This document shows, in pieces, positions 1 through 64,000 of a DNA stretch of 64,000 nucleotides. Numbering within the stretch: position 1 is the stretch's first letter; the number at the start of each line of letters is the position of its first letter. The notes beneath the pieces were generated by a model. It saw only the letters and a program-made list of their open reading frames with translations, had not been told where the DNA came from and searched no databases. Where the stretch lies: assembly GCA_963843775.1 (NCBI GenBank), contig CAWJLT010000012.1:954223-1018222 (forward strand), in the 5' to 3' direction. This DNA comes from an uncultured Actinomycetota bacterium. GTDB taxonomy: Bacteria; Actinomycetota; Actinomycetes; Propionibacteriales; Nocardioidaceae. A program made the position numbers and the translations under genes.

Positions 1-280
1 GAACCAGTCGTCGGAGGCGGCGGCCCCCGACGACCGGGCGGCTCGCCTGATGATCCTGCACGTGCTCGCCCACGCCATCCGAGCTGATCGGGCACCCCAG
101 CGCATCCGGGTCCGCGTGATCAGCGACGAACGCAGCGATGCCGAGCTCGTGGAGTTCGCGACCACCGGTGCGAAGGATCCGTTGACGACCCCGCCCGGGA
201 CGGCCGAGGAGAGCGTCGGTGCTCTCGACTACCAGGACTGGCGCGCTGAGGTCATGGGTCTCTTCCAGGTCGAGGCCTGA
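1..280 (+). CDS. C-terminal fragment of a hypothetical protein; the gene starts upstream of the window
   Basis: The reading frame is open from base 2 to the stop at 278-280. The track ORF 50..280 is its internal-Met tail. I recognise no family. Confidence 0.35.
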   Translation, partial: NQSSEAAAPDDRAARLMILHVLAHAIRADRAPQRIRVRVISDERSDAELVEFATTGAKDPLTTPPGTAEESVGALDYQDWRAEVMGLFQVEA

Positions 281-285
281 GCGCC

Positions 286-1467
286 ATGGCTTCCCACGAC
301 TTCGACCTCTACCGGCTCTCCGACGACCACGATGACCTGCGTGCCGCAGTCCGGGAGCTGGCCACGAACAAGATCGCGCCCTACGCCGCCGACGTGGATG
401 CCGGCTCGGTGTTCCCCCAGGAGGCCTACGACGCCCTGGTGGCCGCCGACTTCCACGCCCCGCACGTGCCCGAGGAGTACGAGGGCATGGGGGCAGACGC
501 CCTGGCCACCTGCATCGTGATCGAGGAGGTCGCCCGTGCCTGTGCGTCATCGTCACTGATCCCGGCGGTCAACAAGCTCGGCAGTCTCCCGCTCATCCTC
601 GGTGGGTCGGAGGAGCTCAAGCAGCGCTACCTACCAGCGTTGGCGCGCGGAGAGGGTGCCTTCTCCTACGGCCTCTCCGAGCGTGAGGCCGGCTCGGACA
701 CCGCCTCGATGAAGTGCCGCGCCCGTCCCGACGGTGACGACTGGGTGCTGTCGGGTCAGAAGTCCTGGATCACGAACGCCGGGTTCTCCGACTACTACAC
801 GGTCCTGGCCGTGACCGACCCTGAGGCACGTCGGGGGGCGGGCATCAGCGCGTTCATCGTGGAGAAGTCCGACGAGGGCTTCAGCTTCGGGAGCAAGGAG
901 CGCAAGCTCGGCATCAAGGGATCGCCCACCCGTGACCTGGTCTTCGACAACGTGCACATCCCCGGGGACCGCATCATCGGCGAACCCGGCACTGGCCTTC
1001 CCCTGGCGCTTCGCACCCTCGATCACACGCGGGTCACGATCGGCGCCCAGGCTGTCGGCATCGCCCAGGGGGCGCTGGACTTCGCTGCGGACTACGTCAA
1101 GCAGCGCTCTCAGTTCGGGCGGCGGCTGGCCGAGTTCCAGGGGCTGCAGTTCATGATCGCCGACATGGCCATGAACCTGGAGGCGGCACGCCAGATGGTC
1201 TACGTCGCCGCCGCCAAGTCCGAGCGGGACGACCCCGACCTGCCGTTCTTCGGTGCCGCAGCCAAGTGCTTCGCCTCCGACATGGCCATGCGAGTGACCA
1301 CCGACGCGGTGCAGCTGCTCGGCGGCTACGGCTACACCCAGGACTTCCCGGTCGAACGGATGATGCGGGACGCCAAGATCACCCAGATCTACGAGGGCAC
1401 CAACCAGGTGCAGCGGATCGTGATGGCCCGGCAGGTTCTTGCTGCCGGGTCACCAGCGGGCCGGTGA
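286..1467 (+). CDS. Acyl-CoA dehydrogenase (FadE-type)
   Basis: 393 aa. It shows the typical ACAD layout, with motifs such as GxSEREAGSD, DDWVLSGQKSWITNAG, QFGRRLAEFQGLQFMIADMA and QLLGGYGYTQDFPVERMMRDAKITQIYEGTNQVQR. Confidence 0.92.
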   Translation: MASHDFDLYRLSDDHDDLRAAVRELATNKIAPYAADVDAGSVFPQEAYDALVAADFHAPHVPEEYEGMGADALATCIVIEEVARACASSSLIPAVNKLGSLPLILGGSEELKQRYLPALARGEGAFSYGLSEREAGSDTASMKCRARPDGDDWVLSGQKSWITNAGFSDYYTVLAVTDPEARRGAGISAFIVEKSDEGFSFGSKERKLGIKGSPTRDLVFDNVHIPGDRIIGEPGTGLPLALRTLDHTRVTIGAQAVGIAQGALDFAADYVKQRSQFGRRLAEFQGLQFMIADMAMNLEAARQMVYVAAAKSERDDPDLPFFGAAAKCFASDMAMRVTTDAVQLLGGYGYTQDFPVERMMRDAKITQIYEGTNQVQRIVMARQVLAAGSPAGR

Positions 1468-1543
1468 CGGCGCTCTCTTGCACGTTGGATCCCTGACGTG
1501 AGATCCGGGGAGGTCGCAGGGACGGACTGCCGAGGAGGCGATC

Positions 1544-2068
1544 ATGAGAGTTCTCGTGGTGTACGAGTCGATGTTCGGCAACACCGAGGCGGTCGCGCGT
1601 GCCGTGGCCGAGGGGCTCGGTGAACGGCTGGACGTCGAGCTGCGCGAGGTCGGCGAGGCACCGGTCAGCGATGGGATCGACCTGATCGTGGCGGGTGGAC
1701 CGACCCACGCGTTCTCGCTGAGCAGGCCGTCCACGCGTGCAGATGCCATTGCCAAGGGCGCGACGCGCGACAGCGAGAAGACGGGCCTTCGCGAGTGGTT
1801 GAGCGACTTGCCACGAACTGCTCGGAGCGTCTCCTTCGCGGCCTTCGACACGAGAGTCGACAAGGTGCGCCACCTGCCGGGGTCGGCGGCGGTCAAGGCA
1901 GCCAAGATCGCGCGCCGCCTGGGATATGCACCCGCTGGACATCAGAGCTTCTACGTGAGCGACACCATGGGACCGCTGCTTCCCGGCGAGCTCGAACGTG
2001 CGAGGACGTGGGGCGAGCGGGTGGCCGTTGAGGTGGACGCGGCGTCCGCAGAGCAGACCGGTGACTGA
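1544..2068 (+). CDS. Flavodoxin-like fold protein
   Basis: The N-terminus MRVLVVYESMFGNTEAVARAVAEGL is the classic flavodoxin FMN-loop start. The size is 174 aa. Confidence 0.75.
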   Translation: MRVLVVYESMFGNTEAVARAVAEGLGERLDVELREVGEAPVSDGIDLIVAGGPTHAFSLSRPSTRADAIAKGATRDSEKTGLREWLSDLPRTARSVSFAAFDTRVDKVRHLPGSAAVKAAKIARRLGYAPAGHQSFYVSDTMGPLLPGELERARTWGERVAVEVDAASAEQTGD

Positions 2069-2141
2069 CCGGGCCCGCGTTGCCGCGCGCGAGACGGTGA
2101 GCCCGCTCCCACCGCCACGCCCCGAGGGGTCGTCTGTTGCG

Positions 2142-2972
2142 GTGTCGTTGCTCCTGGCCGTGATCCTCCTACCAGCCGTCGCCTACGGCTTGTTCGCTCC
2201 CAACGCCTACCAAGGCTATGGGCATGACCTGGTGCTGGTCTCACGCGCCCAGGACGCCCTCACCGCGCTCCTCCTGCCGCTCCTGGTGTGGGCCGGTGTG
2301 CGCAGCCGCCGTGGCTCACTGTCGTGCCACGTGCTGTGGCTGGGCCTGCTGTTCTATCTCGCCTACTCCTATGCGATCTACCTGATCGGCTGGCAGGAGA
2401 ACCGCTTCTTCCTGGTCTACGTACTCGTGGTCCTGGTGTCCGCGGCTGCCCTCCTCGATGGCCTGGCCAGGGTGGACAGTGAGGCGGTCCAGCCTGCCGT
2501 GGACGGCTTCCGGACCCGCGGACTCGGATGGTTCCTGGTCCTCATCGGGGTCGCGTTCATCGGCCTGTGGCTGAGCGACGTGGGGCCCTCGGCCTTCGGC
2601 GGGCGGCCCCCGACCCACCTCGGACCCGGTGGCACGCCGTACGCCGTCTACGTCCTGGACCTCACCGTCGCACTCCCCGTCGTGATCGTGACCGGGGTGA
2701 TGCTCGTCCGACGGCACCCGATGTCGGTGGTGCTCGGAGGCGTCGTCCTGGTCAAGATCACGACCCTGTTCACCGCACTGTGGCTCGGGGTCATGGCCCA
2801 GGTGCTGACGGGTGAGGACGTTGCGTTCACTCCGGACATGGTGCCCAGCGCCGTACTCCCGATCGTCACAGTGGTCGTGCTGGCGCGAGCGGTCCGCCGC
2901 CTCGGACGTCCTGCGAGTGGCTGGCTGCGCTCCCAGCTCTGGCCGTCAGCGCGGAGACGGCGGCGGGCCTGA
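2142..2972 (+). CDS. Integral membrane protein of unknown function
   Basis: The track ORF is 1998..2972. Its first ~48 codons overlap the flavodoxin gene and are Arg/Pro-rich. A GTG at 2142 precedes the first of several hydrophobic helices (VSLLLAVILLPAVAYGLF...). The start is uncertain. Confidence 0.55.
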   Translation: MSLLLAVILLPAVAYGLFAPNAYQGYGHDLVLVSRAQDALTALLLPLLVWAGVRSRRGSLSCHVLWLGLLFYLAYSYAIYLIGWQENRFFLVYVLVVLVSAAALLDGLARVDSEAVQPAVDGFRTRGLGWFLVLIGVAFIGLWLSDVGPSAFGGRPPTHLGPGGTPYAVYVLDLTVALPVVIVTGVMLVRRHPMSVVLGGVVLVKITTLFTALWLGVMAQVLTGEDVAFTPDMVPSAVLPIVTVVVLARAVRRLGRPASGWLRSQLWPSARRRRRA

Positions 2973-3114
2973 AGCCCTTGAAGGTCAGGTAGAGGCCGAG
3001 GGATGGTGCGGTTGGCCTGGTCGTGTGCATGTCTCGCCCATGGCCTGAACCTAGGCACCGACGTGGTGAGTGCGGATCACCAGACGTGGTGACCCAGGTG
3101 GTGATTGGCGTGGG

Positions 3115-6100
3115 TCAGCGGATCTCGGTCGGTCCAGCGATCGCGCTGTTGCCGACATTGCCCGTCAGGTCCGTCTGGGTCGCCCGGGCGTAGAGGGTGG
3201 GCGTGGTGCCCAGGAAGGCTGAGGTCACGCTCCATGCCCCGGTTCCGGCGTTGACAGCCACGCCGGTCAGCGTCGCCTTCGTGTTCGGCGCCGTGCAGGG
3301 GAACACGTTCGTCGTGCACAGCACGACGGTGAGGGTCAGGTTGTCGCCCGGGCCGAAGCTGGCGAACCCGTTGGTGGTGGCGGTCTGGCCCGCGTCTGCA
3401 GCGAAGTCCGTGATCGACACCGAGGGCGCGACGTTGTCGGTGTAGGTGACGGTGCGGTCGGTGTAGGTCGCGGCCGCGGCCAGGTTGCCGGCCAGGTCTC
3501 GGGCAGAGCTCGCGGCCAGGGCCGGGATGACGGTGCCGGACTTGGTCATCCCCGAGACAGCCACGTTGAAGGGCCCGGTGCCAGTGATGACGTAGGAGCT
3601 CGGGAGAGCGGTACCACCCAGGGTGAGGCCGGCGCCGACGAACCCGTAGACGGGGCTGTTGTAGGTCACGGTGAAGTTGATGGGCGAGCTCGTCGTGGGG
3701 TCGGCCTGGCCCGCGGCCTGGTTCAGCGTGACGGTCGGGGCGATCGTGTCGATGGTCACCGTGGTGAACGAGGATGCGGGACTGACGTTGAGGGAGGGGT
3801 CGGTCGCGGTCGCGGTCATCGTGAAGGTGCCGTTGGTGAACGCCGTGGCAGTCGTGTAGGAGTAGCTGCCCGACGCCGGCACGACTACCGTGCCGATCAG
3901 GGTCACGTCGCGGTAGATCTTGACGGTCGAGCCGACCTCGGCGGTGCCGGTGAACACCGGCTTGGTGTTGTTGGTGATGCCGTCGGAGTTCGAGAAGCCG
4001 CTGTCAGTCGCTGCCGTGATGACCGGCGCCGAGGGCGCGGCCGGCGCCACGACGTCGTTGTAGGTGACGGTGTTGTCAGTCGTGGTCGAGGCGGTGTTCG
4101 CGTTGCCGGCGATGTCGGTGACCTTCGAGGCCGCAACCGCCGCGATGACGGTGCCCGACTTCGTCATGCCGGATGCTTGGATGCCGTACGTCGGGCCGGA
4201 GCCGCTCAGTGCCGTGGTGGTGGCCAGTGCCGTGCCGCTGAGAGTGACGTCGGTGTTGACGAACCCGTCCACCTGTTCGCTGAAGACCACCGTGTAGGAG
4301 ATCAGCGGTGTGGTGGTCGGGTCCGCCTGACCGGCGGCCACGTTCACGGTCAAGGTCGGGGCGGTGAGGTCGATGATGACGACGGTGCTGCCGGAGGCAA
4401 CCGAGATGTTGCCGGCCACGTCGGTCGCCCTGGCGGTGATGGTGTGCGTCCCCGCGCTCAGGGCAGTGGTCGCACCCGAGTAGGTGCCGCTGGCGACGGT
4501 CGGGCCAGGGGATGTGCCGGTGGCCACCGCCCCGTCGTAGAGGCGGACGTAGGAGACCTCCTCGCCGGTTCCGGTGAACGTCAGGGTGGTCGACTTCGTG
4601 ATCCGGTCCGAGCTCGAGATGCCGGTGTCGGAGGCCGCGGACAGGACCGGGTCCGAGGGAGCCTCGGGTGCTGTGGTGTCGATGAAGATGGTGGTGGTGG
4701 CTGACGATGGGCCTGCGTTGCCGGCCACGTCCTCCGAGGAGACCGAGAGGGTGTGGGTGCCGGAGCTCAGCAGGCTCGAGGTGACGGAGTACGTCGTGGT
4801 CGTCGTCGTCACCTGACCGACCTGGGTGTCGGAGTCGAAGAGGGTCACGATGGCCTTGGAGTCGTTGGTCCCTGTGACGACCGGCGTGGTCTTGTTGGTG
4901 ATCCGGTCCGTGGAGGACCGTCCCGTGTCAGAGGTGACCGCGACGAGCAGCGGGGCGGACGCAGCGGGGGGTGCGATCGTGTCGACCACGACGGTGATCG
5001 AGGTCGAGATGAGGCTCAGGTTCCCGGCTGCGTCCGCTGCCTTCGTCGTGACCACGTGCGAAGCGTCCGGAAGACTCGACGCGACCATCGAGAACGTCGT
5101 GGAGGCAGCGTAGAAGGTGCCGATCACCGTGGTCCCGGTGTAGAGGTAGACGGTGGTCGCCGCCGTCGTGGTTCCGGTGATGGTCGGCGTGGTGATGTTC
5201 GTGATCTTGTCCGAGCTGGATCGTCCCGAGTCGCTGGCGGCGGGAAGGACGGGGGTTCCGGTCTTGGCCGGCGCGACGGTGTCGATGGTCACGACCACGG
5301 AGGCGGAGTACGCCGAGATGTTGCCGGCCACGTCGGTGGCCTTGATCGTGATCGTCTTCGCGCCGTCGGTCAGTGCGGCGGAGGTGACGTCGTAGGTCCC
5401 GGTGCCGGCTGCGGTGGAGGTTCCTACGGACGTGGTCGTGCTGTACAAGGTGATGGCGGCGTCGGCCTCGGTCGATCCGGTGAACGTCGGTGTCTTCACG
5501 TTCGTGAGCCGGTCGGAGTCGGAGATCCCCGAGTCCGAGGCTGCCGTGAGCACCGGAGCGGTCGGGGTTGCTGGCGCGGTCGTGTCGATGGTCACGACGG
5601 TCCCGGCCGATGCGATGCTCATGTTCGCTGCCGGGTCCGTGGCCTTCGCGGTCATCGTGTGCACACCGGCAGCCAAGGTGCTCGAGGTGACCGAGTAGGT
5701 TCCGGTGCCCGACGTGAGCGCCGTACCCACGAAGGTGGAACCGTCGAACAGGGCGACGGTCGAACCCGGCTCAGCCGTGCCCGTCATCGTCGGTGTCGTC
5801 ACCTTGGTGATGCGGTCGCTCGAGGAGCTGCCGGAGTCACTGGCCGCGGTGAGGACCGGCGCCGAGGGTGCCGACGGGGCTACGGTGTCGATGCGGATCA
5901 GCACGGTCTCCGTGGCGGAGACCGAGCCGTGCTCGTCCTCGGCAGAGAACCGCAGCGTGTGGATGGCGTCCCCACTGACCGAGACCGTGGTGCTCGAGGC
6001 GTACACCTTGATGGTCGAGCCACCGTCGAGGGTGTAGCTGATCGAGTCGACGCCGAACCCGGCGTGGGCGCTCAGGGTGACCACCACCGGGGAGGAGTTG

Positions 6101-6648
6101 TTCCAGCCGTTGCCGTTCGGGACGGGTGAGAAGCTCGTGGCGTTCACGGTCGGCAGGGAGTTGTCGTTGATCACCTCCACGCTGGGACTGTTCGCACTGT
6201 CAGCGGTCCAGGAGCCGATCAGGCCTGTGACCACGTAGTGGTAGTCACCGTCGATGACGTCGAGGTCGTTGCAGGACAGCGCCGTCGTGGGTGCGGCGGC
6301 GCTCGTGCCGCATGCCGGGTCGGTGTCGCCGTCACTGTCCCGGACACGCAGGAGGTAGTAGCCGGTCGCCGGTTGTCCCGAGGCCAACCTGGCCGGGCTC
6401 CAGGTCACTGCCACGGTCGTGGAGTTCACGGGTGCGTCCGCGACCACGTTCTCCGGAGCCCACAGGGTCCCGGTCAGCGCAATGGCGCCGCCTTCGCCGT
6501 CCTCGGTCCAGAACGCCCAGGCGGCAGCGCCGCCGAGGCTCATCAGGACCGCAGCCCCGAACAGTGCCACCAACACACGACGCCTCATGGCCCCCGCTAC
6601 CGCAGCCGCGCGCCCGGGAGGGCTCGTGAACCTGGTGGCGGGGGCCAT
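3115..6648 (-). CDS. Large exported surface protein: SipW/TasA-type signal region, FN3-like segment, six Ig-like (SDSGxSxSDxITN) repeats and two copies of a second ~100-aa domain
   Basis: 1177 aa. The N-terminal hydrophobic stretch ends in AAAWAFWTEDG. Five consecutive ~100-aa repeats start with D-T-x-A-P...VLTAASDSG(I/S)S(D/S)SDRITN(V/K)TTPT(F/M)TGT, and a sixth copy lies further on. The alternative start MRRRVLV at 6588 is more likely. Confidence 0.85.
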   Translation of the reverse strand: MAPATRFTSPPGRAAAVAGAMRRRVLVALFGAAVLMSLGGAAAWAFWTEDGEGGAIALTGTLWAPENVVADAPVNSTTVAVTWSPARLASGQPATGYYLLRVRDSDGDTDPACGTSAAAPTTALSCNDLDVIDGDYHYVVTGLIGSWTADSANSPSVEVINDNSLPTVNATSFSPVPNGNGWNNSSPVVVTLSAHAGFGVDSISYTLDGGSTIKVYASSTTVSVSGDAIHTLRFSAEDEHGSVSATETVLIRIDTVAPSAPSAPVLTAASDSGSSSSDRITKVTTPTMTGTAEPGSTVALFDGSTFVGTALTSGTGTYSVTSSTLAAGVHTMTAKATDPAANMSIASAGTVVTIDTTAPATPTAPVLTAASDSGISDSDRLTNVKTPTFTGSTEADAAITLYSTTTSVGTSTAAGTGTYDVTSAALTDGAKTITIKATDVAGNISAYSASVVVTIDTVAPAKTGTPVLPAASDSGRSSSDKITNITTPTITGTTTAATTVYLYTGTTVIGTFYAASTTFSMVASSLPDASHVVTTKAADAAGNLSLISTSITVVVDTIAPPAASAPLLVAVTSDTGRSSTDRITNKTTPVVTGTNDSKAIVTLFDSDTQVGQVTTTTTTYSVTSSLLSSGTHTLSVSSEDVAGNAGPSSATTTIFIDTTAPEAPSDPVLSAASDTGISSSDRITKSTTLTFTGTGEEVSYVRLYDGAVATGTSPGPTVASGTYSGATTALSAGTHTITARATDVAGNISVASGSTVVIIDLTAPTLTVNVAAGQADPTTTPLISYTVVFSEQVDGFVNTDVTLSGTALATTTALSGSGPTYGIQASGMTKSGTVIAAVAASKVTDIAGNANTASTTTDNTVTYNDVVAPAAPSAPVITAATDSGFSNSDGITNNTKPVFTGTAEVGSTVKIYRDVTLIGTVVVPASGSYSYTTATAFTNGTFTMTATATDPSLNVSPASSFTTVTIDTIAPTVTLNQAAGQADPTTSSPINFTVTYNSPVYGFVGAGLTLGGTALPSSYVITGTGPFNVAVSGMTKSGTVIPALAASSARDLAGNLAAAATYTDRTVTYTDNVAPSVSITDFAADAGQTATTNGFASFGPGDNLTLTVVLCTTNVFPCTAPNTKATLTGVAVNAGTGAWSVTSAFLGTTPTLYARATQTDLTGNVGNSAIAGPTEIR
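4369..5889 (-). repeat. Five tandem in-frame coding repeats of ~300 bp (Ig-like modules) inside the adhesin gene
   Basis: By my count the protein repeats span aa 254-354, 355-455, 456-555, 556-656 and 657-760. Each begins (I/V)DT(V/T/I)AP. Confidence 0.8.
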
Positions 6649-6731
6649 GGGGGACCGTTCTCTTCCAGAAGTGGTCTGAGACGCGCGCTGACGCAGGGAG
6701 CGACTGGGCTCCCTGCGTCAGTGGAGCGTGG

Positions 6732-7190
6732 TCAGTTGCTGGTGTAGGTGATGGTCACGGCGGCGGTCTTGCACGCGTCCTGGTTCACGCCGGGCTTGTT
6801 GTTGAACTGGATGGTCAGGCCCGACCAGGAGCCCTTGCCGTTGCCCGCGGCGACCTCGGCGCCGACGGTGGCGGTGCCGGCGATGGTGTAGTCGGCGGCG
6901 CTGCAGCCGACCTTGTCCGTCGCGGTGACGGCGGCGGTCACACTGGCGACGTAGACGGGTCCGGCGTTGGGGTTGTCGAAGTTGCCGGACAAGGCCTGCG
7001 CGGCGACGCCCGGGGCCATGCCAGACACGGTGCTGGTCTGGTTCACGACGACGGCCACGTTGGTGCCGGTGCCGCCGCTCCCCGTGCCGGAGCCCGAGTT
7101 GGTCCAGTACGCGAAGGCCGCGCCCGCTCCCACCAAGATGATGACAACTCCGACGATGATCGTGGTGGTGCGCTTTGCGGTTCGCTTCAT
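6732..7190 (-). CDS. Small exported protein with a SipW/TasA-type (alternate-type) signal peptide
   Basis: 152 aa. The sequence MKRTAKRTTTIIVGVVIILVGAGAAFAYWTNSGSG has the same A-(F/W)-A-(Y/F)-W-T motif as the downstream adhesin. It is the first gene of the operon. Confidence 0.7.
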   Translation of the reverse strand: MKRTAKRTTTIIVGVVIILVGAGAAFAYWTNSGSGTGSGGTGTNVAVVVNQTSTVSGMAPGVAAQALSGNFDNPNAGPVYVASVTAAVTATDKVGCSAADYTIAGTATVGAEVAAGNGKGSWSGLTIQFNNKPGVNQDACKTAAVTITYTSN

Positions 7191-7260
7191 GATGGCGCTT
7201 TCTTGTTGGCCGGGGGAGCATCAGGAGGCCGACGGCCGTCCGGATGACGCAGCCACCACC

Positions 7261-7340
7261 AGCTAGTAGCGGTACGTCTTCGGACTAATCGTTGCATAAA
7301 TGGATGTAATGCATAATCAAACGCAAATTGGACTAGTCCA
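7261..7340 (-). promoter_or_regulatory. AT-rich promoter/operator island upstream of the exported-protein operon
   Basis: Bases 7291-7330 (gttgcataaatggatgtaatgcataatcaaacgcaaattg) have 13 G/C out of 40 by my count, in an otherwise very GC-rich sequence. The island contains TTGCAT / ATGCAT elements and the perfect palindrome GGACTAGTCC (7331-7340). Confidence 0.5.
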
Positions 7341-7404
7341 CCTCGCCCTCCCCCTTGCCCTCCACCTTGCTCGGGGACCCTGTCGGGGCCCGTCCGTGGG
7401 GGCG

Positions 7405-7605
7405 GTCGAGCGGGCAGTCGTCTCACGCGGTAGGCCGCTGAGCGGGCAGTTCGTGCTCGTGTGAGGGCGCCGAGCGGGCAGTTGTGTCCCGATTCCTGTC
7501 GGCGCGAGTTCGTACGACGTGACGAGACTGCCCGGTCGGCGTCGTACGACGTGACGAGACTGCCCGGTCGGCGTCGTACGACGTGACGACGACTGCCCGG
7601 TCGGC
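7405..7605. repeat. Array of six ~32-bp repeat units: three in one orientation (7405-7490) and three tandem copies in inverted orientation (7506-7605)
   Basis: The right side has GTCGTACGACGTGACGAGACTGCCCGGTCGGC three times (7506-7540 partial, 7541-7572, 7573-7605 with a 3-nt insertion). The left side has GAGCGGGCAGT at 7409, 7440 and 7472, which is the diverged reverse complement of ACTGCCCGGTC. The palindrome CGTCGTACGACG forms the unit junctions. Confidence 0.85.
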
Positions 7606-7625
7606 GAGCTACGTGGCGTCGCCCA

Positions 7626-9011
7626 TCAGAGACGGGCTGCGTCGACCAGCTCGTGCATGGACTCCGTGATCGCGTCGGCGAGCACGTCGAGGTCGCGCGC
7701 CGTCTCGTAGTCTCCGGTGAGACCGAAGGTCAGGGTGTCCCGGTAGGAGAAGATCGCCACTCCGATCCGCACCCGGTCGGCGATCGGCACGTAGGGCAGC
7801 ACTTCCTGCAGCTCACAGCCCAATGCGTAGAGCGTCGCGCGGGGGCCGGGCACGTTGGTGGTCACGGTCGCGATCTGTCGCTGCGGTAGCCGCAGGCCGA
7901 GCCTGATGCCCTCGGACACAGCGGCGAAGGGACCGAACGCCGCGAGCGAGATCAGGCTGCCTCCGGCCTCCGGCTCGTGGCTGGCCTGCAGCTCGTGGAT
8001 CCGCCGATGGACGGTCTCCAGCCGCTCCACCGGGTCCGCCACGTCGACGGGCAGGTACGGGAGCATCAACGAGACCCGGTTGTCGGGGATGGACTCCTCG
8101 CCGGGTGCCCGCATCGAGACCGGGACCAGCGAGCGGAGTGCGTGTGCGTCAGGAGTCTCGCCGCGATGCTGGAGCAGGCGTCGGAAGCCTCCGGTCACCG
8201 CCGCGAGCGCGACGTCGTTCACTGTCACGTCGTGGGCGGCGCGCACGGTCCGGATGTCCGTCAGGGAGGCCTGCGTCCAGGCGTAGCGGCGACTCCCGTC
8301 GAGCGGTCCTGTCAGGGACGTGGCGTGGACCGGGCGCGCGGCGGCGGCGAGCTTCCACAGGCCCTGGGTCGAGGCCGAGGCGGTGAGGGCCAGCCGGCGC
8401 GGCGCTGCGACGGTCCTGATGACGGCTCGGGCGGTCTGCACCGGTGAGGCCACGACCTCGAGGATCGCGGCGGCCGTGAAGGACGCGGCGGAGTCGGGTG
8501 TCTTCGCCGTCCAGCCGTCGGCCACCGGCTCTCGCGGGGAGGCGGTGGGGTCGAGGATGAGACGGTAGAGATCAGAGCCGGAGACGCCGTCGACCATGCT
8601 GTGGTGGATCTTGGACAGCAGAGCCCATCGGCCGTCGGCCAGCCCCTCGCAGAACCAGTACTCCCACAAGGGACGATGGCGATCCATCCGTTGTGACATC
8701 ACCCCGCTGATGAACTCGTCGATCTCGTGGCGACCGCCCGGACTCGGCAGGGCCGCACGCCGGAGATGCCTGCTGAGGTCGAACTCCGGATCATCGACCC
8801 ACGCCGGTGTGGCCAGGTCGAAGACCACGCGCCTCACTTTCTGGCGGTACCGCGGGATCAGCGGAAGGCGGCCCTCGATCGTCCTGGCGAACTCGTCGAA
8901 GTCAGGTGCGGGTCCCTCGAAGACGGCGAGGGAGCCGATCGCCAACGACGCGTGCTGATCGACGTCCTCGGCCTCGAGGAAGGTGGCTGCGAGCGGAGTG
9001 AGTCTGTCCAC
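7626..9011 (-). CDS. Wax ester synthase/diacylglycerol acyltransferase (WS/DGAT, Tgs-like)
   Basis: It has the HHSMVDGVSG active-site motif (HHxxxDG) and the typical N-terminus LTPLAATFLEAED. A GTG start at 9011 fits better than the track ATG at 9212. Confidence 0.85.
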   Translation of the reverse strand: MDRLTPLAATFLEAEDVDQHASLAIGSLAVFEGPAPDFDEFARTIEGRLPLIPRYRQKVRRVVFDLATPAWVDDPEFDLSRHLRRAALPSPGGRHEIDEFISGVMSQRMDRHRPLWEYWFCEGLADGRWALLSKIHHSMVDGVSGSDLYRLILDPTASPREPVADGWTAKTPDSAASFTAAAILEVVASPVQTARAVIRTVAAPRRLALTASASTQGLWKLAAAARPVHATSLTGPLDGSRRYAWTQASLTDIRTVRAAHDVTVNDVALAAVTGGFRRLLQHRGETPDAHALRSLVPVSMRAPGEESIPDNRVSLMLPYLPVDVADPVERLETVHRRIHELQASHEPEAGGSLISLAAFGPFAAVSEGIRLGLRLPQRQIATVTTNVPGPRATLYALGCELQEVLPYVPIADRVRIGVAIFSYRDTLTFGLTGDYETARDLDVLADAITESMHELVDAARL

Positions 9012-9138
9012 GGGCCCAGCCTCGTCCAGCGACGGAGCGTGCAGCAGAGGCGAAGGTCCTGTCCGCGGTCGGTCTTCGCCCCCAGGCAGGGGACCTCCGA
9101 CCCTGCCGTGGCACGCCACGGAGGAGCAGGGTCGACGC

Positions 9139-10506
9139 ATGGCCACCAGACCGATCGATCCTGTGGACACCATCTGGCTCAACATGGACCGCGCCAACAA
9201 CCTGATGGTCATCGAGAGCCTGATGATGCTGGAGAGTCCGCCGGACTGGGAGCGGTTCCTCGACGTCCTGCAGCGACGGGTGGTCGACGTCTACCCCGTG
9301 TTCAGCCAGCGCGCCGTCCCGGCCGTGGCCGGTCTGCCCCTCCTGCCGTCGCGCTGGGAGGACGACGCCGACTTCTCGCTGACACGTCATGTCCACCGGG
9401 TCACGCTGCCCGGCCCCGGGGGTGATGGGGAGCTTCAGGCCTACGTGACCTCGCACCTGAGTACGCCGCTGCCGCGTGACCGTCCGCTCTGGGAGATGCA
9501 CCTCGTCGACGGCTACCGCGACGGCGCGGCGATCTACAGCCGCCTGCACCACGCCATGGCTGACGGGATCGCGCTGACACAGGTGTTGCTGTCGCTCACC
9601 GACGAGACGCCGGAGGTCGCCGCCGACGCGCCCCCGACGATGCGGCCGTCCACGCGCAGTCGGCTCGGCTCGGCGGTGCACCTGGCCGGCGCCACTGCGT
9701 CGTTTCTGCTCGACGCCCCCCGTCTGCTCACCACCGCACATCTGGGCGAGGCCGTGAAGCTCGCCGCGAAGACCACCGGTGTCACCACGAAGCTGCTGCT
9801 CGCCCGGAACCCGGACTCAGTCGTGTCCGGCGTGGCCACGGTGTCCAAGCGTGCCATCTGGGCTCCGCCGATCCCGCTGGACGAGGTCGTGTCGGTCGCC
9901 CACAGGACGGGCACCACGGTCAACGACGTGCTGATGTCGGCCCTCGCGGGGGCGTTGTCGACGTACCTCACGACGCATCACGGTGTGGCCGTCGACATCC
10001 CGACGATGGTGCCGATCAACCTGCGTCCGCACGACGAGCCGTTGCCCCGTGAGCTGGGCAACCGGTTCGCCCTGGTGTTGTACACGCTGCCCAGCGGTCT
10101 GGGGACGTCGTTCGCCCGACTGGCCGAGACCAAACGCCGGATGGACGCGATCAAGAGCTCGCCGGAGGCGTTGCTGACCATGGGGATGATCCAGGGGATC
10201 GGGCACACCGGCCCCGAGCTCGAACGGCTCGTGGTCGACTTCTTCGCGAACAAGGCGACAGGGGTGACCACCAACGTGCCAGGGCCGTCGACGTCGCGAT
10301 ACGTGGCGGGAACGCGTATCGCGGCCATGCTCGGGTGGGCTCCGGAGTCGGGCAACCAGGCGTTGGGGACTGCCATCTTCAGCTACGACGGGTCCGTGTT
10401 CGTCGGGTTCAAGGTGGACACCGGCATCATCACCCACCCCGAGGACCTTCTGGCGGCGTTCAACGACGAGATCGAAGCGTTGCGCCGAATGGCCCCGGCC
10501 GGCTAG
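9139..10506 (+). CDS. WS/DGAT family O-acyltransferase (second, diverged copy)
   Basis: It has the HHAMADGIAL motif. The start MATRPIDPVDTIWLNMD at the 9139 ATG is in frame with the track ORF 8983..10506. Confidence 0.85.
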   Translation: MATRPIDPVDTIWLNMDRANNLMVIESLMMLESPPDWERFLDVLQRRVVDVYPVFSQRAVPAVAGLPLLPSRWEDDADFSLTRHVHRVTLPGPGGDGELQAYVTSHLSTPLPRDRPLWEMHLVDGYRDGAAIYSRLHHAMADGIALTQVLLSLTDETPEVAADAPPTMRPSTRSRLGSAVHLAGATASFLLDAPRLLTTAHLGEAVKLAAKTTGVTTKLLLARNPDSVVSGVATVSKRAIWAPPIPLDEVVSVAHRTGTTVNDVLMSALAGALSTYLTTHHGVAVDIPTMVPINLRPHDEPLPRELGNRFALVLYTLPSGLGTSFARLAETKRRMDAIKSSPEALLTMGMIQGIGHTGPELERLVVDFFANKATGVTTNVPGPSTSRYVAGTRIAAMLGWAPESGNQALGTAIFSYDGSVFVGFKVDTGIITHPEDLLAAFNDEIEALRRMAPAG

Positions 10507-10889
10507 ACCGGTTGGACGGTCGGGTCGGCCGCCTCGGCGAACTCGCAGAACGCGTCGTAGGCCCGCGGGCCGAAGATCGTGGCGGGACCGCCGTTCATCA
10601 AGAAGGTGACGCCGATGGCCTCGGCTGCCTCCTGCCGGGTCGCTCCGGCGCGTACTGCGGCCTGGGCGTGCGAGGCGATGCACCCGTCGCACTCCTCGAC
10701 GACGCCGATCGCGAGGGCGATGAGCTCCTTGGTCTTCACCTCGAGGGCCCCGGGAGCGAACGATGCTCGGTGCAGCTCGCCGAAGCCGTGGTAGACGTCG
10801 GGGATCGCGCGTCGGAGTGCGCGGTGCAAGGGCGAGAGGTCGTCCAGGACCTCCTTGCCGTGCCCGGCGCTGTGGTCCGTGGTGGTCAT
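10503..10889 (-). CDS. Carboxymuconolactone decarboxylase / AhpD-like alkylhydroperoxidase family protein
   Basis: 128 aa with a CxxC-type motif (EECDGCIASHAQAA), typical of the AhpD core. Confidence 0.85.
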   Translation of the reverse strand: MTTTDHSAGHGKEVLDDLSPLHRALRRAIPDVYHGFGELHRASFAPGALEVKTKELIALAIGVVEECDGCIASHAQAAVRAGATRQEAAEAIGVTFLMNGGPATIFGPRAYDAFCEFAEAADPTVQPV

Positions 10890-11020
10890 GGGGATTTCCT
10901 TTCGTGATGCCTGTCAGAGGCACCCTTCGAGCGGTGGGTGTGACTAGTGGTGACCCTTGGCTGCCGACGTCGCAGGACTTCAAGATACCGAGGGGGGTAT
11001 AGCGGCCCTAGGGGCTTTGG

Positions 11021-11905
11021 TCATCTCTCGCCGGGACCAGTCGGGGGAACGATCTCGACGGGGCAACGTGCCTCGTGCAGGACCGCGCGGGTGACTGACC
11101 CGAGGTGGTGCAGGACACCGGGGTGCTCCGGGCGTGCGAGCAGCACACGGTCTGCTGTCGCGGAGGCGCTGACGAGCGCGAACGCGGGCTGGGCGTGCAG
11201 CACCTCCACGCGGAGCGCGACGTCGGGGTATCCCTGCCTGAGGTCGTTCATCACTGGTTCGATCAGGCTGGTCATGCGATGCCCGTAGCCGTCGGCGTCG
11301 ACGCGGCTGGCGATGATGTCGTCGTACCCGGACTGGAGCTTCCAGGCGTGTACGACGAGCAGCTCGGCCTTGCCTCCGTGCGCCAGGGCCAGGCCGGCCG
11401 CGAGCAGCCCTGGGGCGTCACCCAGCGACTTCAAGCCGACCACGACGCGGTCGTGCTTCTCGCTGGCGTCCCACTCAGGGGCGACGACGACGACCGGGCA
11501 CTCCGCTCGGGCGGCAGCTCCGCCGACGATGTCGCCGGTCCAGATGCGGCCGACGAAGGAGCGACGTTCGGCTCCGAGGACAAGCAGCAATGCGCGCTCG
11601 GCCATGGAGACCAGGGTGGGTACCGCGCTCCCGGAGAGAAGGTGAGTTCTCACCTTCACGCTCGGGGTCGCCGAGCGGGCGACGGCTTCGGCGTCGTCGA
11701 GCAGCCTCCGCCCGTAGGCGGCGAGTGTCTGGTCGTCGATCATCGGGATGTCGCCATGGGTGTCGCCGTCACCAGGTGTGGCATGGACGATGTCGAGCTC
11801 GGCGCCCAGCCGCTGGGCCTCGAGCGCGGCGTACTCCACGCCTCTGTTGCTTGCCGGGGTGGCGTCGATCCCGACGACGATCTGTGCTGCCGTTTCGCTA
11901 GCCAT
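11021..11905 (-). CDS. Universal stress protein, tandem USP domains
   Basis: 294 aa. It contains two USP-like halves, each ending with the G-x2-G-x9-G(S/T)V pattern (e.g. HHLGSVTRAVLHEARCPV). Confidence 0.85.
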   Translation of the reverse strand: MASETAAQIVVGIDATPASNRGVEYAALEAQRLGAELDIVHATPGDGDTHGDIPMIDDQTLAAYGRRLLDDAEAVARSATPSVKVRTHLLSGSAVPTLVSMAERALLLVLGAERRSFVGRIWTGDIVGGAAARAECPVVVVAPEWDASEKHDRVVVGLKSLGDAPGLLAAGLALAHGGKAELLVVHAWKLQSGYDDIIASRVDADGYGHRMTSLIEPVMNDLRQGYPDVALRVEVLHAQPAFALVSASATADRVLLARPEHPGVLHHLGSVTRAVLHEARCPVEIVPPTGPGER

Positions 11906-12056
11906 GTCGGTCCCTTCCGATCAGCCCATGTTCCACGCCATCCAGCGGTCCGCAGCAGGGTCTCTGGGCCCTAGCGGCTGGGCCGAAGGTCTCCTCCCGT
12001 TTGCGCGTGCCGTTTCCCAGGGGGTTCGAGTCACGGTCTGGCCTAGGTTGGGACGC

Positions 12057-12539
12057 ATGGACATCGAGGAACTGCTTCTCCCCGGGGTGGGACTGCGCTA
12101 CGAGTTCGTCAACCACCGTGGTGCCCGGGTGGGGGTCGTGGCTCTCCGCAGCGGCGGGTTCGAGGTTTCGCTCTACGAGGGGACCGATCCCGATCTTGCT
12201 ACCTCGACATTCCATCTCGATCCCCAGGAAGCTGACGCGCTGGCCCAGATCCTGGGGGCACCCCGGATCTCCGAGCGGTTCGCCGACCTCACCCGCGAAG
12301 TGCCTGGACTGTCCGCGGGGCAGGTCGAGATCAAGGCTGGTGGAACCTACGCCGACCGCCCACTCGGAGAGACCAGAGCCCGCACCCGTACCGGCGCGTC
12401 CATCGTGGCGCTGGTCCGCGGCGACCACGTGGTCGCCTCACCCGGACCGGCTGAGATCCTGCGGGCGGGTGACGTCCTCGTGGTCATCGGAACCAGTGAG
12501 GGTCTGTCGGGGGTCGTGAGCCTGATCGCCTCCGACTGA
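12057..12539 (+). CDS. Cation:proton antiporter regulatory subunit (KhtT/YhaT-like, TrkA_C/RCK_C domain)
   Basis: The ATG at 12057 opens MDIEELLLPGVGLRYEF, and the C-terminal part reads LGETRARTRTGASIVALVRGDHVVASPGPAEILRAGDVLVVIG. It lies directly upstream of a CPA2 gene. Confidence 0.75.
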   Translation: MDIEELLLPGVGLRYEFVNHRGARVGVVALRSGGFEVSLYEGTDPDLATSTFHLDPQEADALAQILGAPRISERFADLTREVPGLSAGQVEIKAGGTYADRPLGETRARTRTGASIVALVRGDHVVASPGPAEILRAGDVLVVIGTSEGLSGVVSLIASD

Positions 12540-12540
12540 C

Positions 12541-13713
12541 GTGGCGGTCTCGACAGGGTTGTTGCTCGAGCTCGGACTGCTGCTGCTGGTGCTGACGGTT
12601 CTCGGCTCCGGTGCCCGCAAGGTGGGGTTGTCACCGATCCCGCTCTACCTGCTGGCGGGGCTGTTCCTCGGCCAGGGCGGGATCGCGCCCGTGGCGGCCA
12701 CCCATGACTTCGTCGAGGCGGGAGCCTCGATCGGTCTGGTGCTGCTGCTGCTCGTCCTGGGACTCGAGTTCACCGTCGACGAGTTCACCACCAGCCTGCG
12801 TCGTCACCTGGGGTCAGCGGTCGTCGACCTCGTCCTCAACGCGACACCCGGGGCCCTGGCCGGTTGGTTGATCGGTCTCGACGCCGTGGGGGTCGTGGCC
12901 CTCGCGGGCGCGACGTACATCTCGTCCTCAGGCATCATCGCGCGAGTGCTCGGAGACCTGCAGCGGTTGGGCAACCGGGAGACCCCGGCCGTCCTCTCCG
13001 TCCTCGTCCTCGAGGACTTCGCCATGGCCGCCTACCTCCCCGTCCTGGCCGTGCTCGCCTCGGGAGGCACCTGGTGGCAGGCAGTCATCGGCGTCGCGGT
13101 CGCTCTGGGCGCCTTGAGCGGCGCCCTGGTGGCCTCGCAGCGCTACGGTCACCGCGTGGGACAGCTGGTCTCCCACCCCGATGCCGAGCAGCTGCTCCTG
13201 CGGGTCCTGGGCCTCACGCTCGTCGTCGCCGCCTTCGCCGAGTTCGTCCACGCCTCCGCCGCGGTCGGAGCCTTCCTCGTCGGCCTCACCCTCACCGGCG
13301 ACGTCGCGGTCAGGGCACGAGCCGTCCTCTCACCCCTGCGGGACCTGTTCGCAGCGGTGTTCTTCCTCGCCATCGGTCTCTCCGTCGACCCCGCCGACCT
13401 GCTGCCTGCCCTCCCTGTGGCCATCCTGCTGGCGGTCGTGACGGCCCTGACCAAGATCGCCACCGGCTGGTACGCAGCCGGCCGGGAAGGGGCTGGGTCC
13501 CCGGGGCGGTGGCGTGCCGGGACCGTGTTGACGGCCCGCGGGGAGTTCTCCCTGGTCATCATCGGCCTGGTCGGGACCCAGCACGCATCGCTGGGCGACC
13601 TGGTGACCGCCTACGTCCTCGTGCTCGCCATCGTGGGTCCACTCCTCGCCCGAGCGCCCGCTCCCAGCCTGCTCGTAGGTCCCAGGACGAAACCCGTGGA
13701 CCCGGGGCCTTGA
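12541..13713 (+). CDS. CPA2-family cation:proton antiporter (KhtU/YhaU-like)
   Basis: 390 aa and polytopic, with a Na+/H+ exchanger-type helix pattern. It starts 2 nt after the KhtT-like stop. Confidence 0.85.
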   Translation: MAVSTGLLLELGLLLLVLTVLGSGARKVGLSPIPLYLLAGLFLGQGGIAPVAATHDFVEAGASIGLVLLLLVLGLEFTVDEFTTSLRRHLGSAVVDLVLNATPGALAGWLIGLDAVGVVALAGATYISSSGIIARVLGDLQRLGNRETPAVLSVLVLEDFAMAAYLPVLAVLASGGTWWQAVIGVAVALGALSGALVASQRYGHRVGQLVSHPDAEQLLLRVLGLTLVVAAFAEFVHASAAVGAFLVGLTLTGDVAVRARAVLSPLRDLFAAVFFLAIGLSVDPADLLPALPVAILLAVVTALTKIATGWYAAGREGAGSPGRWRAGTVLTARGEFSLVIIGLVGTQHASLGDLVTAYVLVLAIVGPLLARAPAPSLLVGPRTKPVDPGP

Positions 13714-13788
13714 CGCCTTCGCTGCCCTGGTCCCGGCTGGGTGGCAAGCGATCCGCCACCCAGCCGGAACGAGCCAGCGACTCGATCC

Positions 13789-15615
13789 TCAGCGCTGGTC
13801 GGGACCGACCCGCAGCGTGGTGCCTCCCGTGACGGTTCCTTCGGCATCGGGCACGATCCGGGGGGCCGGAGCAACAGCCTTCGAGGTCCACTGACGCGTC
13901 CTGGCCCGGTTCGGCGCCTGAGCGACGATGTGGTCGGCCATGATGTCGAACTGCTCCTGGATGGTCCACGGCGTCCAACCGTGTCCAGCGTTCTGGCCGT
14001 AGAGGAACTGGGCGTCCGGTGCGGGGTTCGACAGCTTCGAGACGACGGCGTCGAACTTGTCCACACCGTTGTCCAGGAAGTAGTTGTCGTTGTCGCCGAC
14101 GTAGACGTGGATCTTGCCCTTCAGGTCGGCGCCGATCTTCGACCAGTTCTTCTCGATGTAGTCGGCCAGGTCCATCGGCTTCCACTGGTCCACGACGGCG
14201 TGGTCGATCTCACCGGTCGCCTTGTCCCACGGCTGTGCGGGATAACCGTCGCGGCCCTGTGGGCCGAAGACGGCGTTCCAGATGTCCCACTGGCCCATCG
14301 AGCGCCCCTTGGTGCCCATCGCGAGCTCCCAGTGGTTCTCCTGTCCCATGGTGTAGCTCGTGTCACCACTGGTCTCGCGCGCCGAGGGGCGGTCCACATC
14401 GGTCCACGGGTTCTCGTTGCGGTAGGCGTTCTGGTCGTCATAGAGGTTGATGACCTGGTGGGCGTGGAAGTCGAGGCTGTCGGGGTAGCCGGACCAGACA
14501 CCGCCATAGCTGTTCGGGTAGAAGATCTGGGTCGCCAGCGAGATCCAGCCGCCGGTGGATCCACCGGTCAGGACGCGTGACCACGGAGCCCCGATGCTTC
14601 GGAACTTCCGGTCGAGCTGCGGCATGAGCTCCTTGTTGAGCGCGTCGCCGTACGGCCCCAGGTTGGCGGAGTTGACGTTGTAGGAGTCGTCGTAGAACGG
14701 GTTCTCGGTGCGGAACTGCACCGAGATGAAGCGGGGGGCGTCCCCGGAGAGCCACCACGTGGAGAAGTCGTTGGTCTTCTCCTCGTTGAACCTGTGCGGC
14801 GCGTTGCCCGGATAGTGGCCCTCGCTGATCTCCATGGGGTAGCGCACGGTCCGGTTGGCCGGATCGTCGTACCCCTCGGGCAGCAACACGTCCGCCGCAA
14901 CGTAGATGTCGCGTCCCCAGTACGTCGACAGGGCCTCGCTACGGATCTTGACGTGACGCACGTGGGTGGAGTCGGTCGGGTTGCCCTGCTGACAGGTGCC
15001 CCCGGCCGGCACCGGGTCAGTCGGCTCGATCCTGTTGTCCAGCTTCAGGTCGAGCCGGGTGGCTCGTCGGGGATCGATCGTGACGGTCTTCGGAGTGCTG
15101 TACAGGTTCCCCGGGGAGTTCCACAGGTTGCCACCGTCACCGCACGGGAAGTGCACCTTCACCGTCGTGCCGTCGGCACGCTTCGCGGTCTCGTAGACGT
15201 TGAAGAACGCCTGCACCACGTACTGGCCGCGGGGCAGGTCGTCGAGCGCCTTCACCGGGTAGCCGTAGGTCCGTGAGCCGTCCTCGGTCCCGCCGCGCAG
15301 CACGGTGGAACCCCCCGGACGCAGCCGGTCGACGTCCTTGCCCCACAGCGCCGTCGCTCCGATGACGTCGATCTCGTCACGTGGCTCCTCTCCCGCTTCC
15401 AGGTCCGAGGCCCGGGAGACCAGGAAGTAGGCGCGGCCATCGACCTTCCGATCCGCCACCGACTTGTCCAGCGAGACCCGCACGCTCACGCCGGCCTGCC
15501 GCTCCGCGTCGTCGGACGCGCGACTGTGGCCCACGCCCGCCGCCATCGTGGTGCCGAGGAGACCGACGAGGCCCAACCCAGCCACCCAGTTGTTCCTGGT
15601 GAATGTGCGTAGCAA
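13789..15615 (-). CDS. Secreted alpha/beta-hydrolase, esterase-like
   Basis: 608 aa with an N-terminal signal peptide. It has a GGSTGGW nucleophile-elbow-like motif and resembles the 'putative esterase' type. The family assignment is tentative. Confidence 0.55.
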   Translation of the reverse strand: MLRTFTRNNWVAGLGLVGLLGTTMAAGVGHSRASDDAERQAGVSVRVSLDKSVADRKVDGRAYFLVSRASDLEAGEEPRDEIDVIGATALWGKDVDRLRPGGSTVLRGGTEDGSRTYGYPVKALDDLPRGQYVVQAFFNVYETAKRADGTTVKVHFPCGDGGNLWNSPGNLYSTPKTVTIDPRRATRLDLKLDNRIEPTDPVPAGGTCQQGNPTDSTHVRHVKIRSEALSTYWGRDIYVAADVLLPEGYDDPANRTVRYPMEISEGHYPGNAPHRFNEEKTNDFSTWWLSGDAPRFISVQFRTENPFYDDSYNVNSANLGPYGDALNKELMPQLDRKFRSIGAPWSRVLTGGSTGGWISLATQIFYPNSYGGVWSGYPDSLDFHAHQVINLYDDQNAYRNENPWTDVDRPSARETSGDTSYTMGQENHWELAMGTKGRSMGQWDIWNAVFGPQGRDGYPAQPWDKATGEIDHAVVDQWKPMDLADYIEKNWSKIGADLKGKIHVYVGDNDNYFLDNGVDKFDAVVSKLSNPAPDAQFLYGQNAGHGWTPWTIQEQFDIMADHIVAQAPNRARTRQWTSKAVAPAPRIVPDAEGTVTGGTTLRVGPDQR

Positions 15616-15770
15616 GACCGACTCCGCTCGTTGGCTGCGCTGAGGCGTCGGACCTCACGACTCAGGCCCCGGACGCTCTGGTCAGGCCATGATCGACCGC
15701 GGGCGAGGGGGTGTCAACGGAACCGCGACCCGGGCTGTGGCGCCTCCTGAGCGGATGGACACCGGCTCGG

Positions 15771-16142
15771 TCAGGTGTCCGACGGGTTGGCGGCGGAGAG
15801 CTCGGCGAGCCTGATCAGGCAGTGTTGGCGGAGCGGTTCCGGGAAGCCCTGCGCCAGCCGGTAGAACACCATGCGCCCTTCCTTGCGTCGGTTGACGAGC
15901 CCCGCGGTGCGGAGCATCCGGAGTCCGTAGCCGACCGAGTCCTCGGAGGCATCGAGCGCCAGGGCCAGGTCTCCGACGCAGAGCTCCTCGGCGGCATCCA
16001 GCGCGAACAGCAGGCGCATGCGGGTGGGATCGGCGATCAGGGTGAGCACGCTGGTGACTCGTTCAGCCTCCGACGGCCCCGGGATGCGCTCCTTGGCGCG
16101 GTCGACTGCCCCGGGGTCAACGGGGTGTGCGTGGTCGGGCAT
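15771..16142 (-). CDS. ArsR/SmtB-family metalloregulator
   Basis: 123 aa from the ATG at 16142. The sequence LIADPTRMRLLFALDAAEELCVGDLALALDASEDSVGYGLRMLRTAGLVNRRKEGRMVFYRL is a canonical winged HTH. The ELCVGDLA motif has a single Cys in the alpha3 position. Confidence 0.9.
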   Translation of the reverse strand: MPDHAHPVDPGAVDRAKERIPGPSEAERVTSVLTLIADPTRMRLLFALDAAEELCVGDLALALDASEDSVGYGLRMLRTAGLVNRRKEGRMVFYRLAQGFPEPLRQHCLIRLAELSAANPSDT

Positions 16143-16158
16143 GGTCGTCCTCCAGGAA

Positions 16159-16182
16159 ACACCCGCATGACGACACGGGTGT
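16159..16182. promoter_or_regulatory. Candidate ArsR operator: 7-bp perfect inverted repeat ACACCCG-N10-CGGGTGT
   Basis: It lies 17-40 nt upstream of the arsR start, in the divergent arsR / nuoA-like intergenic region. Confidence 0.4.
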
Positions 16183-16213
16183 CGGGTATGTAGCGTAGGT
16201 CCTGACCGGCGCC

Positions 16214-16268
16214 CAGCCAACATCCGCAGCCAACCATCACAGCCAACATCCACAGCCAACGTCCACAG
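16214..16268 (+). repeat. Tandem 13-bp repeat CAGCCAAC(N)TCCA, four full copies plus a partial fifth, running into the nuoA-like RBS
   Basis: The units are cagccaacatccg / cagccaaccatca / cagccaacatcca / cagccaacgtcca / cagcgaaggagg. GAAGGAGG sits 5 nt before the GTG at 16284. Confidence 0.85.
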
Positions 16269-16283
16269 CGAAGGAGGTGGCCG

Positions 16284-16625
16284 GTGACTTCGCTGTTGTT
16301 CCTCATCGTCGCCTCGCTCGGCGCCGTGGTGGCCCTCCGACTGCTGGCCCGTTGGACCACGGTGTCGGCGAGTCCCTTCGAGGTCGAGCCGTGGCTGTCG
16401 GGACATCGTCCGACCGAGCACGCACTCTCGAGGTACCACGCCCGCTGGTACACGGCCAGCGTGGTGTTCCTCGCCTTCGACGTCGAGATGCTCTTCATGT
16501 ATCCCTGGGCGGTCGTGGTGGGACACCTCGGGCCGGGGGCCGTGGTGGAGATGTTCGGGTTCCTGCTGGTGCTGTTGCTGGCCGTCGGTTGGGCGCGCCG
16601 CGAAGGAGCGTTCCGGTGGGCCTGA
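16284..16625 (+). CDS. nuoA: NuoA-like (ND3-type) membrane subunit
   Basis: 113 aa. The segment YHARWYTASVVFLAFDVEMLFMYPWAVV matches the conserved NuoA core (FDvE..flyPWA). Confidence 0.85.
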   Translation: MTSLLFLIVASLGAVVALRLLARWTTVSASPFEVEPWLSGHRPTEHALSRYHARWYTASVVFLAFDVEMLFMYPWAVVVGHLGPGAVVEMFGFLLVLLLAVGWARREGAFRWA

Positions 16626-17668
16626 TCGATCTGCTGACCAGGGCGGCGAGCTCCCGCGCTCACGTCCTCGTCGCAGAGGCGCCGGGTGCGTTCCGGGAGC
16701 GGGTGGCCGTGGAGCGTGCCCTCGACCAGATGGGTTGGTGCGTCGCCGAGTCGGTGGCGGACGCGGACGTGCTCGTGGTCGTGGGTGAGCCCGGTGAGAC
16801 TCTCGCGGCCGTGGCCGAGCACGTGTGGGCGCAGATGTCGGAGCCACGTGCGCGGCTCCACGTGCGCGCCGAGATCGAGGTGGAGGTGCTTCTCCACCAG
16901 GCTCGCGAGCAGCTCCGTGAGGGTGTGCGGCGCCTCACCGGGCCGGAGGTACGACGCGGCTTCACCCCCTCCGCCGAGGCCATGACGCACGACGAGGGCG
17001 ACCACGACGGAGCCGGCGGGCACGACCACTCCGCGATGATGCCCGACGGGATCCCACTGGCCGAGGGGGCCGAGGACCGCGACGGACTGGAGATGGACCA
17101 GCTCCATCTGCCGCTGGGGCCGGTGCTCGCACACTGGCCCGCCGGGCTCGTCCTCCAGGTCACCCTGAACGGGGACGTCGTCGTCGAGGCCGAGGTCCAA
17201 CAGCTCGCGACCACAGGAGCCGCCTCGAGTCCCGACGACGCGAACGTGCGAGCAGCGCGCCTGCTGGACGCGGCCGGCTCGGTGCTGGTCCTTGCCGGGC
17301 TGCCCGCCGATTCGGCGCGAGCGCGACGCCTGCGGGATCGGTGTCTCGACGGTGAGGCGGTGGGCGGCCGCGAGGTGGCCGGGCTCGGCGACCGCGTCGG
17401 TCGGCGGCGGGTGCTGCGGTGGGTTCTGCACGGACTCTCGGCCGCGGGCAGTCACAGCCGGTCCGAGGAGCTGCACGACCGACTCACGGGTCTGTTCGAG
17501 CGCGCGCGGGCCGAGCTCGACGGGGAGGCGCCGCCACACGTCATGCAGGGTGCCGAGGCGCTTCCCACGCTCGTCCGGGGGATGGAGCTGTCCGCGGTCA
17601 GGCTGTGGGTGGCGGCACTGAAGCCGGACCTGGCCGAGCATGAACGGTCGGAGGCCTCGGGTGGTTGA
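16616..17668 (+). CDS. Degenerate fused NuoB-like / NuoD-like protein lacking Fe-S cluster ligands, with a His/Asp/Met-rich linker
   Basis: It is 350 aa from the GTG at 16616, in the same frame as track ORF 16277..17668, whose first part overlaps nuoA.
- aa ~45-85 (ADADVLVVVGEPGETLAAVAEHVWAQMSEPRARLHV) resembles the NuoB segment PRQaDvmiVaGt.t.KMap.l..vydQMpEPrwViSmG.
- aa ~160-195 (LHLPLGPVLAHWPAGLVLQVTLNGDVVVEAEV) resembles the NuoD N-terminus LNfGPQHPaaHGvLRLvleLdGE.V..a.
- The whole protein has only 2 Cys. Confidence 0.6.
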   Translation: MGLIDLLTRAASSRAHVLVAEAPGAFRERVAVERALDQMGWCVAESVADADVLVVVGEPGETLAAVAEHVWAQMSEPRARLHVRAEIEVEVLLHQAREQLREGVRRLTGPEVRRGFTPSAEAMTHDEGDHDGAGGHDHSAMMPDGIPLAEGAEDRDGLEMDQLHLPLGPVLAHWPAGLVLQVTLNGDVVVEAEVQQLATTGAASSPDDANVRAARLLDAAGSVLVLAGLPADSARARRLRDRCLDGEAVGGREVAGLGDRVGRRRVLRWVLHGLSAAGSHSRSEELHDRLTGLFERARAELDGEAPPHVMQGAEALPTLVRGMELSAVRLWVAALKPDLAEHERSEASGG

Positions 17669-18590
17669 CTCGTTGTCCCTCGTCTACGCGGTGCCGGTGA
17701 TGGTGAGCCTCGCGGCCGCCTCGCTGACGGTGGCCGCGGTGTCCGCGTCCCTCGAGGCCCGCGACCGCGGCCTGCCCGTCCGATCGGGACTGACGGTCCC
17801 GTTCCGTGAGGCGGCACGGCTGCTGCGCCAGCGCCCGCGCCGCACGGTCTCGGCCGACCGGCTGCTGTGGCGGTCGGCCTCGTCCGCCGTGGTCCCGCTG
17901 GCGATCCTGATCGTGGCGTTCGTGCCGCTGGGTGCCCATGCCTTGGTGGACCACCCCCTCGGACTCGTCTGGGTCAATGCGCTCGACGTGGTGGCGTGGG
18001 CGGTGATGTGGCTGCTCGGCTGGGGGGCGAACTCCGTGGTGGGGCTGGTGGGCGGCTACCGGTTCCTCGCGCTCGCCCTGGCCTACGAGCTCCCGCTGAT
18101 GTTCGCGCTCACCGCGCCGGCGATCGCGGCGGGCAGCCTCGACCTGGCCGAGATCTCTGCCGCCCAGGGCGGGGTGTGGTTCGTGGTGTGGGCGCCGGTG
18201 GCCTTCGCGGCGTACTGCTGGGGCGTGCTGGGCTTCTCGGTCCGGCCACCGATGGACCCGGGTGCCGGGGCGGACCTCAACGGCGGGATCCTGGCGGAGC
18301 TCGCGGGGGTGGACCGGCTGTTGGTGCTGGCCGGGCGCTACGCCCTGCTGGTCGCCGGATCGGCGGCCTCCGTTCCGCTGTTCCTGGGCGGTGGCGCAGG
18401 GCCGTTGCTCGCCGGCTGGGCGTGGGTGCTGGTCAAGACGATCGTGGTGAGCCTCCTGCTCGTGCTGGCTGGTCGCCGGCTTCCGAGCCTGCGGCCCGAC
18501 AAGCTCCTCGAGCTCGGGTGGGTCGTCGTGCTGCCACTGGTCGTCGCCCAGGACCTGGTCGTCGCTGTCATCGCTGTTGCCCTCGACTGA
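17640..18590 (+). CDS. nuoH: NuoH-like (ND1-type) membrane subunit, divergent
   Basis: 316 aa with GGYRFLALALAYELP and a NuoH-like N-terminal loop. The start could instead be the GTG at 17661. It overlaps the previous gene. Confidence 0.8.
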   Translation: MNGRRPRVVDSLSLVYAVPVMVSLAAASLTVAAVSASLEARDRGLPVRSGLTVPFREAARLLRQRPRRTVSADRLLWRSASSAVVPLAILIVAFVPLGAHALVDHPLGLVWVNALDVVAWAVMWLLGWGANSVVGLVGGYRFLALALAYELPLMFALTAPAIAAGSLDLAEISAAQGGVWFVVWAPVAFAAYCWGVLGFSVRPPMDPGAGADLNGGILAELAGVDRLLVLAGRYALLVAGSAASVPLFLGGGAGPLLAGWAWVLVKTIVVSLLLVLAGRRLPSLRPDKLLELGWVVVLPLVVAQDLVVAVIAVALD

Positions 18591-18618
18591 AGCTGATCTG
18601 CGCACGAAAGGAGATCCG

Positions 18619-19191
18619 ATGGACATGTCCGTGGTCGACGCCGGGTTCTGGGTCTGTGCCCTCGTGTCCGTGGTGGCGGGCGGCCTGGTGTTCTACGTCG
18701 ACTCGATGGCACGCGCGACCTATGCTCTGGCGGCGTCCTTCGTAGCCGTCGGAGCGGCGCTGTTGTTGCTGGGACAGGCGTACATGGGCGTCATCGTGAT
18801 CTTGATGATGGTCATGGAGATGGCGGTGATGGCCGTCTACATGGTCATGTTCATGGGGATGAACCCGGCGCTGATGCCGATGAGCATGGTCCACTCGCAC
18901 CGCTCCTCGATCGCGGCGGCGCTCGGCACCTTCGTGCTCCTCGCCGCCGGTGCGGTGCTCGTTCCGTGGCCGACCCGCCGAGGAGCCCCCGCCGGTGACG
19001 TCACGGCTGCTCTGGGGGAGGCGATCATGGAGTCGCACATGATCGTGATGATCTCGATGGGACCGGTGATGGTCGCCACGATCGTGGCCGGCGTGGTCCT
19101 CTCCTCGCACCGCACCCGCTACGACCGACTCGGTGACGATCTCGACCGAGACCCGGCCGAGGACCCGCAACCCGGGGGAGTGGGCCGATGA
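18619..19191 (+). CDS. nuoJ: NuoJ-like (ND6-type) membrane subunit, unusually Met-rich
   Basis: The ATG at 18619 follows GAAAGGAGA. The position between H and K and the helix pattern fit NuoJ. One 42-residue stretch contains 13 Met. Confidence 0.7.
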   Translation: MDMSVVDAGFWVCALVSVVAGGLVFYVDSMARATYALAASFVAVGAALLLLGQAYMGVIVILMMVMEMAVMAVYMVMFMGMNPALMPMSMVHSHRSSIAAALGTFVLLAAGAVLVPWPTRRGAPAGDVTAALGEAIMESHMIVMISMGPVMVATIVAGVVLSSHRTRYDRLGDDLDRDPAEDPQPGGVGR

Positions 19192-19490
19192 CGCTGGAGA
19201 CGGTGCTGCTCGTGGCGGCTGCACTGATCGCGGTGGGGGTCTACGGCACCCTGTCGCAGCAGGTGGTCGTGATGGTGATGATGGGCCTGGAGCTGATGAT
19301 CAACGGCATCATCCTGGCCGCGGGCGGGCTGTGGTGGTTCCTCGCCCCCGACCCGTCCGGGCAGGTGCTGCTGCTGGTGGTCATCGCGGCGATGACCGTG
19401 GAGATGGCGATGGGGTTCGCCGTCGCCACGCTCGTCCACCGCCAGGCCGGACACGACATGACCGACATGGCAGCGGAGCTGCACGGCTGA
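19188..19490 (+). CDS. nuoK: NuoK-like (ND4L-type) membrane subunit
   Basis: 100 aa. GLELMINGIIL and AAMTVEMAMGFAV match the two conserved NuoK glutamate helices. It has an ATGA overlap with nuoJ. Confidence 0.85.
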   Translation: MTLETVLLVAAALIAVGVYGTLSQQVVVMVMMGLELMINGIILAAGGLWWFLAPDPSGQVLLLVVIAAMTVEMAMGFAVATLVHRQAGHDMTDMAAELHG

Positions 19491-21364
19491 TGCTCGATCT
19501 CACTCTCGTTGCGCTCGTGGTCGTGCCTGCCGTCCTCGGTGCACTGCTGCTGATGGTCGGAGCCTCGGCCGACCGGATCGCCGCTCCGGTCGGAGTCGGG
19601 TCGGCCACCCTCCTGGCGGTCGCCGCTCTCGCGGTCTCCTTCCCCGCGGCGTCGCGGCCCTCGGTGGCCACGCCTTTCATGGCGGGGTCTGAGCTGGGTC
19701 TGCGTGTCGACGGGCTGGCCGCGCTGGTGCTGCCGACTGTCGCCGTCGTGTCGGCACTGGTGCTGCTGGCGGCGACCGGCACTCCGGAGCTCCGCACGCC
19801 GCGGTTCCACGGCCTGATGCTCCTCTTCGTGGCAGCTGCCCTGATGACGGTGCTGGCCACCACCCTGCCCACGCTGTTGCTGTCGTGGGAGGTGATGGGG
19901 GCGACGTCGTACGCGCTGATCGCCTACCACTGGCGTGACCAGGAGGCGGTCAGCTCGGGCACGACGGCGTTCCTGACGACCCGGACCGCTGACGTCGGTC
20001 TCTACGTGGCGGCCGGCGCCGCGTTGGCGGGGGGAGCGGGACTGGGCCTGTCATCTCTTCCCGGGGCCTCCGAGGGGTGGCGCGACGTCGTGGCCGCGGG
20101 GTTGCTGGTGGCGGGGCTCGGGAAGGCGGCCCAGCTGCCGTTCTCGTTCTGGCTGTCGCGGGCCATGCACGGCCCCAGCCCGGTGAGCGCCCTCCTGCAC
20201 TCGGCGGCGATGGTCGCCATGGGCGGCTACCTGCTGCTGCGGGTCTCCCCGACCCTGGCGGCGACGGGGTGGGCCGACACCGCGGCGGCGTGGGCCGGTG
20301 CCACCACCGCCGTCCTGCTCGGTCTGGTCGCGCTGGCCCAGAGCGACCTCAAGCAGCTCCTCGCTGCCTCCACCGCGGCCCAGCTCGGTTTCGTGGTCCT
20401 CGCGGCCGGGGTCGGGGCCACCGCAGGCGGCGCCACCCACCTGGTCGCCCACGCGGCGGTCAAGGCCGGTCTGTTCCTCGCCGCCGGCATCTGGCTGGAG
20501 GCGCTCGGCACCAGACGTCTCGCCTCGCTCACCGGGGCAGCCCGCCTCTGGCCCGTGGTCGGGGCCTGCGCCACTGCGGGCCTGCTCTCCCTGGCAGGAC
20601 TCCCACCGCTGGCCCTGTGGGCGACCAAGGACGCCGTGCTCGCCGCCGCGGCCGAGCAGTCAGCGGCGCTCTACGTGACCGGGCTGCTGGGGGCAGCGCT
20701 GTCGGCCGCGTACGCCACCAAGGCGCTGGTCGTGCTGACGCGGCGCCCTTCCGAGGACGCGGAGTCGGGTTGGGACGAGGAGCGTGACGGCACCCGGACG
20801 GTGCCGAGGACCTCATGGATCCCGGTCCTCCCGCTGGCGCTGGGAGCGGTCGTCCTCGGTCTGCTCGCGCTGCCGCCGCTCTTCGAGCGGGTGCACGAGA
20901 TGGTCGGCGGCACCGCCGCCCCCGAGCCCGGTTTCGCCGGGCTGCTGACCTCGGCCCTGATCGCGACTTCCGTGGTCACCCTGACGGTGCTGTCGATCCG
21001 GACCGCTCACAGCCGGCGGCTCACCTGGCCCCGAGGGCTCACGAGCTGGCTGTTCCTCGAGACCTGGGCGCACCGGATCGTCGTCGGGCCCGTGGAACGG
21101 CTGGCCCAGCGATTGGCCCACGTCGACGACGCCGTGCTGGACCGCGGCGTCGAGGCGACCGCGCGTGGGACGGTGCGGCTGACGCGTATCGCAGCACTCA
21201 TCGACGACCGCGCCATCGACGGTGGTGTCGCTGCGGTCGTGTCCGCGGTTCGAAGGCTCGGAGGCCTGGCCCGTAGACCGCAGACCGGGCAGCTCCATCA
21301 GTACTACCTCCAAGCGTTGGCCGTGCTGGCTCTCGTCCTCGTCGTCCTTGTCCTCGTGAGGTGA
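19490..21364 (+). CDS. nuoL: NuoL-like (ND5-type) antiporter-like subunit with C-terminal lateral helix
   Basis: The start MLDLTLVALVVVPAVLG overlaps the nuoK stop (TGATG). It has a typical WEVMGATSY core. The C-terminus DDRAIDGGVAAVV...RPQTGQLHQYYLQALAVLAL is the long amphipathic helix plus the last TM. Confidence 0.9.
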   Translation: MLDLTLVALVVVPAVLGALLLMVGASADRIAAPVGVGSATLLAVAALAVSFPAASRPSVATPFMAGSELGLRVDGLAALVLPTVAVVSALVLLAATGTPELRTPRFHGLMLLFVAAALMTVLATTLPTLLLSWEVMGATSYALIAYHWRDQEAVSSGTTAFLTTRTADVGLYVAAGAALAGGAGLGLSSLPGASEGWRDVVAAGLLVAGLGKAAQLPFSFWLSRAMHGPSPVSALLHSAAMVAMGGYLLLRVSPTLAATGWADTAAAWAGATTAVLLGLVALAQSDLKQLLAASTAAQLGFVVLAAGVGATAGGATHLVAHAAVKAGLFLAAGIWLEALGTRRLASLTGAARLWPVVGACATAGLLSLAGLPPLALWATKDAVLAAAAEQSAALYVTGLLGAALSAAYATKALVVLTRRPSEDAESGWDEERDGTRTVPRTSWIPVLPLALGAVVLGLLALPPLFERVHEMVGGTAAPEPGFAGLLTSALIATSVVTLTVLSIRTAHSRRLTWPRGLTSWLFLETWAHRIVVGPVERLAQRLAHVDDAVLDRGVEATARGTVRLTRIAALIDDRAIDGGVAAVVSAVRRLGGLARRPQTGQLHQYYLQALAVLALVLVVLVLVR

Positions 21365-22854
21365 ACGTGCTCTCCGTCCTTGTCTTCCTTCCACTCCTGG
21401 CGGCCGCCGGGCTGCTGGTCCCGCGCATCGGCGACCGGTGGGCGCGGGGCGTCTTCGTCGCGATGACGGCGGTCGAGGTCCTCCTCGCGGGCGTGACTTG
21501 GGCGAGGTACGAGACCCCGGCCGAAGGTGCCTTGTCGCTGGAGGAGCGGGCCCGGTGGATACCGGGCGTGGGAGCGAGCTACCACGTCGGCGTCGACGGT
21601 CTCTCCCTACCTCTGGTGATGATGACCACGCTCGTCTTCCTGGCGTGCGCAGTCTTCGCGGTCCGCGAGCAGCGACGTCCCCGGTTGCAGGCGGCGTTGT
21701 TCCTGTTCCTCGAGACGACGTGCCTGGGGCTGTTCGTCTCCGCCGACCTGATCCTGTTCTTCGTCTTCTTCGACCTCTCCATCGTGGCGATGTACTTCTC
21801 CATCAGCGGCTGGGGCCACGGCAACGCCGCCCGGTCGGCGCTGAAGTTCTTCCTCTACACCTTCCTCGGGTCGTTGGCACTGCTGCTGGGCTTCGTGGGC
21901 CTCTACGTCGCCTCCGACCCGCACACCTTCGACATGGTCGAGCTCGCCGGGCACCCGCCTCTGCAGGGGCACGGTCTTGCGGGTGGTCTGGTGCTGGCGG
22001 CGCTGCTGCTGGGCCTGGCCGTGAAGACCCCGACCTTTCCGTTCCACACCTGGCTCCCCCCGGCGCACAGTGACGCCCCGGCCATCGGTTCCGCAGTCCT
22101 GGCGGGCGTGCTGCTGAAGATGGGCACCTACGGCTTCGTCCGGGTCGCGATGCCGATGCTGCCCGACGCCTGGCGAGCCTGGGCGTGGGTCGTGATAGCG
22201 GTCGGGATCGTGTCGGTGCTCTGGGGAGCGCTGGTGGCCTTCGCGCAGACCGACCTGAAACGGATGATCGCCTACACCTCGGTCAACCACATGGGCTACG
22301 TCGCACTCGCCGTCGGTGCCGCCGGGGTGCTGGCGGACGGTGCGGACGAGGCACGCCAGGTAGCGGTCACCGGGGCGGTCACCCAGATGGTCAGTCATGG
22401 GCTGCTCACCGCTGGCCTCTTCCTGCTGGCCGGAAGCATGTTCGAACGGACCGGGAGCTATGACCTCGACGGGTACGGAGGGCTCGCCTCGACGGCCCCG
22501 CGCTACGCCACGTTGTTCACCGTGGCCGCGTTCGGTTCGCTGGGCCTCCCGGCGTTGTCCGGGTTCATCGCCGAGTTCCAGATCTTTGCCGGAAGCATCG
22601 CCACGGCTCCCGTCACGGCCGTGGCTGTGCTCGGGATACTCATCACGGCTGCACTGTTCCTGCGTGCGCTGCAGAAGGTGTTCACCGGTGCGACCGCTGG
22701 CCTCTCGGTGGGTTTCACTGACGTCACTGCCCGAGAGTGGGTGCCGGTCGCGCTGCTGCTCGCGGTGTCGGTGTTCATCGGGGTGCTGCCGCGCACGCTG
22801 CTGGACGTGATCGAGCCGGCCGCCGCGATGCTCACCCACCTCGTGGGGCGGTGA
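21361..22854 (+). CDS. nuoM: NuoM-like (ND4-type) antiporter-like subunit
   Basis: 497 aa with FPFHTWLPPAHSDAPAIGSAVLAGVLLKMGTYGF, typical of NuoM. It overlaps the nuoL stop. Confidence 0.9.
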   Translation: MNVLSVLVFLPLLAAAGLLVPRIGDRWARGVFVAMTAVEVLLAGVTWARYETPAEGALSLEERARWIPGVGASYHVGVDGLSLPLVMMTTLVFLACAVFAVREQRRPRLQAALFLFLETTCLGLFVSADLILFFVFFDLSIVAMYFSISGWGHGNAARSALKFFLYTFLGSLALLLGFVGLYVASDPHTFDMVELAGHPPLQGHGLAGGLVLAALLLGLAVKTPTFPFHTWLPPAHSDAPAIGSAVLAGVLLKMGTYGFVRVAMPMLPDAWRAWAWVVIAVGIVSVLWGALVAFAQTDLKRMIAYTSVNHMGYVALAVGAAGVLADGADEARQVAVTGAVTQMVSHGLLTAGLFLLAGSMFERTGSYDLDGYGGLASTAPRYATLFTVAAFGSLGLPALSGFIAEFQIFAGSIATAPVTAVAVLGILITAALFLRALQKVFTGATAGLSVGFTDVTAREWVPVALLLAVSVFIGVLPRTLLDVIEPAAAMLTHLVGR

Positions 22855-22863
22855 TCGGACGCG

Positions 22864-24258
22864 ATGGGTGCTGACCTCGTCTCGCTCCTGCCGGAGGCTC
22901 TGCTCTTCCTGGGCGGGATGGTCACGCTGGTCGGCGGTTCGTTCACGCCACGGACCCGTCAGTGGCGGCTTCGACCGGTCGCCGGGGCAGCCACCGCGGC
23001 CAGCCTGGTCGCGGCCCTGGTGGCCTGGGCCGGCAACGACCGCACGCTCTTCTCCGGGACGTTCACCGTCGATGCCTCGACCGGGGCGGCCCGGGTCACG
23101 GTGACGTTCTCACTTCTGCTGATCCTGCTCATCGCCTCGGGAGAGGTCCGTGACAACCCCCGGGAGAGCGAGACCTACAGCCTGCTCCTCTTCGGTGCGA
23201 CCGGAGCACTCCTGCTGGCGGGCAGCAGCGATCTGGCCCTCCTGGTCGTGGCGTTCCTGCTCTCGAGCATCCCGCTCTACGGGCTCGTCGGGATCATCGC
23301 CCGGCCGTACTCGCCCGAGGCGGCCCTGAAGACCTACCTGTTCGGTGCGCTGTTCGGCATCGTGCTGATGCTCGGGGCGGTCCTGCTCTACTCGCTCGCC
23401 GGTGGTGCTGGTTACTCGGTGCTCGCAGCCGAGCTCCCCGGGACCCCGACCGCGGCCGTGGGCGCCGGGGGTGTCCTGGTGTTGATGGGCCTGCTCTTCA
23501 AGGCCGGCGGTGTGCCGGGCCACTTCTGGGTGCCGGATGCCACCGAGGGCGCGTCCGTGACCGCTGCGGCCTTCCTCACCACGGTCCCGAAGATCGGGGC
23601 CCTGGTCGCGATCATCAGACTGGTCGACGTGCTGCCAGGGGACCTGCGCTGGGCCACTGTGCTCGGGGTCCTCGCGGTGGTCAGCATGACCATCGGCAAC
23701 CTCGCAGCGCTCGCGCAGAGCGACGTACGCCGACTCCTCGGCTGGTCCACGGTCAGCCAGGTGGGCTATCTGCTCGCCGCGGCGGCTGTGAGCCGGCTCA
23801 GCAACCTGGGCGAACCGGCCCTGCTCTTCTTCCTCGCTGGCTACGCGCTCACGAACCTGGCCGCCTTCGCTGTCGTCGCCGCGGAACCCGAACGCCGCTC
23901 GCTCGAGCAGTGGGCGGGATTTGCCGCGTCGAGGCCAGGCCTGGCAGCGGCCCTCGTCGTGGCCCTGCTGGGGCTCGTCGGGACACCACCGACCGCGGTC
24001 TTCGTCGGCAAGCTCACCACGATGGGCGCGACCTGGGACGCAGGCCTGCCCTGGCTCGCAGTCGCGCTGGCCCTCAACACGGTGGTCAGCCTCTTCTACT
24101 ACCTGCGCTGGATCCGGGCGACTCTTCGTCCGGCCGCTCACTTGGTCGTGGAGACCGGGAGCGGTGAGGACGGCGCCCGTGCGGCCGCCTTCGTGGCAGC
24201 CGCAGCCACCCTCGTGATGGGGCTGGCCGCTGGGCCGATCTGGCTCCTCCTCGACTGA
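22864..24258 (+). CDS. nuoN: NuoN-like (ND2-type) antiporter-like subunit
   Basis: 464 aa with LFKAGGVPGHFWVPDATEGASVTAAAFL, typical of NuoN. Confidence 0.9.
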   Translation: MGADLVSLLPEALLFLGGMVTLVGGSFTPRTRQWRLRPVAGAATAASLVAALVAWAGNDRTLFSGTFTVDASTGAARVTVTFSLLLILLIASGEVRDNPRESETYSLLLFGATGALLLAGSSDLALLVVAFLLSSIPLYGLVGIIARPYSPEAALKTYLFGALFGIVLMLGAVLLYSLAGGAGYSVLAAELPGTPTAAVGAGGVLVLMGLLFKAGGVPGHFWVPDATEGASVTAAAFLTTVPKIGALVAIIRLVDVLPGDLRWATVLGVLAVVSMTIGNLAALAQSDVRRLLGWSTVSQVGYLLAAAAVSRLSNLGEPALLFFLAGYALTNLAAFAVVAAEPERRSLEQWAGFAASRPGLAAALVVALLGLVGTPPTAVFVGKLTTMGATWDAGLPWLAVALALNTVVSLFYYLRWIRATLRPAAHLVVETGSGEDGARAAAFVAAAATLVMGLAAGPIWLLLD

Positions 24259-24292
24259 TGACGGCCCAGGACCTGGCTGTCTCCGACGACGC

Positions 24293-24335
24293 CCGAAGGT
24301 CGGGTCCGGAAGGTCGGGGCCGGAAGGTCAGGGCC
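24293..24335. repeat. Three tandem 13-14-bp units CCG(G)AAGGTC(G/A)GGN in the convergent nuoN / multicopper-oxidase spacer
   Basis: The units are ccgaaggtcgggt / ccggaaggtcgggg / ccggaaggtcaggg. The last copy contains the oxidase stop codon. Confidence 0.6.
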
Positions 24336-25803
24336 GGTAGTTCAGGGCGATCATCATCCCGGCTTCGCCGTGGTAGACGTTGTGGCAGTGCGTCATCCAG
24401 GACCCAGGGTTGTCGGCCTGCAGGTCGACCGACAGCGATGACATCGGCTTGACGAGCACAGTGTCCTTCCGCAGGCCGTTGGGCAGGGCGAAGGTGTGAC
24501 CGTGAACGTGCATGGGGTGGGTCATCTGCGTCATGTTCATCAGCTGCAGACGGACCCGGTCACCCTCGTCGATCATGATCGGGTCGTTCTTCCCGTAGCG
24601 ATCCCCGTTGATGGCCCAGCGGTAGGGCGTCATCTGTCCGCTCAGGTGCACCATCTCGACAGCATCGGGATCCCGGGAGGGCAGCCGGGAGGCCTCGGCC
24701 GGCTCGAGGTCCGCGACCTCGAGGATCGCGCCGTCGAGCTCCGCCGGGTGGACGGCCGGGCCCGGTGCGCTGCCGGCGCCGGTGCGGATGAGGGCCATCG
24801 CCTGACCCTGTTTCCCGTAGGGCCTGGCGACGAGGGGGAACACGCCGTCCTCGAGGGTCACGATGGCGTCATAGCGTTCGCCCATGCCGATGTAGAAGGC
24901 GTCGGTCTCACGAGGCTGGACGGCGAAGCCGTCGGTGTGGGTGATGGTGAGCCGGTGTCCCCCGAGGGCGACGGTGAAGAGGGTGTCGGAGCCGGCGTTG
25001 ATGAGGCGTAGCCGGACGCGCTGGCCGGGCTTGCCGCGGAAGACGTCAGGAGCAGTCGGCGACGCGACCGTTGAGCAGGTAGTGGGGGTAGACGACGTCG
25101 CCCGCGTCCCCGAACGGTGATGTGCCGCCGCCCATGCCCATGTCCATGCCGCCGTCCATACCCGTCGCATGCCGCCTGAGCCCGTGCCCTGGGCGGCGGT
25201 GAGGTCGGCCAGCACGTCGTCGGGGGTGCGTCCGGTGCCGTCGACCCAGTCGTCGAGAACCACGACCCACTCCAGGTCGTAGTCGCCGGGCTCGTGTGGG
25301 TCGTCGATGATCAGTGGGGCGTAGAGGCCTCGGTCGAGCTGTAGACCGACGTGCGGGTGGTAGAAGTACGTGCCCGGTTCGGAGGCGGTGAACTCGTAGC
25401 GGAACGAGTCGCCGCTCCCGATCGGGTTCTGGGTCAGGCCGGGGACGCCGTCAGCCTCGTTGCGCAGCGCGATGCCGTGCCAGTGCACGGTGGTGTCCGC
25501 AGGAAGCTGGTTGTCCACCCGGATGCTGAGCATGTCGCCGGCGGTGGCGCGGATCAGCGGCCCAGGTGCACGGTCGCCGAAGGCCCAGGTGTCGACCCTG
25601 GTGCCACCCAGGTCCAGGGTCGTTGGCTTGGCGGTCAGGGTGTGCTCGACCACCCGCTGCCCCGCAGTCGGGGACAGTCGGGTGGGGGACCCGAAGGCCG
25701 GTGCTGCCCGGGTGCCGGAAGGCGTCGAGCAGGCCCCCAGCGCGCCGGCGGCCGTGACGGCCAGTCCGCCGAGCAGCAGGCTGCGGCGCGAGAAGTCAGG
25801 CAT
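24328..25803 (-). CDS. Tat-exported multicopper oxidase (CopA/CueO-like) with an internal segment apparently out of frame
   Basis: It has a twin-arginine lipoprotein-like signal (MPDFSRRSLLLGGLAVTAAGALGACS) and copper-site motifs (HWHG, HPHV, HPMHVHGH, HCHNVYHGEAGMM). Bases ~25049-25165 read WTAAWTWAWAAAHHRSGTRATSS in the gene frame. An alternate frame there encodes MDGGMDMGMGGGTSPFGDAGDVVYPHYLLNGRVA. Confidence 0.8.
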   Translation of the reverse strand: MPDFSRRSLLLGGLAVTAAGALGACSTPSGTRAAPAFGSPTRLSPTAGQRVVEHTLTAKPTTLDLGGTRVDTWAFGDRAPGPLIRATAGDMLSIRVDNQLPADTTVHWHGIALRNEADGVPGLTQNPIGSGDSFRYEFTASEPGTYFYHPHVGLQLDRGLYAPLIIDDPHEPGDYDLEWVVVLDDWVDGTGRTPDDVLADLTAAQGTGSGGMRRVWTAAWTWAWAAAHHRSGTRATSSTPTTCSTVASPTAPDVFRGKPGQRVRLRLINAGSDTLFTVALGGHRLTITHTDGFAVQPRETDAFYIGMGERYDAIVTLEDGVFPLVARPYGKQGQAMALIRTGAGSAPGPAVHPAELDGAILEVADLEPAEASRLPSRDPDAVEMVHLSGQMTPYRWAINGDRYGKNDPIMIDEGDRVRLQLMNMTQMTHPMHVHGHTFALPNGLRKDTVLVKPMSSLSVDLQADNPGSWMTHCHNVYHGEAGMMIALNYRP

Positions 25804-25939
25804 GGTTCCTCATTCAGGTCGAGTGTCGAGACAGAGGGCTGCTGTGTGCGGCTGTCATGAGCCTGCCGGGCCCGTGGAGAGATCTGGCGTGGGTTCGATG
25901 AAGGTTTGACGAAGATGGTCAGTCGCCGCTGGTGTGGAC

Positions 25940-27049
25940 TCAGGCCGCACGCAGCCGGACGGTGAGCTCAGCACCGAGGCCAGGCCCGCCGCTGGAGGCG
26001 GTGATCTCTCCGCCGTGGGCCCTGACGAGTGCCTTGGCGATGCTGAGCCCGATCCCGGAGCCGCCGTGCGCGTGAGTACGTGCGGCGTCGGCGCGATAGA
26101 AGCGGTCGAAGACATGGTCCACGTGCTCGGGTGCGATGCCGTCGCCGGTGTCAGTCACGGCGTACTCGACCCAAGGCCCGCGAAGTGAGCAGGCGATCCG
26201 GACGGTGCCGCCCGCCGGCGTATGACGAAGGGCGTTGTCGAGCAGATTGGTGAGTACCTGGCCGATGCGGTCGGCGTCGACCACTATCCGGGCGTCGGTC
26301 TGCAGCATCAGTCTCGAAGGTGATGCCCGCAGCGGCGAAGCGGCCATCCGCCGCGCGGGCGGCGGCGCTCACGAGGTCTGATCGCAGCTGATCGTTCTCT
26401 CGTTCGATCTCCAAGGTGCCCTCCTCCGCACGGGAGACCGCGGAGATGTCCTCGGCGAGCCGCCTCAGCCGCTGCGTGCTCAACCGGATCACGCCCAGAG
26501 TGTCGTCGTCGAGAGTGCGTACACCATCCTCGATCGCCTCGAGGTGCGCGTCGACAGTGGCCAGCGGGGTCCGCATCTCGTGGGCCAGGTCGGCCAACAT
26601 CCGACGCCGGGTGGACTCGGTGGCCTCCAGACGCTCCGCAAGGGTGTTGCTCGTCGCAGCCAGGACCGCGAACTCCCGGCCGAGTCCAGGGTCGTTGACG
26701 TGGGCGTCGTACTGTCCCGCGGCCACGTGCTCGGCCGCCGTGGCCACCTGCGCGACGGAACGCTGCACCCGGCGCGAGAAGTACCACGTCACGACCAGAG
26801 CGGTGATGGTCGCAGCGAGCAGGGCGATCGAGATCGAGATGGCGAGCGAGGAGTTGAAGGCCCGCTCGACGTGACCTGCCTCGGTGGAGGTGTGCGAGAC
26901 ACCCGCGCGCTGGAGGTGGTCACGGAAGATCGCGGGGCCGACGATCGCGGCCACGACCCAGGTCGTCGCGGCCCGGCGAGCAGGACCAAGGCCTGGGCGC
27001 CGAGGAGCCGCGCCCCGAAACCGGCCCGACCGCGTTCGTGACCGTTCAT
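25940..27049 (-). pseudogene. Sensor histidine kinase (CopS/CusS-like) split over three reading frames
   Basis: - Frame 1 starts at the 27049 ATG, with an ATGA overlap on the regulator stop (MNGHERGRAGFGARLLGAQALVLLAG).
- Frame 2 is track ORF 26151..27059, with HAMP and the H-box LADLAHEMRTPLA.
- Frame 3 is track ORF 25940..26347, with the N, G1 and G2 boxes (LLDNALRHTP, DTGDGI, GGSGIGLSIA).
- The shifts lie near 26968-26980 and 26305-26325. Confidence 0.75.
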
Positions 27050-27738
27050 TCGCCCGCACCCATCCGGTAGCCGACCCCGCGGACGGTGCGCACGTAGCGG
27101 CTGTCGGCGGCGTCGTCGTGCAGCTTGCGACGTAGATGCCCGATGTGGACGTCGACGAGGTGCTCGTCGCCCACCCAGGCTGGTCCCCACACCTGGTCGA
27201 TGAGCTGACGTCGGGTGAAGACGATCTTCGGGCGCTCCGACAGTGCGGCCAACAGGTCGAACTCGGTACGGGTCAGCGCCACCGGCTCGTCATCGAGCCA
27301 GACGTCATGACCGGCACGGTCGATGCTGAGCGCGCCGAAGGAGTCAGGCCGCGCACTCGCGGCCCCCTCCTGGGCGAGCGGGCGTGGACGGCGCAACATC
27401 GCCTGCACGCGGGCCATCAGCTCGCGGGGGCTGAACGGCTTGGTGAGGTAGTCGTCGGCGCCCACGGAGAGGCCGATGAGGGTGTCCACCTCAACGCTAC
27501 GGGCGGTCAGCATGACCAGGTAGGCATCGGAGAAGGTGCGCAGCTGCCGGCACACCTCGATGCCATCCAGACCAGGTAGACCGAGGTCCAGGACGACGAC
27601 ATCAGGATCGACTTCCCGCGCGAGATCAACCGCCCGCAGCCCGTCACCCGTCGAGGACGCGTCGAACCCGTCGCGTTCGAAGTAGCTGACGAGCAACCCG
27701 GCCAACGCGGTCTCGTCCTCCACGATCAGGGCGCGCAT
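27046..27738 (-). CDS. OmpR/PhoB-family response regulator (CopR/CusR-like)
   Basis: MRALIVEDETALAGLL...VVLDLGLPGLDG is the receiver domain. The C-terminal winged helix reads LTRTEFDLLAAL...VRGVGYRM. The start is at the internal Met (27738) of the track ORF. Confidence 0.9.
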   Translation of the reverse strand: MRALIVEDETALAGLLVSYFERDGFDASSTGDGLRAVDLAREVDPDVVVLDLGLPGLDGIEVCRQLRTFSDAYLVMLTARSVEVDTLIGLSVGADDYLTKPFSPRELMARVQAMLRRPRPLAQEGAASARPDSFGALSIDRAGHDVWLDDEPVALTRTEFDLLAALSERPKIVFTRRQLIDQVWGPAWVGDEHLVDVHIGHLRRKLHDDAADSRYVRTVRGVGYRMGAGE

Positions 27739-27969
27739 TCCCGACCGTGGTCTCTCAGGAGCGGCCGCCGCTCCGGCAGCTCCGAGCCCGGGCGGGGAAC
27801 CGGAGCGCGCAGAAGACATGGCCTTCATGGTGCCAGCCCGGACCGGTGAGAAGACGCAGACGGTGAATCGGTGAGGACTTCTTCAACGAACCTTCACACA
27901 ACCACGACCAGACGTGCGGGGTGCTCGCGTCATGGTGGAGGGACAAGCCGAGTTGAGGAGTTGTTCACG

Positions 27970-28251
27970 ATGATGGACTGGTATGGGAACGGCATGGGCA
28001 CCGGAGGTTGGGTCGCGATGATCGCGATGATGATGATCTTCTGGGGGCTGGTCATCCTCGCGGGTGTGTTGATCTTCCGCGGCAGCAGCCATCGTCGCAA
28101 TGACGCCGGCACGCAACACGCGAGCGCGCTGGAGATCCTTGATGACCGCTTCGCGCGGGGCGAGGTCGACCCCGAGGAGTACGAGGCGCGCAAGGTCCGC
28201 TCTGCGGGGAAGCGCACGCTGACCCGTGACCCCTCGACCCGATGGCCGTGA
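27970..28251 (+). CDS. SHOCT-domain small membrane protein
   Basis: MMDWYGNGMGTGGWVAMIAMMMIFWGLVILAGVLIF is followed by LEILDDRFARGEVDPEEYEARK, the SHOCT signature. Confidence 0.75.
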   Translation: MMDWYGNGMGTGGWVAMIAMMMIFWGLVILAGVLIFRGSSHRRNDAGTQHASALEILDDRFARGEVDPEEYEARKVRSAGKRTLTRDPSTRWP

Positions 28252-28308
28252 CCTGCATCGCGAGAGCATCGGGTTCCACCACGACTGCCAGAGGAGTACA
28301 GACTCGAC

Positions 28309-28584
28309 ATGCTCGAACAGAACAGTCAACTGCATCCGACTGGGCGTCGGAGGACTTGGTGCGGCGGTGTCGGGATCGCCGGCTACAAGTCCTGGATCAT
28401 CGCGTTGGTGATCCTGTTGGTGCTGGCTTGGCTGGCCTGGTGGACGATGCGCCCGACACGACGAGCGAGGCGAGCCCAGGACATCGTCGGTGCCTGCGGG
28501 ACGATCCCGCACCACCAGCGGTGGTGCCGATGCTGCGTCACGGGAGCAGCGAACCCCGTCAGGTCAAGCTACGGCCCTCGGTGA
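28309..28584 (+). CDS. Possible small membrane protein (very uncertain)
   Basis: 91-aa ORF with one hydrophobic helix (WIIALVILLVLAWLAWW). I recognise no family, and it may be non-coding. Confidence 0.2.
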   Translation: MLEQNSQLHPTGRRRTWCGGVGIAGYKSWIIALVILLVLAWLAWWTMRPTRRARRAQDIVGACGTIPHHQRWCRCCVTGAANPVRSSYGPR

Positions 28585-28596
28585 CGGGTGGTGGTC

Positions 28597-30021
28597 CTAC
28601 TTCCCCTTGCTGCCGTGACGGCCCTTGCCGGGTTTCTTGGTCTTCTTGACCGGCGTGGTCTTCTTGACCGGCTTGGCCTTCTTGACAGGTGCGGCCTTCT
28701 TCGCTTTGCCCGGAGCTGTCGTGGAGGGGGCGCTGACCTTCGTCTGCCGGCCGGCGCTGCTCCGCGCCGATGAGCGAGGCTTCGAGGCGACGGTCGCCGG
28801 GCGCGTCGTTGGTGCTGGGGGTGAGATGTCTGCGGCGGGGCTTGCATCGACCGACGGGGTCCGGCTGGGCGAGGCAGGTTTCTCGGGCTGTGACGTCGAA
28901 CCGGTCGCAGGAGTGGGTGACGCCCCGTGCAGGGTGAGGATCAGAGCGATCGCGGCGGCAGCGGCAGCCACCCAGCCGGCGATCGCGAGGACCGGCGTCC
29001 GCCGTCGTCGATCTTCGGCGGCGGCGTGGGGGAGCGCCTCGGACCGTCGCTCCACTGGGTACGCGACGGCTGCCGCCTCGGCGAACCCAGCCGATCCATG
29101 CGGAGCCGTCGCGACGCCGAGCGAACCGATCGGCGTGTCCCCGAGCGATGCCCCGTCGCCGAGTGCCTGCGCAGTCTCGACCGCGCCCGGACGCAGTGCG
29201 GGGTCGGTCTGGGTGAGTGCCGTGACCGTTCGCGCAAGACCCGACGGGAGGTCCACGGGAAGTCGCGGACTTCGATGGAGGCGCGCGACAGCGGCCTCCA
29301 CGGGGGTGCCGGCGTACTCGCGGTGGCCCGTGCACGCCTCGAGGAGGACCAGGCCCAGGGCGTAGAGGTCCACCGCCGGAGTGATCTCTGCGCCGTGCAC
29401 CTGCTCCGGTGCCAGGTAGCTGGCGGTGCCGATGGTGAAACCGGTCTGGGTGTGGTGGGTGGTGCCGTCGAGGAGACGGGAGATGCCGAAGTCGGTCAGC
29501 AGCGCCCGGTCACCGGCACCGAGGAGGACGTTGCCGGGCTTGACGTCACGATGGACGACCCCGGCCGCGTGGCAGTGCGCCAGGGCGGCGGCGATCTGGC
29601 CCCCGATGTGCGCGACGCGCCGCGGCGAAAGGCCCGCACCGGTGTGGGTGAGCGCGACCGAGAGGCTGGTGCCGACCACGAGCTCCAGGACCAGGAACGG
29701 GTGCTCGTCGCTGATGCCGGCATCGAGGATCGTGACCAGGTTCGGGTGATTCAGGCGCGCCAGCGTCTGTGCCTCAGCGACGAAGCGCGCACGGTCCGAG
29801 GGGTCCGGGGTCCGGTCGCGCAACAGCTTCACGGCGACGTCGCGACCCAGGGTCTCGTCGCGGGCCTGGTAGACGTCCGCCATGCCACCGCGTCCCAGCA
29901 GTGCGCCCAGCACGTACCGGCCCCCAGGCCCGACGGCATGTGGGCCTGTGGTCCCCGCGCCGCCCTCGTCGCCGCCTGGGCCTGTTCGCTCGTCGGGTGT
30001 GGGCGTCACGTTCTCACTCAT
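28597..30021 (-). CDS. Transmembrane Ser/Thr protein kinase (Hanks-type) with Pro/Ser/Thr-rich and Lys-rich C-terminal tail
   Basis: Kinase motifs are GRGGMADVY, VAVK, HRDVKPGNVLL, DFGISR and APE. A single TM (VLAIAGWVAAAAAAIALILTL) follows, and the tail ends GKAKKAAPVKKAKPVKKTTPVKKTKKPGKGRHGSKGK. The likely start is MSENV at 30021. Confidence 0.9.
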   Translation of the reverse strand: MSENVTPTPDERTGPGGDEGGAGTTGPHAVGPGGRYVLGALLGRGGMADVYQARDETLGRDVAVKLLRDRTPDPSDRARFVAEAQTLARLNHPNLVTILDAGISDEHPFLVLELVVGTSLSVALTHTGAGLSPRRVAHIGGQIAAALAHCHAAGVVHRDVKPGNVLLGAGDRALLTDFGISRLLDGTTHHTQTGFTIGTASYLAPEQVHGAEITPAVDLYALGLVLLEACTGHREYAGTPVEAAVARLHRSPRLPVDLPSGLARTVTALTQTDPALRPGAVETAQALGDGASLGDTPIGSLGVATAPHGSAGFAEAAAVAYPVERRSEALPHAAAEDRRRRTPVLAIAGWVAAAAAAIALILTLHGASPTPATGSTSQPEKPASPSRTPSVDASPAADISPPAPTTRPATVASKPRSSARSSAGRQTKVSAPSTTAPGKAKKAAPVKKAKPVKKTTPVKKTKKPGKGRHGSKGK

Positions 30022-30209
30022 CGTCCTCGTGCGGGTCCTGACCAGACTCGTGCCGTCGGTCCAGGAATCTTCCGCTGGAGCCTGTACCCCCTTCTGCAGC
30101 AGTCGACTCCTGGGAGTGTCATCGGGGACGCTCTCCTCGCTGACCCCCCGGCGTGGTCCGTCGGGCTGATGCTCGAGCCGGGCAACCACGGTGGGGACAG
30201 GATGAAGTC

Positions 30210-31295
30210 ATGAGAGCACTCACGGTCGTCCCTGGTCGCAAGGACTCACTCTCCCTCGACGAGGTGGATCAGCCGGCTTCTCGTCAAGGAGCGATCCTCG
30301 TCGACGGATTGGCGGTCGGCGTGTGCGGCACCGACCGGGAGATCGTTGCGGGTGACTACGGCTGGGCTCCTGAGGGCGAGGAGCGCCTGGTCATCGGGCA
30401 CGAGTCGCTCGGGAGAGTGCGCGAGGCGCCGGCGTCGTCCGGCTTCGCCGTGGGCGACCTGATCGTCGGGGTGGTCCGTCGTCCTGACCCGGTGCCGTGC
30501 GGGGCCTGCGCCCGAGGGCTGTTCGACATGTGTCGCAATGGCCGCTACACCGAGCGGGGGATCAAGGAGATCCACGGGTACGCGAGTGAGGCGTGGCGGG
30601 TCGAGGCCGAGTACGCCGTGAAGCTCGACCCTGCCCTCGACCGGGTCGGGGTCCTGATGGAGCCCACCACGGTGGTCACCAAGGCCTGGGAGCAGGTGGA
30701 GAAGGTCGGAGCACGGTCCTGGTTCGAGCCCAAGACCGTGCTGGTCACGGGTGCTGGTCCCATCGGTCTGCTGGCCGCGATGCTCGGGGTCCAGCGCGGC
30801 CTCGACGTACATGTGCTCGACCAGGTCACCACCGGGCCCAAGCCCGACCTGGTCGCCGATCTCGGCGCGACCTACCACCACGGCGGGATCGAAGACACCG
30901 CATCAGCGGTCGACCCGGACATCCTCATCGAGGCGACGGGGGTGGGTGGGCTGGTGTTCGGTGCCATGCGGGCCACCACGTCCTACGGCGTCGTGTGCCT
31001 GACCGGGGTCTCGCCCAAGGGACGAAGCCTGAGCGTCGAGGCCGGGAGCATCAACAGGGAGATCGTTCTCGAGAACGACGCGGTCATCGGATCGGTCAAT
31101 GCCAACCTGGGCCACTACCGCGACGCCGCAGCCTCCCTTGCCCGGGCCGACCTGCCGTGGTTGGAGCGACTCGTGTCGCGCCGCGTCCCGTTGACGCGGT
31201 TCGCGGACGCCTTCACCGCGCAGGAGGACGACGTGAAGGTCGTCATCGCGCTCGGTGACCCGGAGGTGTCCGCGGCTGATCGTGGACGGGCCTGA
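30210..31295 (+). CDS. Zinc-dependent medium-chain dehydrogenase, glucose 1-dehydrogenase-like
   Basis: MRALTVVPGRKDSLSLDEV...GVCGTDREIVAGDYG...GHESLGRV is the MDR catalytic-zinc motif layout typical of glucose dehydrogenases. Confidence 0.75.
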   Translation: MRALTVVPGRKDSLSLDEVDQPASRQGAILVDGLAVGVCGTDREIVAGDYGWAPEGEERLVIGHESLGRVREAPASSGFAVGDLIVGVVRRPDPVPCGACARGLFDMCRNGRYTERGIKEIHGYASEAWRVEAEYAVKLDPALDRVGVLMEPTTVVTKAWEQVEKVGARSWFEPKTVLVTGAGPIGLLAAMLGVQRGLDVHVLDQVTTGPKPDLVADLGATYHHGGIEDTASAVDPDILIEATGVGGLVFGAMRATTSYGVVCLTGVSPKGRSLSVEAGSINREIVLENDAVIGSVNANLGHYRDAAASLARADLPWLERLVSRRVPLTRFADAFTAQEDDVKVVIALGDPEVSAADRGRA

Positions 31296-31314
31296 CCCGT
31301 CGTGGCACGCAGGA

Positions 31315-32010
31315 TCAGCCCAGCTGGTCGAGGCAGATGGCCAGGACGAGTCCGAGCGCGGTGGCGATCCCGGTGACGTAGCTGTCCTCCTTGAAGGCTT
31401 TGGGGAACACTTCGGTGGCAAGGGACGCCGCGACGGCGCCACCCGCGACGCACCTGATCAGTCCGAGCGCTGCCTCGGGTACGCCGGCGAACAGCAGGTT
31501 GCCGGCCAGCGCCGCGGCCGAGAGCAGACCTGCCGTTGCGGTCCACAGCCCCAGGACCTTGAGCTTGGAGCGCCCCTCGGCCATCTGCTGGGCACCCCCG
31601 GCGGCCTCGGGGAGGTTGGAGAGGAAGATCGAACCGGACAGCGAGGCCACCTGGAGTGGTCCGGCGCCGATCAACGCGACCCCGAGGGCCAGATTCTCCG
31701 GGATGCCGTCCAAGGTGATGGCGGCGAGGAGCCCTCCGCCGCTGTCCGATCCGAATCGCTGCTTCACGAATCGGTCGAGCCCCGAGAAGGCTCCGGCGCC
31801 GGCCAGGACGCAGGCACCCACCGCCCACAGGGGTGCGACCTCGGTAGCAGGATCGATGAGCTCGAGGACGGCTGACACCATCAGGGCCCCGCCTGCGAGG
31901 GCAACGATGAAACCCTCGAGTCCGGCAGGCAGCCTGCCGTAGATGCCCCAGGCGGCACCGGCGACGAGCGCGGCGGAGACCACCACGACCACCACGATGG
32001 TCAGCAGCAC
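31315..32010 (-). CDS. ZIP-family metal (Zn/Fe) transporter
   Basis: 231 aa and polytopic, with LDGIPENLALG and SNLPEA motifs characteristic of ZupT-like ZIP proteins. Confidence 0.8.
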   Translation of the reverse strand: MLLTIVVVVVVSAALVAGAAWGIYGRLPAGLEGFIVALAGGALMVSAVLELIDPATEVAPLWAVGACVLAGAGAFSGLDRFVKQRFGSDSGGGLLAAITLDGIPENLALGVALIGAGPLQVASLSGSIFLSNLPEAAGGAQQMAEGRSKLKVLGLWTATAGLLSAAALAGNLLFAGVPEAALGLIRCVAGGAVAASLATEVFPKAFKEDSYVTGIATALGLVLAICLDQLG

Positions 32011-32119
32011 GACGCTCCTACTTCCGAACGGCCGGACTCACGGTCAGCGGCCACCACGACCATCGGGCCCCACCGTCACGAGTCGGAGCGCGACCGGGCC
32101 GACGAGCCCGGACGAGCCG

Positions 32120-33694
32120 TCATCCCACGGTCCACACGACGGCGGAGAGGGCGAACGCCGTGACCCCCAGCGTCGTCTCCATGACGGTCCAGGTCTTGAG
32201 GGTCGTCGCCTCGTCCATCTCGAAGAAGCGGCTGACCAGCCAGAAGCCTGAGTCGTTGACGTGCGAGAGCACCGTGGCGCCCGCCGCGATGGCGATGACG
32301 AGGGCCGCGATCTGGACGTCCCCGTAGCCGCCGGAGGCGACCTGTGCGGCGATCAGACCCGCGGTGGTGGTCAGGGCCACGGTCGCCGAGCCCTGCGCCA
32401 CGCGCAGGATCGTGGCGATGACGAACGCCTGGAGGAGGATCGGCAGACCGAGGTCGGACAAGGACGAGGTCAGCGACTCGCCGATGCCGCTGGTGCGCAG
32501 CACTCCACCGAACATTCCGCCCGCGCCGGTGATGAGGATGATCGAGCAGATCGGCGCCAACGACTGGTCCAGCAGCTTCGTGGTCTGGTCCAGCGTGCGG
32601 CCGTCACGAGTGCCCAGGACCCCGATCGCGAACAGCAGGGTGATGAGCAGCGCGATCGGCGTGTTGCCCAGCAGCTGCAGGGTGGTCACCCAGGTGGCTT
32701 CGGCGTCGACGCTGCCTGCCGAGGCCAGCGTGGAGATCACCGTGTTGCCGGCGATGAGCACCAAGGGCAGGAGCAGCAGGCTCAGGACGAGCCCGAACGA
32801 GGGCGCGGCGGCGGGGCGGTCGGCGAGGGGCTGGTTGTCGGGACGCTCGGCGACTGCGGTGCTTCCGGGCTCCACCGCCCTCTCCTCACCGGCTCCGCTG
32901 GTGGCGGCGGGGGTGGCGGCTCCGCCCGCGCCGGAGGCCGGGCCGAAGATCAGCTCCGGGACGTCGACGTGGACGCGTCGACCCAGGACCCGTGAGAGCA
33001 GGTAGACGCCGAAGTACCAGGACAGGACCGCGATGGGGAGGTTGATCAGCAGGATCGTGCCGATGTCACCGCCGAGGAAGTCGGCCGCGGCCACGGGACC
33101 GGGGTGCGGAGGCACGAGCGCGTGCATCGCGGCGAAGGCGCCGGCTGCCGGCAGTGCGTAGTAGAGCACCGAGCCGCCGAAACGTCGGGCGACGGTGATG
33201 ATGATGGGAAGGAAGACGACCAGGCCGGCGTCGAAGAAGATCGGGAAACCGAAGAGGAGTGCCGCCACGCCGAGGGCGAACGGCGCGCGCTTCTCCCCGA
33301 ACCGGCTGATCAGGGTGTCGGCCAGGACCTGAGCGCCACCGGTCACCTCGAGGAGTCGGCCGAGCATCACTCCGAAGCCGACCAGGAGCGCCACTGACCC
33401 GAGGGTGCTCCCGAAGCCAGAGAGCAGCGCCGTGGGGACGTCAGCCACCGGAATGCCAGCGGCAACAGCGGTCACCACGCTGACCAGCACCAGCGCGATG
33501 AAGGCGTGCAGCCGCACGCGGATGATCAGGAACAGCAGCAGGGCAACTGCCGCCGCTGCGATGAGCAGCAGCAGGGCGGTGCCGTGCGCGGGAGTGATGG
33601 GATCCACAGGTCCTCCAGCTCTCGAGATGGTGACGGTCACCGTGTGTCGTGCATCTCGCCACCATGCCCGAAAGGCAAGGTCGTTTGCCAGCAC
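32120..33694 (-). CDS. GntP-family gluconate:H+ symporter
   Basis: It has a typical GntP N-terminus (HAFIALVLVSV...LGSVALLVGFGVMLGRLLEVTGGAQVLADTL) and C-terminus (LSHVNDSGFWLV). A ~55-aa Ala/Gly/Pro-rich insertion sits mid-protein. The true start is probably downstream of 33694. Confidence 0.85.
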   Translation of the reverse strand: MLANDLAFRAWWRDARHTVTVTISRAGGPVDPITPAHGTALLLLIAAAAVALLLFLIIRVRLHAFIALVLVSVVTAVAAGIPVADVPTALLSGFGSTLGSVALLVGFGVMLGRLLEVTGGAQVLADTLISRFGEKRAPFALGVAALLFGFPIFFDAGLVVFLPIIITVARRFGGSVLYYALPAAGAFAAMHALVPPHPGPVAAADFLGGDIGTILLINLPIAVLSWYFGVYLLSRVLGRRVHVDVPELIFGPASGAGGAATPAATSGAGEERAVEPGSTAVAERPDNQPLADRPAAAPSFGLVLSLLLLPLVLIAGNTVISTLASAGSVDAEATWVTTLQLLGNTPIALLITLLFAIGVLGTRDGRTLDQTTKLLDQSLAPICSIILITGAGGMFGGVLRTSGIGESLTSSLSDLGLPILLQAFVIATILRVAQGSATVALTTTAGLIAAQVASGGYGDVQIAALVIAIAAGATVLSHVNDSGFWLVSRFFEMDEATTLKTWTVMETTLGVTAFALSAVVWTVG

Positions 33695-33743
33695 TCCCGG
33701 TGGGTGTTGCCCTCCCGCCCCGGTTGATCGGGCTCGAAGTCCC

Positions 33744-34415
33744 TCAGGCGGGCCCGCCGCGTCGGTCCAGCGTCAGAACCGCGCCGAGGAGCGCGATGGC
33801 GCCGGAGGTGACCTCACTGACAGCCATTGCCGTGCTGTCATGGCGCATCACCGAGCCGAACACCACCAACGCAGAGCCACCGGCGACGATGACCAGGGTC
33901 GCCCACGGGCGCGGTCCGGCCAGCATCAACCGCAGGGCGGTGAGAGCCAGCACGATGGCGATGCCGAGGTCACGCAGGGCGTTGTGCTGGCCGATGGCCG
34001 ATGTCGGGTAGACCGACCACTGGGCCACCAGCAACCAGACACACACGGTGAGGACCAGGACGGTGCCGATCGGGAGCAGGTGGGGGACCGGCGTGTCCTG
34101 CGACGCCGCCAAGAGGCGTTCGCGAGTCTCGTCCATCTGCCGCGAACGGCGCTGGGCGGCCTGGCCGCGTGGGCGCGGCACGACCACGGCGTGCGCGTTC
34201 CCCGCACGGACATCGGCGATGTCCTGTCTGAGGGGGCGCACGGAGTGGGAGTCATGGGTGATTCCGCCGTACAGGGCCACGATGCCGCCGACCACCAGGC
34301 CGGCCAGGCCGACGAGGATCACAGGCAGGGAGGTGAGCACCATGCCGAGGGCCACGAGTGCGGAGCCGCACAGGAGCAGGGCCAGACCTGACCACACCCA
34401 TCGCGGCCGCACCAT
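33744..34415 (-). CDS. Hypothetical integral membrane protein
   Basis: Several predicted helices follow MVRPRWVWSGLALLLCGSALVALG. I recognise no family. The start is chosen at the internal Met of track ORF 33744..34502. Confidence 0.5.
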   Translation of the reverse strand: MVRPRWVWSGLALLLCGSALVALGMVLTSLPVILVGLAGLVVGGIVALYGGITHDSHSVRPLRQDIADVRAGNAHAVVVPRPRGQAAQRRSRQMDETRERLLAASQDTPVPHLLPIGTVLVLTVCVWLLVAQWSVYPTSAIGQHNALRDLGIAIVLALTALRLMLAGPRPWATLVIVAGGSALVVFGSVMRHDSTAMAVSEVTSGAIALLGAVLTLDRRGGPA

Positions 34416-34594
34416 GAGCCGGGAACCGGCTTCGTGGCTGCTCGGCCTCATGCGGTGCCTGCGATGCTCATTCTGGGGCAGTACCCCGTCGAGAGGGACC
34501 AAATCCAGCTGATCGCCGTGCTGCGGTGCAGTCCGAAGCCAGCCAGGTGGGCCGTGGGGCTGCCCTCACCGGGACGGTGGCACGCGCCTGGCGG

Positions 34595-37258
34595 TCAGCC
34601 CTGGTCGAGCACGGCTCTCGCAGACTCCAGCCGCGCGATGGGGATGCGGTACGGGGAGCAGGAGACGTAGTCCAGGCCGGCGGACTCGAAGAAGTGGATC
34701 GAGTCCGGGTCCCCGCCGTGCTCACCGCAGACTCCGAGATGCAGGTCGGGCTTCACCTCGCGGCCCCTGAGGACCGCAGTGGTGATCAGGGACCCGACAC
34801 CCTCGGTGTCCAGTGACTCGAACGGTGACACGGACAGGATCCCCTGGGCGAGGTAGGCCGGGAAGAAGGAAGCCTCGACGTCGTCCCTCGAAAAGCCCCA
34901 GGTCATCTGCGTGAGGTCGTTGGTCCCGAAGGAGAAGAAGTCCGCCTCGGCCGCGATCCGTTCTGCAGTGAGGGCAGCGCGCGGCACCTCGATCATCGTC
35001 CCGATGCTGTGGGGTACGGCGAACCCGCGATCGGACTCGACCTGCGCGGCCACCTTCGTCAGGCTGCGTCGCACGAGGGTCAGCTCACCGATCGTCGAGA
35101 CCAGTGGAACCATGATCTCCACGTGCGGATCGCCGCCGGCCTCGATCCTGTCGGCGGCCGCCTCGAGGACGGCGCGCGCCTGCATCGCCACGAGTCCGGG
35201 CACGACCACCCCGAGGCGCACGCCGCGCAACCCCAGCATGGGGTTCTGCTCGTGGGCGGCACGCACCGCCGCCAGCAACCTGTTCCTGGTGGGGTCGTCG
35301 TGCCCGCGCTCCTCGTCGAGGGCGACTTCGACCGACAGCTTCGTCAGGTCGGGCAGGAACTCGTGGAGCGGGGGATCGATCAGCCGGATGGTGACCGGCA
35401 GCCCGTCCATCTCGGCCAGGATCTCGGCGAACTCCTCGCGCTGCATGGGAAGCATGGCGTCCAGGGCGGCGTCCCGCGCCGTGTCGTTCTCGGCCAGCAC
35501 GAGGTTCTCGACCAGCGTTCTGCGTTCGCCGAGGAACATGTGCTCGGTGCGGCACAACCCGATCCCCTGGGCGCCGAACCGGCGCGCCCGTGCAGCGTCC
35601 TCGGGGGTGTCGGCGTTCGCGCGCACCTCCATGCGGCGGACGCGGTCGGCGTGACCGAGCAGGGCCGCAACGGCATCCACCACCGGGTCCTCGATCTTCT
35701 TCCCGTCGAAGTAGCTGACGACGGCCGAGTCCACGACTGGTACGTCACCGGCGAAGACCTCGCCGCTGGAGCCGTCGAGGGAGATGACGTCACCTTCGTG
35801 CAGGGTGGCTCCACCTCGGACCTGGACCTGCCTGGCGACGAGGTCGACGAGCAGCGCCTCGGCCCCGCAGACACAGGGTCTTCCCATGCCACGGGCCACG
35901 ACCGCGGCGTGCGAGGTCTTGCCGCCGCGGCTCGTCAGGGTGCCCCGGGCTGCGACCATGCCGGGCAGGTCGTCAGGGTTCGTCTCCTCACGCACGAGGA
36001 TGACGTCTTCACCCCGGGCGCTCCAGGTGACGGCGGTCTCGGCGTCGAGAGCGACACGGCCGACTGCGGCGCCGGGGGAGGCGCTGATGCCCGCTGTGAG
36101 AAGTGACCTGGGGGCCCGCTCGTCGAACCGGGGAAACATCAGCCGGCCCAGCTGGGCGCCGGTGACCCGTCTGAGGGCCTCGTCCAGATCCACGAGCCCT
36201 TCGGCGACCATGGCGTGCGCGATGCGGAAGGCGGCCTCAGGGGTGCGCTTGCCCACGCGGGTCTGCAACATCCAGAGCTTGCCGTCCTCGACGGTGAACT
36301 CGATGTCGCACATGTCCCGGTAGTGGTTCTCGAGGGTGGCCATGTGCTCGAGAAGCTCGTCGTAGGACGACTTGTCCAGCTCTGCCAGATCAGTCAGAGG
36401 CATCGTGTTGCGGATGCCGGAGACCACGTCCTCGCCCTGTGCCTGCTGCAGGTAGTCGCCATAGACCCCGCTCGCGCCGTTGCCAGGGTCCCGGGTGAAA
36501 CCGACCCCGGAGCCGGAGCGCTCACCGCGGTTGCCGAACACCATGGCCTGCACGTTCACCGCAGTGCCAAGGTCCTCGGAGATGTGTTCGCGTCGGCGGT
36601 AGAAGCCCGCGCGAGGCGTGTGCCACGAGTCGAACACCGCGCGCACGGCGAGGTCGAGCTGTTCTCTCGGGTTCTGCGGGAAGGGGCGACCGGTGTGCTG
36701 CTGGATGAGCTCCTGGTAGGTACGGACCAGCTCCTGAAGGTCATCGACGTCGAGGCCGCTGTCACCGACCTGGGAGCGCGACTCCTTCAGGTGGGCGAGG
36801 GCGGAGGAGAACTCGGCCGGGTCGATCCCGAGGACGGTGCTCCCGAACATCTGGAGAAGCCGCCGATAGGAGTCGTAGGCGAAGCGGTCGCCACCGTGTC
36901 GCGCGAGTCCGTGCACCGACTCGTCGTTGAGACCGACATCGAGGACCGTCTCCATCATCCCGGGCATGGAGAACTTCGAGCCCGACCTGACAGAGATCAG
37001 CAACGGATCTGACCGGTCGCCGAGCGTGCGCCCCATGTCCAGCTCGAGCCGCGCGAGGTGACGACCCACCTCAGCGTCCAGCCCCTCGGGCACCGACCCT
37101 TCCCGAAGATAGATCCGGCACGCGTCGGTCGTGATGGTGAAGCCGGGTGGCACCGGTAGACCGAGCCGGCACATCTCCGCGAGGTTCGCCCCCTTGCCAC
37201 CCAACAGATCGGCCTGGGAGCGGTCACCTTCAGCGAAGTCGCGCACATAAGTGGTCAC
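34595..37258 (-). CDS. ppdK: Pyruvate, phosphate dikinase
   Basis: 887 aa with LLGGKGANLAEMCRLGLPVPPGFTITT, the catalytic His region GGKTSHAAVVARGMG, and the C-terminal PEP-utilising TIM barrel (FFSFGTNDLTQ, VCGEHGGDP). Confidence 0.95.
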   Translation of the reverse strand: MTTYVRDFAEGDRSQADLLGGKGANLAEMCRLGLPVPPGFTITTDACRIYLREGSVPEGLDAEVGRHLARLELDMGRTLGDRSDPLLISVRSGSKFSMPGMMETVLDVGLNDESVHGLARHGGDRFAYDSYRRLLQMFGSTVLGIDPAEFSSALAHLKESRSQVGDSGLDVDDLQELVRTYQELIQQHTGRPFPQNPREQLDLAVRAVFDSWHTPRAGFYRRREHISEDLGTAVNVQAMVFGNRGERSGSGVGFTRDPGNGASGVYGDYLQQAQGEDVVSGIRNTMPLTDLAELDKSSYDELLEHMATLENHYRDMCDIEFTVEDGKLWMLQTRVGKRTPEAAFRIAHAMVAEGLVDLDEALRRVTGAQLGRLMFPRFDERAPRSLLTAGISASPGAAVGRVALDAETAVTWSARGEDVILVREETNPDDLPGMVAARGTLTSRGGKTSHAAVVARGMGRPCVCGAEALLVDLVARQVQVRGGATLHEGDVISLDGSSGEVFAGDVPVVDSAVVSYFDGKKIEDPVVDAVAALLGHADRVRRMEVRANADTPEDAARARRFGAQGIGLCRTEHMFLGERRTLVENLVLAENDTARDAALDAMLPMQREEFAEILAEMDGLPVTIRLIDPPLHEFLPDLTKLSVEVALDEERGHDDPTRNRLLAAVRAAHEQNPMLGLRGVRLGVVVPGLVAMQARAVLEAAADRIEAGGDPHVEIMVPLVSTIGELTLVRRSLTKVAAQVESDRGFAVPHSIGTMIEVPRAALTAERIAAEADFFSFGTNDLTQMTWGFSRDDVEASFFPAYLAQGILSVSPFESLDTEGVGSLITTAVLRGREVKPDLHLGVCGEHGGDPDSIHFFESAGLDYVSCSPYRIPIARLESARAVLDQG

Positions 37259-37293
37259 ACCTGCATGCTGCTCTGCTCACCGTGCCGGGTGAA

Positions 37294-37307
37294 GGGGCCA
37301 AGGTCCC
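37294..37307. promoter_or_regulatory. DosR/DevR-like palindrome GGGGCCAAGGTCCC upstream of ppdK
   Basis: It lies 36-49 nt upstream of the ppdK start. With flanks it reads gAAGGGGCCAAGGTCCCgtc, nearly identical to the box at 38432. Confidence 0.45.
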
Positions 37308-37338
37308 GTCCGGGCCTGCCGGTGGACCTTGTCACCCC

Positions 37339-38313
37339 TCAGCCGTCGATGACCTCGCCGAGTGGGCGTCGAGACGTGCGCGGAAGCCTGCTGCGACTGG
37401 TCTCCTGCCAACCGACGCGAAGGAGGATCTGGGGACGAGCCATGCCGTCGAAGACGTCATGGTGCAAGGCATGTCGGGTCTCGTCGACCTCGATGACCTG
37501 GCTGAGCGGCACTACCGAGAAGCCTTCGTGGGTGGCTTGCAACCACATGGCGCTGAGTCCCTGCCCTGCCTTGAGCCAGGACATCTGGTCGTCGACGGCC
37601 GAGCAGAGCACCATCAGGCCGTCGGAGCTCTCGATCACGTCACTGCAACCCGGTGCGGCTGTCTCGGCCGCGAACCGGGTTGCGTGGGTCGGCGGTCGTC
37701 CCTGCGTGACGGGTGCGGCGAGCGCGGCCTGGATGCCGTCCACCGTGGTGTGATCGACCCACTCGTCCTGCTCCTCGACGAACCTCGGGTTGGCCGCCTG
37801 CACCTCCATGGCGCGCTTCACCAGCTCTTCGGTTCGGAACCGGGTCGTCGCCTCGGTCAGGGCGACGGCGTGCGCTCCCCACGCGGAGGCAGCCTTCGAC
37901 AGGTGAGCGAGGCGAGCGTCGGGGATGGGCCACGAGGTGAACCGGCGTCGGTCCGTGCACCGTCTCTCGAGCGAGATGAGGGCATCCGTGGACTCCTCCG
38001 TCTCTACACCGGCCGTGAGGTGGATGCGCCCCAACGGGCCATCCTCAGCAGACGAGGGCATCAGCTCGGTGTCCGCAGTCAGGCCGAGTGCTCGCGCGGC
38101 CACCACGGCATGGTGGAGCGCCGCTCCACAGCTCAGCACGAGGTTGCGTCCGGTGGGGTCGCTGACGAGCAGCTGGCGGCTCCGGTCGGCGTAGAGCTCG
38201 ACCACCGTGTCGTCGATCACCCGCCAGCGCCAGGGCTGGGTGTTGTGCACGCTCGGGGCGTGGCAGGCGAGCTCGATCACACGGCGCGCGAGAGCCGAAG
38301 TGGGCGTTTTCAT
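37339..38313 (-). CDS. Acg-family nitroreductase-like FMN-binding protein
   Basis: 324 aa. The N-terminus ELACHAPSVHNTQPWRWRV is the hallmark of the Acg/Rv2032-type family. Confidence 0.85.
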   Translation of the reverse strand: MKTPTSALARRVIELACHAPSVHNTQPWRWRVIDDTVVELYADRSRQLLVSDPTGRNLVLSCGAALHHAVVAARALGLTADTELMPSSAEDGPLGRIHLTAGVETEESTDALISLERRCTDRRRFTSWPIPDARLAHLSKAASAWGAHAVALTEATTRFRTEELVKRAMEVQAANPRFVEEQDEWVDHTTVDGIQAALAAPVTQGRPPTHATRFAAETAAPGCSDVIESSDGLMVLCSAVDDQMSWLKAGQGLSAMWLQATHEGFSVVPLSQVIEVDETRHALHHDVFDGMARPQILLRVGWQETSRSRLPRTSRRPLGEVIDG

Positions 38314-38431
38314 GTGTCTCCTCGGATGAGTTTCGACGGTGGGCGGTCCTCGGCAGGGGAGGTCGAGGGTCGCGTGCGCCGCTGGTCATCGGACGCACTC
38401 TCATCGTGAACCGCGGCCGACGCCCAGGGCA

Positions 38432-38445
38432 GGGGCCAAAGTCCC
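38432..38445. promoter_or_regulatory. DosR/DevR-like palindrome GGGGCCAAAGTCCC in the divergent acg-like / SQR-like intergenic region
   Basis: It lies 119-132 nt upstream of the acg-like start. A second, weaker box GGGACGTTCGGCCC sits at 38615-38628, 76-89 nt upstream of the SQR-like start. Confidence 0.45.
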
Positions 38446-38703
38446 TACCCCGCAGGGAAACGCACCTTTCCCGGGCCCAGAGGCTCAACACCATCACCCA
38501 CAACGAGGGCACCCGCGAGACGACGACAGCAGGCACCCTGTCCCCTCGGGTGACCAACCCCTTCGTCCCGTAGCCAACGCGTTGTCGGGCTCGTGTCCAG
38601 GGTCCCTGTCGGAGGGGACGTTCGGCCCTCGTATGGCGTCACGGGGACTCCTAGCGTGGAGGAAGGACAGGGACCTGTTCCGTCGAGTGAGGAAGTGGAC
38701 GAG

Positions 38704-39951
38704 ATGAGACGACTACTGGTGCTGGGTGCGGGCACAGCCGGAACGATCATCGTGAACAAGCTGCGTCGGCGACTCCCCCGGAGTGAGTGGGAGATCACGG
38801 TGGTGGACCGCGACGACGTGCACCCCTACCAGCCGGGCTACCTGCTTCTGCCGTTCGGGACGTACTCCGCTGACCAGCTGACCCGCTCGCGCCGCGCCCA
38901 GCTGCCGAAGGGTGTCGACTTCTTGATGGGTGACGTCGACCGTGTCGACGGGCCCGCCAACACGGTGAAGCTCACCGATGGGCGAAACCTCACCTACGAC
39001 TACCTGGTCATCGCCTCCGGCACCTCGCCCCGCCCGGACCAGACCCCGGGGATGCTGGGGGAGGAGTGGCAGCGCAGCATCTTCGACTTCTACAGCCTCG
39101 AGGGCGCCAAGGCCTTGGCCATCGCGATGCAGGACTTCGACCGAGGTCGGCTCGTCGTGCACATCACCGACATGCCGATCAAGTGCCCGGTGGCCCCACT
39201 GGAATTCACCTTCCTGGCCGAGGCGTGGTTGCGCGAGAAGGGACTGCGCGATCGTGTGGAGCTCGTCTACGTCACTCCGCTCCCCGGAGCGTTCACCAAA
39301 CCGGTCGCCTCTGACCACCTGGGATCGATGCTCGAGGAGCGCAAGATCCATGTCGAGTCGGACTTCCTGGTCGAGCGCATCGACAACGAGTCCAAGACTC
39401 TCGTGTCCTACGACGAGCGTGAGGTCCCGTTCGACCTCCTGGTGACCGTGCCGCTCAACATGGGGGCCGACTTCGTGGAGCGCTCCGGGCTCGGTGACGA
39501 GCTCAACTATGTCCCGGTCGACCGGCACACCCTGCAGTCGAAGGCGTTCGCGAACATCTTCGCAGTGGGCGACTCCTCGGACATCCCGACCTCCAAGGCC
39601 GGTTCGGTGGCGCACTTCTCGGTAGAGGTGTTCGTCGAGAACTTCCTCCAGCTCATCGACGGGAAGCCGATGACGGGTGCCTTCGACGGCCACGCCAACT
39701 GCTTCATCGAGTCGGGGGACGGCAAGGGAATGCTGATCGACTTCAACTACGACACCGAGCCGCTCACCGGCACCTACCCGCTTCCGCTGGCCGGTCCGCT
39801 GAGCCTCCTCAAGGAGACACGGCTCAACCACCTCGGCAAGCTCGCGTTCCGCTGGATCTACTGGCACGTACTCCTGCCCGGTCGTCCGATGCCGCTACCC
39901 GCACACATGTCGATGGTCGGCAAGACCGTCCCCAAGAACCCCGCCAACTAG
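38704..39951 (+). CDS. NAD(P)/FAD-dependent oxidoreductase, sulfide:quinone oxidoreductase-like
   Basis: MRRLLVLGAGTAGTIIVNKL is a Rossmann GxGxxG start, and PIKCPVAPLEF is an SQR-like Cys motif. It lies directly upstream of sulfur-relay genes. Confidence 0.8.
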   Translation: MRRLLVLGAGTAGTIIVNKLRRRLPRSEWEITVVDRDDVHPYQPGYLLLPFGTYSADQLTRSRRAQLPKGVDFLMGDVDRVDGPANTVKLTDGRNLTYDYLVIASGTSPRPDQTPGMLGEEWQRSIFDFYSLEGAKALAIAMQDFDRGRLVVHITDMPIKCPVAPLEFTFLAEAWLREKGLRDRVELVYVTPLPGAFTKPVASDHLGSMLEERKIHVESDFLVERIDNESKTLVSYDEREVPFDLLVTVPLNMGADFVERSGLGDELNYVPVDRHTLQSKAFANIFAVGDSSDIPTSKAGSVAHFSVEVFVENFLQLIDGKPMTGAFDGHANCFIESGDGKGMLIDFNYDTEPLTGTYPLPLAGPLSLLKETRLNHLGKLAFRWIYWHVLLPGRPMPLPAHMSMVGKTVPKNPAN

Positions 39952-39957
39952 AAGGAG

Positions 39958-40281
39958 ATGTCTCACATGCCGCTCACCACGCTCGCCGGTCGCTCGATCC
40001 AGGTCAACGACGAGGGCTTCCTGACCGACCCCGCCGAATGGGACGAGGAGCTCGGCACCGTGCTCGCCACCGCCATCGGCATCACGCTGACGGACGAACA
40101 CTGGAAGGCCATCCGGTTCCTGCGAGAGGACTTCGCCGAGCAGGGCGAGACCGCGACCCTGCGACGGGTCAGCACCCGAGGCGGCATCCCCGTCAAGCAG
40201 CTCTTCGGCCTCTTCCCCCAGAAGCCAGCGAAGAAGATGGCGTACGTCGCCGGCTTGCCCAAGCCACACGGCTGCGTCTGA
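39958..40281 (+). CDS. TusE/DsrC/DsvC-family sulfur relay protein
   Basis: 107 aa with GFLTDPAEWDEEL, EHWKAIRFLREDF and a C-terminal ...GLPKPHGCV carrying the conserved penultimate Cys. Confidence 0.85.
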   Translation: MSHMPLTTLAGRSIQVNDEGFLTDPAEWDEELGTVLATAIGITLTDEHWKAIRFLREDFAEQGETATLRRVSTRGGIPVKQLFGLFPQKPAKKMAYVAGLPKPHGCV

Positions 40282-40321
40282 GACAGAACCACCCACCACA
40301 CCGCTACGAGAGAGAGACACC

Positions 40322-40837
40322 ATGACCACCACCGACGTCAGCCCCGCCATCGTCCCTAGTTTCGACAGCGCCGAGCACGAGGGGCGCAAGCTCGCCATCA
40401 TCTGCTCCAAGGGCAGTCTGGACATGGCCTACCCCGGACTCATCATGGCCAACGCAGCCCTCGGTGAGGGGGTCGAGACCCACCTGTTCTTCACGTTCTG
40501 GGGATTCGACATGATCACCAAGTCGACCATGGGTGAGCTGAAGTTCACGATGCTCGGCAACACGGCGACCCACATGCCCCAGGGACTCGGCGGCCTTCCC
40601 GGCATGACGGCCATGGCCACCTCGAAGCTGAAGAAGTCGCTCGCCGAGCTCGACGTCCCGGAGGTGCCGGAGTTCCTCGAGCAGATCGTGGCCTCGGGGG
40701 GCCATCTCTGGGCCTGCCGGCTGTCGGCCGACATGAACCACCTGGCCGAGGCCGACCTCTACGAGGAGGTGGAGGGCATCATCAGTGCCAGCGACTTCAT
40801 CGAGAAGACCGCAGGGGCGCAGCTGCTCTTCATCTGA
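40322..40837 (+). CDS. DsrE/DsrF-like family protein
   Basis: 171 aa with KLAIICSKGSLDMAYPGLIMANAA, FFTFWG, and GGHLWACRLSADM, which carries the candidate active Cys. Confidence 0.8.
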   Translation: MTTTDVSPAIVPSFDSAEHEGRKLAIICSKGSLDMAYPGLIMANAALGEGVETHLFFTFWGFDMITKSTMGELKFTMLGNTATHMPQGLGGLPGMTAMATSKLKKSLAELDVPEVPEFLEQIVASGGHLWACRLSADMNHLAEADLYEEVEGIISASDFIEKTAGAQLLFI

Positions 40838-40973
40838 GTCGGAGCCTGGGCTCGCGTGAAGTGGGGTGGTGGTGCCGTCTTGTTCATCGCTCGTTCACCC
40901 CAGGGTTCTGGCAGGGGCCACGAGTCGCTGTCAAAGTCCGAGGCATCCCATCTCACGACACCTGAGGTATCCC

Positions 40974-42179
40974 ATGCCTGCACTCCCAACCCGGGGCGTC
41001 CTCGTCTCCGCGGTCCTCGCTCTCAGTGCCGCGCTCGCCGCCCCGGCTGCGGCCGCAGGCAACCAGCACGGCCACGACGACGGCCGGCGCCACGATCACG
41101 ACTCGTTCAGCTACGCCGTCTACGGCGACGCGCCCTACGGCACCGCGCCCACGGACACGAGCGAGACCGACGCCACCCCGGCGTTCGTTCGAGCGGTGAA
41201 CGCTGACCGGGCGGTGTCGGCGGTGCTGCACGTCGGTGACATCCACTCCGGCAGCCAGTACTGCACCCAGGGCTATGACCAGCAGGTCGTCGACCTGTGG
41301 GCCGGCTTCGCCGACCCCATGGTCTACACGCCTGGTGACAACGAGTGGACCGACTGCCACAAGAAGAAGGAGGGCGGAGGCGCCTACAACGCCGCCACCG
41401 GGCAGATCGACTACGTCACGGACGCCGACGGCAACCTCGTGAACTACGCCGGGGGCAACCCGGTGGACAACCTCGCCCTCGTGCGGTCGATCTTCTTCCC
41501 GAAGCCCGGCGGCACCCTGGGGAGCGGCCGGCTGCGGGTGCTCTCCCAGGCGCAGGTCGACAACCGTGCCCACCCCACGGACGGGCAGTACGTCGAGAAC
41601 GTCCTGTGGCAGCGCGACGGAGTGCTGTTCGCCACGGTCAACGTGCCCGGCGGATCCAACAACGACGCCGACCCCTGGTACGGCGCCCCCAGTGCGTCGC
41701 CACAGCAGACGACCGAAGCGGCCAACCGCACCGGTGCGGCCCTGCGCTGGCTCGATCGCGCCTTCGGCACCGCACGCAAGGTCCACGCACGAAGCGTGGT
41801 GATCACCACCCAGGCCGACATGTGGGACCTCGACGGGAAGGACGTCAGTCACCTGGCCAACTACGAGCCCATCGTGAAGAGCCTCGCGACGCACGCGTCG
41901 ACCTACGGAAAGCCGGTCCTGCTGCTCAACGGCGACTCGCACGTCTACCGTTCCGACAACCCGCTGCAGAAGACGTCACCGTGCACCGGCGACGAGGAGG
42001 TCTGCTCCTACGACGCCTGGGCCAGCCACCCGTCCTACGACGTCTCGAACTTCCATCGTGTCGTGGTCCATGGGAGCACGGTGCCCTTGGAGTACCTGCG
42101 ACTGCAGGTGGGCTCGAGGAACAGGCCGACGGCCGCCACGACGTTCGGACCGTTCTCCTGGCAACGGGTCACCCGGTGA
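40974..42179 (+). CDS. Secreted metallophosphoesterase (calcineurin-like)
   Basis: It has a signal peptide (MPALPTRGVLVSAVLALSAALAAPAAAAG) and the motifs YGDAPYG, HVGDIH, PGDNEWTDC and LNGDSHVY. Confidence 0.7.
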   Translation: MPALPTRGVLVSAVLALSAALAAPAAAAGNQHGHDDGRRHDHDSFSYAVYGDAPYGTAPTDTSETDATPAFVRAVNADRAVSAVLHVGDIHSGSQYCTQGYDQQVVDLWAGFADPMVYTPGDNEWTDCHKKKEGGGAYNAATGQIDYVTDADGNLVNYAGGNPVDNLALVRSIFFPKPGGTLGSGRLRVLSQAQVDNRAHPTDGQYVENVLWQRDGVLFATVNVPGGSNNDADPWYGAPSASPQQTTEAANRTGAALRWLDRAFGTARKVHARSVVITTQADMWDLDGKDVSHLANYEPIVKSLATHASTYGKPVLLLNGDSHVYRSDNPLQKTSPCTGDEEVCSYDAWASHPSYDVSNFHRVVVHGSTVPLEYLRLQVGSRNRPTAATTFGPFSWQRVTR

Positions 42180-42276
42180 GTACCTGTCCGGCGAAGTGGT
42201 GATTTGTCGGGCATGACGAGAGTGACCTCGCCGGCGACGTCTTCCTCGGCGCCGAGGACTGTGCTGCACTGGTGGA

Positions 42277-42495
42277 ATGGCGATCAGTACCGAGGAGTTC
42301 CGCTCCATCGAGCAGGTGACCGAGCGGCTCCGGGGCCGGTTCCCCGAGCTGCAGCCCGAGACGGTTCGCAGCGTCGTGGACACGGTGCACCAGCAGTACG
42401 ACGGACGCCCGATCCGGGAGTTCGTCCCGGTGCTCGTGGAGCGCGAGGTCAAGGATGCGCTCGAGATCGAGAACAGGCGAGGAGCTCGCGTCTAG
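42277..42495 (+). CDS. Small conserved protein, three-helix-bundle dimerisation-domain type
   Basis: 72 aa. The pattern ...VHQQYDGRPIREFVPVLVEREVK matches, from memory, small actinobacterial proteins annotated this way. Confidence 0.55.
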   Translation: MAISTEEFRSIEQVTERLRGRFPELQPETVRSVVDTVHQQYDGRPIREFVPVLVEREVKDALEIENRRGARV

Positions 42496-42575
42496 CTCGG
42501 GGGCTCACGCCCGAGGCGGAACCGAAGCCCGGGTCCCGAGGCGCTCGTCCACCTGCGCCCGGGGACACCTGAGCC

Positions 42576-44096
42576 ATGACGAACCACACGGAGATCGAGG
42601 ACAAGTACTCCGTCGACTCAGAGACCCGGTTGCCTGACCTGACGACCCTGCCACAGGTCGTGTCGGTGGCTGATCCGGTGGACCAGGACCTCGAAGCGAC
42701 GTACTTCGACACCCCTGGCCTGGCTCTGACCGCCGCGCGCACCACCGTTCGTCGACGCACCGGTGGTGACGACGCCGGCTGGCACCTGAAGCTGCCCACC
42801 GACGACGGCAGGTTCGAGGTGCACGTCCCGCTGGATCGTGCGAAGAATATTGTCCCGAAGCAGCTCCGCGACCTCGTGACCCTGCTGCTCGACGGGGAGC
42901 CGCTGTCGCCGATCGTCAGGATCTCGACGCGTCGGACAGCCCATCGCCTGCTGGACGACCACGGGAGGGTCCTCGCAGAGGTGGCGGACGACCGCGTGAC
43001 CACACAAGCACTGGGGGGCGAGCAAGGACCTGTGTCGAGGTCGTGGCGGGAGTGGGAGGTCGAGCTGGTCGAAGGCGGGAAGCCGCTGCTGCTGGCGGCT
43101 GCAGAGCTGTTCGCGAGGAGCGGGGTGGCCCCGGCCGAGTCCGGCTCGAAGCTGGCCCGGGCGCTGGGCGACCGAGTCCCACAACGCCCTGTCGTCACCC
43201 TGCCGACGAAGAGGTCGGCGCCCCCCACGGAGGTCGTCCTGGCGTGGCTGTCCCTGCAGAACGCGGCTCTGCGCCGACAGGACCCGCTGGTCAGGTCCGA
43301 TGCCCCGGACGCGGTGCACGAGATGCGCGTCGCGACACGACGCCTGCGCAGTGCCCTGGCGACCTTCCGTCCGCTCCTTCGTCGCGACCTCACCGATCCA
43401 CTTCGGGAGGAGCTGAAGTGGGTCGCTGGTCTGCTCGGTGAGGTTCGCGATGCCGAGGTCATGCACCAGCGGCTGAGAACCCTGCTGGCGGCCGAGGATC
43501 CCGCCGTGGTGGCCGGAACGGCCGGTGCCCGGGTGGATCGCGTGCTGCGGGACCGGTACGACCGTGCGCACACCACATGTGTGGACGCCATGACGTCCGA
43601 GCGGTACGTCGCACTTCTCGATCGGCTGAACGAGCTGATCGGGCAGCCCGCCTGGGCGGAGGGTGCACGCGGGCTTCCGCCCTCTGTGCTCACCGACCGG
43701 GTGAGGCACGACTGGAAGCGGCTGAAGAAGCGAGTCGAGGACGTCGAGGGGACCGAGGGTGTCGAGCGAACCCGATGTCTGCATGACGTGCGCAAGGCGG
43801 CCAAGCGTGTTCGCTACGCCGCCGAGCCGTTGGTGCCGCAGCACGGCAAGGCGGCGAAGCGCTTCGTCAAGGCCACCCAGAGGATGCAGTCGGTGCTGGG
43901 AGACCACCAGGACAGCGTGGTCGCCCAGGAGGAGCTGCGGTTGCTGGCCCAGGGAGCACTGCTCGACGGAGAGGACTCGTTCGTCTTCGGAGTGCTCCAT
44001 GCTCGTGAGGACCACCATCAGGAGACGACCGAGGAGCGCAGCTGGGTCGCGTGGGGAGACGCCTCGAAGGACGAGCGACTCGAGTGGTTGCACTGA
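42576..44096 (+). CDS. CYTH and CHAD domain-containing protein
   Basis: The N-terminal EIEDKY...TYFDTP...LRRR...WHLKLP is a CYTH triphosphate-tunnel signature. The C-terminal half has helical CHAD repeats (VHEMRVATRRLRSAL, LHDVRKAAKRVRYAAE). Confidence 0.85.
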   Translation: MTNHTEIEDKYSVDSETRLPDLTTLPQVVSVADPVDQDLEATYFDTPGLALTAARTTVRRRTGGDDAGWHLKLPTDDGRFEVHVPLDRAKNIVPKQLRDLVTLLLDGEPLSPIVRISTRRTAHRLLDDHGRVLAEVADDRVTTQALGGEQGPVSRSWREWEVELVEGGKPLLLAAAELFARSGVAPAESGSKLARALGDRVPQRPVVTLPTKRSAPPTEVVLAWLSLQNAALRRQDPLVRSDAPDAVHEMRVATRRLRSALATFRPLLRRDLTDPLREELKWVAGLLGEVRDAEVMHQRLRTLLAAEDPAVVAGTAGARVDRVLRDRYDRAHTTCVDAMTSERYVALLDRLNELIGQPAWAEGARGLPPSVLTDRVRHDWKRLKKRVEDVEGTEGVERTRCLHDVRKAAKRVRYAAEPLVPQHGKAAKRFVKATQRMQSVLGDHQDSVVAQEELRLLAQGALLDGEDSFVFGVLHAREDHHQETTEERSWVAWGDASKDERLEWLH

Positions 44097-44132
44097 GACG
44101 GCGACGTTCGTGCTGGTGAGGATTCGGCGACG

Positions 44133-44255
44133 CACCCGCGAGATCAGGTCGAGCTCCTCGCTGCGGCGTACGGCCGCTCGCCGGTTGCTCACCCCGAGCT
44201 TGGCGTAGATGTTCTTGGTGTGGGTGCACACGGTGTTCAGGGACACGACGAGGTG
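44133..44255 (-). pseudogene. Remnant of a LuxR-type (LAL/MalT-like) C-terminal HTH
   Basis: The minus-strand translation HLVVSLNTVCTHTKNIYAKLGVSNRRAAVRRSEELDLI is a recognisable LuxR HTH helix 3 plus tail. The upstream part of the domain and the rest of the regulator are missing, and no in-frame stop follows. Confidence 0.6.
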
Positions 44256-44485
44256 GGGTCGTCGAGCACCAGCTCGAGTCGACCTCGGGCGCTGCGGTCT
44301 ACAACGCGGCGATGACGAAGAACCAGGCGTGTTCGACGTCGGGGGCGACAGACCTTCGTGCCGAGAAGGGGGACCCGCACGACCACCTCCCGTCAGGGCG
44401 CTGCAGACCAAGGACCCGGGTCCATCGGCCTGCGGCTCGGACTAGACCTGGCGGGCGGCCCTGCTCCCTTCACGAAGCCCGTCGA

Positions 44486-45277
44486 TCAGTCGCGCCGGAC
44501 GACGATCGCGCGGTGGTCGGAGGCCGTGGTGACCACCGTGACGGACAGGGCGGGGCCGGGGCCGTGCACGTCGTCGACCTTGCGCCTCGGGCCCAAGGTC
44601 CCGGGGTGGTCCTCGCGTCCTTCCCAGGCCGAGGTCAGGCCGTCGATGCGGAGCCCGTCGAAGTTCGAGTCACCGGTGGCGTGGACGACGTGGCCCAGGG
44701 TGAGCTGCTCGTGGACGAGCCGGTCGAGGACCCGCGACTCCTGCCGGTGACGGGTGGTCAGCCTGGGACGGTCCTCCCGGTAGCGCCCATGCGCCTGGAC
44801 GCCGGAGACCAGGTGGTAGTTGACCAGGCAGACCGTGCGTCTCGTGGACCAGTCACGGTAGACCGCCACGGTCGCGGCCCTGGCCGGCTCGAGGTTGCTT
44901 CGATGCTCGTGCCGGTCGCCCAGCCCGGGTCCACTGAGGAACCGGGTCCGGCACTCGAGGAGCTCGAAGCGGTCTGCGCGGGCTCCCACCGCACAGCCGC
45001 CGAGCAGCGGGGTGTTCCACACGTAGCCGCCCGTGCCTCGATCGGCGCTACGACGCGAACGCCCGCTGAGCTGGGGCAGGGACCCGATCCGCCCGGTCCC
45101 GGCCAGCACCCGAAGACGCGTGGGGTACCACTCCTGGAGCCCGACCAGGTCGGGCTCCAGGGACAGGACAGCCTCCAGGGCCTGGCGCGCGTCGTGGGGC
45201 GCCAGCGTGGCCAGGATGTTGGCGCTGGCCACAGCCGTCTGCTGTCCCGCCGGGGTCGGTGTGCCCCGCGTGGTCAC
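44486..45277 (-). CDS. Endonuclease/exonuclease/phosphatase (EEP) family protein
   Basis: 263 aa with NILATL...LEPDLVGLQEW, VNYHL, GDSNFD and ASDHRAIV, the typical EEP catalytic motifs. Confidence 0.75.
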   Translation of the reverse strand: MTTRGTPTPAGQQTAVASANILATLAPHDARQALEAVLSLEPDLVGLQEWYPTRLRVLAGTGRIGSLPQLSGRSRRSADRGTGGYVWNTPLLGGCAVGARADRFELLECRTRFLSGPGLGDRHEHRSNLEPARAATVAVYRDWSTRRTVCLVNYHLVSGVQAHGRYREDRPRLTTRHRQESRVLDRLVHEQLTLGHVVHATGDSNFDGLRIDGLTSAWEGREDHPGTLGPRRKVDDVHGPGPALSVTVVTTASDHRAIVVRRD

Positions 45278-45286
45278 CTCGGTCCC

Positions 45287-45721
45287 CTAGGTCACGGGGG
45301 CCGCGGGGACGACGGTCACCGGCAGGCCGAAGTGGTGGAGTCGGTGCTCGAGGTCGAGGTGCAGCCGCTTGGCGAGACCGTGGGGTGCCACCGCGAGGAT
45401 GATCTCGTCGACGGGCTCGCTGAAGATGACCTCCTCGATGGCGTCCATCGGGTCGCTGCGCACGGAGACCGAGCCGATCACCCGACCTCCCGCCTCGAGC
45501 TCCAACGAGAGCAGTGCCTCGTGCAGGACGCGTTCGGCCTCGTGCGCCTTGTCGTGTCGTTCCGGGTGGAGCAGGTGCAGCTCGGCCCGTGCAGGATTCG
45601 GTACGACGACCCGGAACTGGACGCGGCCCGACTCCGCCCGGTGCCTGATCGTCTCGGTGAGGGCAGCAGTGGGCTCGGCCGTGTCGGTCACGACGAGGAT
45701 GCGGGTACGGCGTGTTTCCAT
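45287..45721 (-). CDS. USP-like (adenine-nucleotide alpha-hydrolase fold) hypothetical protein
   Basis: 144 aa. The pattern RILVVTD...VVVPNPA...DEIILAV suggests a USP-like fold. The assignment is tentative. Confidence 0.5.
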   Translation of the reverse strand: METRRTRILVVTDTAEPTAALTETIRHRAESGRVQFRVVVPNPARAELHLLHPERHDKAHEAERVLHEALLSLELEAGGRVIGSVSVRSDPMDAIEEVIFSEPVDEIILAVAPHGLAKRLHLDLEHRLHHFGLPVTVVPAAPVT

Positions 45722-45772
45722 GGTGAGCTTCTTTCGCTTGTCGCGGGGGGTCGGGCCGGTCGTGCCGAGGAC

Positions 45773-46600
45773 TCAGTCCAGGTGGCTTCCAGTGAGCTCG
45801 GTCCGATCCCTCTGGGTCTTCGTCAGGTAGATGACGACGGCGAGGATCGTGCCGAGGAAGAGCACGCTGGTGCCCAGGGTGCCGAGTCCCAGTCCGCCGT
45901 CGGCGTGGGGCGCTCCGAGGAAGTCGCCGATGTTGGCGCCCAGGGGGCGCGTCAGGATGTAGGCGATCCAGAAGGAGAGCACCGGTCCGGCGCCTGCCTT
46001 CCAGGCCAGCAGCACGGCCAGGATCAGCCCGAGGGGCAGCATCACCGCGGCGCCGGGCGACCAGCCGGTCAGCTCGAGGGTCCAGTCTCCGGCGGCAGTG
46101 CCCAGGGCGAAGGTGACCAGCACCGTCAGCCAGTAGAAGGCCTCGCGCGGAACGGTGACGATGGTGTGGATCGAGAGCGTCCGCTCCCGCGAGTACCAGA
46201 TGCCGAAGACGGCCGCCAGCAGCACCGCGAAGACCGTCGTACTGATCCACAGCGGCACCCCGCGTGCGTCGGTGAGGTTGTCGGTCAACAGGGTGCCGAC
46301 GACACTGATCAGCACGACCGCGAGCCAGTACACGCCGGGCACGTAGCGGTCGCGCCTGAACTGGACGACCAGCACGACGACCAGGGCTGCGGAGAACACC
46401 ACGGTGGTGTTCGTGAGACCGAAGCCCAGGGTCTCGTTGATGTAGTCCGCGAAGCTCTCCCCGACCGTGGTGCACAGGATCTTGATGATCCAGAAGTAGA
46501 CCGTGACCTCGGGCACCTTGTTGAGCATCTGGCGCGTGCGGGTTGTCAGTTCGGCTTCAGTTCTCGTCATGGTTGCGAGTGTGGGTGCGCCTACCTGCAC
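45773..46600 (-). CDS. Polytopic membrane protein (COG4705-like, uncharacterised), paralog of 51669..52538
   Basis: NKVPEVTVYFWIIKILCTTVGE...YVPGVYW...ERTLSIHTI...ADGGLGLGT, with the same landmarks in the paralog. The start may be the internal Met at 46570. Confidence 0.65.
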   Translation of the reverse strand: MQVGAPTLATMTRTEAELTTRTRQMLNKVPEVTVYFWIIKILCTTVGESFADYINETLGFGLTNTTVVFSAALVVVLVVQFRRDRYVPGVYWLAVVLISVVGTLLTDNLTDARGVPLWISTTVFAVLLAAVFGIWYSRERTLSIHTIVTVPREAFYWLTVLVTFALGTAAGDWTLELTGWSPGAAVMLPLGLILAVLLAWKAGAGPVLSFWIAYILTRPLGANIGDFLGAPHADGGLGLGTLGTSVLFLGTILAVVIYLTKTQRDRTELTGSHLD

Positions 46601-46639
46601 ACAGCCTGACCGTCGTGGCCGGGCTTGGTAGGTCTGCTC

Positions 46640-47161
46640 CTAGATCGCTGGCCTGGCGCCGACGTGCTCGTCGGTCCGCTGCGCGAGCGCTGGTAGGAGG
46701 GTTCTTGGTGGGACGGGAGCCGTCGTCCTCGGTGCGAACACGAACTTCTTGTAGGACCAGTAGCGGAACAGGGTTCCGAGCGCGAGCCCGATGACGTTGG
46801 CCGAGATGTTGTCGGCCAGGCGGCTGGTCAGACCGAGGACGTCGTGCGAGATCAGCAGGGTGGCGACGGAGAGCCCGAGTCCGATGACGTTGAAGACGAC
46901 GAAGAGCCCGATCTCGCGCCGTCTGTCGCCCGAGGCCTGGCCGCGCCAGGTGAACATGCGGTTGCCGAGGTAGGTCACCACCATCGCCAGAGCGACCGCG
47001 ACGATGCGGGCGTACGACGGGTCGACGGTGCTGAGGAACGACTGGCTGCGCAGGACGTTGAACGACGCGACGTCGACGACGTACCCGATTCCGCCCACGG
47101 AGAGGAAGGTGGCGATCTCGGGAGAGGCGAGCCTGGCCAGCAGCCGCTCAGACCGCGACAT
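46640..47161 (-). CDS. GtrA-family membrane protein
   Basis: 173 aa with FLSVGGIGYVVDVASFNVL...YLGNRMFTW...FRYWSYKKFVF, typical of GtrA. Confidence 0.8.
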   Translation of the reverse strand: MSRSERLLARLASPEIATFLSVGGIGYVVDVASFNVLRSQSFLSTVDPSYARIVAVALAMVVTYLGNRMFTWRGQASGDRRREIGLFVVFNVIGLGLSVATLLISHDVLGLTSRLADNISANVIGLALGTLFRYWSYKKFVFAPRTTAPVPPRTLLPALAQRTDEHVGARPAI

Positions 47162-47924
47162 CGTGGCGGTCCTCGGGTTCCACGAGCCGGCGCACCAGGG
47201 ACGGGCCGAGGTGCGTCCGGTGGACCAGCTCGCGCCAGCGCCAGGTCAGCACCCGCACCATCGCCTCACCGACGATGCCGTTGGTCATCTTGGAGGAGCC
47301 GAGCGCGCGGTCGGTGAAGGTGATCGGGACCTCGGTGATGCGGAGCCCGAGCCGACTCGCGCGCCAGGTGTTCTCGACCTGGAAGCTGTAGCCGTTCGAC
47401 TCCGAGTCCACCGCTCCGATCGCTTCCAGCGCCTCACGCCGGAACGCCTTGAAGCCGGCGGTGGCGTCGTGGACGGAGATGCCGAGGACCAGCCGGACGT
47501 AGATGTTGCCCCCGCGGGAGATGACTCGACGCCGTAGCGGCCAGTTGCGGACAGCGCCGCCGCGGACGTAGCGAGAGCCCACTGCCACGTCGGCTTGCTC
47601 CAGGGCGGCCAGCAGGGCCGGGACCCGCTCCGGCGGGTGGGAGAGGTCGGCGTCCATCTGGACGATGGCGTCGTAGGAGGCGGCGAGCGCCCAGCTGAAG
47701 CCGGCCCGGTACGCGGCCCCGAGACCGTCCTTCTTGAGTCGACTCAGCAGGTGGAGCCGGTGGCGGTACTCAGGGTGGGCAGTGACGAGTCGCGCGGTCC
47801 CGTCAGGGCTGTTGTCGTCGACCACGAGGATGTCGACGTCCGGCGCGTGCAGCATCACGGCGTCGAGCAGGGCGACGATGCCGTCGGCCTCGTTGTAGGT
47901 GGGGACGATCACGACGGTGTTCAT
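47148..47924 (-). CDS. Polyprenol-phosphate mannosyltransferase (GT2, Ppm1/DPM1-like)
   Basis: Motifs are MNTVVIVPTYNEADGI, VVDDNSPDGT, QMDADLSHPP and GFKAFRR. Only the last 258 codons of track ORF 47148..49322 are real. The start has an ATGA overlap with the upstream gene. Confidence 0.9.
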   Translation of the reverse strand: MNTVVIVPTYNEADGIVALLDAVMLHAPDVDILVVDDNSPDGTARLVTAHPEYRHRLHLLSRLKKDGLGAAYRAGFSWALAASYDAIVQMDADLSHPPERVPALLAALEQADVAVGSRYVRGGAVRNWPLRRRVISRGGNIYVRLVLGISVHDATAGFKAFRREALEAIGAVDSESNGYSFQVENTWRASRLGLRITEVPITFTDRALGSSKMTNGIVGEAMVRVLTWRWRELVHRTHLGPSLVRRLVEPEDRHDVAV

Positions 47925-49525
47925 GGTGCTTCCTTCGTCGGGTTGGTGGACAAGGGGCGAGCGGTGGACGAGAGGTCCGTGGAGGGGGGAGCAAGCAGGG
48001 GGACGGCCCGGTCGACGCCCCGGTGCAGGTAGATCGTGTGGCCGCTGACCGCCGCCACCGGGTGGTAGTGCTCGGCGAGCACACGGGCAGTGACGGCTCC
48101 GCCCCCGTGGTTCGACCACCTGTCGACGCTGGTCCAGGTCACGAACCAGGTCGGCGCCCTGGTCCCAGCGAGCAGCGTGTCGAGCCCGGTGAGCCTCGGG
48201 TCGAGCGTGCGTGCCGGCAGGCTCCACAGGTAGGGGTAGGGCGAGCTGAGACCGGAGGCGCGGGTCACGTCTGCGTGACCCCAGGTCGTGACGATCGTGT
48301 CGTGCGGGTTCGACACCCCGTGGATCGCCCGCCCCACCGAGGTTCCGACCGTGGTGTGGGCACCGGCGAGGTTGATGCCCAGCGCGACCGCGGCCACCAC
48401 TGCCACCGTGGTCACGACGGTTCGCGTGGCCGGCTGCCGCTGGGCGACGAGCAGGCCGGAGAGCACAGCGGTCGGGACGACCAGCTGGATCAGGTAGTGG
48501 TTCCAGTAGCTGCCACCGAGGGCGATCGAGACGAGGTCGAACAGCACGGTCGCGACGAGTCCCCACACCGCCGGGCCCACCAGCCGGGAGGAGAGCATGG
48601 CTCGGGCTGCCAGGGCCATGATCAGGGCGCCGCCGCTCACCACCCAGCCGACGACGAGGGCCCACATCCGGGCGTCCGCGGTGGCACGGTTCGAGGCCGC
48701 CATCACACGACCGGCCTCGATCCGGAAGGGGTACATCGCCTCGAAGACGCCGGCCAACGAGGTGCCGTGCGCCATCGTCCAGGCGGACACCACAGCGAGG
48801 CAGACCAGCGCACCGGTCGTCATGGCGAGCAGTGAGCGCGCCAGGCGCGGGGTGCTCGTCTCGTCCCGGCGCCAGGCCACGAGCAGGGTGACGCAGGCGA
48901 ACACCGCGACGTCGGCCATGTTCTGCTTCACGAGCAGCGAGGCCATGACGGCTGCTCCGGCCAACCCGGCAGCCACGGAGGCCCGGCGCTGGCTCTGCTG
49001 GTCGATGGCTGCCAGTACGGCGGCGAGGCCGCCGACCACGAAGGGCGCCGAGAGCAGCTCCCCGTTGACGGACTGACCACCGAGGATCGGGGTGACGCAC
49101 AGGGCGGCGGCGGTGAGCGCCGCCCAGGGTGCCGCACGTCGGCCACCCAGTCGTCGGGCTACGTGTGCCGTTCCCAGCACCACGAGGACCGTGGCCACGC
49201 AGCCGATGAGGCGCAGAGGCACCAGGCCGCCGAGCTGGGCGGCCACCCGGAAGATGGTGATGAGCAGCGGCGGGCGGTCGACCCAGTAGCTGCCGTAGAG
49301 GGACGAACCGCCGGAGTGCCACTGCTGGCCCACCAGCAGGAATCCTGCTTCGTCACGGCTGGGATCGCTGTTCAGGAAGGGGAGCCGGACCAGCACGGCG
49401 ACGAGTGCGACCAGCGGGACGGCGTACCGCTCGAGTCCTTGCACGTGCGATCGGAGCGAGCTCGACGTCGGGACCGAGGAGGGTGCCGAGGAGGGAACCC
49501 CCTCCCGAGCAAGAATCGTGCTCAT
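47921..49525 (-). CDS. GT-C fold glycosyltransferase (ArnT/PMT-like, GT39/83-type) membrane protein
   Basis: 534 aa and polytopic. The N-terminal loop RLPFLNSDPSRDEAGFLLVGQQW carries the Asp/Glu motif typical of the family. Confidence 0.75.
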   Translation of the reverse strand: MSTILAREGVPSSAPSSVPTSSSLRSHVQGLERYAVPLVALVAVLVRLPFLNSDPSRDEAGFLLVGQQWHSGGSSLYGSYWVDRPPLLITIFRVAAQLGGLVPLRLIGCVATVLVVLGTAHVARRLGGRRAAPWAALTAAALCVTPILGGQSVNGELLSAPFVVGGLAAVLAAIDQQSQRRASVAAGLAGAAVMASLLVKQNMADVAVFACVTLLVAWRRDETSTPRLARSLLAMTTGALVCLAVVSAWTMAHGTSLAGVFEAMYPFRIEAGRVMAASNRATADARMWALVVGWVVSGGALIMALAARAMLSSRLVGPAVWGLVATVLFDLVSIALGGSYWNHYLIQLVVPTAVLSGLLVAQRQPATRTVVTTVAVVAAVALGINLAGAHTTVGTSVGRAIHGVSNPHDTIVTTWGHADVTRASGLSSPYPYLWSLPARTLDPRLTGLDTLLAGTRAPTWFVTWTSVDRWSNHGGGAVTARVLAEHYHPVAAVSGHTIYLHRGVDRAVPLLAPPSTDLSSTARPLSTNPTKEAP

Positions 49526-49608
49526 GGTCCGAGAGTGCGGCCAATGACCTGATCAGTACCTGACCACGTGGGGCCCTCGCCTGCCGAACCCGGGCTTCCT
49601 TCGCGCGT

Positions 49609-50289
49609 GTGGGGGAGGATGACGGCGTGACCCGAATCGGTGTGTGTGAGGACGACGAAGTGGTGCGACGCGTCCTGAGCGAGGCGTTCAGGATGAACGG
49701 GCACGAGGTCGTGATCGCTCGCAACGGGCGGGAGGCGTTGAGCAACCTCGGCGTCAGTGCCCACATCGACGTCCTGGTGATCGACATCGGTCTCCCCGAC
49801 TCTGACGGGCGCGACGTGTGCCAGGCCCTGCGCGCGGAGGGCCAGCACGCACCGGTTCTCTTCCTGACGGCCCTGGACGCCGTGCACGACAAGATCGCCG
49901 GCTTCAACGCCGGTGGCGACGACTACGTCGCCAAGCCCTTCTCGCTCGCCGAGGTCATGGTGCGGGTCGCCGCTCTGCACAACCGGACGCGACCTGTTCC
50001 GCAGGGGGTCTCGGGTCTGCACCTCGACCCCGGCCGGCACGCGCTGCGGTACGGCGAGGCCGAGGTCAGGCTGACGCCCACCGAGTTCCGGCTGCTGGCC
50101 TCCATCGCCGCCCAGCCCGGGGCCGTCGTACGCCGGCGGGCGGCCGTGGCGGCCGCCTGGCCGGACGGGGCGATGGTCAGCGAGAACACCATCGACTCCT
50201 TCGTCCGTCGCCTGCGCGTCAAGCTGGAGGCCGTCGGCTCACCGGTCGCCCTCGAGACGGTGCGCGGGGTCGGGTTCGTCCTTCGATGA
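49609..50289 (+). CDS. OmpR-family response regulator
   Basis: The receiver reads VLVIDIGLPDSDG...GGDDYVAKPF. The winged helix reads LTPTEFRLLASI...VRGVGFVL. Confidence 0.9.
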   Translation: MGEDDGVTRIGVCEDDEVVRRVLSEAFRMNGHEVVIARNGREALSNLGVSAHIDVLVIDIGLPDSDGRDVCQALRAEGQHAPVLFLTALDAVHDKIAGFNAGGDDYVAKPFSLAEVMVRVAALHNRTRPVPQGVSGLHLDPGRHALRYGEAEVRLTPTEFRLLASIAAQPGAVVRRRAAVAAAWPDGAMVSENTIDSFVRRLRVKLEAVGSPVALETVRGVGFVLR

Positions 50290-51641
50290 ACGCCTTGATG
50301 CGGTTCCTGGTCGGCCGGGGACTGCGGTCGCGCATCATCTGGACCACGGCCGTGGTCTCCGGTCTGGCCATGGGCGCCATGATCGGCACCGTGGTCCTCG
50401 CCCTCAACGGGGCCACCAGGAGCAACATCGACGCGACGCTCGCAGATCGCTTCCAGACGACGCGGTCGGCGGTGGAGAGCGGGAAGACCAACCCCACGCA
50501 GGCGCTGGAGAGCTCGGTCGACTCCATCGAGGACAGCACCTGGCTCTACGACAGCCAGGGGGAGCTGATCGAGGGGCCCAAGGCGGGAGAACGCGTCCGC
50601 GAGGTGGCCGACCGGCTCGGCACGGTCTCGAGGAAGACCACGACGACGCAGCACGAGCGGGTCTACCTGGCTGCACCCGTCATGGTTCGTGGGGGAGCCA
50701 GTCGCGGGCCTGGTGTGCTGGTCGTGTCCGAGAGCCTGGAGCCCTACGAGTCGACCCGCACGGAGATCCTGGTCGGGCTGATCGCCCTCGGTCTTGTCGT
50801 CACCGTCGGAGCGTCGGCCATCGCTGCCTGGACCATGTCGCGCACCCTCGCCCCTGTCGAGGCGATGGCCGGCCTGGCCGAGGACTGGAGCGAGCGGGAG
50901 CTCAACGCCCGCTTCGACGACCGGGGGTCGGAGAACGAGATCGCGCACCTGGGCCACACGCTCAACGTGCTGCTGGACCGGGTCGCCGGCGCCTTGCGCG
51001 GAGAGCAGCGGCTGACCTCCGAGCTCGCCCACGAGCTGCGCACCCCCCTGAGCGGGATCCGTGGCGAGGCCGAGCTCGCGCTGATGTCCACCTCCGAGTC
51101 AGCCACCCGGGAGAGGCTCGACCGGGTCGTCACACTGGTCGACCAGATGAGCACCACCATCACCACGCTGCTGGCGATCGCCCGGGGCGAGGAGCACCAG
51201 TCCTCCACGCGTACGACGGTCGACGACATCGTCTCCGTCACGCTGGCCAACCGGCCGGCAGGTGCCCCGGACATCGAGGTGCGTCCCGCCGATGTGGGGG
51301 CCGAGGTGCTGCTGGTCAGTGCCACGACCGAGGGGGCAGTCAGAGCGCTGTCCCCACTGGTCGAGAACGCCGACCAGCACGCGTCGAGGCGGGTGACGCT
51401 GTTGGTGCGGGAGACCCCGCGGACCGTCGAGATCACGGTCTCAGACGACGGCCCCGGCCTGCCCACGGACGTCACCGACCCGGAGAGCCTCTTCGCGGCC
51501 GGCGCCCGTGCGGCTGACAGCACCGGGGCCGGACTGGGGCTGGCACTGGCCCGGCGCGTTGCCCGGACCCTCGGCGGTGACGTGAGCGTGACCTCGGTCC
51601 GCGAACCCACCAGCTTCACCCTCACGCTGCCGCGGCCGTAG
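50286..51641 (+). CDS. Sensor histidine kinase (HAMP-HisKA-HATPase)
   Basis: It has an ATGA overlap with the regulator, two TM helices, the H-box LTSELAHELRTPLSGI, the N-box LVENADQHA, and G-boxes DDGPGL and GAGLGLALA. Confidence 0.9.
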   Translation: MNALMRFLVGRGLRSRIIWTTAVVSGLAMGAMIGTVVLALNGATRSNIDATLADRFQTTRSAVESGKTNPTQALESSVDSIEDSTWLYDSQGELIEGPKAGERVREVADRLGTVSRKTTTTQHERVYLAAPVMVRGGASRGPGVLVVSESLEPYESTRTEILVGLIALGLVVTVGASAIAAWTMSRTLAPVEAMAGLAEDWSERELNARFDDRGSENEIAHLGHTLNVLLDRVAGALRGEQRLTSELAHELRTPLSGIRGEAELALMSTSESATRERLDRVVTLVDQMSTTITTLLAIARGEEHQSSTRTTVDDIVSVTLANRPAGAPDIEVRPADVGAEVLLVSATTEGAVRALSPLVENADQHASRRVTLLVRETPRTVEITVSDDGPGLPTDVTDPESLFAAGARAADSTGAGLGLALARRVARTLGGDVSVTSVREPTSFTLTLPRP

Positions 51642-51668
51642 GGGCGCCTTCAGTCAGGTTGCCGACAG

Positions 51669-52538
51669 GTGCCCGGACCCACACTCGGTCCCATGACCTC
51701 CCCGTCCTCTTTCGGCCACGCCGGCAGCGGCGTGACGGTCATTGCCACTCTCACCAACGGGAGCGTCTGGACGCGCACGCTGAGGAACAAGGTCCCGGAG
51801 GTCACGCTGTCCTTCTGGATGGTCCTGGTCCTGTCGGCCACGGTCGTCGAGACCGCCTCGGAGTACCTGTCGGGCGACCTGGGCCTCGGTCTCTCGGCCA
51901 CGACAGCGATCATGAGCCTGTACTTCGCGGGCGCGTTCATGTGGCAGCTCTCCACCGGTGGCTACGTCCCCGGTGTCTACTGGCCGACGGTGCTCCTGGC
52001 CAGTGCGGTCGGTGCCACCCTCTCCGAGAAGCTCGTCGCGGACCTGGGGCTGCGCCCCGGAGGCGCGACTGCGCTCTTCTGCGTGGCCCTCGCCCTCATC
52101 TTCCTGGGCTGGTACGGCGGCGAGCGCACCGTGTCGATCCACACCGTCTTCACGCGTCGTCGGGAAGCCTGGTACTGGGCCGCGATCCTGTGCGCCTTCG
52201 CGCTGGGCAGATCGCTCGATGCCCTTCTCGCGCAGCGGCTCGCGCTCGGCCACGCGACCGCGGTCCTCGTGCTCGGTGGGGTGCTGAGCGCGGTCCTGGT
52301 GGCGCATCTCGGCTTGAAGGTGAGTGCCGCGGTGACCTTCTGGGCGGCGTACGTGATGGCGGTGCCGTTCGGGGTCTCCGTGGGTGGGTGGCTGTCGGCG
52401 GCCTCGGCAGACGGCGGTCTCGGTCTGGGGACGAACCCGACCAGCACGATCTTCCTGGTCGCGCTTCTCGCGATCGTCGTCTGGTGCGCGGGCGTCGCGC
52501 GACGAGGCAGCCGTGGGCCGCGCGACGCCTCCACCTGA
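51669..52538 (+). CDS. Polytopic membrane protein (COG4705-like), paralog of 45773..46600
   Basis: RNKVPEVTLSFWMVLVLSATVVE...YVPGVYW...ERTVSIHTV...ADGGLGLGT. Confidence 0.65.
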   Translation: MPGPTLGPMTSPSSFGHAGSGVTVIATLTNGSVWTRTLRNKVPEVTLSFWMVLVLSATVVETASEYLSGDLGLGLSATTAIMSLYFAGAFMWQLSTGGYVPGVYWPTVLLASAVGATLSEKLVADLGLRPGGATALFCVALALIFLGWYGGERTVSIHTVFTRRREAWYWAAILCAFALGRSLDALLAQRLALGHATAVLVLGGVLSAVLVAHLGLKVSAAVTFWAAYVMAVPFGVSVGGWLSAASADGGLGLGTNPTSTIFLVALLAIVVWCAGVARRGSRGPRDAST

Positions 52539-52634
52539 CCCCCCGGTCGCTGCACCCGGTCCCTCCCCCCAGGGGCCGGGTGCAGCTCTGTCGTGGTCAG
52601 GTGCCGGTCAGGTCAGCACGCCTACCGTCTGGTC

Positions 52635-53342
52635 ATGATCGCGATCCTGACCCCGCTCCTCTACACCCTCGGTCCGTTGGCCATCTTGTTGGTGATGGCG
52701 GTCGTGTTCACCGAGACCGGGCTCCTGCTCGGGTTCTTCCTGCCCGGCGACTCGTTGCTGTTCCTCGCGGGTGCCCTGGTCGCCTCGCACGTGATCGCGC
52801 TGCCGTTCTGGGTCCTGGCGCTCGGCGTCTTCGCGGCTGCCGTCGCCGGCGACCAGATGGGCTACCTGATCGGGCGCCACTACGGGCCGAAGGTGTTCTC
52901 GAGACCGGACTCACGGCTCTTCCGCCACGAGAACGCAGAACGGGCCCAGGCCTTCTTCGCCAAGCGTGGTGCGCTGGCCGTCATCCTCGGACGATTCGTG
53001 CCCGTCGTGCGGACCTTCGTCCCCGTCGTGGCCGGCGTCGGCAAGATGCCGCACCGCTCCTTCACCGCGCTCAACCTCGTCGGCGCCCTGGCCTGGGCCA
53101 TCGGGATCGTCACCGTCGGCTTCTTCTTCGGCGGTATCGCCTTCGTGGCCGCCCACATCGAGCTGATCACGATCGCGATCGCGGGTGTCTCGGTCGTTCC
53201 GGCCACCATCGAGGTGCTGCGCCGCAGTCAGGGCCGCAGTCAGGGCCGCAGTCAGGGCCGCCGTCAGGGTCACAGCTCGTCCGTCGCCACCGACGAGCCG
53301 ACCCTGGGCGACGAGGCACCACGCGTTCCAGCAGCACGCTGA
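52635..53342 (+). CDS. DedA-family membrane protein
   Basis: FTETGLLLGFFLPGDSLLF...GRFVPVVRTFVPVVAGVGKM is the canonical DedA/SNARE-associated core. The start is at the 52635 ATG. Confidence 0.9.
   Translation: MIAILTPLLYTLGPLAILLVMAVVFTETGLLLGFFLPGDSLLFLAGALVASHVIALPFWVLALGVFAAAVAGDQMGYLIGRHYGPKVFSRPDSRLFRHENAERAQAFFAKRGALAVILGRFVPVVRTFVPVVAGVGKMPHRSFTALNLVGALAWAIGIVTVGFFFGGIAFVAAHIELITIAIAGVSVVPATIEVLRRSQGRSQGRSQGRRQGHSSSVATDEPTLGDEAPRVPAAR
53222..53269 (+). repeat. Four tandem 12-bp units CCGCAGTCAGGG (last copy has 1 mismatch) encoding (RSQG)n in the DedA tail
   Basis: The sequence reads directly as ccgcagtcaggg three times, then ccgccgtcaggg. Confidence 0.85.
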
Positions 53343-53581
53343 CGATCCGACCCGGCCGAGCACCCGAGTGTCAGTTGCGCACCTGTGCCGTGATGCGGGT
53401 GGCGCTCCTCAGGAAGACGCGGATGGCTTGCCGGCCACTCGGGTCGACCGCGTACCGGTCGCTTCGGCGCCGGCGAAGGGCCTCGGGCCACCGCCTCCCA
53501 GGGTGGCGAAGTGGGAGCCGGCGCAGTAGCATTTCTCCGCTGATCGTGTGGGTTTCACCTAGATATGTGGGGAGATCTGGC

Positions 53582-53869
53582 ATGGAGAACGGGACAACGC
53601 CGGGCAAGGTCGCAGGTGAGGCGGCAGCGTTGGAGGACGCCAGGGCGGAGATCGAGCAGCTGACGGCGGCGCTGGAGTCTCGCACCGTCATCGGGTACGC
53701 CGTGGGGATCGTCATGGTGCGAAAGTCGCTGACTGCCGAGGCTGCCTTCGCCCAGCTCATCGAGATGTCCTCGCACGCGAACGTGAAGCTGCGCGAGATC
53801 GCGACCCAGGTCGTCGCCGAGGCCGATCGTCGAGGACGCGAGCTGCCCCAGGTGATGGCCACGGCCTGA
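53582..53869 (+). CDS. Small ANTAR-domain (RNA-binding antitermination-type) protein
   Basis: 95 aa. A coiled-coil N-terminus is followed by RTVIGYAVGIVMVRKSLTAEAAFAQLIEMSSHANVKLREIATQVV, the ANTAR signature. It is the in-frame tail of the spurious 736-aa track ORF. Confidence 0.8.
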   Translation: MENGTTPGKVAGEAAALEDARAEIEQLTAALESRTVIGYAVGIVMVRKSLTAEAAFAQLIEMSSHANVKLREIATQVVAEADRRGRELPQVMATA

Positions 53870-54010
53870 GTCGCACGGCACGGAGTCCGGCAACGGACGT
53901 GGGGTCGCTGGTCCGGATCGACGGGTGGGTCGTTCGTCCTCCATGGAGGGGGCGCCTACCCGGTGGCCGACATCCGCGGTGCGCACGTGCCGACGGCCAG
54001 ATTTGTGGTG

Positions 54011-54038
54011 CAGAATGCAAGTATTGCATAATGCAAAC
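54011..54038 (+). promoter_or_regulatory. AT-rich element with overlapping hexamer palindromes ATGCAA-N3-TTGCAT-A-ATGCAA immediately before the ClC start codon
   Basis: ATGCAA sits at 54015-54020, TTGCAT at 54024-54029 and ATGCAA at 54031-54036, with the start ATG at 54039. Bases 54011-54040 have 10 G/C out of 30 by my count. Confidence 0.5.
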
Positions 54039-55760
54039 ATGACTCTCCTTGCCATGCCCCGCCGCTATGCCCATGTGCGGACCGTCGGGCCCGGGCAGGT
54101 GAGCCTGCTGGCGCTGGCCCTGCTCGTGGGGTTGGGCGCGGGTTTCGGCGCTGTCCTCTTCCGGTTCATGATCGAGGGCCTGACGCGGGTGTTCAGCGGC
54201 CACGCCGACTACGCGGCGGCCGGGCACGCGTCCAACCCGTTGGTGCCCTGGCTGGGGCCGTTCTTCGTGGTCCTGACACCGGTGGTGGCGGGACTGGTCT
54301 ACGGACCCCTGGTCCATCGGTTCGCGCCGGAGGCCCGGGGCCACGGGGTTCCCGAGGTGATGCTCGCCGTGGGGCGCAACGGCGGTCGCATCCGCCCTCA
54401 GGTGGCACTGGTGAAGTCGGTGGCCAGCGCACTGTGCATCGGCGGCGGTGGTTCGGTCGGCCGAGAGGGACCCATCGTCCAGATCGGATCCGCGCTGGGC
54501 TCGTGGGTGGCGCAGTTCGCCCGCCTGGACGAGCACCGGATCCGACTCCTGGTGGCGTGTGGTGCGGCGGGTGGGATCGCGGCGACCTTCAACGCGCCGC
54601 TCGCCGGCGTCTTCTTCGCCATGGAGCTCATCTTGGGACAGTGGGTCGCTGAGTCCTTCGGCATGGTCGTCATCTCCTCGGTGACCGCGAGCGTGGTGGG
54701 CCGGGCGGTCCTCGGCAACGACCCTTTCCTGCGGCTGCCCGTGTTCCATGTCGATCACCTGGTGCAGTACCCGTTGTTCGCGGTGCTGGGGATCGTGGCC
54801 GGCCTCTTCGGGGTGGGCTTCTCACGGGTGCTCTACGCGATCGAGGACGGGTGTGACTGGCTCTGGCGTGGACCGGAGTGGCTGCGCCCGGCCGTCGGTG
54901 GCCTGTTCCTGGGCGGCGTGCTGCTGGTCCTGCCGCAGATGTACGGCGTCGGGTACCCCGTGCTGGGAGACGCCGTCGCAGGTCGCTACACGCTGGTGTT
55001 CCTGTGTGTGCTGCTGGTCGGGAAGATGGTCGCGTGCAGCCTGACCATCGGCATCGGTGGGTCGGGCGGGGTCTTCGCGCCCAGCCTGTTCTGCGGCGCG
55101 ATGCTGGGTGCCGCCTTCGGTGCAGTGGCACAGGCGGTTGCACCGGGCTCGGTGGGCTCACCGGGCGCCTACGCGCTGGTGGGCATGGGTGCTCTGTTCG
55201 CCGGGGCTGCCCGGGCGCCGATCACCGCTGTGGTGATCTTGTTCGAGCTGACGGGGGAGTACACCATCATCCTGCCGCTGATGCTGGCCATCGTCCTGGC
55301 CACCGGTGTGAGTCACCTCGTCTCCCACGACACGGTCTACACCCGCAAGCTGCTGCGCCGCGGCATCGACCTGGACGAGCCGGCCGATCACAAGCTGCGC
55401 CGGCAGCTCGTCTCGTCGGTGATGGGGGTCCCGCCCGCTTCTCTCGAGGAGAGCATCGACGTGCGCGTCGCGGCCGCGGTCTTCGCCGAGACCGGCGCGG
55501 CAGCGCTCCCGGTGAGCGACACGAGCGGTCACTTTCTCGGTGTGCTGGCCTCGTGCGACGTCATGGACGTGCTCGCTGCTGACGAGGACGTGCAGCTCGT
55601 CGCGATCGTGCGGGGTGACCGGCTGCTACCCGACGCGCCGGTCCGTGATGCGCTGCACCAGCTCGACGGCGGCGCCTCTGCGGTGGCCGTGACGACCGAG
55701 GCCGGGAGACTCGTGGGCTGGGTGACCCATCGCGACGTCCTGGCGGCGCTCAGCTCCTGA
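54039..55760 (+). CDS. ClC-family voltage-gated chloride channel/antiporter with C-terminal CBS pair
   Basis: It has GSVGREGP, GIGGSGGVFAPSL and the GEYTIILPLM selectivity/gating motifs. C-terminal CBS-like repeats follow. The start is chosen at MTLLAMPRRY. Confidence 0.9.
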   Translation: MTLLAMPRRYAHVRTVGPGQVSLLALALLVGLGAGFGAVLFRFMIEGLTRVFSGHADYAAAGHASNPLVPWLGPFFVVLTPVVAGLVYGPLVHRFAPEARGHGVPEVMLAVGRNGGRIRPQVALVKSVASALCIGGGGSVGREGPIVQIGSALGSWVAQFARLDEHRIRLLVACGAAGGIAATFNAPLAGVFFAMELILGQWVAESFGMVVISSVTASVVGRAVLGNDPFLRLPVFHVDHLVQYPLFAVLGIVAGLFGVGFSRVLYAIEDGCDWLWRGPEWLRPAVGGLFLGGVLLVLPQMYGVGYPVLGDAVAGRYTLVFLCVLLVGKMVACSLTIGIGGSGGVFAPSLFCGAMLGAAFGAVAQAVAPGSVGSPGAYALVGMGALFAGAARAPITAVVILFELTGEYTIILPLMLAIVLATGVSHLVSHDTVYTRKLLRRGIDLDEPADHKLRRQLVSSVMGVPPASLEESIDVRVAAAVFAETGAAALPVSDTSGHFLGVLASCDVMDVLAADEDVQLVAIVRGDRLLPDAPVRDALHQLDGGASAVAVTTEAGRLVGWVTHRDVLAALSS

Positions 55761-55797
55761 CCGACCACATCTCGTCGACGAAGCCGGTCGTGACCAG

Positions 55798-57090
55798 TCA
55801 CGCCAGGACGAAGTAGCGCAGGGCGACGTATCCCCACGCGATCGTGATGGTGACCGTGGCCACCACCAGGCCGTACTTGGTGAACGTCCAGAAGCTGATG
55901 GGGTGACCGTTGCGGGCAGCGATGCCGAGCACCACGACATTGGCGCTGGCGCCGACGGCGGTCGCGTTCCCGCCGAGGTCGGCGCCCAGCGCGAGTGACC
56001 ACCAGGCGGCACCGGAGCCCGGAGCCCCCTTGCCGGCGTTGACGAGGTCAGCCACCAGGGGCGACATCGTCGCGACGTAGGGAATGTTGTCCACGATCCC
56101 CGACAGGACTCCGGAGGCGCCGAGCAGCACGGTGGAGGCCAGGAAGTAGCGCCCGTCGACAGCGTTGGTGGCGCTGCGGGCGAGGGAGCCCACCACCCCC
56201 ACCTCCACGAGGGCCCCGACCATGACGAACAGGCCCATGAAGAACACGAGCGTGGCCCATTCCACGTCGGCGATCGCGTCGCCGATGTCCATGCGGGAGA
56301 TGGCGACCAGCGCCCCGGCACCCAACAGGGCGACCAGGGACGGCTCGAGCGAGAACAACGAGCGACCGACGAACCCGAACATGACGAACGCCAGGACGAC
56401 ACCCGACTTGGCGAGAAGGCGGCCGTCGGTGATCGCCTCACGCTCGTTCAGCTCCATCAGCGCCTCGACCGACTCGGGACGGAACTTCAACGCCGATCGG
56501 AACATGAACCGGCACATCCCGATGAGGACGACGACCAGCACGACGATGATCGGGGCGAGGTTGAGCACGAAGTCGTTGAAGGTGAGCCCGGACCTCGAGG
56601 CGATGATGATGTTCGGAGGGTCTCCGATCAGGGTGGCGGTGCCGCCGATGTTGGAGGCCATCACCTCCGCGATCAGGAACGGCACCGGCGGCGCGTCGAT
56701 CTGGTCACACACCAGCAGGGTCACCGGTGCGACCAGCAGCACGGTGGTGACGTTGTCCAGGAGCGCCGATGCCACAGCGGTGAGCAGGATCAGCATCACC
56801 ATGATCAGGAAGGGCCGTCCGCGGGCACGCTTCGCCGACCAGATCGCGACGTACTCGAAGACGCCGGTCTGCCTCAGCACTCCGACGATCACCATCATCC
56901 CCAGCAACAGGAAGATGACGTTCCAGTCCACCCCGGTGCTCTCGCTGAAGAACGCGACCTTGGCGTCGACCACTCCGAGCAGCACCATGCCGGCTGCTCC
57001 GCCGAGCGCGGCTGCCACCCGGTGGATGCGTTCGGTCGCGATCAGCACGTACGCCGCGACGAAGACGACGATGACCAGGACGGTCGTCAT
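55798..57090 (-). CDS. ArsB/NhaD-superfamily permease (YbiR-like anion transporter)
   Basis: 430 aa with VDWNVIFLLLGMM, LLDNVTTVLL and GGTATLIGDPPNIII, typical of the family. It has a TGATG overlap with the upstream CBS gene. Confidence 0.85.
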   Translation of the reverse strand: MTTVLVIVVFVAAYVLIATERIHRVAAALGGAAGMVLLGVVDAKVAFFSESTGVDWNVIFLLLGMMVIVGVLRQTGVFEYVAIWSAKRARGRPFLIMVMLILLTAVASALLDNVTTVLLVAPVTLLVCDQIDAPPVPFLIAEVMASNIGGTATLIGDPPNIIIASRSGLTFNDFVLNLAPIIVVLVVVLIGMCRFMFRSALKFRPESVEALMELNEREAITDGRLLAKSGVVLAFVMFGFVGRSLFSLEPSLVALLGAGALVAISRMDIGDAIADVEWATLVFFMGLFVMVGALVEVGVVGSLARSATNAVDGRYFLASTVLLGASGVLSGIVDNIPYVATMSPLVADLVNAGKGAPGSGAAWWSLALGADLGGNATAVGASANVVVLGIAARNGHPISFWTFTKYGLVVATVTITIAWGYVALRYFVLA

Positions 57091-57554
57091 CAGGTGGTCG
57101 GTGCCGGGGGGAAGAGCACCTCGAAGAGGCGGCTGAGAGTCACCGCGCCCAGCACCTGGCCGTCACCGTCCACGACGGCGACCACGGGGCTGTGCATCCG
57201 GGCCATCACCGCCGCCACCTCCAGGGTGGTGGCCTCCGGGTCGACGACCGGGAGCTTGGTGCGGTCCTGACGCTTGGGGAGCAGGTCCTGCACGGTCTTG
57301 TGCGAGAGGTGGGTCAGCAGCTCGTCGGACCGGCGCTCGTCGTAGACCCGCGCGAGGGCAGGGTCGTCCTGGACGTAGGACGGGATCATGAACCGCAGCA
57401 CCTGTGAACCCGGTAGGACCGTGTAGGGAAGGCCGTCGCCGTCGCAGACGATCAGCCCGGGGTGGCGGGTGTCTCCCATCGTCCGGGCCGCGGTCAACGC
57501 GTCCGTGGTCAGGCTGACGGTCGGGAAGTGCTCGGCGAGCTCGCGTGCGCGCAT
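57090..57554 (-). CDS. CBS-domain pair protein
   Basis: 154 aa with two CBS-like repeats. It sits between marR and the permease in one operon. Confidence 0.8.
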   Translation of the reverse strand: MRARELAEHFPTVSLTTDALTAARTMGDTRHPGLIVCDGDGLPYTVLPGSQVLRFMIPSYVQDDPALARVYDERRSDELLTHLSHKTVQDLLPKRQDRTKLPVVDPEATTLEVAAVMARMHSPVVAVVDGDGQVLGAVTLSRLFEVLFPPAPTT

Positions 57555-57557
57555 CCC

Positions 57558-58061
57558 TCACCACCCGTGGGTGGTGGGGACGAGATCGAGAACCGCTGGT
57601 TCTCCGGCAGCTGTCGCGAACGCCTGGAAGGCCTCGATGAGGTCGGTGCGCACCTGGGGGCGCATCTTGCGCAGGATGCCCGTGATCTCGGTGCGACGTC
57701 TCTCCGTGACGGCGCCCACCACTCGCTGACCCTCGTCGGTGAGCGCGATGAGCACCTCGCGACGGTTGTCCGGGTTCTCCTGCCGGCTGGTGAGGCCGAC
57801 GCCCACGAGGCGGTCCACACTGCGCAACGCCGTCGACGGGGACACGCCGAGACGTTCCGCGAGCAGGTTCAGGTTGGTGGGGTCCGGGGTGGCCAGCACG
57901 ACCAGGGTTCGGAACTGGGTCAGGGTGAGCCGCTCCTCCACCTCGGCCAGTGAGCGGGCGGAGACGGCGACGAGCACCCGCGAGGCGGTGAGGACTGCGG
58001 TGACCAGCTCGTCGGTGGTGGCGTTGGTGGCGCCCGAGGCGTTGCGCTTCTGGGGATTCAT
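57558..58061 (-). CDS. MarR-family transcriptional regulator
   Basis: LTLTQFRTLVVL...LAERLGVSPSTALRSVDRLVGVGLTSRQENPDNRREVLIALTDEG is a canonical MarR winged helix. Confidence 0.9.
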   Translation of the reverse strand: MNPQKRNASGATNATTDELVTAVLTASRVLVAVSARSLAEVEERLTLTQFRTLVVLATPDPTNLNLLAERLGVSPSTALRSVDRLVGVGLTSRQENPDNRREVLIALTDEGQRVVGAVTERRRTEITGILRKMRPQVRTDLIEAFQAFATAAGEPAVLDLVPTTHGW

Positions 58062-58120
58062 CGCACCTCCTGTGGGGATCGTGGGGGTTCACCGATCCCG
58101 TGACCGATCACCCGGGTCAA

Positions 58121-58138
58121 TCTTGCACCATGCAAAGA
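58121..58138. promoter_or_regulatory. Candidate MarR operator, imperfect palindrome TCTTGCACCATGCAAAGA
   Basis: It lies 60-77 nt upstream of the marR start. A further TCTTGCA copy follows about 30 nt downstream on the plus strand. Confidence 0.35.
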
Positions 58139-58258
58139 TGCCGCGGTGCAGTCTTGCACGCAGGTGTCGTGCCCCGGGGCGACAGGTGCTGGAGGTGCTG
58201 CAGCCTCCGGGGGGCGTCGGACAGCTGCTCTACTTGCTCCCCTCGCGGGCCGGCCCGG

Positions 58259-59446
58259 TCAGCGGTCCGGACCGTAGAGCCCGAAGTGCAGCGCCGGGTC
58301 CGTCGGGTCCCAGGTCCGGCTGAACTGCGATCGTGCGCCCATCTCGCAGACACGGCTGAGGAGGTCCTCGCCCAGGGCGATGCGGTCCGGCTCCCAGGCC
58401 GCGAGGGCCTTGGCGACGTCGTCCTCCTGCGAGAGGGCGCTCGCCAGCGCCCACGCGTCGGCCGCGGCCTTGGCCGTGCCGGCAGCGGCATGCGGACGCG
58501 CGGCGAAGGCGGCGTCACCCAGGAGAGCAACCCGGTTGAAGGCCATCTGTGGCACGGCGATGTCGAGCACGGGCTGGATGTAGGGGTGTTCGGTACTCAC
58601 CACCAGCTCTGCCGCTGCGGGGGGCAGATCAGCGACGGCCCGTTGCTTGAGCTCCGCGACGTACCGGTCCTGGACGCCCCCGGGATGGACCGAGACCGTG
58701 GCCTCGAAGCCCCGCTTGTCGGTCAACATCTCCGACAGCTCGGGCCCCTCGGGCACGTTGCGGTACCAGACGAAGTTCAGCAGTCGCCTGCCCCGGTCCA
58801 GCTCGCCACCGATCCCTGGAATGGGGTACATGCAGATGTGCGACTGGTCTGCCACCGCGTACGTGAGCGCGTCGTGCAGCAGTCGAGCCGTCTCGGTGGA
58901 GACCTCGTCCTCGGCGACCGTCCCGCGCCACCCCACGTAGCCGGAGTAGCGAGGACGCACGTGCGGGAGCAGACGTCGCCGCCCGGTCGAGGAGATCCCG
59001 TCGGCGAAGACGACGAGGTCCGCCCGCTCGCGGCGGCCGCTGACGAACCGGAGGTCCACGCCCTCGTCATCCTGCTGCAGGCCCACGGCGAACTCCCCGA
59101 GGTGGTAGCACTCGGTGCCGAAGTCGCGGAGCAGCGTGCGGTACAGGGTCTGCCACGAGCTGAACCGCCAGGCGGCGGGCTCCTCGTGCACGACGCTGTT
59201 GTTCTCGCCGAGGTAGCGGAGCACCGAGGACCCGATGCTGACGTCCTCGACGGCGATGTCCTCGTGCCGCTCGGTGATCCACCGGACCGTGTCGGGCTGA
59301 AGCACGATGCCGGCGCCCCGTCCGTCGAGCAGCGCCGGGGTCCGCTCGAACAGGTCGACGTGGAAGCCCAGCTCCCGCAGGAGCAGTGCGCTCGTGAGAC
59401 CTCCGAAGGAGCCGCCCACCACGATCGCGCGCCGTTGCTCAGACAT
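58259..59446 (-). CDS. FAD-dependent aromatic-ring monooxygenase (PHBH-fold)
   Basis: AIVVGGSFGGLTSALLL is the GxGxxG motif. The DG fingerprint is GRGAGIVL. The C-terminal GD motif is LLGDAAFAARPHAAAG. Confidence 0.85.
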   Translation of the reverse strand: MSEQRRAIVVGGSFGGLTSALLLRELGFHVDLFERTPALLDGRGAGIVLQPDTVRWITERHEDIAVEDVSIGSSVLRYLGENNSVVHEEPAAWRFSSWQTLYRTLLRDFGTECYHLGEFAVGLQQDDEGVDLRFVSGRRERADLVVFADGISSTGRRRLLPHVRPRYSGYVGWRGTVAEDEVSTETARLLHDALTYAVADQSHICMYPIPGIGGELDRGRRLLNFVWYRNVPEGPELSEMLTDKRGFEATVSVHPGGVQDRYVAELKQRAVADLPPAAAELVVSTEHPYIQPVLDIAVPQMAFNRVALLGDAAFAARPHAAAGTAKAAADAWALASALSQEDDVAKALAAWEPDRIALGEDLLSRVCEMGARSQFSRTWDPTDPALHFGLYGPDR

Positions 59447-59641
59447 GCGGTGTACCGCCGTCCAGCGTCCTCGTCCGGGGGGTCTGGTCGGACAGGTCGT
59501 CTGTCCTGACGAGGAGGACGCCCCCGCCGGTGTTGTCGTCGTCCTGGTTCATGTGCCCACCCTGCGTCACGCGGGACCAGCAGAGCCATGTGTCCCGGCA
59601 CAGGTCTCACCGGGATTGCGGTGACGTGGCACAGTCAGCGC

Positions 59642-61465
59642 ATGGACAACCGAGAGGCCTCCGAACTGCGTCGCTGGCTCGAGGAGATCGCCGGGATCGC
59701 TGCTGCCGTGAACCGGCCGGTGTCGCTCGAGGCGCTGCTCGACCTGGTTGCCGCGACCGCGTCCCGACTGCTGGGCTACGACTTCTGCGCGGTCCTGCTG
59801 CCCGACGCCAGCGGCACCGCCCTGCTGATCGAGGGTTCCTACGGGTTGTCGAGCAGCTACGTGCAGCAGGTCAACGCCGACCACCCGGTCATGCTCGAGG
59901 CGGGGGGTGACACCCCCGCCCCGTCGAGCCGCGCCTACTTGTCGCACACCTCGGTGAAGGTCCTCGACACCGTCGCCGACACGACGTTCCTGCCCTGGGG
60001 CGGGGTGGCCCGGGAACAGGGATATCGCTCGATGATCTCGGTCCCACTTCTCGTCTCGGGCACCGCGCTCGGCACCCTGAACTGCTACAGCCGCGTGCGA
60101 CAGCAGTTCGGGCCACGCGAGACCGAGCTCCTCGACATGCTTGCCGACCAGGCCGGCGTGGCGATCGTGACGGCACGTCTGCGTGAACGGGAGGCGGCGA
60201 CCATCGACTCACTGCGTGAGCTCAACGCCTCGCTCACGGCCCAGCACGAGCTGCTGAGACAGCAGGAGGCGATCCACGAGCAGCTCACCTCGGTGGCCCT
60301 TCGGGGTGGTGGCGTCGACGGGGTCGCCCGCGCGCTCGCGGTGCTGCTCGAGCGGAGCGTGGCGGTGACCGACGAACCGTCCGGTGAGCTGATCGCCGAG
60401 GCCGGTGAGCACGAGGGCGCTCCCGCCGTACCGGCGGCCGACGCGGTCGTCGTGGGCCTGGACGGAGATCACAGGTCTGCGCACGAGGTCATCGTCGACG
60501 GGGACGAGCGGATGGTGGTGGCCCCGGTCCTCCTGGGGTCGGAGACGGTGGCCCGGATGTGGCTCCCCGGCATCCTCACCGACCTCTCCGCCCTGGACGT
60601 CAGGGCCCTCGAGCAGGCAGCCACCGTCTGTGCCCTGGAGCTGCTGCGGGGTCGCACGGCCCTGGAGGTGGAGTGGCGGCTCTCGGGGGAGGTCCTCACC
60701 GACCTCCTGACCGGCAACCCCGCGGCCGTCAGCACCTTGACCGAGCGGGCCCACCGCCTCGGCTACGACCTCTTCGCGCCCCATGCGGTCCTCGTGGCTG
60801 GTGCCCACGGCCCGGGAAGCGGGCCGACACCACAACGGGTGCTCTCCGTGGCTCGATCGCTCGCCTCCCGGTCGAGTCCACGTGCACTGGTCAACCTGGT
60901 GGGTGACGACGTCGTCGCACTGTGGCCGGCGTCCGACCCGGCCGAGCCCGCGGTCAGGGCCGAGGAGCTGAGGCGGTTGCTGCGGCGGGCTGACCCGGGC
61001 GCACGGGTGACGGTGGCGATCGCGCCCCCGTGCACGACGCTGGCCGACTACCCGGCAGCCTTCCGGCGGGCGAGGGGCGCCCTGGCGATGGCCCGGGTGC
61101 GCGACGTGGCTGACGGGGTGGTCTCGCTCGGCTCACTCGGGCTGCACGGGCTCCTTCTCCAGGTCGAGGACGTGGGGGAGCTCGTCCGGTTCGCCGACGA
61201 GATGCTGCGACCGCTGCGGGAGCAGGACGCGGCCCGCGGCACCGCCCTCGAGGAGACCCTGCGCGTCTACCTGGAGAACGACCTGAACACCGCGGCCACC
61301 GCGGCCCGGCTCTTCGTGCACGTCAACACCGTGGGTCTGCGTATCCGACGTGCCGAGCAGCTCCTCGGGATCTCCACCTCCCACGTCCTCACGCTGGCCG
61401 AGCTGCAGGTGGCGCTGAGCGCTGACCAGGTCGCGGCCGCCTCACCGGGCCTCGAGCGCCGGTGA
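59642..61465 (+). CDS. GAF-domain / PucR-family (CdaR-like) transcriptional regulator
   Basis: The N-terminal GAF-like segment reads LLGYDFCAVLLPDASG...SVPLLVSGTALGTLNCY. The C-terminal PucR HTH reads TLRVYLENDLNTAATAARLFVHVNTVGLRIRRAEQLLG. The start is at the 59642 ATG. Confidence 0.8.
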   Translation: MDNREASELRRWLEEIAGIAAAVNRPVSLEALLDLVAATASRLLGYDFCAVLLPDASGTALLIEGSYGLSSSYVQQVNADHPVMLEAGGDTPAPSSRAYLSHTSVKVLDTVADTTFLPWGGVAREQGYRSMISVPLLVSGTALGTLNCYSRVRQQFGPRETELLDMLADQAGVAIVTARLREREAATIDSLRELNASLTAQHELLRQQEAIHEQLTSVALRGGGVDGVARALAVLLERSVAVTDEPSGELIAEAGEHEGAPAVPAADAVVVGLDGDHRSAHEVIVDGDERMVVAPVLLGSETVARMWLPGILTDLSALDVRALEQAATVCALELLRGRTALEVEWRLSGEVLTDLLTGNPAAVSTLTERAHRLGYDLFAPHAVLVAGAHGPGSGPTPQRVLSVARSLASRSSPRALVNLVGDDVVALWPASDPAEPAVRAEELRRLLRRADPGARVTVAIAPPCTTLADYPAAFRRARGALAMARVRDVADGVVSLGSLGLHGLLLQVEDVGELVRFADEMLRPLREQDAARGTALEETLRVYLENDLNTAATAARLFVHVNTVGLRIRRAEQLLGISTSHVLTLAELQVALSADQVAAASPGLERR

Positions 61466-62764
61466 GCTGCCGGCCACGTCGGGACCGGGGGCGTGTCCGC
61501 GTCGGGTGGAGGTGGGCCGGGCGAGCAACGGTGCCGACCACAGCAGGGCGAGCATCACCAGCGCCGTGGAGGTCCGGCCCTGCTCGATCGCCGCACCCAT
61601 GAGCGGGGTCCCGACGACGATCAATGCGTTGGCCTGGCTGTTGAGGAGTCCCACGGCCGCGGCCGGTCGGTCAGGGCGTCGCGCCTGACCCGCGAGGATG
61701 ACCCCTGCGAAGGGGAGTCCGCTCAGCACGCCCAGAGTCAGCATCGCCAGCACGGCGATCCAGGAGGCCGACGGAAGCACCAGCGCCGCGGTGGCTGCCG
61801 AGCAACCCAGGAGCGAGATCACCGACAGGAGGCCGACCCGCTCGGGGAAGTGACGCGCCAGGTGCCCACCCAGGGGACGGCTCACCACGGACGAGCCCAG
61901 GATCACCGACCCTGTGAGCGCAGCAGCCCCACGGCTGAACCCCCACGAGTCCTCCAGGACGATCACCGCCCAGTTGCTCAGGACGACGCCGAGCCCGAGC
62001 GTGACCGCGTGCACGGCGGCCAGACGGTGCATCTCACCGTCACGCAGCAGTGAAGGTCGCGGGGCGGGCGGGTCAGGGGTGGTCGTCGTGCCTCGCGGTC
62101 CGGTGGGGTTGCCGGCCGGCAGCCGCACGACCACGAGCAGCGCAACCGCCGCGATCCCCGCGCTGGTCAGCCAGGCGGCGCGCCATCCCAGGGCGTACTC
62201 CGCGAGGGGCACCATCAGCACCGCCAGCCCGGAGGCGGCCAGGGCGACACCGCCGAAGACGCCCATCCCCGATGCCCCCGAGCCGCTGCTGCGGGCGAGC
62301 TCGGTCCCCGACACGAAGCAGACGGCGTACCCGACGCCGGCGATGGCGCGGCAGAGCAGGGCCAACCACAGCAGGGGAGTCGTCGAGGCGGCAAGGTGCG
62401 CCAGCACGACCAAGGAGAGCCCCAGAGCCGCCGCACTCCGTACTCCGACCCGGTCGACGAAGCTGCCTGCTGGCATCTGGAGCGCGGCGTAGGGAATCGC
62501 CAGTGCGGTGGTCATGAACCCGATCGCTACGAGTCCGACGTCATAACCCGCACCCAGGCCAGCAGCACCTGCCCCTGCGGCGGTCATCGCCCAGCCGGCC
62601 GAACCGCCCAGGAGGCACGCCAGGGCCAGCGTTGACCGCGCGGTGTGTGGGCCGATGGGTGGGCCGATGGGTGGGCCGATGGGTGGGGGAGTCTTCACGA
62701 CCTGCCGCTCCTCGTCCGGATGTGACGGAGCGGCCAGCATGTCCGTCGTGGATCGGGGGTGCAC
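61442..62764 (-). CDS. MFS transporter
   Basis: It has about 12 predicted helices and a motif-A-like GSFVDRVGVR. The N-terminal extension with (PPIG)3 may or may not be translated. The 3' end overlaps the convergent PucR gene by 24 nt. Confidence 0.8.
   Translation of the reverse strand: MHPRSTTDMLAAPSHPDEERQVVKTPPPIGPPIGPPIGPHTARSTLALACLLGGSAGWAMTAAGAGAAGLGAGYDVGLVAIGFMTTALAIPYAALQMPAGSFVDRVGVRSAAALGLSLVVLAHLAASTTPLLWLALLCRAIAGVGYAVCFVSGTELARSSGSGASGMGVFGGVALAASGLAVLMVPLAEYALGWRAAWLTSAGIAAVALLVVVRLPAGNPTGPRGTTTTPDPPAPRPSLLRDGEMHRLAAVHAVTLGLGVVLSNWAVIVLEDSWGFSRGAAALTGSVILGSSVVSRPLGGHLARHFPERVGLLSVISLLGCSAATAALVLPSASWIAVLAMLTLGVLSGLPFAGVILAGQARRPDRPAAAVGLLNSQANALIVVGTPLMGAAIEQGRTSTALVMLALLWSAPLLARPTSTRRGHAPGPDVAGSSPALEAR
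62647..62686. repeat. Three tandem 12-bp units GTGGGCCGATGG (plus a partial fourth) at the MFS 5' end
   Basis: The units read directly at 62647-62658, 62659-62670 and 62671-62682. On the minus strand they encode PPIGPPIGPPIGP. Confidence 0.85.
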
Positions 62765-62875
62765 TCACGTGTCCCGTCATGCTGCAACGCCGAGCGTGCC
62801 GCTGGGCATCAGTGCCACGCCGTCGCGACCGCCACAGAATGTGCGGAACCGCCACCGTTTCCTTGAGGAGGACAC

Positions 62876-64000
62876 GTGAGACTCGGATACTTCGCGATGC
62901 CGATGCACCCGCTGGGCCGTGCCTGGGCCGACACACTGCGTGAGGACCAGGAGGCGGTCGTGCTCGCGGACCGGTTGGGATTTCACGACGCCTTCATCGG
63001 TGAGCACCTGACCGACCAGTACGAGAACATCACGAACAGCCTCCTGTTCCTGGCCACCCTGATCCCGCAGACGACGCAGATCCGTCTGGGCACGGGCACC
63101 ACCAACCTGTCGCACCAGCACCCGGTCCTGGTCGCGGTGAACTCCGCCATGTTCGACCACTTGTCCGGTGGCCGGTTCATCCTCGGGGTCAGTCCCGGGG
63201 CCCTGCCCTCGGACGCAGAGGTGCTCGGCATCCTGGCCGAGGACCGCAACCAGATGTTCGGGGAGGCGGTGGACGTCATCACCCGCATGTGGCAGGACGA
63301 GGCGCCGTACGACATCGACCTGCCGGGCAACCGCTACAAGGTCACCACCGCCACGACGTTCGACGCCGCCAACGGGATCGGGATCGTTCCCCGGCCGCTG
63401 CAGACCCCGCGCCCGGAGATCGTGGGCACGGTCGTCGCGCCCTTCTCCAAGGGGGTCGTCGCCATGGGGTCGAAGGACTTCCACCCGTTGTCCGCGAACT
63501 TCCTGCTGCCGCAGTGGGTGGGCACGCACTGGCCCAACTACGTCCAGGGCAAGGAGTCGGTGGGGGAGCGCGCCTCGAGCGAGGACTGGCGAGTGGCGCG
63601 CACGATCTTCGTCTCCGACGACGCCGCCACGGCGGAGCGGTACGGCCGCGAGGACGCCGACAGCCCCTACCGGTTCTACTACAGCAAGATGCTCGCCAAG
63701 ATGCAGAAGCTCGGTCGGTTGGGCCTGTTCAAGACGCACCAGGACCAGCCTGACGAGGAGATCACGCTTGACTACGTGCTGGACAAGCTCGTGATCACCG
63801 GCACCCCGGACTCGGTGGCCGAGCAGGTGCTGGCGCTCCGGGAGGAGACCGGGGACTTCGGTGAGCTGGTCTATGCGGGCCTGGACTGGCTCGACGCCGA
63901 TCTGGGACGTCGCTCGATGGAGCTGATGGCCGAGCAGGTGATGCCTCGGGTCAACGAGGCCCTCGGCCGTGGTGACCGCCACCCGGCAGCGGTCGGTGCC
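62876..64000 (+). CDS. Luciferase-like (LLM-class) flavin-dependent monooxygenase, 3'-truncated by the window end
   Basis: It is not in the ORF track because it has a GTG start and no stop in the window. The GTG at 62876 is preceded by GAGGAGGA. My translation is VRLGYFAMPMHPLGRAWADTLREDQEAVVLADRLGFHDAFIGEHLTD...RFILGVSPGALPSDAEVLGI..., open to base 64000. Confidence 0.85.
   Translation, partial: MRLGYFAMPMHPLGRAWADTLREDQEAVVLADRLGFHDAFIGEHLTDQYENITNSLLFLATLIPQTTQIRLGTGTTNLSHQHPVLVAVNSAMFDHLSGGRFILGVSPGALPSDAEVLGILAEDRNQMFGEAVDVITRMWQDEAPYDIDLPGNRYKVTTATTFDAANGIGIVPRPLQTPRPEIVGTVVAPFSKGVVAMGSKDFHPLSANFLLPQWVGTHWPNYVQGKESVGERASSEDWRVARTIFVSDDAATAERYGREDADSPYRFYYSKMLAKMQKLGRLGLFKTHQDQPDEEITLDYVLDKLVITGTPDSVAEQVLALREETGDFGELVYAGLDWLDADLGRRSMELMAEQVMPRVNEALGRGDRHPAAVGA

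Follow-up and report, generated by a model that had tools for sequence, protein, structure and literature searches.

A mobile operon for a complex I-like membrane arm and a fused NuoB/NuoD-like cap in Actinomycetota, with a possible role in metal export

Eight co-directional and tightly packed genes occupy positions 16284-24258 on the + strand of the window, the 64-kb stretch of DNA that was analysed. They comprise a nuoA-like gene (16284-16625; 113 aa), a gene for a fused NuoB-like/NuoD-like cytoplasmic cap (16616-17668; 350 aa), and genes resembling nuoH (17640-18590; 316 aa), nuoJ (18577-19191; 204 aa), nuoK (19188-19490; 100 aa), nuoL (19490-21364; 624 aa), nuoM (21361-22854; 497 aa) and nuoN (22864-24258; 464 aa). 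Successive genes overlap by 10, 29, 14, 4, 1 and 4 nt, the 1-nt overlap being that of the nuoL ATG with the nuoK stop codon, and a single 9-nt gap precedes nuoN; the B/D gene starts with GTG, preceded by the ribosome-binding site GAAGGAG. The identity of the seven membrane subunits is backed by Pfam and NCBIfam. NuoA matches Oxidored_q4 (E = 8e-21), NuoH matches NADHdh (E = 1e-41), NuoK matches Oxidored_q2 and NuoM matches TIGR01972 (463.6 bits, cut-off 263.8). Two matches fall below their thresholds, that of NuoN to TIGR01770 (282 bits, cut-off 332.6) and that of NuoJ to Oxidored_q3 (E = 9e-7; 29.1 bits, gathering cut-off 33.2); the N. aquaticus orthologue of NuoJ has PF00499. NuoL aligns to positions 5-612 of the 615 in the NCBIfam NuoL model PRK06590, so both the C-terminal lateral helix and the last transmembrane (TM) helix are present. 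An earlier note on this DNA had claimed the close packing, the seven homologues and the lateral helix, and the gene calls and profile searches bear these out; the B/D product was left without a Pfam match.

Divergent from the operon, on the - strand at 15771-16142, lies the gene for an ArsR/SmtB-family metalloregulator of 123 aa (Pfam HTH_5; 68.7 bits on NCBIfam HTH_metalloreg, cut-off 55), whose closest solved relative is SmtB (E = 6.6e-16). Twelve orthologues that adjoin the operon share its ELCVGD and QHC cysteines and its N-terminal H-x-H; the regulator is SmtB-like, with alpha3N-type ligands kept. The arsR-nuoA intergenic region contains a palindrome read from the sequence, ACACCCG-N10-CGGGTGT (16159-16182), which is a candidate ArsR operator without binding data. 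The nuoA leader also carries 4.3 copies of a 13-nt tandem repeat detected by TRF, CAGCCAACATCCA (16214-16269, + strand); in the closest relative (L001) the unit occurs just once. At the other end, convergent with nuoN on the - strand, is a gene for a multicopper oxidase with a TAT signal (24328-25803; Pfam Cu-oxidase_3, Cu-oxidase_2, Cu-oxidase and TAT_signal), followed on the same strand by a CopRS-like two-component pair identified by Pfam (25946-27828), made up of a histidine kinase (25946-27050) and an OmpR-type regulator (27046-27828). Compared with intact orthologues the kinase gene has two frame changes, near 26970 and 26306. Both flanks are as the earlier note had described them.

When E. 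coli NuoB, NuoCD, NuoE, NuoF, NuoG and NuoI were used as tblastn queries, no significant match was obtained across the 64-kb window, and the reported absence of nuoC, E, F, G and I holds for these 64 kb. The fused cap itself consists of a NuoB-like part (residues ~1-110), a His/Asp/Met-rich linker (~117-140), an invariant motif (MxPxGIPLAxGxxDRDGLEMDxLHxPLGPxLxHWPxG) and a skeletal NuoD fold. For the N-terminal part, a family profile matches PSST/NuoB chains (E = 1e-5), and comparison with E. coli NuoB by hhalign yields E = 2.7e-5. The NuoD part was detected neither by Pfam nor by hhalign against E. coli NuoCD. AF2 models of the cap (pLDDT 82.5 and 81.8) gave Foldseek matches to NuoB-type and NuoD-type chains; residues 117-153, the invariant motif included, have pLDDT below 50 when modelled in isolation. 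With the isolated C-terminal domain, ranks 1-42 of the Foldseek search were all NuoD, 49-kDa, NdhH, MbsL or HycE chains, MbsL being the best, and the only chains of another kind in the top 50 were two [NiFe]-hydrogenase large subunits, at ranks 43 and 50. Query-normalised TM scores reach 0.58 with weak E-values (0.02-0.6), and this part of the cap is regarded as NuoD-like at the level of the predicted fold only. There is no conserved cysteine in the cap family, and therefore no N2 cluster, and the NuoD segment bearing the quinone-binding tyrosine is deleted; it is strongly supported that neither an iron-sulfur cluster nor quinone can be bound by the cap. His accounts for 11.9% of the linker, acidic residues for 25% and Met for 9%, and at least four His are found there in 67% of the family members.

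The cap family comprises 1173 clusters at 50% identity and is found in 406 species genomes, every named one belonging to the Actinomycetota. The gene order A-B/D-H-J-K-L-M-N was identical in all 80 loci fetched, distant families included, as far as the shorter contigs allowed it to be judged. The cassette is present on 17 actinobacterial plasmids, and on a Rhodococcus plasmid the eight genes stand alone between two IS3 elements; it is clear that it is conserved, mobile and spread horizontally on plasmids. A description of this eight-gene module was not found in the searchable literature. It might be supposed that such an operon is a decaying, non-functional nuo duplicate, since most of the peripheral arm is gone, B/D is the least conserved of the eight genes (37-91% identity) and the adjoining kinase gene has frame changes. 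The conservation data effectively refute this: all eight reading frames are intact, dN/dS across the genes is 0.05-0.42, each of them being under purifying selection, the order is the same even in distant families, family-specific motifs are invariant and the cassette spreads on plasmids. The B/D gene had likewise been described as a relic that has lost the cluster ligands. The loss of ligands stands, but the gene encodes a conserved 350-aa protein with dN/dS of 0.26-0.42 and an invariant core of 45 residues, and this selection and this core rule out a decaying relic.

In its homologues of NuoA, H, J, K, L, M and N, their canonical order and the NuoL lateral helix, the operon resembles complex I (Nuo/NDH-1), and L, M, K, A and H have all conserved the residues most important for proton transfer. 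The window NuoL retains the equivalents of E144, D178, K229, D303, H334, H338, K342, K399 and D400 (the H334 equivalent is His or Gln across the family), NuoM retains K234, K265, H322, H348 and E407, NuoK both TM glutamates (E36 and E72) and NuoA the equivalents of E. coli D79 and E81. NuoH keeps those of E157, E228, R148, R293 and D295, with E220 changed to Asp and E216 and E218 lost; NuoN keeps K158, K247 and K395, and its K217 is K or E. The differences from complex I are the lack of NuoC, E, F, G and I, the fusion of NuoB and NuoD with their reduction to ~110 and ~210 residues, a changed NuoJ TM3 (below), and the replacement, in every member examined, of the TM5 glutamates of NuoM (Glu144) by Asp and of NuoN (Glu133) by Leu. 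Having lost this glutamate NuoN may no longer conduct protons, which counts against the exporter reading proposed below. A complete membrane arm under one small cytoplasmic-side cap is strongly supported. The earlier inference of a complex I-derived ion module incapable of NADH:quinone chemistry is supported as well: there is no N-module, NuoI or NuoC, the N2 cysteines and the quinone-tyrosine segment are missing, NuoL, M, K and A keep their Lys/Glu/His proton-transfer residues, and all the genes are under purifying selection.

Alternatively, the operon could provide an alternative membrane arm that is still respiratory, with its redox partners encoded elsewhere, whether as a different donor module or as the canonical NuoB, C, D, E, F, G and I; the absence of the other Nuo subunits has been established for 64 kb and not for the rest of the genome. 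Cyanobacterial NDH-1 exchanges alternative antiporter subunits. The same idea has been raised for the second nuo operon of Streptomyces, an extra actinobacterial set of unknown function without NADH module or NuoC, whose NuoL2 and NuoM2 were suggested to be alternative respiratory subunits (PMC3765725, PMC8388888). The earlier note had mentioned this partial set, but its arrangement differs from that of the operon, being nuoA2, B2, H2, I2, J2, K2, L2, M2 and N2 with nuoD2 elsewhere (PMC3765725, PMC8388888); as the papers describe it, nuoB2, nuoI2 and nuoD2 are separate genes, whereas in the window a single truncated gene combines B with D and there is no nuoI. Ehr, MBH, MBS and Mbx also have a NuoD-like subunit without catalytic metal ligands together with NuoH-like and antiporter-like subunits (PMC6349859, PMC8165549), and such complexes are still regarded as redox enzymes that work with partner modules, which for Ehr are proposed to be separately encoded (PMC6349859). 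The operon shares with all four this combination of a ligand-free NuoD-like subunit with NuoH-like and antiporter-like subunits. In their solved structures MBH and MBS keep NuoB-, NuoI- and NuoC-like Fe-S subunits on an Mrp-type module base, whereas the operon encodes A, J, K, L, M and N subunits of the complex I type and lacks any Fe-S site. A respiratory arm of this kind is quite unlikely here. The operon's own conserved cap would fill the docking surface on NuoH and NuoA, and the NuoH loop after TM1, next to a conserved ER motif, is shortened by nine residues, at what complex I structures lead us to infer is a peripheral-arm contact. Furthermore, the cassette travels alone on plasmids and between IS elements, and the gene clusters examined that recur in the flanks of the 80 loci include no redox gene.

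The enrichment in Met that had been pointed out is real and is localised to NuoJ and NuoK. Met makes up 10% of NuoJ and NuoK as against 1.8% of NuoH, L, M and N; for NuoJ (21 Met in 204 residues) this gives P = 3e-10 and for NuoK P = 1.7e-5. Met residues that are conserved in at least 95% of ~70 loci and missing in E. coli number 15 in NuoJ, 6 in NuoK and 3 in NuoA. Those of NuoJ and NuoK are family-invariant, as are E81 and H106 of NuoJ and H46, H52, M69, M72 and M90 of NuoA, none of which is found in E. coli. TM3 of NuoJ is an invariant Met-rich segment with 9 Met in 21 residues and a new Glu (TM3 and loop: ILMMVMEMAVMAVYMVMFMGMNPALMPMSMVH), in which E. coli Y59, G61 and A62 have become M, M and E, so that YxGA reads MVME. 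Clustering of these Met on one helical face was not seen (resultant 0.28, P = 0.31); they spread beyond one face, and a simple 'ladder' is therefore not shown.

Copper genes, counted as multicopper oxidase, DUF305, HMA-type P-type ATPase, CsoR and cupredoxin, lie within 10 kb of the operon in 31 of the 57 loci with long flanks and are absent from that distance in the other 26. Over the 80 loci, a multicopper oxidase is found within 10 kb in 17, and a histidine kinase/response regulator pair is close by in 18-20. An ArsR gene adjoins the operon in no more than roughly one locus in three. On Arthrobacter FB24 plasmid 1 the operon is preceded by genes for a sulfocyanin-like protein, DUF305 and a multicopper oxidase, the last immediately before it and in the same direction; on M. 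avium pMAH135 it adjoins MerR, a heavy-metal P-type ATPase and an HMA protein, and in N. aquaticus a YHS/HMBD P-type ATPase and DUF305. Upstream of nuoA, A[CT]CCG-N8-12-CGG[GA]T occurs at 16 of 79 loci, compared with ~0.9 expected from a background rate of 0.0115 per 250 nt, and a CsoR-type palindrome, TACCC-N5-GGGTA, lies directly upstream at 5 of 79 (0.44 expected). The metal-responsiveness that had been suggested as possible is strengthened by these copper flanks and CsoR-type operators, by the plasmid metal-resistance regions and by the Met of NuoJ and NuoK.

The same data weigh on the idea that the product exchanges Na+ or K+ for H+ in the manner of Mrp, or conducts protons alone, and that it serves pH or salt homeostasis and is merely a passenger in stress islands, with no direct role in metal transport. 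Such an activity would leave unexplained the invariant Met-rich NuoJ and NuoK, the His/Met-rich cap linker, the upstream CsoR/ArsR operators, and the strong copper-gene enrichment and plasmid metal-island context, and we hold it to be rather improbable. Yet the antiporter-like L, M and N are intact, a Na+/H+ exchanger gene is present in the window (12541-13713), CPA1-type genes lie near four loci, and there are the 26 loci without nearby copper genes. Mrp (CPA3), moreover, is the known redox-free relative and likewise joins antiporter subunits resembling NuoL, M and N to small subunits resembling NuoK and NuoJ. It differs in having no NuoH, NuoA or NuoB/D-like cap; MrpB, E, F and G are absent from the operon, and the operon's L, M and N score lower on NCBIfam Mrp models than on the best Nuo models, far below the Mrp cut-offs.

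The identity of the metal is uncertain, since zinc-type systems are also found near the operon: CDF in 6 of the 80 loci, ZnuABC in N. aquaticus, and in 4 of the 80 a ZIP-like cluster, read as such without a Pfam match. The same transporter could export Zn(II), Cd(II), Ni(II) or Co(II), or could carry out proton-driven uptake or delivery to extracytoplasmic cuproenzymes. We consider this unlikely, although it cannot be dismissed: transporters of Zn, Ni and Co typically have cytoplasmic loops rich in His and Asp, the zinc sensor SmtB is the nearest relative of the window regulator, and the heavy-metal ATPase beside MerR on pMAH135 is a generic one. By established coordination chemistry, however, thioether-rich TM segments favour soft monovalent Cu(I)/Ag(I) over Zn(II); copper-specific genes (multicopper oxidase, DUF305, CsoR and HMA-type ATPase) are the commonest metal neighbours, the CsoR-type operators point the same way, and the neighbourhoods are resistance islands rather than uptake loci.

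The best explanation overall, which we advance tentatively, is that the eight genes are a self-contained, redox-independent descendant of complex I. That the product is a redox-independent ion translocator is inferred and seems probable, and a role in metal homeostasis, also inferred, only slightly less so. That it is specifically an H+-coupled exporter of Cu(I)/Ag(I) is a possibility we put forward without claiming it to be probable; transport, substrate, direction and coupling are all inferred, with no experimental evidence. Such a complex would work like an Mrp-type cation/proton antiporter, in which, by the analogy proposed, proton flow in the large subunits drives cation export via the small-subunit region, the substrate here being a soft metal instead of an alkali cation. 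Inward proton flow via the three antiporter-like subunits L, M and N would cause conformational changes in the NuoH, A, J and K bundle, the former 'E-channel'. This bundle would be Met-lined beside each conserved carboxylate, with further Met from NuoK and NuoA, and with such a lining it would release a soft metal cation from the cell, for which Cu(I) is the likeliest candidate and Ag(I) a possible one. The canonical E-channel is not known to open outward, so an exit path must be assumed. On the cytoplasmic side, the cap linker would collect metal and pass it to the invariant Met/His/Trp motif, which may sit over the former quinone chamber, where NuoD has its beta1-beta2 loop.

In CusA/CusF, CopA-type P1B ATPases and Ctr1, Cu(I)/Ag(I) is coordinated by Met, with or without His and Trp; these systems have His/Met-rich capture segments and co-occur with multicopper oxidases and copper sensors. 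The analogy with them is functional only and no homology is proposed, the coupling and architecture of the operon coming from complex I. To our knowledge, no proton-driven Cu(I) exporter has been described for monoderm or mycolate Actinomycetota. Expression of the operon would be set by metal sensors, the SmtB-like ArsR in the window and CsoR in other lineages, and exported Cu(I) would be oxidised outside the cell by the adjoining TAT-exported multicopper oxidase, which is likely to be a functional partner of the operon.

The eight co-directional reading frames of the operon (16284-24258) have a high third-position G+C, in a window of about 69% G+C, and are tightly packed; their junctions are overlaps of 10, 29, 14, 4, 1 and 4 nt and a single gap of 9 nt. 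Profile-HMM searches of all eight products (Pfam and NCBIfam), a check that the earlier note had proposed, identified seven of them as NuoA, H, J, K, L, M and N and left the fused gene without a Pfam match, so that the description in that note of eight packed genes, seven of them for complex I membrane subunits, is correct. All seven core membrane subunits of complex I are present with their conserved charged residues, the exceptions being NuoN E133L, NuoM E144D and NuoJ Y59M/G61M/A62E. The NuoL product covers positions 5-612 of the 615 in the NuoL model; the lateral helix, which had been described as kept, is therefore present, as is the last transmembrane (TM) helix. A scan for consensus promoters and terminators gave nothing useful in the high-GC DNA of the window.

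It is clear that the genes for electron input are missing from this stretch, as had been claimed for nuoC, E, F, G and I: tblastn of the 64-kb window with E. coli NuoB, CD, E, F, G and I gave no significant match. Neither NuoI, with its two 4Fe-4S clusters, nor NuoC was matched within the window, and the 14-nt overlap between nuoH and nuoJ leaves no room for nuoI. N-module genes (those for NuoE, F and G) were also absent from the recurrent flank clusters examined in 80 related loci, the remainder of the source genome being outside the scope of the analysis. It is possible that the operon supplies an alternative arm for a redox module encoded in trans; no redox genes were seen in the recurrent flank clusters of the 80 loci, and partners encoded elsewhere are not excluded. 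On a Rhodococcus pyridinivorans plasmid (NZ_CP088976, 10129-21283), the eight genes stand alone between two IS3-family transposase genes, which argues for a self-sufficient unit, and this cassette looks like a composite-transposon-style mobile unit. A group II intron lies near it.

The fused gene (16616-17668), the second of the operon, encodes 350 amino acids from a GTG start that follows a GAAGGAG ribosome-binding site. A Pfam search of its product gave no match, Complex1_49kDa included, and phmmer of the single sequence against the PDB reached NuoB at an E-value of about 1 only; a family profile was therefore needed for a NuoB match. The profile built from 32 homologues found complex I PSST/NuoB chains (E = 1e-5, residues 35-83), and hhalign of the family against E. 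coli NuoB gave E = 2.7e-5, with NuoB residues 85-127 aligned. There is no conserved cysteine column among the 32 family members and cluster N2 thus cannot be bound; the cap does not qualify as a NuoB with the four Cys ligands of that cluster.

The remainder of the cap has no meaningful match to E. coli NuoCD in hhalign (Prob 0.15%). An AlphaFold2 model of the whole protein (pLDDT 82.5, pTM 0.79) gave, among the 50 Foldseek matches listed, a mixture of NuoB-type and NuoD-type chains with low TM. For a cleaner result the C-terminal 213 residues were re-modelled alone (pLDDT 81.8); ranks 1-42 were then all NuoD, 49-kDa, NdhH, MbsL or HycE chains, and the only other matches in the best 50 were two [NiFe]-hydrogenase large subunits, at ranks 43 and 50. 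The query-normalised TM reached 0.58, with weak E-values (0.02-0.6). The domain has about 210 residues, compared with about 370-590 in NuoD-type chains, and the alignments span the whole target with long gaps, so that it looks like NuoD minus about half its chain. Since this part is invisible to sequence methods (Pfam, hhalign), the NuoD-like appearance of the C-terminal domain rests on predicted structure only. The Tyr-bearing segment after the N-terminal sheet is absent, and the cap is not a full-length NuoD with the quinone-binding Tyr and His; one His (H173) is retained in the beta1-beta2 loop.

The earlier note had called this gene a relic that has lost its cluster ligands. The loss of ligands stands; the word relic does not, given a dN/dS of 0.26-0.42 against three relatives and an invariant motif. 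Retention of an N2 cluster and a quinone site, which would have refuted that note, was not seen, there being no conserved Cys and no Tyr segment. The most conserved stretch of the cap is MxPxGIPLAxGxxDRDGLEMDxLHxPLGPxLxHWPxG, which by our reading covers the place of the NuoD beta1-beta2 loop and the residues ahead of it; in complex I this loop reaches into the quinone chamber. The motif is modelled with low confidence in isolation. Ahead of it lies a variable linker composed of 11.9% His (2.8% elsewhere in the protein), 25% Asp/Glu and 9% Met; at least four His are found in the linker of 67% of 166 members, often in DHGDM-type repeats.

The membrane subunits were aligned with those of E. coli, using 11 family members for kept and changed sites and 60-73 members for conservation of Met. 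NuoL keeps E144, D178, K229, D303, H338, K342, K399 and D400, with none of these changed, and has H or Q at H334 in the family. NuoM keeps K234, K265, H322, H348 and E407, its TM5 Glu144 always being Asp; NuoN keeps K158, K247 and K395, with K or E at K217, and its TM5 Glu133 is always Leu. Both TM glutamates of NuoK and D79 and E81 of NuoA are kept, with Met gained in the former subunit and His and Met in the latter. NuoH keeps E157, E228, R148, R293 and D295, has Asp at E220, has lost E216 and E218 and carries a 9-residue deletion after TM1. The proton-transfer residues of L, M, K, A and H are thus retained.

The small-subunit bundle has undergone a family-specific, invariant Met/Glu remodelling. 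In TM3 of NuoJ the canonical motif (I/V)Y-x-G-A is replaced by M-V-M-E; in the window, the sequence of this helix and of the loop after it is ILMMVMEMAVMAVYMVMFMGMNPALMPMSMVH, and it is the same in all 11 displayed members, save for conservative Val/Ile swaps and two variable loop positions. Methionine makes up 10% of NuoJ (P = 3e-10) and of NuoK (P = 1.7e-5), against 1.8% of the NuoH, L, M and N products of this operon, and residues absent from E. coli but conserved as Met in at least 95% of about 70 loci number 15 in NuoJ, 6 in NuoK and 3 in NuoA. Conserved methionines adjoin each carboxylate of the E-channel (the bundle of NuoH, A, J and K): MEM in NuoJ, LELM and VEMAM in NuoK and DVEM in NuoA. 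A 'methionine ladder' on a single face of NuoJ TM3 was tested for and is unsupported (P = 0.31), Met being found all round the helix. A 47-residue NuoJ TM3 fragment gave no phmmer matches in the PDB. For NuoJ and NuoK (18577-19490), the complex I chains of Thermus and cyanobacteria are better-scoring matches than those of Mycobacterium smegmatis (8e9g); judged by these scores, the cassette is probably not a recent duplicate of the actinobacterial nuo operon.

Compared with respiratory complex I, the operon meets the membrane-subunit criterion and fails those of an N-module, N2, NuoI, NuoC and a full NuoD; a complex of its own subunits cannot carry out NADH:quinone chemistry, and to that extent the inference made at first reading holds. 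Alkali-cation antiport, as by the Mrp (CPA3) antiporters, is a rival explanation. Mrp consists of MrpA with a C-terminal extension and MrpB, C, D, E, F and G, without NuoH or NuoA, whereas the operon has both of the latter and lacks MrpB, E, F, G or other small-subunit genes; furthermore, the best Nuo models outscore the Mrp models on its L, M and N proteins, which fall far below the Mrp cut-offs. In Streptomyces nuo2, separate nuoB2 and nuoI2 lie in the operon and nuoD2 elsewhere (PMC8388888, PMC3765725), a layout not met here, where B and D form one gene and nuoI is absent. Ehr and other group-4 hydrogenase-related complexes are marked by a NuoD-like subunit without the Ni-Fe ligands, together with NuoB-like, NuoH-like and antiporter-like subunits, and by coupling to a cytoplasmic redox partner; the Ehr complexes are loosely defined and still regarded as redox enzymes (PMC6349859). 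The cap has a NuoD-like fold without Cys ligands, but its NuoB part lacks those of a cluster, and the subunit set, which includes A, J, K and N, is of complex I type. The operon fits only loosely under the Ehr name. Partial Nuo sets on plasmids were recorded in a 2025 survey with no function assigned (PMC12361115). No paper describing the operon or linking it to metals was found in the full-text literature searched, nor was a characterised function for this architecture, which would have told against the earlier note; most subscription journals were outside coverage and a prior description is not excluded. The operon is real and widespread and, as far as could be found, is an uncharacterised complex I derivative of the complex I/Mrp superfamily.

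The fused protein has at least 577 relatives in a 90%-clustered database and matches 1173 clusters in one built at 50% identity. The species genomes that carry it number 406, every named one from the Actinomycetota, with hosts that include Nocardioidaceae, Mycobacterium, Mycolicibacterium, Janibacter, Cryobacterium, Kribbella, Pseudonocardia and others; the closest relative among the fetched loci is the contig of a Marmoricola MAG (Nocardioidaceae), with 90% identity in the fused protein. A survey of gene order in actinobacterial loci, also proposed beforehand, found A-B/D-H-J-K-L-M-N in 80/80, with no inserted nuoC or nuoI, as far as the shorter contigs extend. Decay of the operon was considered as an explanation for its missing parts and rejected as a pseudogene reading on three counts, namely dN/dS, synteny and invariant motifs; dN/dS is 0.05-0.42 over all eight genes, indicating purifying selection, and the complex is functional in the evolutionary sense. 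The cassette is also carried on 17 plasmids (PLSDB), and plasmids of clinical Mycobacterium avium and M. intracellulare isolates and of soil strains of Arthrobacter, Rhodococcus and Gordonia are among its carriers. On a linear plasmid of Streptomyces sp. NBC_00080, nuoA and the initial ~107 codons of the fused gene are all that remains (10660-11321), an uninformative remnant of a decayed, truncated cassette.

In the window the operon is preceded by a divergent ArsR/SmtB-family regulator gene (15771-16142) and is convergent with a downstream gene for a multicopper oxidase with a TAT signal, beyond which is an OmpR/histidine-kinase pair, in agreement with the arrangement first reported. Flanking ORFs of the 80 loci were clustered, cluster representatives searched with Pfam, and the clusters mapped back by tblastn. 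Within 10 kb of the operon were found ArsR (28/80 loci), a histidine kinase (20/80), a response regulator (18/80), DUF305 (18/80), a multicopper oxidase (17/80), an HMA-type P-type ATPase (11/80), CsoR (9/80), CDF (6/80), a cupredoxin-like lipoprotein (5/80) and CcdA (4/80); of the 57 loci that exceed 15 kb, 31 have at least one copper-hallmark gene. The background was put at a few percent per random 20-kb actinobacterial stretch, a rough estimate that was not computed. On Arthrobacter sp. FB24 plasmid 1 genes for a sulfocyanin-like protein, DUF305 and a multicopper oxidase are followed, all co-directionally, by the operon; on M. avium pMAH135 it is preceded by MerR, a heavy-metal P-type ATPase and an HMA protein; and in Nocardioides aquaticus (CP075371) it adjoins a YHS/HMBD ATPase, DUF305, a ZnuABC-type system and multicopper oxidase fragments. 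In this last, a cultured strain, a divergent ArsR gene is followed by the ZnuABC-type ABC transporter (region 6117-9473), and the multicopper oxidase downstream of nuoN is in small fragments (region 17734-18060).

Other features of the window were recorded. The CopS-like histidine kinase gene adjoining the multicopper oxidase (25946-27050, minus strand) has two frame changes relative to intact orthologues, at ~26970 and ~26306, which put its middle 222 codons in another frame; it is either a pseudogene or affected by assembly indel errors. A gene for a CPA-type Na+/H+ exchanger (12541-13713, plus strand) lies 2.5 kb upstream of the operon, and CPA1-type genes are near it in four other loci. 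Two divergent wax-ester synthase/DGAT genes (7626-9212, minus; 9139-10506, plus) have called 5' ends that overlap by ~74 nt, probably an issue of start-codon calling.

The regulator scores 68.7 bits against NCBIfam HTH_metalloreg (cut-off 55) and its closest solved relative is SmtB (6.6e-16). It has the conserved Cys and Asp of ELCVGD and an N-terminal H-x-H; alpha5 ligands are absent. The winged-HTH and metal-ligand criterion of the ArsR/SmtB family is met, and the effector is not established. Genes for metallo-beta-lactamase-rhodanese fusions (persulfide-dioxygenase-like) lie near the operon in five distant loci (L047, L049, L050, L061 and L080); together with the two invariant ArsR cysteines they hint that some of these regulators may sense reactive sulfur species rather than metal. 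On these grounds persulfide sensing of the BigR/SqrR type was considered, and it is not excluded; the BigR model scores far below its cut-off, and the closest solved relative is SmtB.

A perfect CsoR-type palindrome, TACCC-N5-GGGTA, stands directly upstream of nuoA in 5/79 loci (0.44 expected), and an ACCCG-N10-CGGGT-type palindrome lies beside the divergent arsR in 16/79; the copy in the window (16159-16182) is a candidate operator without binding data. The operon thus has a statistical association with genes and operators of copper and other metal homeostasis, with the reservation that the copper-gene background was estimated, and the metal link suggested from the neighbours is strengthened; function remains inferred. 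Between the candidate operator and the ribosome-binding site, the nuoA leader contains a 13-nt tandem repeat, CAGCCAACATCCA, in 4.3 copies (16214-16269); the closest relative, L001, has one copy. Unrelated tandem repeats occupy this position in related loci L003 and L008 (CGGCCAGCC, three copies), L052 (a 12-mer, four copies) and L031.

We suggest, as a tentative reading that could well prove wrong, that Actinomycetota have turned the entire membrane arm of complex I and a cofactor-free NuoB/D cap into a new class of pmf-driven transition-metal exporter, for Cu(I)/Ag(I), spread on plasmids as an eight-gene cassette. It would be a proton-coupled exporter of a soft metal cation, of which Cu(I)/Ag(I) is the likeliest; this is inferred, without experiment. 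By analogy with Mrp, L, M and N would conduct protons and the remodelled E-channel region would carry the substrate, though no exit path to the outside has been demonstrated; the cap might act as a cytoplasmic receiver of metal, and exported Cu(I) might be oxidised by the extracytoplasmic multicopper oxidase. The absence of the TM5 Glu from NuoN is a weak point for proton flow. Alternatively, a different metal or the opposite direction may be involved; Zn-type neighbours also occur, and the identity of the metal is uncertain for that reason. Export of metal would be a new function, plausible and testable.

In the annotated records inspected, the seven membrane genes are labelled as subunits of NADH-quinone oxidoreductase, complex I or a proton-conducting transporter, whereas the gene for the cap is called hypothetical or 'DUF4779'; a nonexistent respiratory enzyme could therefore be counted in metabolic reconstructions, and at least 406 species genomes carry the family. 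In complex I, the way in which the distant antiporter subunits are driven from the quinone site is still debated. The family has no redox chemistry but retains the lateral helix, the loops of NuoA and NuoH, the E-channel carboxylates and the place of the NuoD beta1-beta2 loop, so that the coupling machinery could be tested with a simple ion substrate. If the proposal is true, this would be a natural 'quinone-module-free' complex I, in which coupling of the E-channel to the antiporters could be studied without redox chemistry, as well as the first complex I derivative to transport a metal and the first pmf-driven copper pump in monoderm or mycolate bacteria. Metal export, if true, would also add a mechanism of resistance that is new and moves horizontally, with a bearing on tolerance of copper and silver.

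Follow-up and report, generated by a model that had tools for sequence, protein, structure and literature searches.

A complex-I-derived operon without redox-cofactor sites in the copper-gene neighbourhoods of Actinomycetota, and its possible role in Cu(I) export

What can a protein assembled from parts of the complex I quinone module be doing once the ligands of its iron-sulphur cluster have gone? The question is raised by a gene of 350 codons, here called X, lying between a nuoA-like and a nuoH-like gene in a window of 64,000 nucleotides, by which is meant the whole stretch of DNA that was analysed. An earlier note had read its product as a fused, truncated NuoB-NuoD relic in which a His/Asp/Met-rich linker might have replaced the redox site. 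The features discussed are collected in Table 1. Doubt about the reading frame or start, which might have made the region non-coding, was settled in favour of the plus frame. The GTG start lies 6 nt 3' of a GAAGGAG ribosome-binding site, overlaps the stop of the nuoA-like gene by 10 nt and gives an MGL... beginning common to homologs, while codon-position GC of 0.85/0.49/0.87 is of the coding type for a genome of ~70% GC. Minus-strand ORFs at 16037-17641 and 15771-16847, together with other frames, were rejected on codon-position GC and on conservation of the plus-frame product. Translation gives 350 residues with only two cysteines, at aa 42 and aa 243, as had been counted before, and no Pfam model covered X in a scan of the protein and 48 family members.

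Table 1. Position, strand and basis of the features of the window that are discussed in the text
Feature	Position	Strand	Basis
ArsR/SmtB-family regulator, 123 aa, divergent	15771-16142	-	Pfam HTH_5; NCBIfam HTH_metalloreg E 2.7e-19
Inverted repeat ACACCCG-N10-CGGGTGT, candidate operator, arsR/nuoA' intergenic	16159-16182	.	conserved palindrome
13-bp tandem repeat CAGCCAACATCCA x4.3	16214-16269	.	Tandem Repeats Finder score 82
nuoA-like gene, 113 aa	16284-16625	+	Pfam Oxidored_q4 E 8e-21
X, ORF of 350 aa + stop	16616-17668	+	GTG start
X aa 1-115, truncated NuoB-type domain without N2 cysteines	16616-16960	+	profile homology, fold
X aa 116-140, disordered His/Asp/Met/Gly-rich linker	16961-17035	+	pLDDT, composition of homologs
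X aa 141-161, near-invariant segment MxPDGIPLAEGAEDRDGLEMD	17036-17098	+	83-homolog alignment
X aa 162-350, predicted pared-down NuoD-type domain	17099-17668	+	predicted structure
nuoH-like gene, 316 aa	17640-18590	+	Pfam NADHdh E 1e-41
nuoJ-like gene, ~190 aa, start 18577 or 18619	18619-19191	+	Pfam Oxidored_q3 E 1e-6
nuoK-like gene, 100 aa	19188-19490	+	Pfam Oxidored_q2 E 4e-11
nuoL-like gene, 624 aa, full length	19490-21364	+	NCBIfam NuoL E 4.5e-82, positions 5-612/615
nuoM-like gene, 497 aa	21361-22854	+	TIGR01972 NDH_I_M 463.6 bits, cut-off 263.8
nuoN-like gene, 464 aa	22864-24258	+	TIGR01770 E 8.6e-84
Tat-signal multicopper oxidase (MCO), convergent with operon	24328-25803	-	Pfam Cu-oxidase, Cu-oxidase_2, Cu-oxidase_3, TAT_signal
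Two-component system	25940-27828	-	
OmpR-type response regulator	27046-27828	-	
Histidine kinase	26151-27059 + 25940-26347	-	

The relationship of the N-terminal part to NuoB was borne out by sequence and by fold. A family profile searched against the PDB matched only NuoB/NDUFS7/Nqo6/MbhJ chains (n=35; best E 1.4e-5, query 35-83), hhalign placed aa 43-84 on residues 86-127 of E. coli NuoB (E 2e-5), and NCBIfam nuoB_fam matched X with an E of 0.006. By these profile comparisons the NuoB-like stretch that had been pointed out, aa 48-83, is beyond chance. TIGR01957 gave 16.6 bits on X, under its cut-off of 142.7, and PF01058 (Oxidored_q6) gave weak matches only (E 0.11 or worse) in 3 of 48 family members. 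The predicted structure (pLDDT 86-95) runs beta1-alpha1-beta2-alpha2-beta3 and on into a long helix, so that the flavodoxin-like fold of NuoB is present as beta1-beta3 only and the beta4 element is missing; Foldseek with the full-length model retrieved NDUFS7/NuoB/NdhK/HycG over ~137 aligned columns (TM to target structure ~0.5, probability 1.00). When the E. coli NuoB register is extended without gaps, C63/C64 fall on A20/E21 and C129 falls on E86, and the element bearing the fourth cysteine is absent; none of the four cluster-N2 ligands is present, as the earlier note had proposed. Among 83 homologs no conserved Cys was found at the N2-ligand positions, and the columns with Cys in at least 30% of sequences (window residues 42, 56, 182 and 243) all lie off them. 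H16, E21, P23, G24, D51, P77 and R78 are at least 95% conserved in the same alignment.

For the C-terminal part, which had been likened to NuoD, the profile check that succeeded with NuoB brought no significant sequence match, and what stood was the predicted fold. Modelled by AlphaFold without a template (pLDDT 80.7), aa 139-350 form an N-terminal three-stranded sheet carrying an invariant loop, GPxLxHWPxG, followed by a helical bundle. The top 50 Foldseek matches to this model were all NuoD/NDUFS2/NdhH/MbsL/HycE/NiFe large subunits, with a TM to query of 0.5-0.57, a TM to target of ~0.3 or less and a weak best E of 1.5e-2; the model has about half of the NuoD fold, and the part is ~190 residues long, as noted before. 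At the sequence level neither Pfam nor NCBIfam gave a NuoD match for X (nor did Pfam, PF00346 Complex1_49kDa included, for 48 members), an HMM of the C-terminal domain had no match among PDB sequences, and against E. coli NuoCD that HMM did no better than 646 of 2000 shuffles. Compared by hhalign with E. coli NuoCD and with an alignment of 60 enterobacterial NuoD sequences, the C-terminal half returned a probability of 0.1%; that NuoD profile is shallow (relatives all at least 83% identical), so that a deeper one might still succeed. A weak colinear resemblance is visible in a C-terminal motif, ALPxLVxGxELAAVRLvVASLdPD in X and IPxxIxGxxvSDLivYLGSID in NuoD. W174 occurs in 83/83 homologs, H173 in 67/83 and H164 in 65/83, the register of the H173-bearing loop against the canonical quinone His of NuoD not being fixed by this insignificant alignment. 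The Tyr-bearing region that lies near N2 in NuoD was not located in the model or the 83-homolog alignment. The fold thus suggests descent of aa 162-350 from NuoD, and by sequence the relationship is indistinguishable from chance.

X is the second of eight genes in the order nuoA'-X-nuoH'-J'-K'-L'-M'-N', with the nuoA-like gene adjoining it in 80/81 loci and the nuoH-like gene syntenic in 78/81. In NuoL' E144, D178, K229, H254, H338, K342, K399 and D400 are essentially invariant; NuoM' keeps K234, K265, H322, H348 and E407, with Asp at the E144 position; and NuoK' keeps both E-channel glutamates (the E36/E72 equivalents) within conserved GLELM and TVEMAMG. NuoN' keeps K158, K247 and K395, its TM5 Glu (E. 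coli E133) being replaced by Leu in 62/64 sequences. As judged from the alignments, the proton-translocation residues of the membrane arm are kept, with NuoN' E133 as the exception. The operon has no gene for NuoC, NuoI, NuoE, NuoF or NuoG, and across more than 60 loci its genes stand too close together to admit one. With neither these subunits nor the N2 cysteines, there is no redox-cofactor site and no electron path. X is the only soluble partner of the NuoH-like subunit, and "plug or adaptor derived from the Q-module", the wording of the earlier note, is a fair description of it. It could be argued that the complex is nevertheless still a redox enzyme, fed by an unlinked electron-input module or a copper redox centre and pumping protons as complex I does. 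Input modules have been swapped repeatedly in the complex I superfamily, according to the accessible text of PMC3144371, and the conserved, chamber-facing GPxLxHWPxG loop would stand where NuoD binds quinone. A Cys-based cluster site, NuoI/NuoC and about half of the NuoD fold are missing, however, and the neighbours that are conserved widely, all of them regulators or copper-handling genes, include no redox gene; we regard this explanation as quite improbable.

The linker between the two halves has been the most suggestive part of the protein. The count of 4 His, 5 Asp and 2 Met in 22 residues was confirmed for THDEGDHDGAGGHDHSAMMPDG (aa 124-145, nt 16985-17050), and pLDDT falls below 50 at aa 115-136. 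Across 76 homologs the linker contains 14.9% His, 18.8% Asp and 10.9% Met, the corresponding values outside it being 2.8%, 8.2% and 1.4%. Linker lengths lie between 0 and 80 aa, MDHGD / HEGMDHG repeats occur, and in a few members (L045, for example) the linker is short or His-free. The MDHG-type repeats recall the Met/His copper-binding repeats of Pseudomonas CopA/CopB. Conservation of the loop among orthologs, on which the earlier proposal depended, is therefore of two kinds: position by position the loop is unalignable, which taken literally counts against the proposal, while its composition has been kept. As an inter-domain linker it lies off the N2 site proper, and the suggestion that it substitutes for the redox site did not hold. 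The idea that it binds metal has strong circumstantial backing from its kept composition and from the copper-homeostasis gene sets described below. It is joined to the NuoD-like half by an invariant 21-residue acidic stretch, aa 141-161, in which M141, P143, G145, I146, L148, A149, G151 and D154-D161 are at least 95% identical among 83 homologs at 37-100% identity; since pLDDT is low here in the monomer model, the stretch is probably ordered only within the complex. The most conserved ligand-like residues, M141, M160, H164, H173 and W174, come directly past the loop.

Methionine is also abundant in one membrane subunit. The NuoJ' family has a median of 10.1% Met, concentrated in TM3 and TM5, and the Met positions of the stretch LMMVMEMAvMAVYMVMFMGMNPA..LMPMSMVH are at least 80% conserved, whereas NuoJ has ~3% Met in E. 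coli and M. smegmatis (3 Met in the corresponding stretch of the latter) and NuoH'/L'/M'/N' of the same operons have 1.5-2.2%. NuoK' has 10% Met, and canonical M. smegmatis NuoK, with 7.1% at the same VMxM..ELM positions, served as a control by which enrichment in NuoK' was dropped as a diagnostic sign, leaving NuoJ' alone as clearly anomalous.

Clustering at 50% identity sorts the homologs of X into at least 1160 groups, and the genomes of 406 actinobacterial species contain them; all 80 of the 80 loci fetched were from Actinomycetota. They are also carried by 17 plasmids, conjugative and mobilizable ones among them, whose hosts include M. avium, M. intracellulare, Rhodococcus and Arthrobacter. 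About 57 positions of X are at least 95% identical among 83 homologs at 37-100% identity. On this sequence evidence the family is large, under purifying selection and spreading on plasmids. The word "relic" does not suit such a family, with its dozens of invariant residues. That the operon is a functionless, decaying remnant of a duplicated nuo operon might be thought from the missing cofactor ligands, the loss of about half of NuoD, the low-complexity insertion and the want of any Pfam model covering X. Conservation effectively refutes it: reading frames are intact in 406 species, motifs are near-invariant over the whole range of identity, codon-position GC is of the coding type, operon structure is strictly maintained and the genes spread on conjugative and mobilizable plasmids. 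We give decay scarcely any credence.

The neighbourhood of the operon points to copper. At least one of MCO, DUF305, CsoR, HMA and P1B-ATPase was found within 10 kb in 36/61 loci of at least 15 kb, and no recognisable copper gene within that distance in the other 25; the chance of a copper gene in a random 20-kb window we take to be ~4%, our own estimate rather than a measured background. A copper gene was the immediate same-strand upstream neighbour in 11 loci, the genes in that position including MCO, DUF305, HMA and P1B ATPase. With a distance of <=600 nt required, 4 loci have the MCO directly upstream in the same orientation, 7 loci show a same-strand MCO match that starts 1.8-2.9 kb upstream, and in a further arrangement the MCO was immediately downstream and convergent, as in the window (7 loci); the best NCBIfam match of the window MCO was copper_res_A (E 1e-84, under its cut-off). 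In one locus (L086) csoR-copZ-copA-nuoA'... share a strand and copA overlaps nuoA'; the csoR-copZ-copA genes and the nuo' operon are likely co-transcribed there. In one more case of an upstream MCO, on an Arthrobacter FB24 plasmid (L083), the gene is directly upstream, beside DUF305 and a sulfocyanin-like Cu protein, and on M. avium pMAH135 MerR, a P-type ATPase and an HMA protein are encoded upstream of the operon. These gene arrangements give good support to the view that, on chromosomes as on plasmids, the nuo' operon is part of the gene sets with which Actinomycetota maintain copper homeostasis.

Such an association could arise merely from shared stress or resistance islands, and the complex could be a generic Mrp-like antiporter of monovalent cations (Na+/K+) and H+ or a pH-homeostasis module in which the NuoB-NuoD remnant only seals or stabilises the NuoH' end and the loop is tolerated low-complexity sequence. 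Mrp, by the accessible text of PMC7419157, is related to the membrane arm of complex I but free of redox chemistry; it has NuoL/M/N-like and NuoK-like subunits, moves a cation against protons, and offers the closest functional parallel to the present complex. Intact antiporter residues, the 25 loci lacking recognisable copper genes, a loop that is length-variable and at times nearly absent, and a Kef-type Na_H_Exchanger gene 3 kb upstream in the window would all be accommodated. We nevertheless think this reading unlikely, for it leaves aside the csoR-copZ-copA-operon with its overlapping genes, the MCO, DUF305, HMA or P1B ATPase immediately upstream on the same strand, a loop composition that has not drifted freely at 37-100% identity, the position-conserved Met clusters of NuoJ' that have no parallel in canonical NuoJ, and a regulator from a metal-sensor family.

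That regulator, of the ArsR/SmtB family, is divergent from the operon in 21 loci. Its Cys55 (ELCVGDL) and Cys108 (QHC) are at least 90% conserved in 24 orthologs, and BigR and CmtR models score comparably on it. Of the 22 related loci listed that share this divergent arrangement, most have the palindrome of the candidate operator, ACCCG...CGGGT (ATACCCG...CGGGTAT in distant loci), between the matching genes. Directly 5' of the nuoA' ribosome-binding site is the repeat CAGCCAACATCCA, which is single-copy in the closest relative (L003), so that its expansion is local. In the window a histidine kinase, split across two frames, and a response regulator lie beyond the MCO; a homologous pair, with a SHOCT protein, adjoins the operon in about 20-24 loci. 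The regulator bears on the choice of metal, as ArsR/SmtB proteins usually sense Zn, Ni, Co, Cd, Pb or As, and a complex-I-derived transporter or sensor for another metal (Zn, Ni, Co, Cd or Pb) would also fit the His/Asp-rich loop, typical of Ni/Zn proteins, the weak UreE_C and ZrgA matches that stem from loop composition, and the cadmium and P-type ATPase genes on the FB24 plasmid stretch. The neighbours are nonetheless of copper type (CsoR-family repressor, HMA chaperone, MCO, DUF305, sulfocyanin-like protein), and Met, a Cu(I)/Ag(I) ligand that is rarely one for Zn or Ni, is enriched in the loop and in NuoJ'; a metal other than copper seems improbable to us.

The reading that we prefer, and to which we give about an even chance, is that the complex exports Cu(I), and possibly Ag(I) as well, at the expense of the proton motive force, and that X is its cytoplasmic cap, the sole soluble subunit of an eight-subunit complex I descendant without redox-cofactor sites. 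That X assembles on NuoH' and that metal is bound are our inferences, as are the substrate of the complex and the route and direction in which the ion would move. The linker loop would capture cytoplasmic Cu(I), perhaps from CopZ, the NuoB-NuoD remnant thereby acting as a metal-acquisition cap, and would hand it to a chamber replacing the quinone site and lined by the five ligand-like residues past the loop. The ion would then travel along the Met-rich NuoJ' TM3/TM5 and the NuoK' "E-channel", so that the former quinone chamber and E-channel, with their His/Met/Trp and the NuoJ' methionine ladder, would form the metal route, while inward H+ flow via the intact NuoL'/NuoM' antiporter modules would power transport as in Mrp antiporters. 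Such a complex-I-derived Cu(I)/Ag(I) exporter might give monoderm bacteria a third way of powering copper efflux, beside the P1B ATPases, a suggestion that we put forward tentatively. Several observations count against export: the TM5 Glu of NuoN' is lost; 25 of the 61 loci lack a recognisable copper gene nearby; the commonest regulator is ArsR/SmtB, whose two conserved Cys would suit a sensor of Cd/Pb/Zn or persulfide too; the Met enrichment of NuoK' is only modest, and the loop cannot be aligned and in a few members is short or lacks His; and Met/His ligation is seen more typically in Cu(I) sites outside the cytoplasm than in those within it. Nor, to our knowledge, has complex I itself been shown to have a way out of the E-channel to the exterior.

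Comparison with known systems places the operon closest to complex I in its membrane subunits. NuoA, H, J, K, L, M and N homologs occur in canonical order, NuoM' lies above the NDH_I_M cut-off, NuoL' is full length, the key Lys/Glu/His of L/M and the NuoK glutamates are kept, and a cap with a NuoB-type fold and a probable NuoD-type fold is encoded between nuoA and nuoH. It differs in having no N2 cysteines, NuoC, NuoI or NuoEFG, in the direct fusion of NuoB and NuoD without NuoC (each about half to two-thirds of normal size), in the inserted His/Asp/Met loop, the Met-rich NuoJ' TM3/TM5 and the Glu to Leu change in NuoN' TM5, and in its occurrence on plasmids and among copper genes on islands. 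Fusions of NuoB and NuoD are known from the NUO12 operons of some deltaproteobacteria, where they are part of complete complex I operons (PMC4758237). Mrp, by contrast, has MrpB/E/F/G, lacks NuoH, NuoA and a NuoB/NuoD remnant, and takes Na+/K+ as substrate, whereas the present operon has NuoH' and NuoA' rather than the MrpA-G set and its L', M' and N' score far higher on the NCBIfam Nuo models than on the Mrp models. Cu(I) is handled through Met/His in CusCBA/CusF, in the Met/His repeats of Pseudomonas CopA/CopB and in CopB-type ATPases. The likeness to these is compositional only (MDHG-type repeats in the loop and the Met-Met-His-His-Trp set past it), together with a conserved Met ladder in a transmembrane helix and the proposed proton-motive energy, as in CusA; they are RND pumps, diderm periplasmic proteins or ATPases with no sequence or fold relationship to the present complex. 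In the inorganic-carbon pumps DabAB and cyanobacterial NDH-1MS (CupA/CupS), to go by the accessible text of the sources, complex-I-type/PF00361 modules have been repurposed for a non-redox reaction (PMC6358722; bioRxiv 10.1101/476713). There too the reaction is driven via an added soluble, metal-dependent subunit, but NDH-1MS keeps an Fe-S Q-module, the added subunits are unrelated to X, and the chemistry is CO2 hydration, not metal transport. Ehr-type complexes, which belong to the same superfamily, retain Fe-S-binding NuoB-type and ferredoxin-type subunits where the present system has none, and the membrane subunits here are of Nuo and not of hydrogenase type. Ehr and certain other complexes related to group 4 hydrogenases lack NiFe ligands, their NuoD-type subunit no longer having the ancestral metal ligands (PMC4758237).

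No description of the operon or of X was found in a full-text search of the literature, and a 2025 complex I census reports "Nuo-Partial" clusters and plasmid-borne nuo genes, the family of X not being described in its accessible text (PMC12361115). The eight genes are in effect unannotated, being labelled at present "hypothetical" or "DUF4779" and "NADH-quinone oxidoreductase subunits", and pipelines count them as respiratory complex I, which inflates calls of "partial complex I" in Actinomycetota. The operon travels with copper-resistance genes on plasmids of both environmental and clinical actinobacteria. In relatives of complex I a redox module normally drives a membrane pump; this widespread branch is without redox cofactors and yet keeps NuoH, NuoA and a skeleton of NuoB/NuoD, all of which are missing from Mrp. 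As a cofactor-free minimal system of eight subunits it would be a natural experiment on the mechanical role of the Q-site/E-channel end of complex I and on how that end is coupled to the antiporter modules.

The gene for X, the NuoB-NuoD-like fusion, comprises 350 codons and a stop and begins at a GTG lying 6 bases downstream of GAAGGAG, with a 10-nt overlap with the stop of the preceding gene. Homologs share the same MGL... N-terminus, so that reading frame and start codon can be trusted. The window has a GC content of ~70% and long overlapping ORFs in other frames were rejected as the customary shadows of high-GC DNA, the target frame showing coding-type codon-position GC (0.85/0.49/0.87). 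The details in the earlier note proved exact, with cysteines only at residues 42 and 243, a NuoB-like stretch at aa 48-83, a NuoD-like hairpin at aa 163-194 and a 22-residue linker (aa 124-145) containing 4 His, 5 Asp and 2 Met.

A Pfam scan found no model covering the target and NCBIfam gave a sub-threshold NuoB match (E 0.006, aa 33-79). A family profile built from 48 homologs and searched against all PDB sequences matched NuoB-family chains only (NDUFS7, Nqo6, NuoB, NdhK and MbhJ), the best at E 1.4e-5 over profile positions 35-83, and hhalign placed aa 43-84 on residues 86-127 of E. coli NuoB (E 2e-5). On these profile comparisons the target is homologous to NuoB; it is not NuoB by family criteria, its match lying below threshold and its Cys ligands being absent. 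The proposed loss of the ligands of N2, the [4Fe-4S] cluster of NuoB, was borne out: in the hhalign register A20/E21 stand where NuoB has its CC pair, E86 takes the place of the third Cys, the element bearing the fourth is gone, and none of 83 homologs has a conserved Cys at the N2-ligand positions. About 60% of the family, the more distant members, have Cys at two columns where the window protein has Val (its residues 56 and 182), in the contexts VVCG (NuoB-like beta2) and LRC (NuoD-like sheet). These columns lie outside the N2-ligand positions in the family alignment and could represent a putative thiolate metal site lost in the Nocardioidaceae branch.

A relationship to NuoD was undetectable in the target by sequence, whether by profile scans, PDB search, comparison with E. 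coli NuoCD or hhalign, and the motif resemblance from which a NuoD-like hairpin had been proposed is therefore no evidence by itself. A template-free AlphaFold model of the whole protein (pLDDT 82, pTM 0.79) has an N-terminal beta1-alpha1-beta2-alpha2-beta3 arrangement followed by a long helix, disorder at aa 115-152, a three-stranded sheet at 162-196 and a helical bundle at 209-348, and Foldseek against PDB matched it with NuoB-type and NuoD-type chains only. With aa 139-350 modelled separately (pLDDT 80.7) the top 50 Foldseek matches were exclusively NuoD/NuoCD, NDUFS2/NUCM, NdhH, MbsL, HycE, Nqo4 and NiFe(Se) hydrogenase large subunits; query-normalised TM was at most 0.57 with alignments across the entire target, which fits a NuoD core carrying large deletions. 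The likeness to NuoD is one of predicted fold, backed by the gene's place between nuoA' and nuoH' and by a weak colinear resemblance of a C-terminal motif. By family criteria the target is not NuoD, as it lacks the sequence profile.

The family is large and widespread. A word-indexed search returned 577 homologs and an exhaustive profile search 1160 clusters (50% identity) at E <=1e-3, 578 of them at <=1e-30, while 406 places in the one-genome-per-species GTDB set encode a relative. The best 80 of these 406 are all from Actinomycetota, including Nocardioidaceae, Janibacter, Mycobacterium simiae, M. innocens, Mycolicibacterium, Cryobacterium, Kribbella, Pseudonocardia, Ornithinimicrobium and others. 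Seventeen plasmids also carry a homolog, among them M. avium pMAH135 and Arthrobacter sp. FB24 plasmid 1, with the plasmid-borne copies annotated as 'hypothetical' or 'DUF4779'. Across homologs spanning 37-100% identity ~57 positions reach 95% identity or more, among them the entire block M141-x-P-D-G-I-P-L-A-E-G-A-E-D-R-D-G-L-E-M-D and the loop G168-P-x-L-x-H-W174-P-x-G. The protein had been described as a relic stripped of its ligands, but the size of the family, its fixed operon and its near-invariant positions make that reading scarcely credible.

The gene order nuoA'-X-nuoH'-nuoJ'-nuoK'-nuoL'-nuoM'-nuoN' (primes denote the complex-I-like genes of this operon) was found in every locus of sufficient length, with genes that overlap or abut. 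NuoC, NuoI and NuoEFG are absent from the operon in these loci and the fusion lacks the N2 cysteines; the complex therefore has no recognisable Fe-S or flavin site, and a cryptic redox enzyme is very improbable. What the operon encodes is a cofactor-less NuoB-NuoD fusion with an otherwise complete P-module in which the proton machinery of NuoL' and NuoM' is intact. NuoM' scores above the curated NDH_I_M cut-off, and the alignment of NuoL' runs the whole length of the NuoL model (NCBIfam). E144, D178, K229, H254, H338, K342, K399 and D400 are essentially invariant in NuoL', NuoM' keeps K234, K265, H322, H348 and E407 with E144 replaced by Asp, and NuoN' keeps K158, K247 and K395; these residues are proton carriers in E. 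coli complex I. Both NuoK glutamates are present in NuoK'. In NuoN' (window 22864-24258) Leu replaces the TM5 Glu of NuoN (E. coli E133, which adjoins NuoK in complex I) in 62/64 family members, and K217 is Glu in 13/64, so the first antiporter module has been rewired. From its residues the membrane arm looks functional yet altered.

The complex is not complex I because it has no electron path, and unlike Mrp it possesses NuoH and NuoA and its subunits are Nuo-type. Ehr-type complexes lack the NiFe ligands and differ in retaining Fe-S subunits. Known NuoB-D fusions sit in complete complex I operons (PMC4758237).

The linker, taken as the segment from the NuoB-like helix to the PxGIxLA motif in 76 homologs, varies from 0 to 80 aa (median 38). 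As sequence it is unconserved low complexity and unalignable, but its chemistry does not change, with His at 14.9%, Asp at 18.8%, Met at 10.9% and Gly at 16.9% (the remainder of the protein has 2.8, 8.2, 1.4 and 9.2%), and it contains repeats including MDHGD, HEGMDHG and DMNMDMD. No signal peptide or transmembrane segment was found in the target, which by homology with the Q-module should face the cytoplasm. A second concentration of methionine occurs in NuoJ', whose family median is 10.1% compared with 1.5-2.2% in NuoH', NuoL', NuoM' and NuoN' of the same operons; canonical NuoJ has 3.3% in E. coli and ~3% in M. smegmatis (aligned part). The NuoJ' positions are at least 80% conserved and cluster in TM5 and in TM3 with its following loop (LMMVMEMAvMAVYMVMFMGMNPA..LMPMSMVH), which has 11 Met versus 3 in M. 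smegmatis. NuoK' has 10% Met, partly at the same positions as in canonical M. smegmatis NuoK, and was not counted as strong evidence because the latter already has 7.1%. A generic cation/proton antiporter, with the fusion as a structural plug, would have the same intact proton machinery and, beside the loop and these methionines, is unlikely.

Clustering of flanking ORFs from 81 related loci and the window identified as recurrent neighbours an ArsR/SmtB regulator, a histidine kinase and OmpR-type pair, a multicopper oxidase (MCO), DUF305, a CsoR-type repressor, a CopZ-like protein (HMA) and a P1B-type ATPase. At least one of the last five of these, the copper-type genes, occurs within 10 kb in 36/61 loci of at least 15 kb; by our rough estimate a few percent of random 20-kb windows would be expected to have copper genes. 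The window and close relatives have a divergent arsR upstream of the operon and a Tat-exported MCO immediately downstream, the FB24 plasmid has a sulfocyanin-like Cu protein, DUF305 and MCO directly upstream on the same strand, and pMAH135 has MerR, a heavy-metal ATPase and an HMA protein upstream of the operon. In one relative (locus L086) csoR-copZ-copA-nuoA'-X-... lie on one strand and the copA stop overlaps the nuoA' start; in 11 loci the immediate same-strand upstream gene is a copper gene. Because arrangements differ between lineages, functional linkage is favoured over common ancestry of one island. The same kind of system with another metal as substrate is, given the copper-type neighbours, less likely still than the generic antiporter.

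At least 90% of ArsR orthologs share the residues C55 (ELCVGDL) and C108 (QHC), and the inverted repeat upstream of nuoA', which in distant loci takes the form ATACCCG...CGGGTAT, is probably the ArsR operator. In L003, the closest relative (its protein is 90% identical), the 13-bp unit that is tandemly repeated in the window occurs once, and two others (L005 and L010) have a different short repeat (CCGGCCAGC x3) there, so repeat expansion recurs at this spot.

Features of the operon surroundings, in window coordinates except where a locus is named
Feature	Position	Strand	Remarks
Wax-ester synthase/DGAT	7626-9212	-	~230-nt overlap with next, from first start codons
Wax-ester synthase/DGAT	8983-10506	+
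ORF before Kef-type gene	11748-12539	+
Kef-type Na+/H+ exchanger	12541-13713	+	Pfam Na_H_Exchanger; 3 kb upstream of operon
Inverted repeat ACACCCG-N10-CGGGTGT	16159-16182		between divergent arsR and nuoA'; conserved
13-bp tandem repeat CAGCCAACATCCA x4.3	16214-16269		between candidate promoter/operator and nuoA' ribosome-binding site
Fusion X	16616-17668	+
Linker of X (aa 124-145)	16985-17050	+
MCO	24328-25803	-	copper_res_A matches in three separate pieces
Histidine kinase, split	25940-27059	-	beside MCO; two overlapping frames
Kinase ATPase domain	25940-26347	-	best model heavy-metal sensor kinase cztS_silS_copS
Kinase HAMP + HisKA	26151-27059	-
SHOCT-like small membrane protein	27871-28251	+
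SHOCT-like small membrane protein, locus L001	18627-18881
SHOCT-like small membrane protein, locus L086	19560-19820

Several further features of the region were observed. The kinase split stems from a frameshift or else from misassembly, L086 having one-piece intact homologs at the same position. The central stretch of the MCO (…GMRRVWTAAWTWAWAAAHHRSGTRATSSTPTTCST…) looks odd in composition and may be a local double frameshift over the usually Met-rich region of CopA-type oxidases. In several loci the HK/RR pair next to the operon has a companion, a small membrane protein whose C-terminus is SHOCT-like. The Kef-type gene is beside the operon in 1/81 other loci and is not a conserved neighbour; the C-terminal part of the ORF before it resembles, by eye, a TrkA-C-type domain. 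At least one of the overlapping wax-ester synthase/DGAT genes probably has its true start further in.

A copper-related role for the complex is likely. That it is a pmf-driven Cu(I) exporter is a tentative proposal, at best evenly balanced. The fusion would cap NuoH'/NuoA' in the manner of the Q-module, its His/Asp/Met loop gathering Cu(I) from the cytoplasm and M141, M160, H164, H173 and W174, in the invariant segment and hairpin, providing a site in what was once the quinone chamber. The metal ion would travel the NuoJ'/NuoK' E-channel, with H+ influx through NuoL' and NuoM' powering export as in Mrp, and the neighbouring MCO would then oxidise the exported Cu(I).

Precedents for repurposed complex-I-type modules are NDH-1MS (PMC6358722) and DabAB (bioRxiv 10.1101/476713), and a 2025 complex I census (PMC12361115) gives, in its available portion, only 'partial' and plasmid-borne nuo clusters. 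A literature search found no description of the operon or the protein, and the system is therefore placed as new within the complex I superfamily; should transport be confirmed, the function would belong to a new category.
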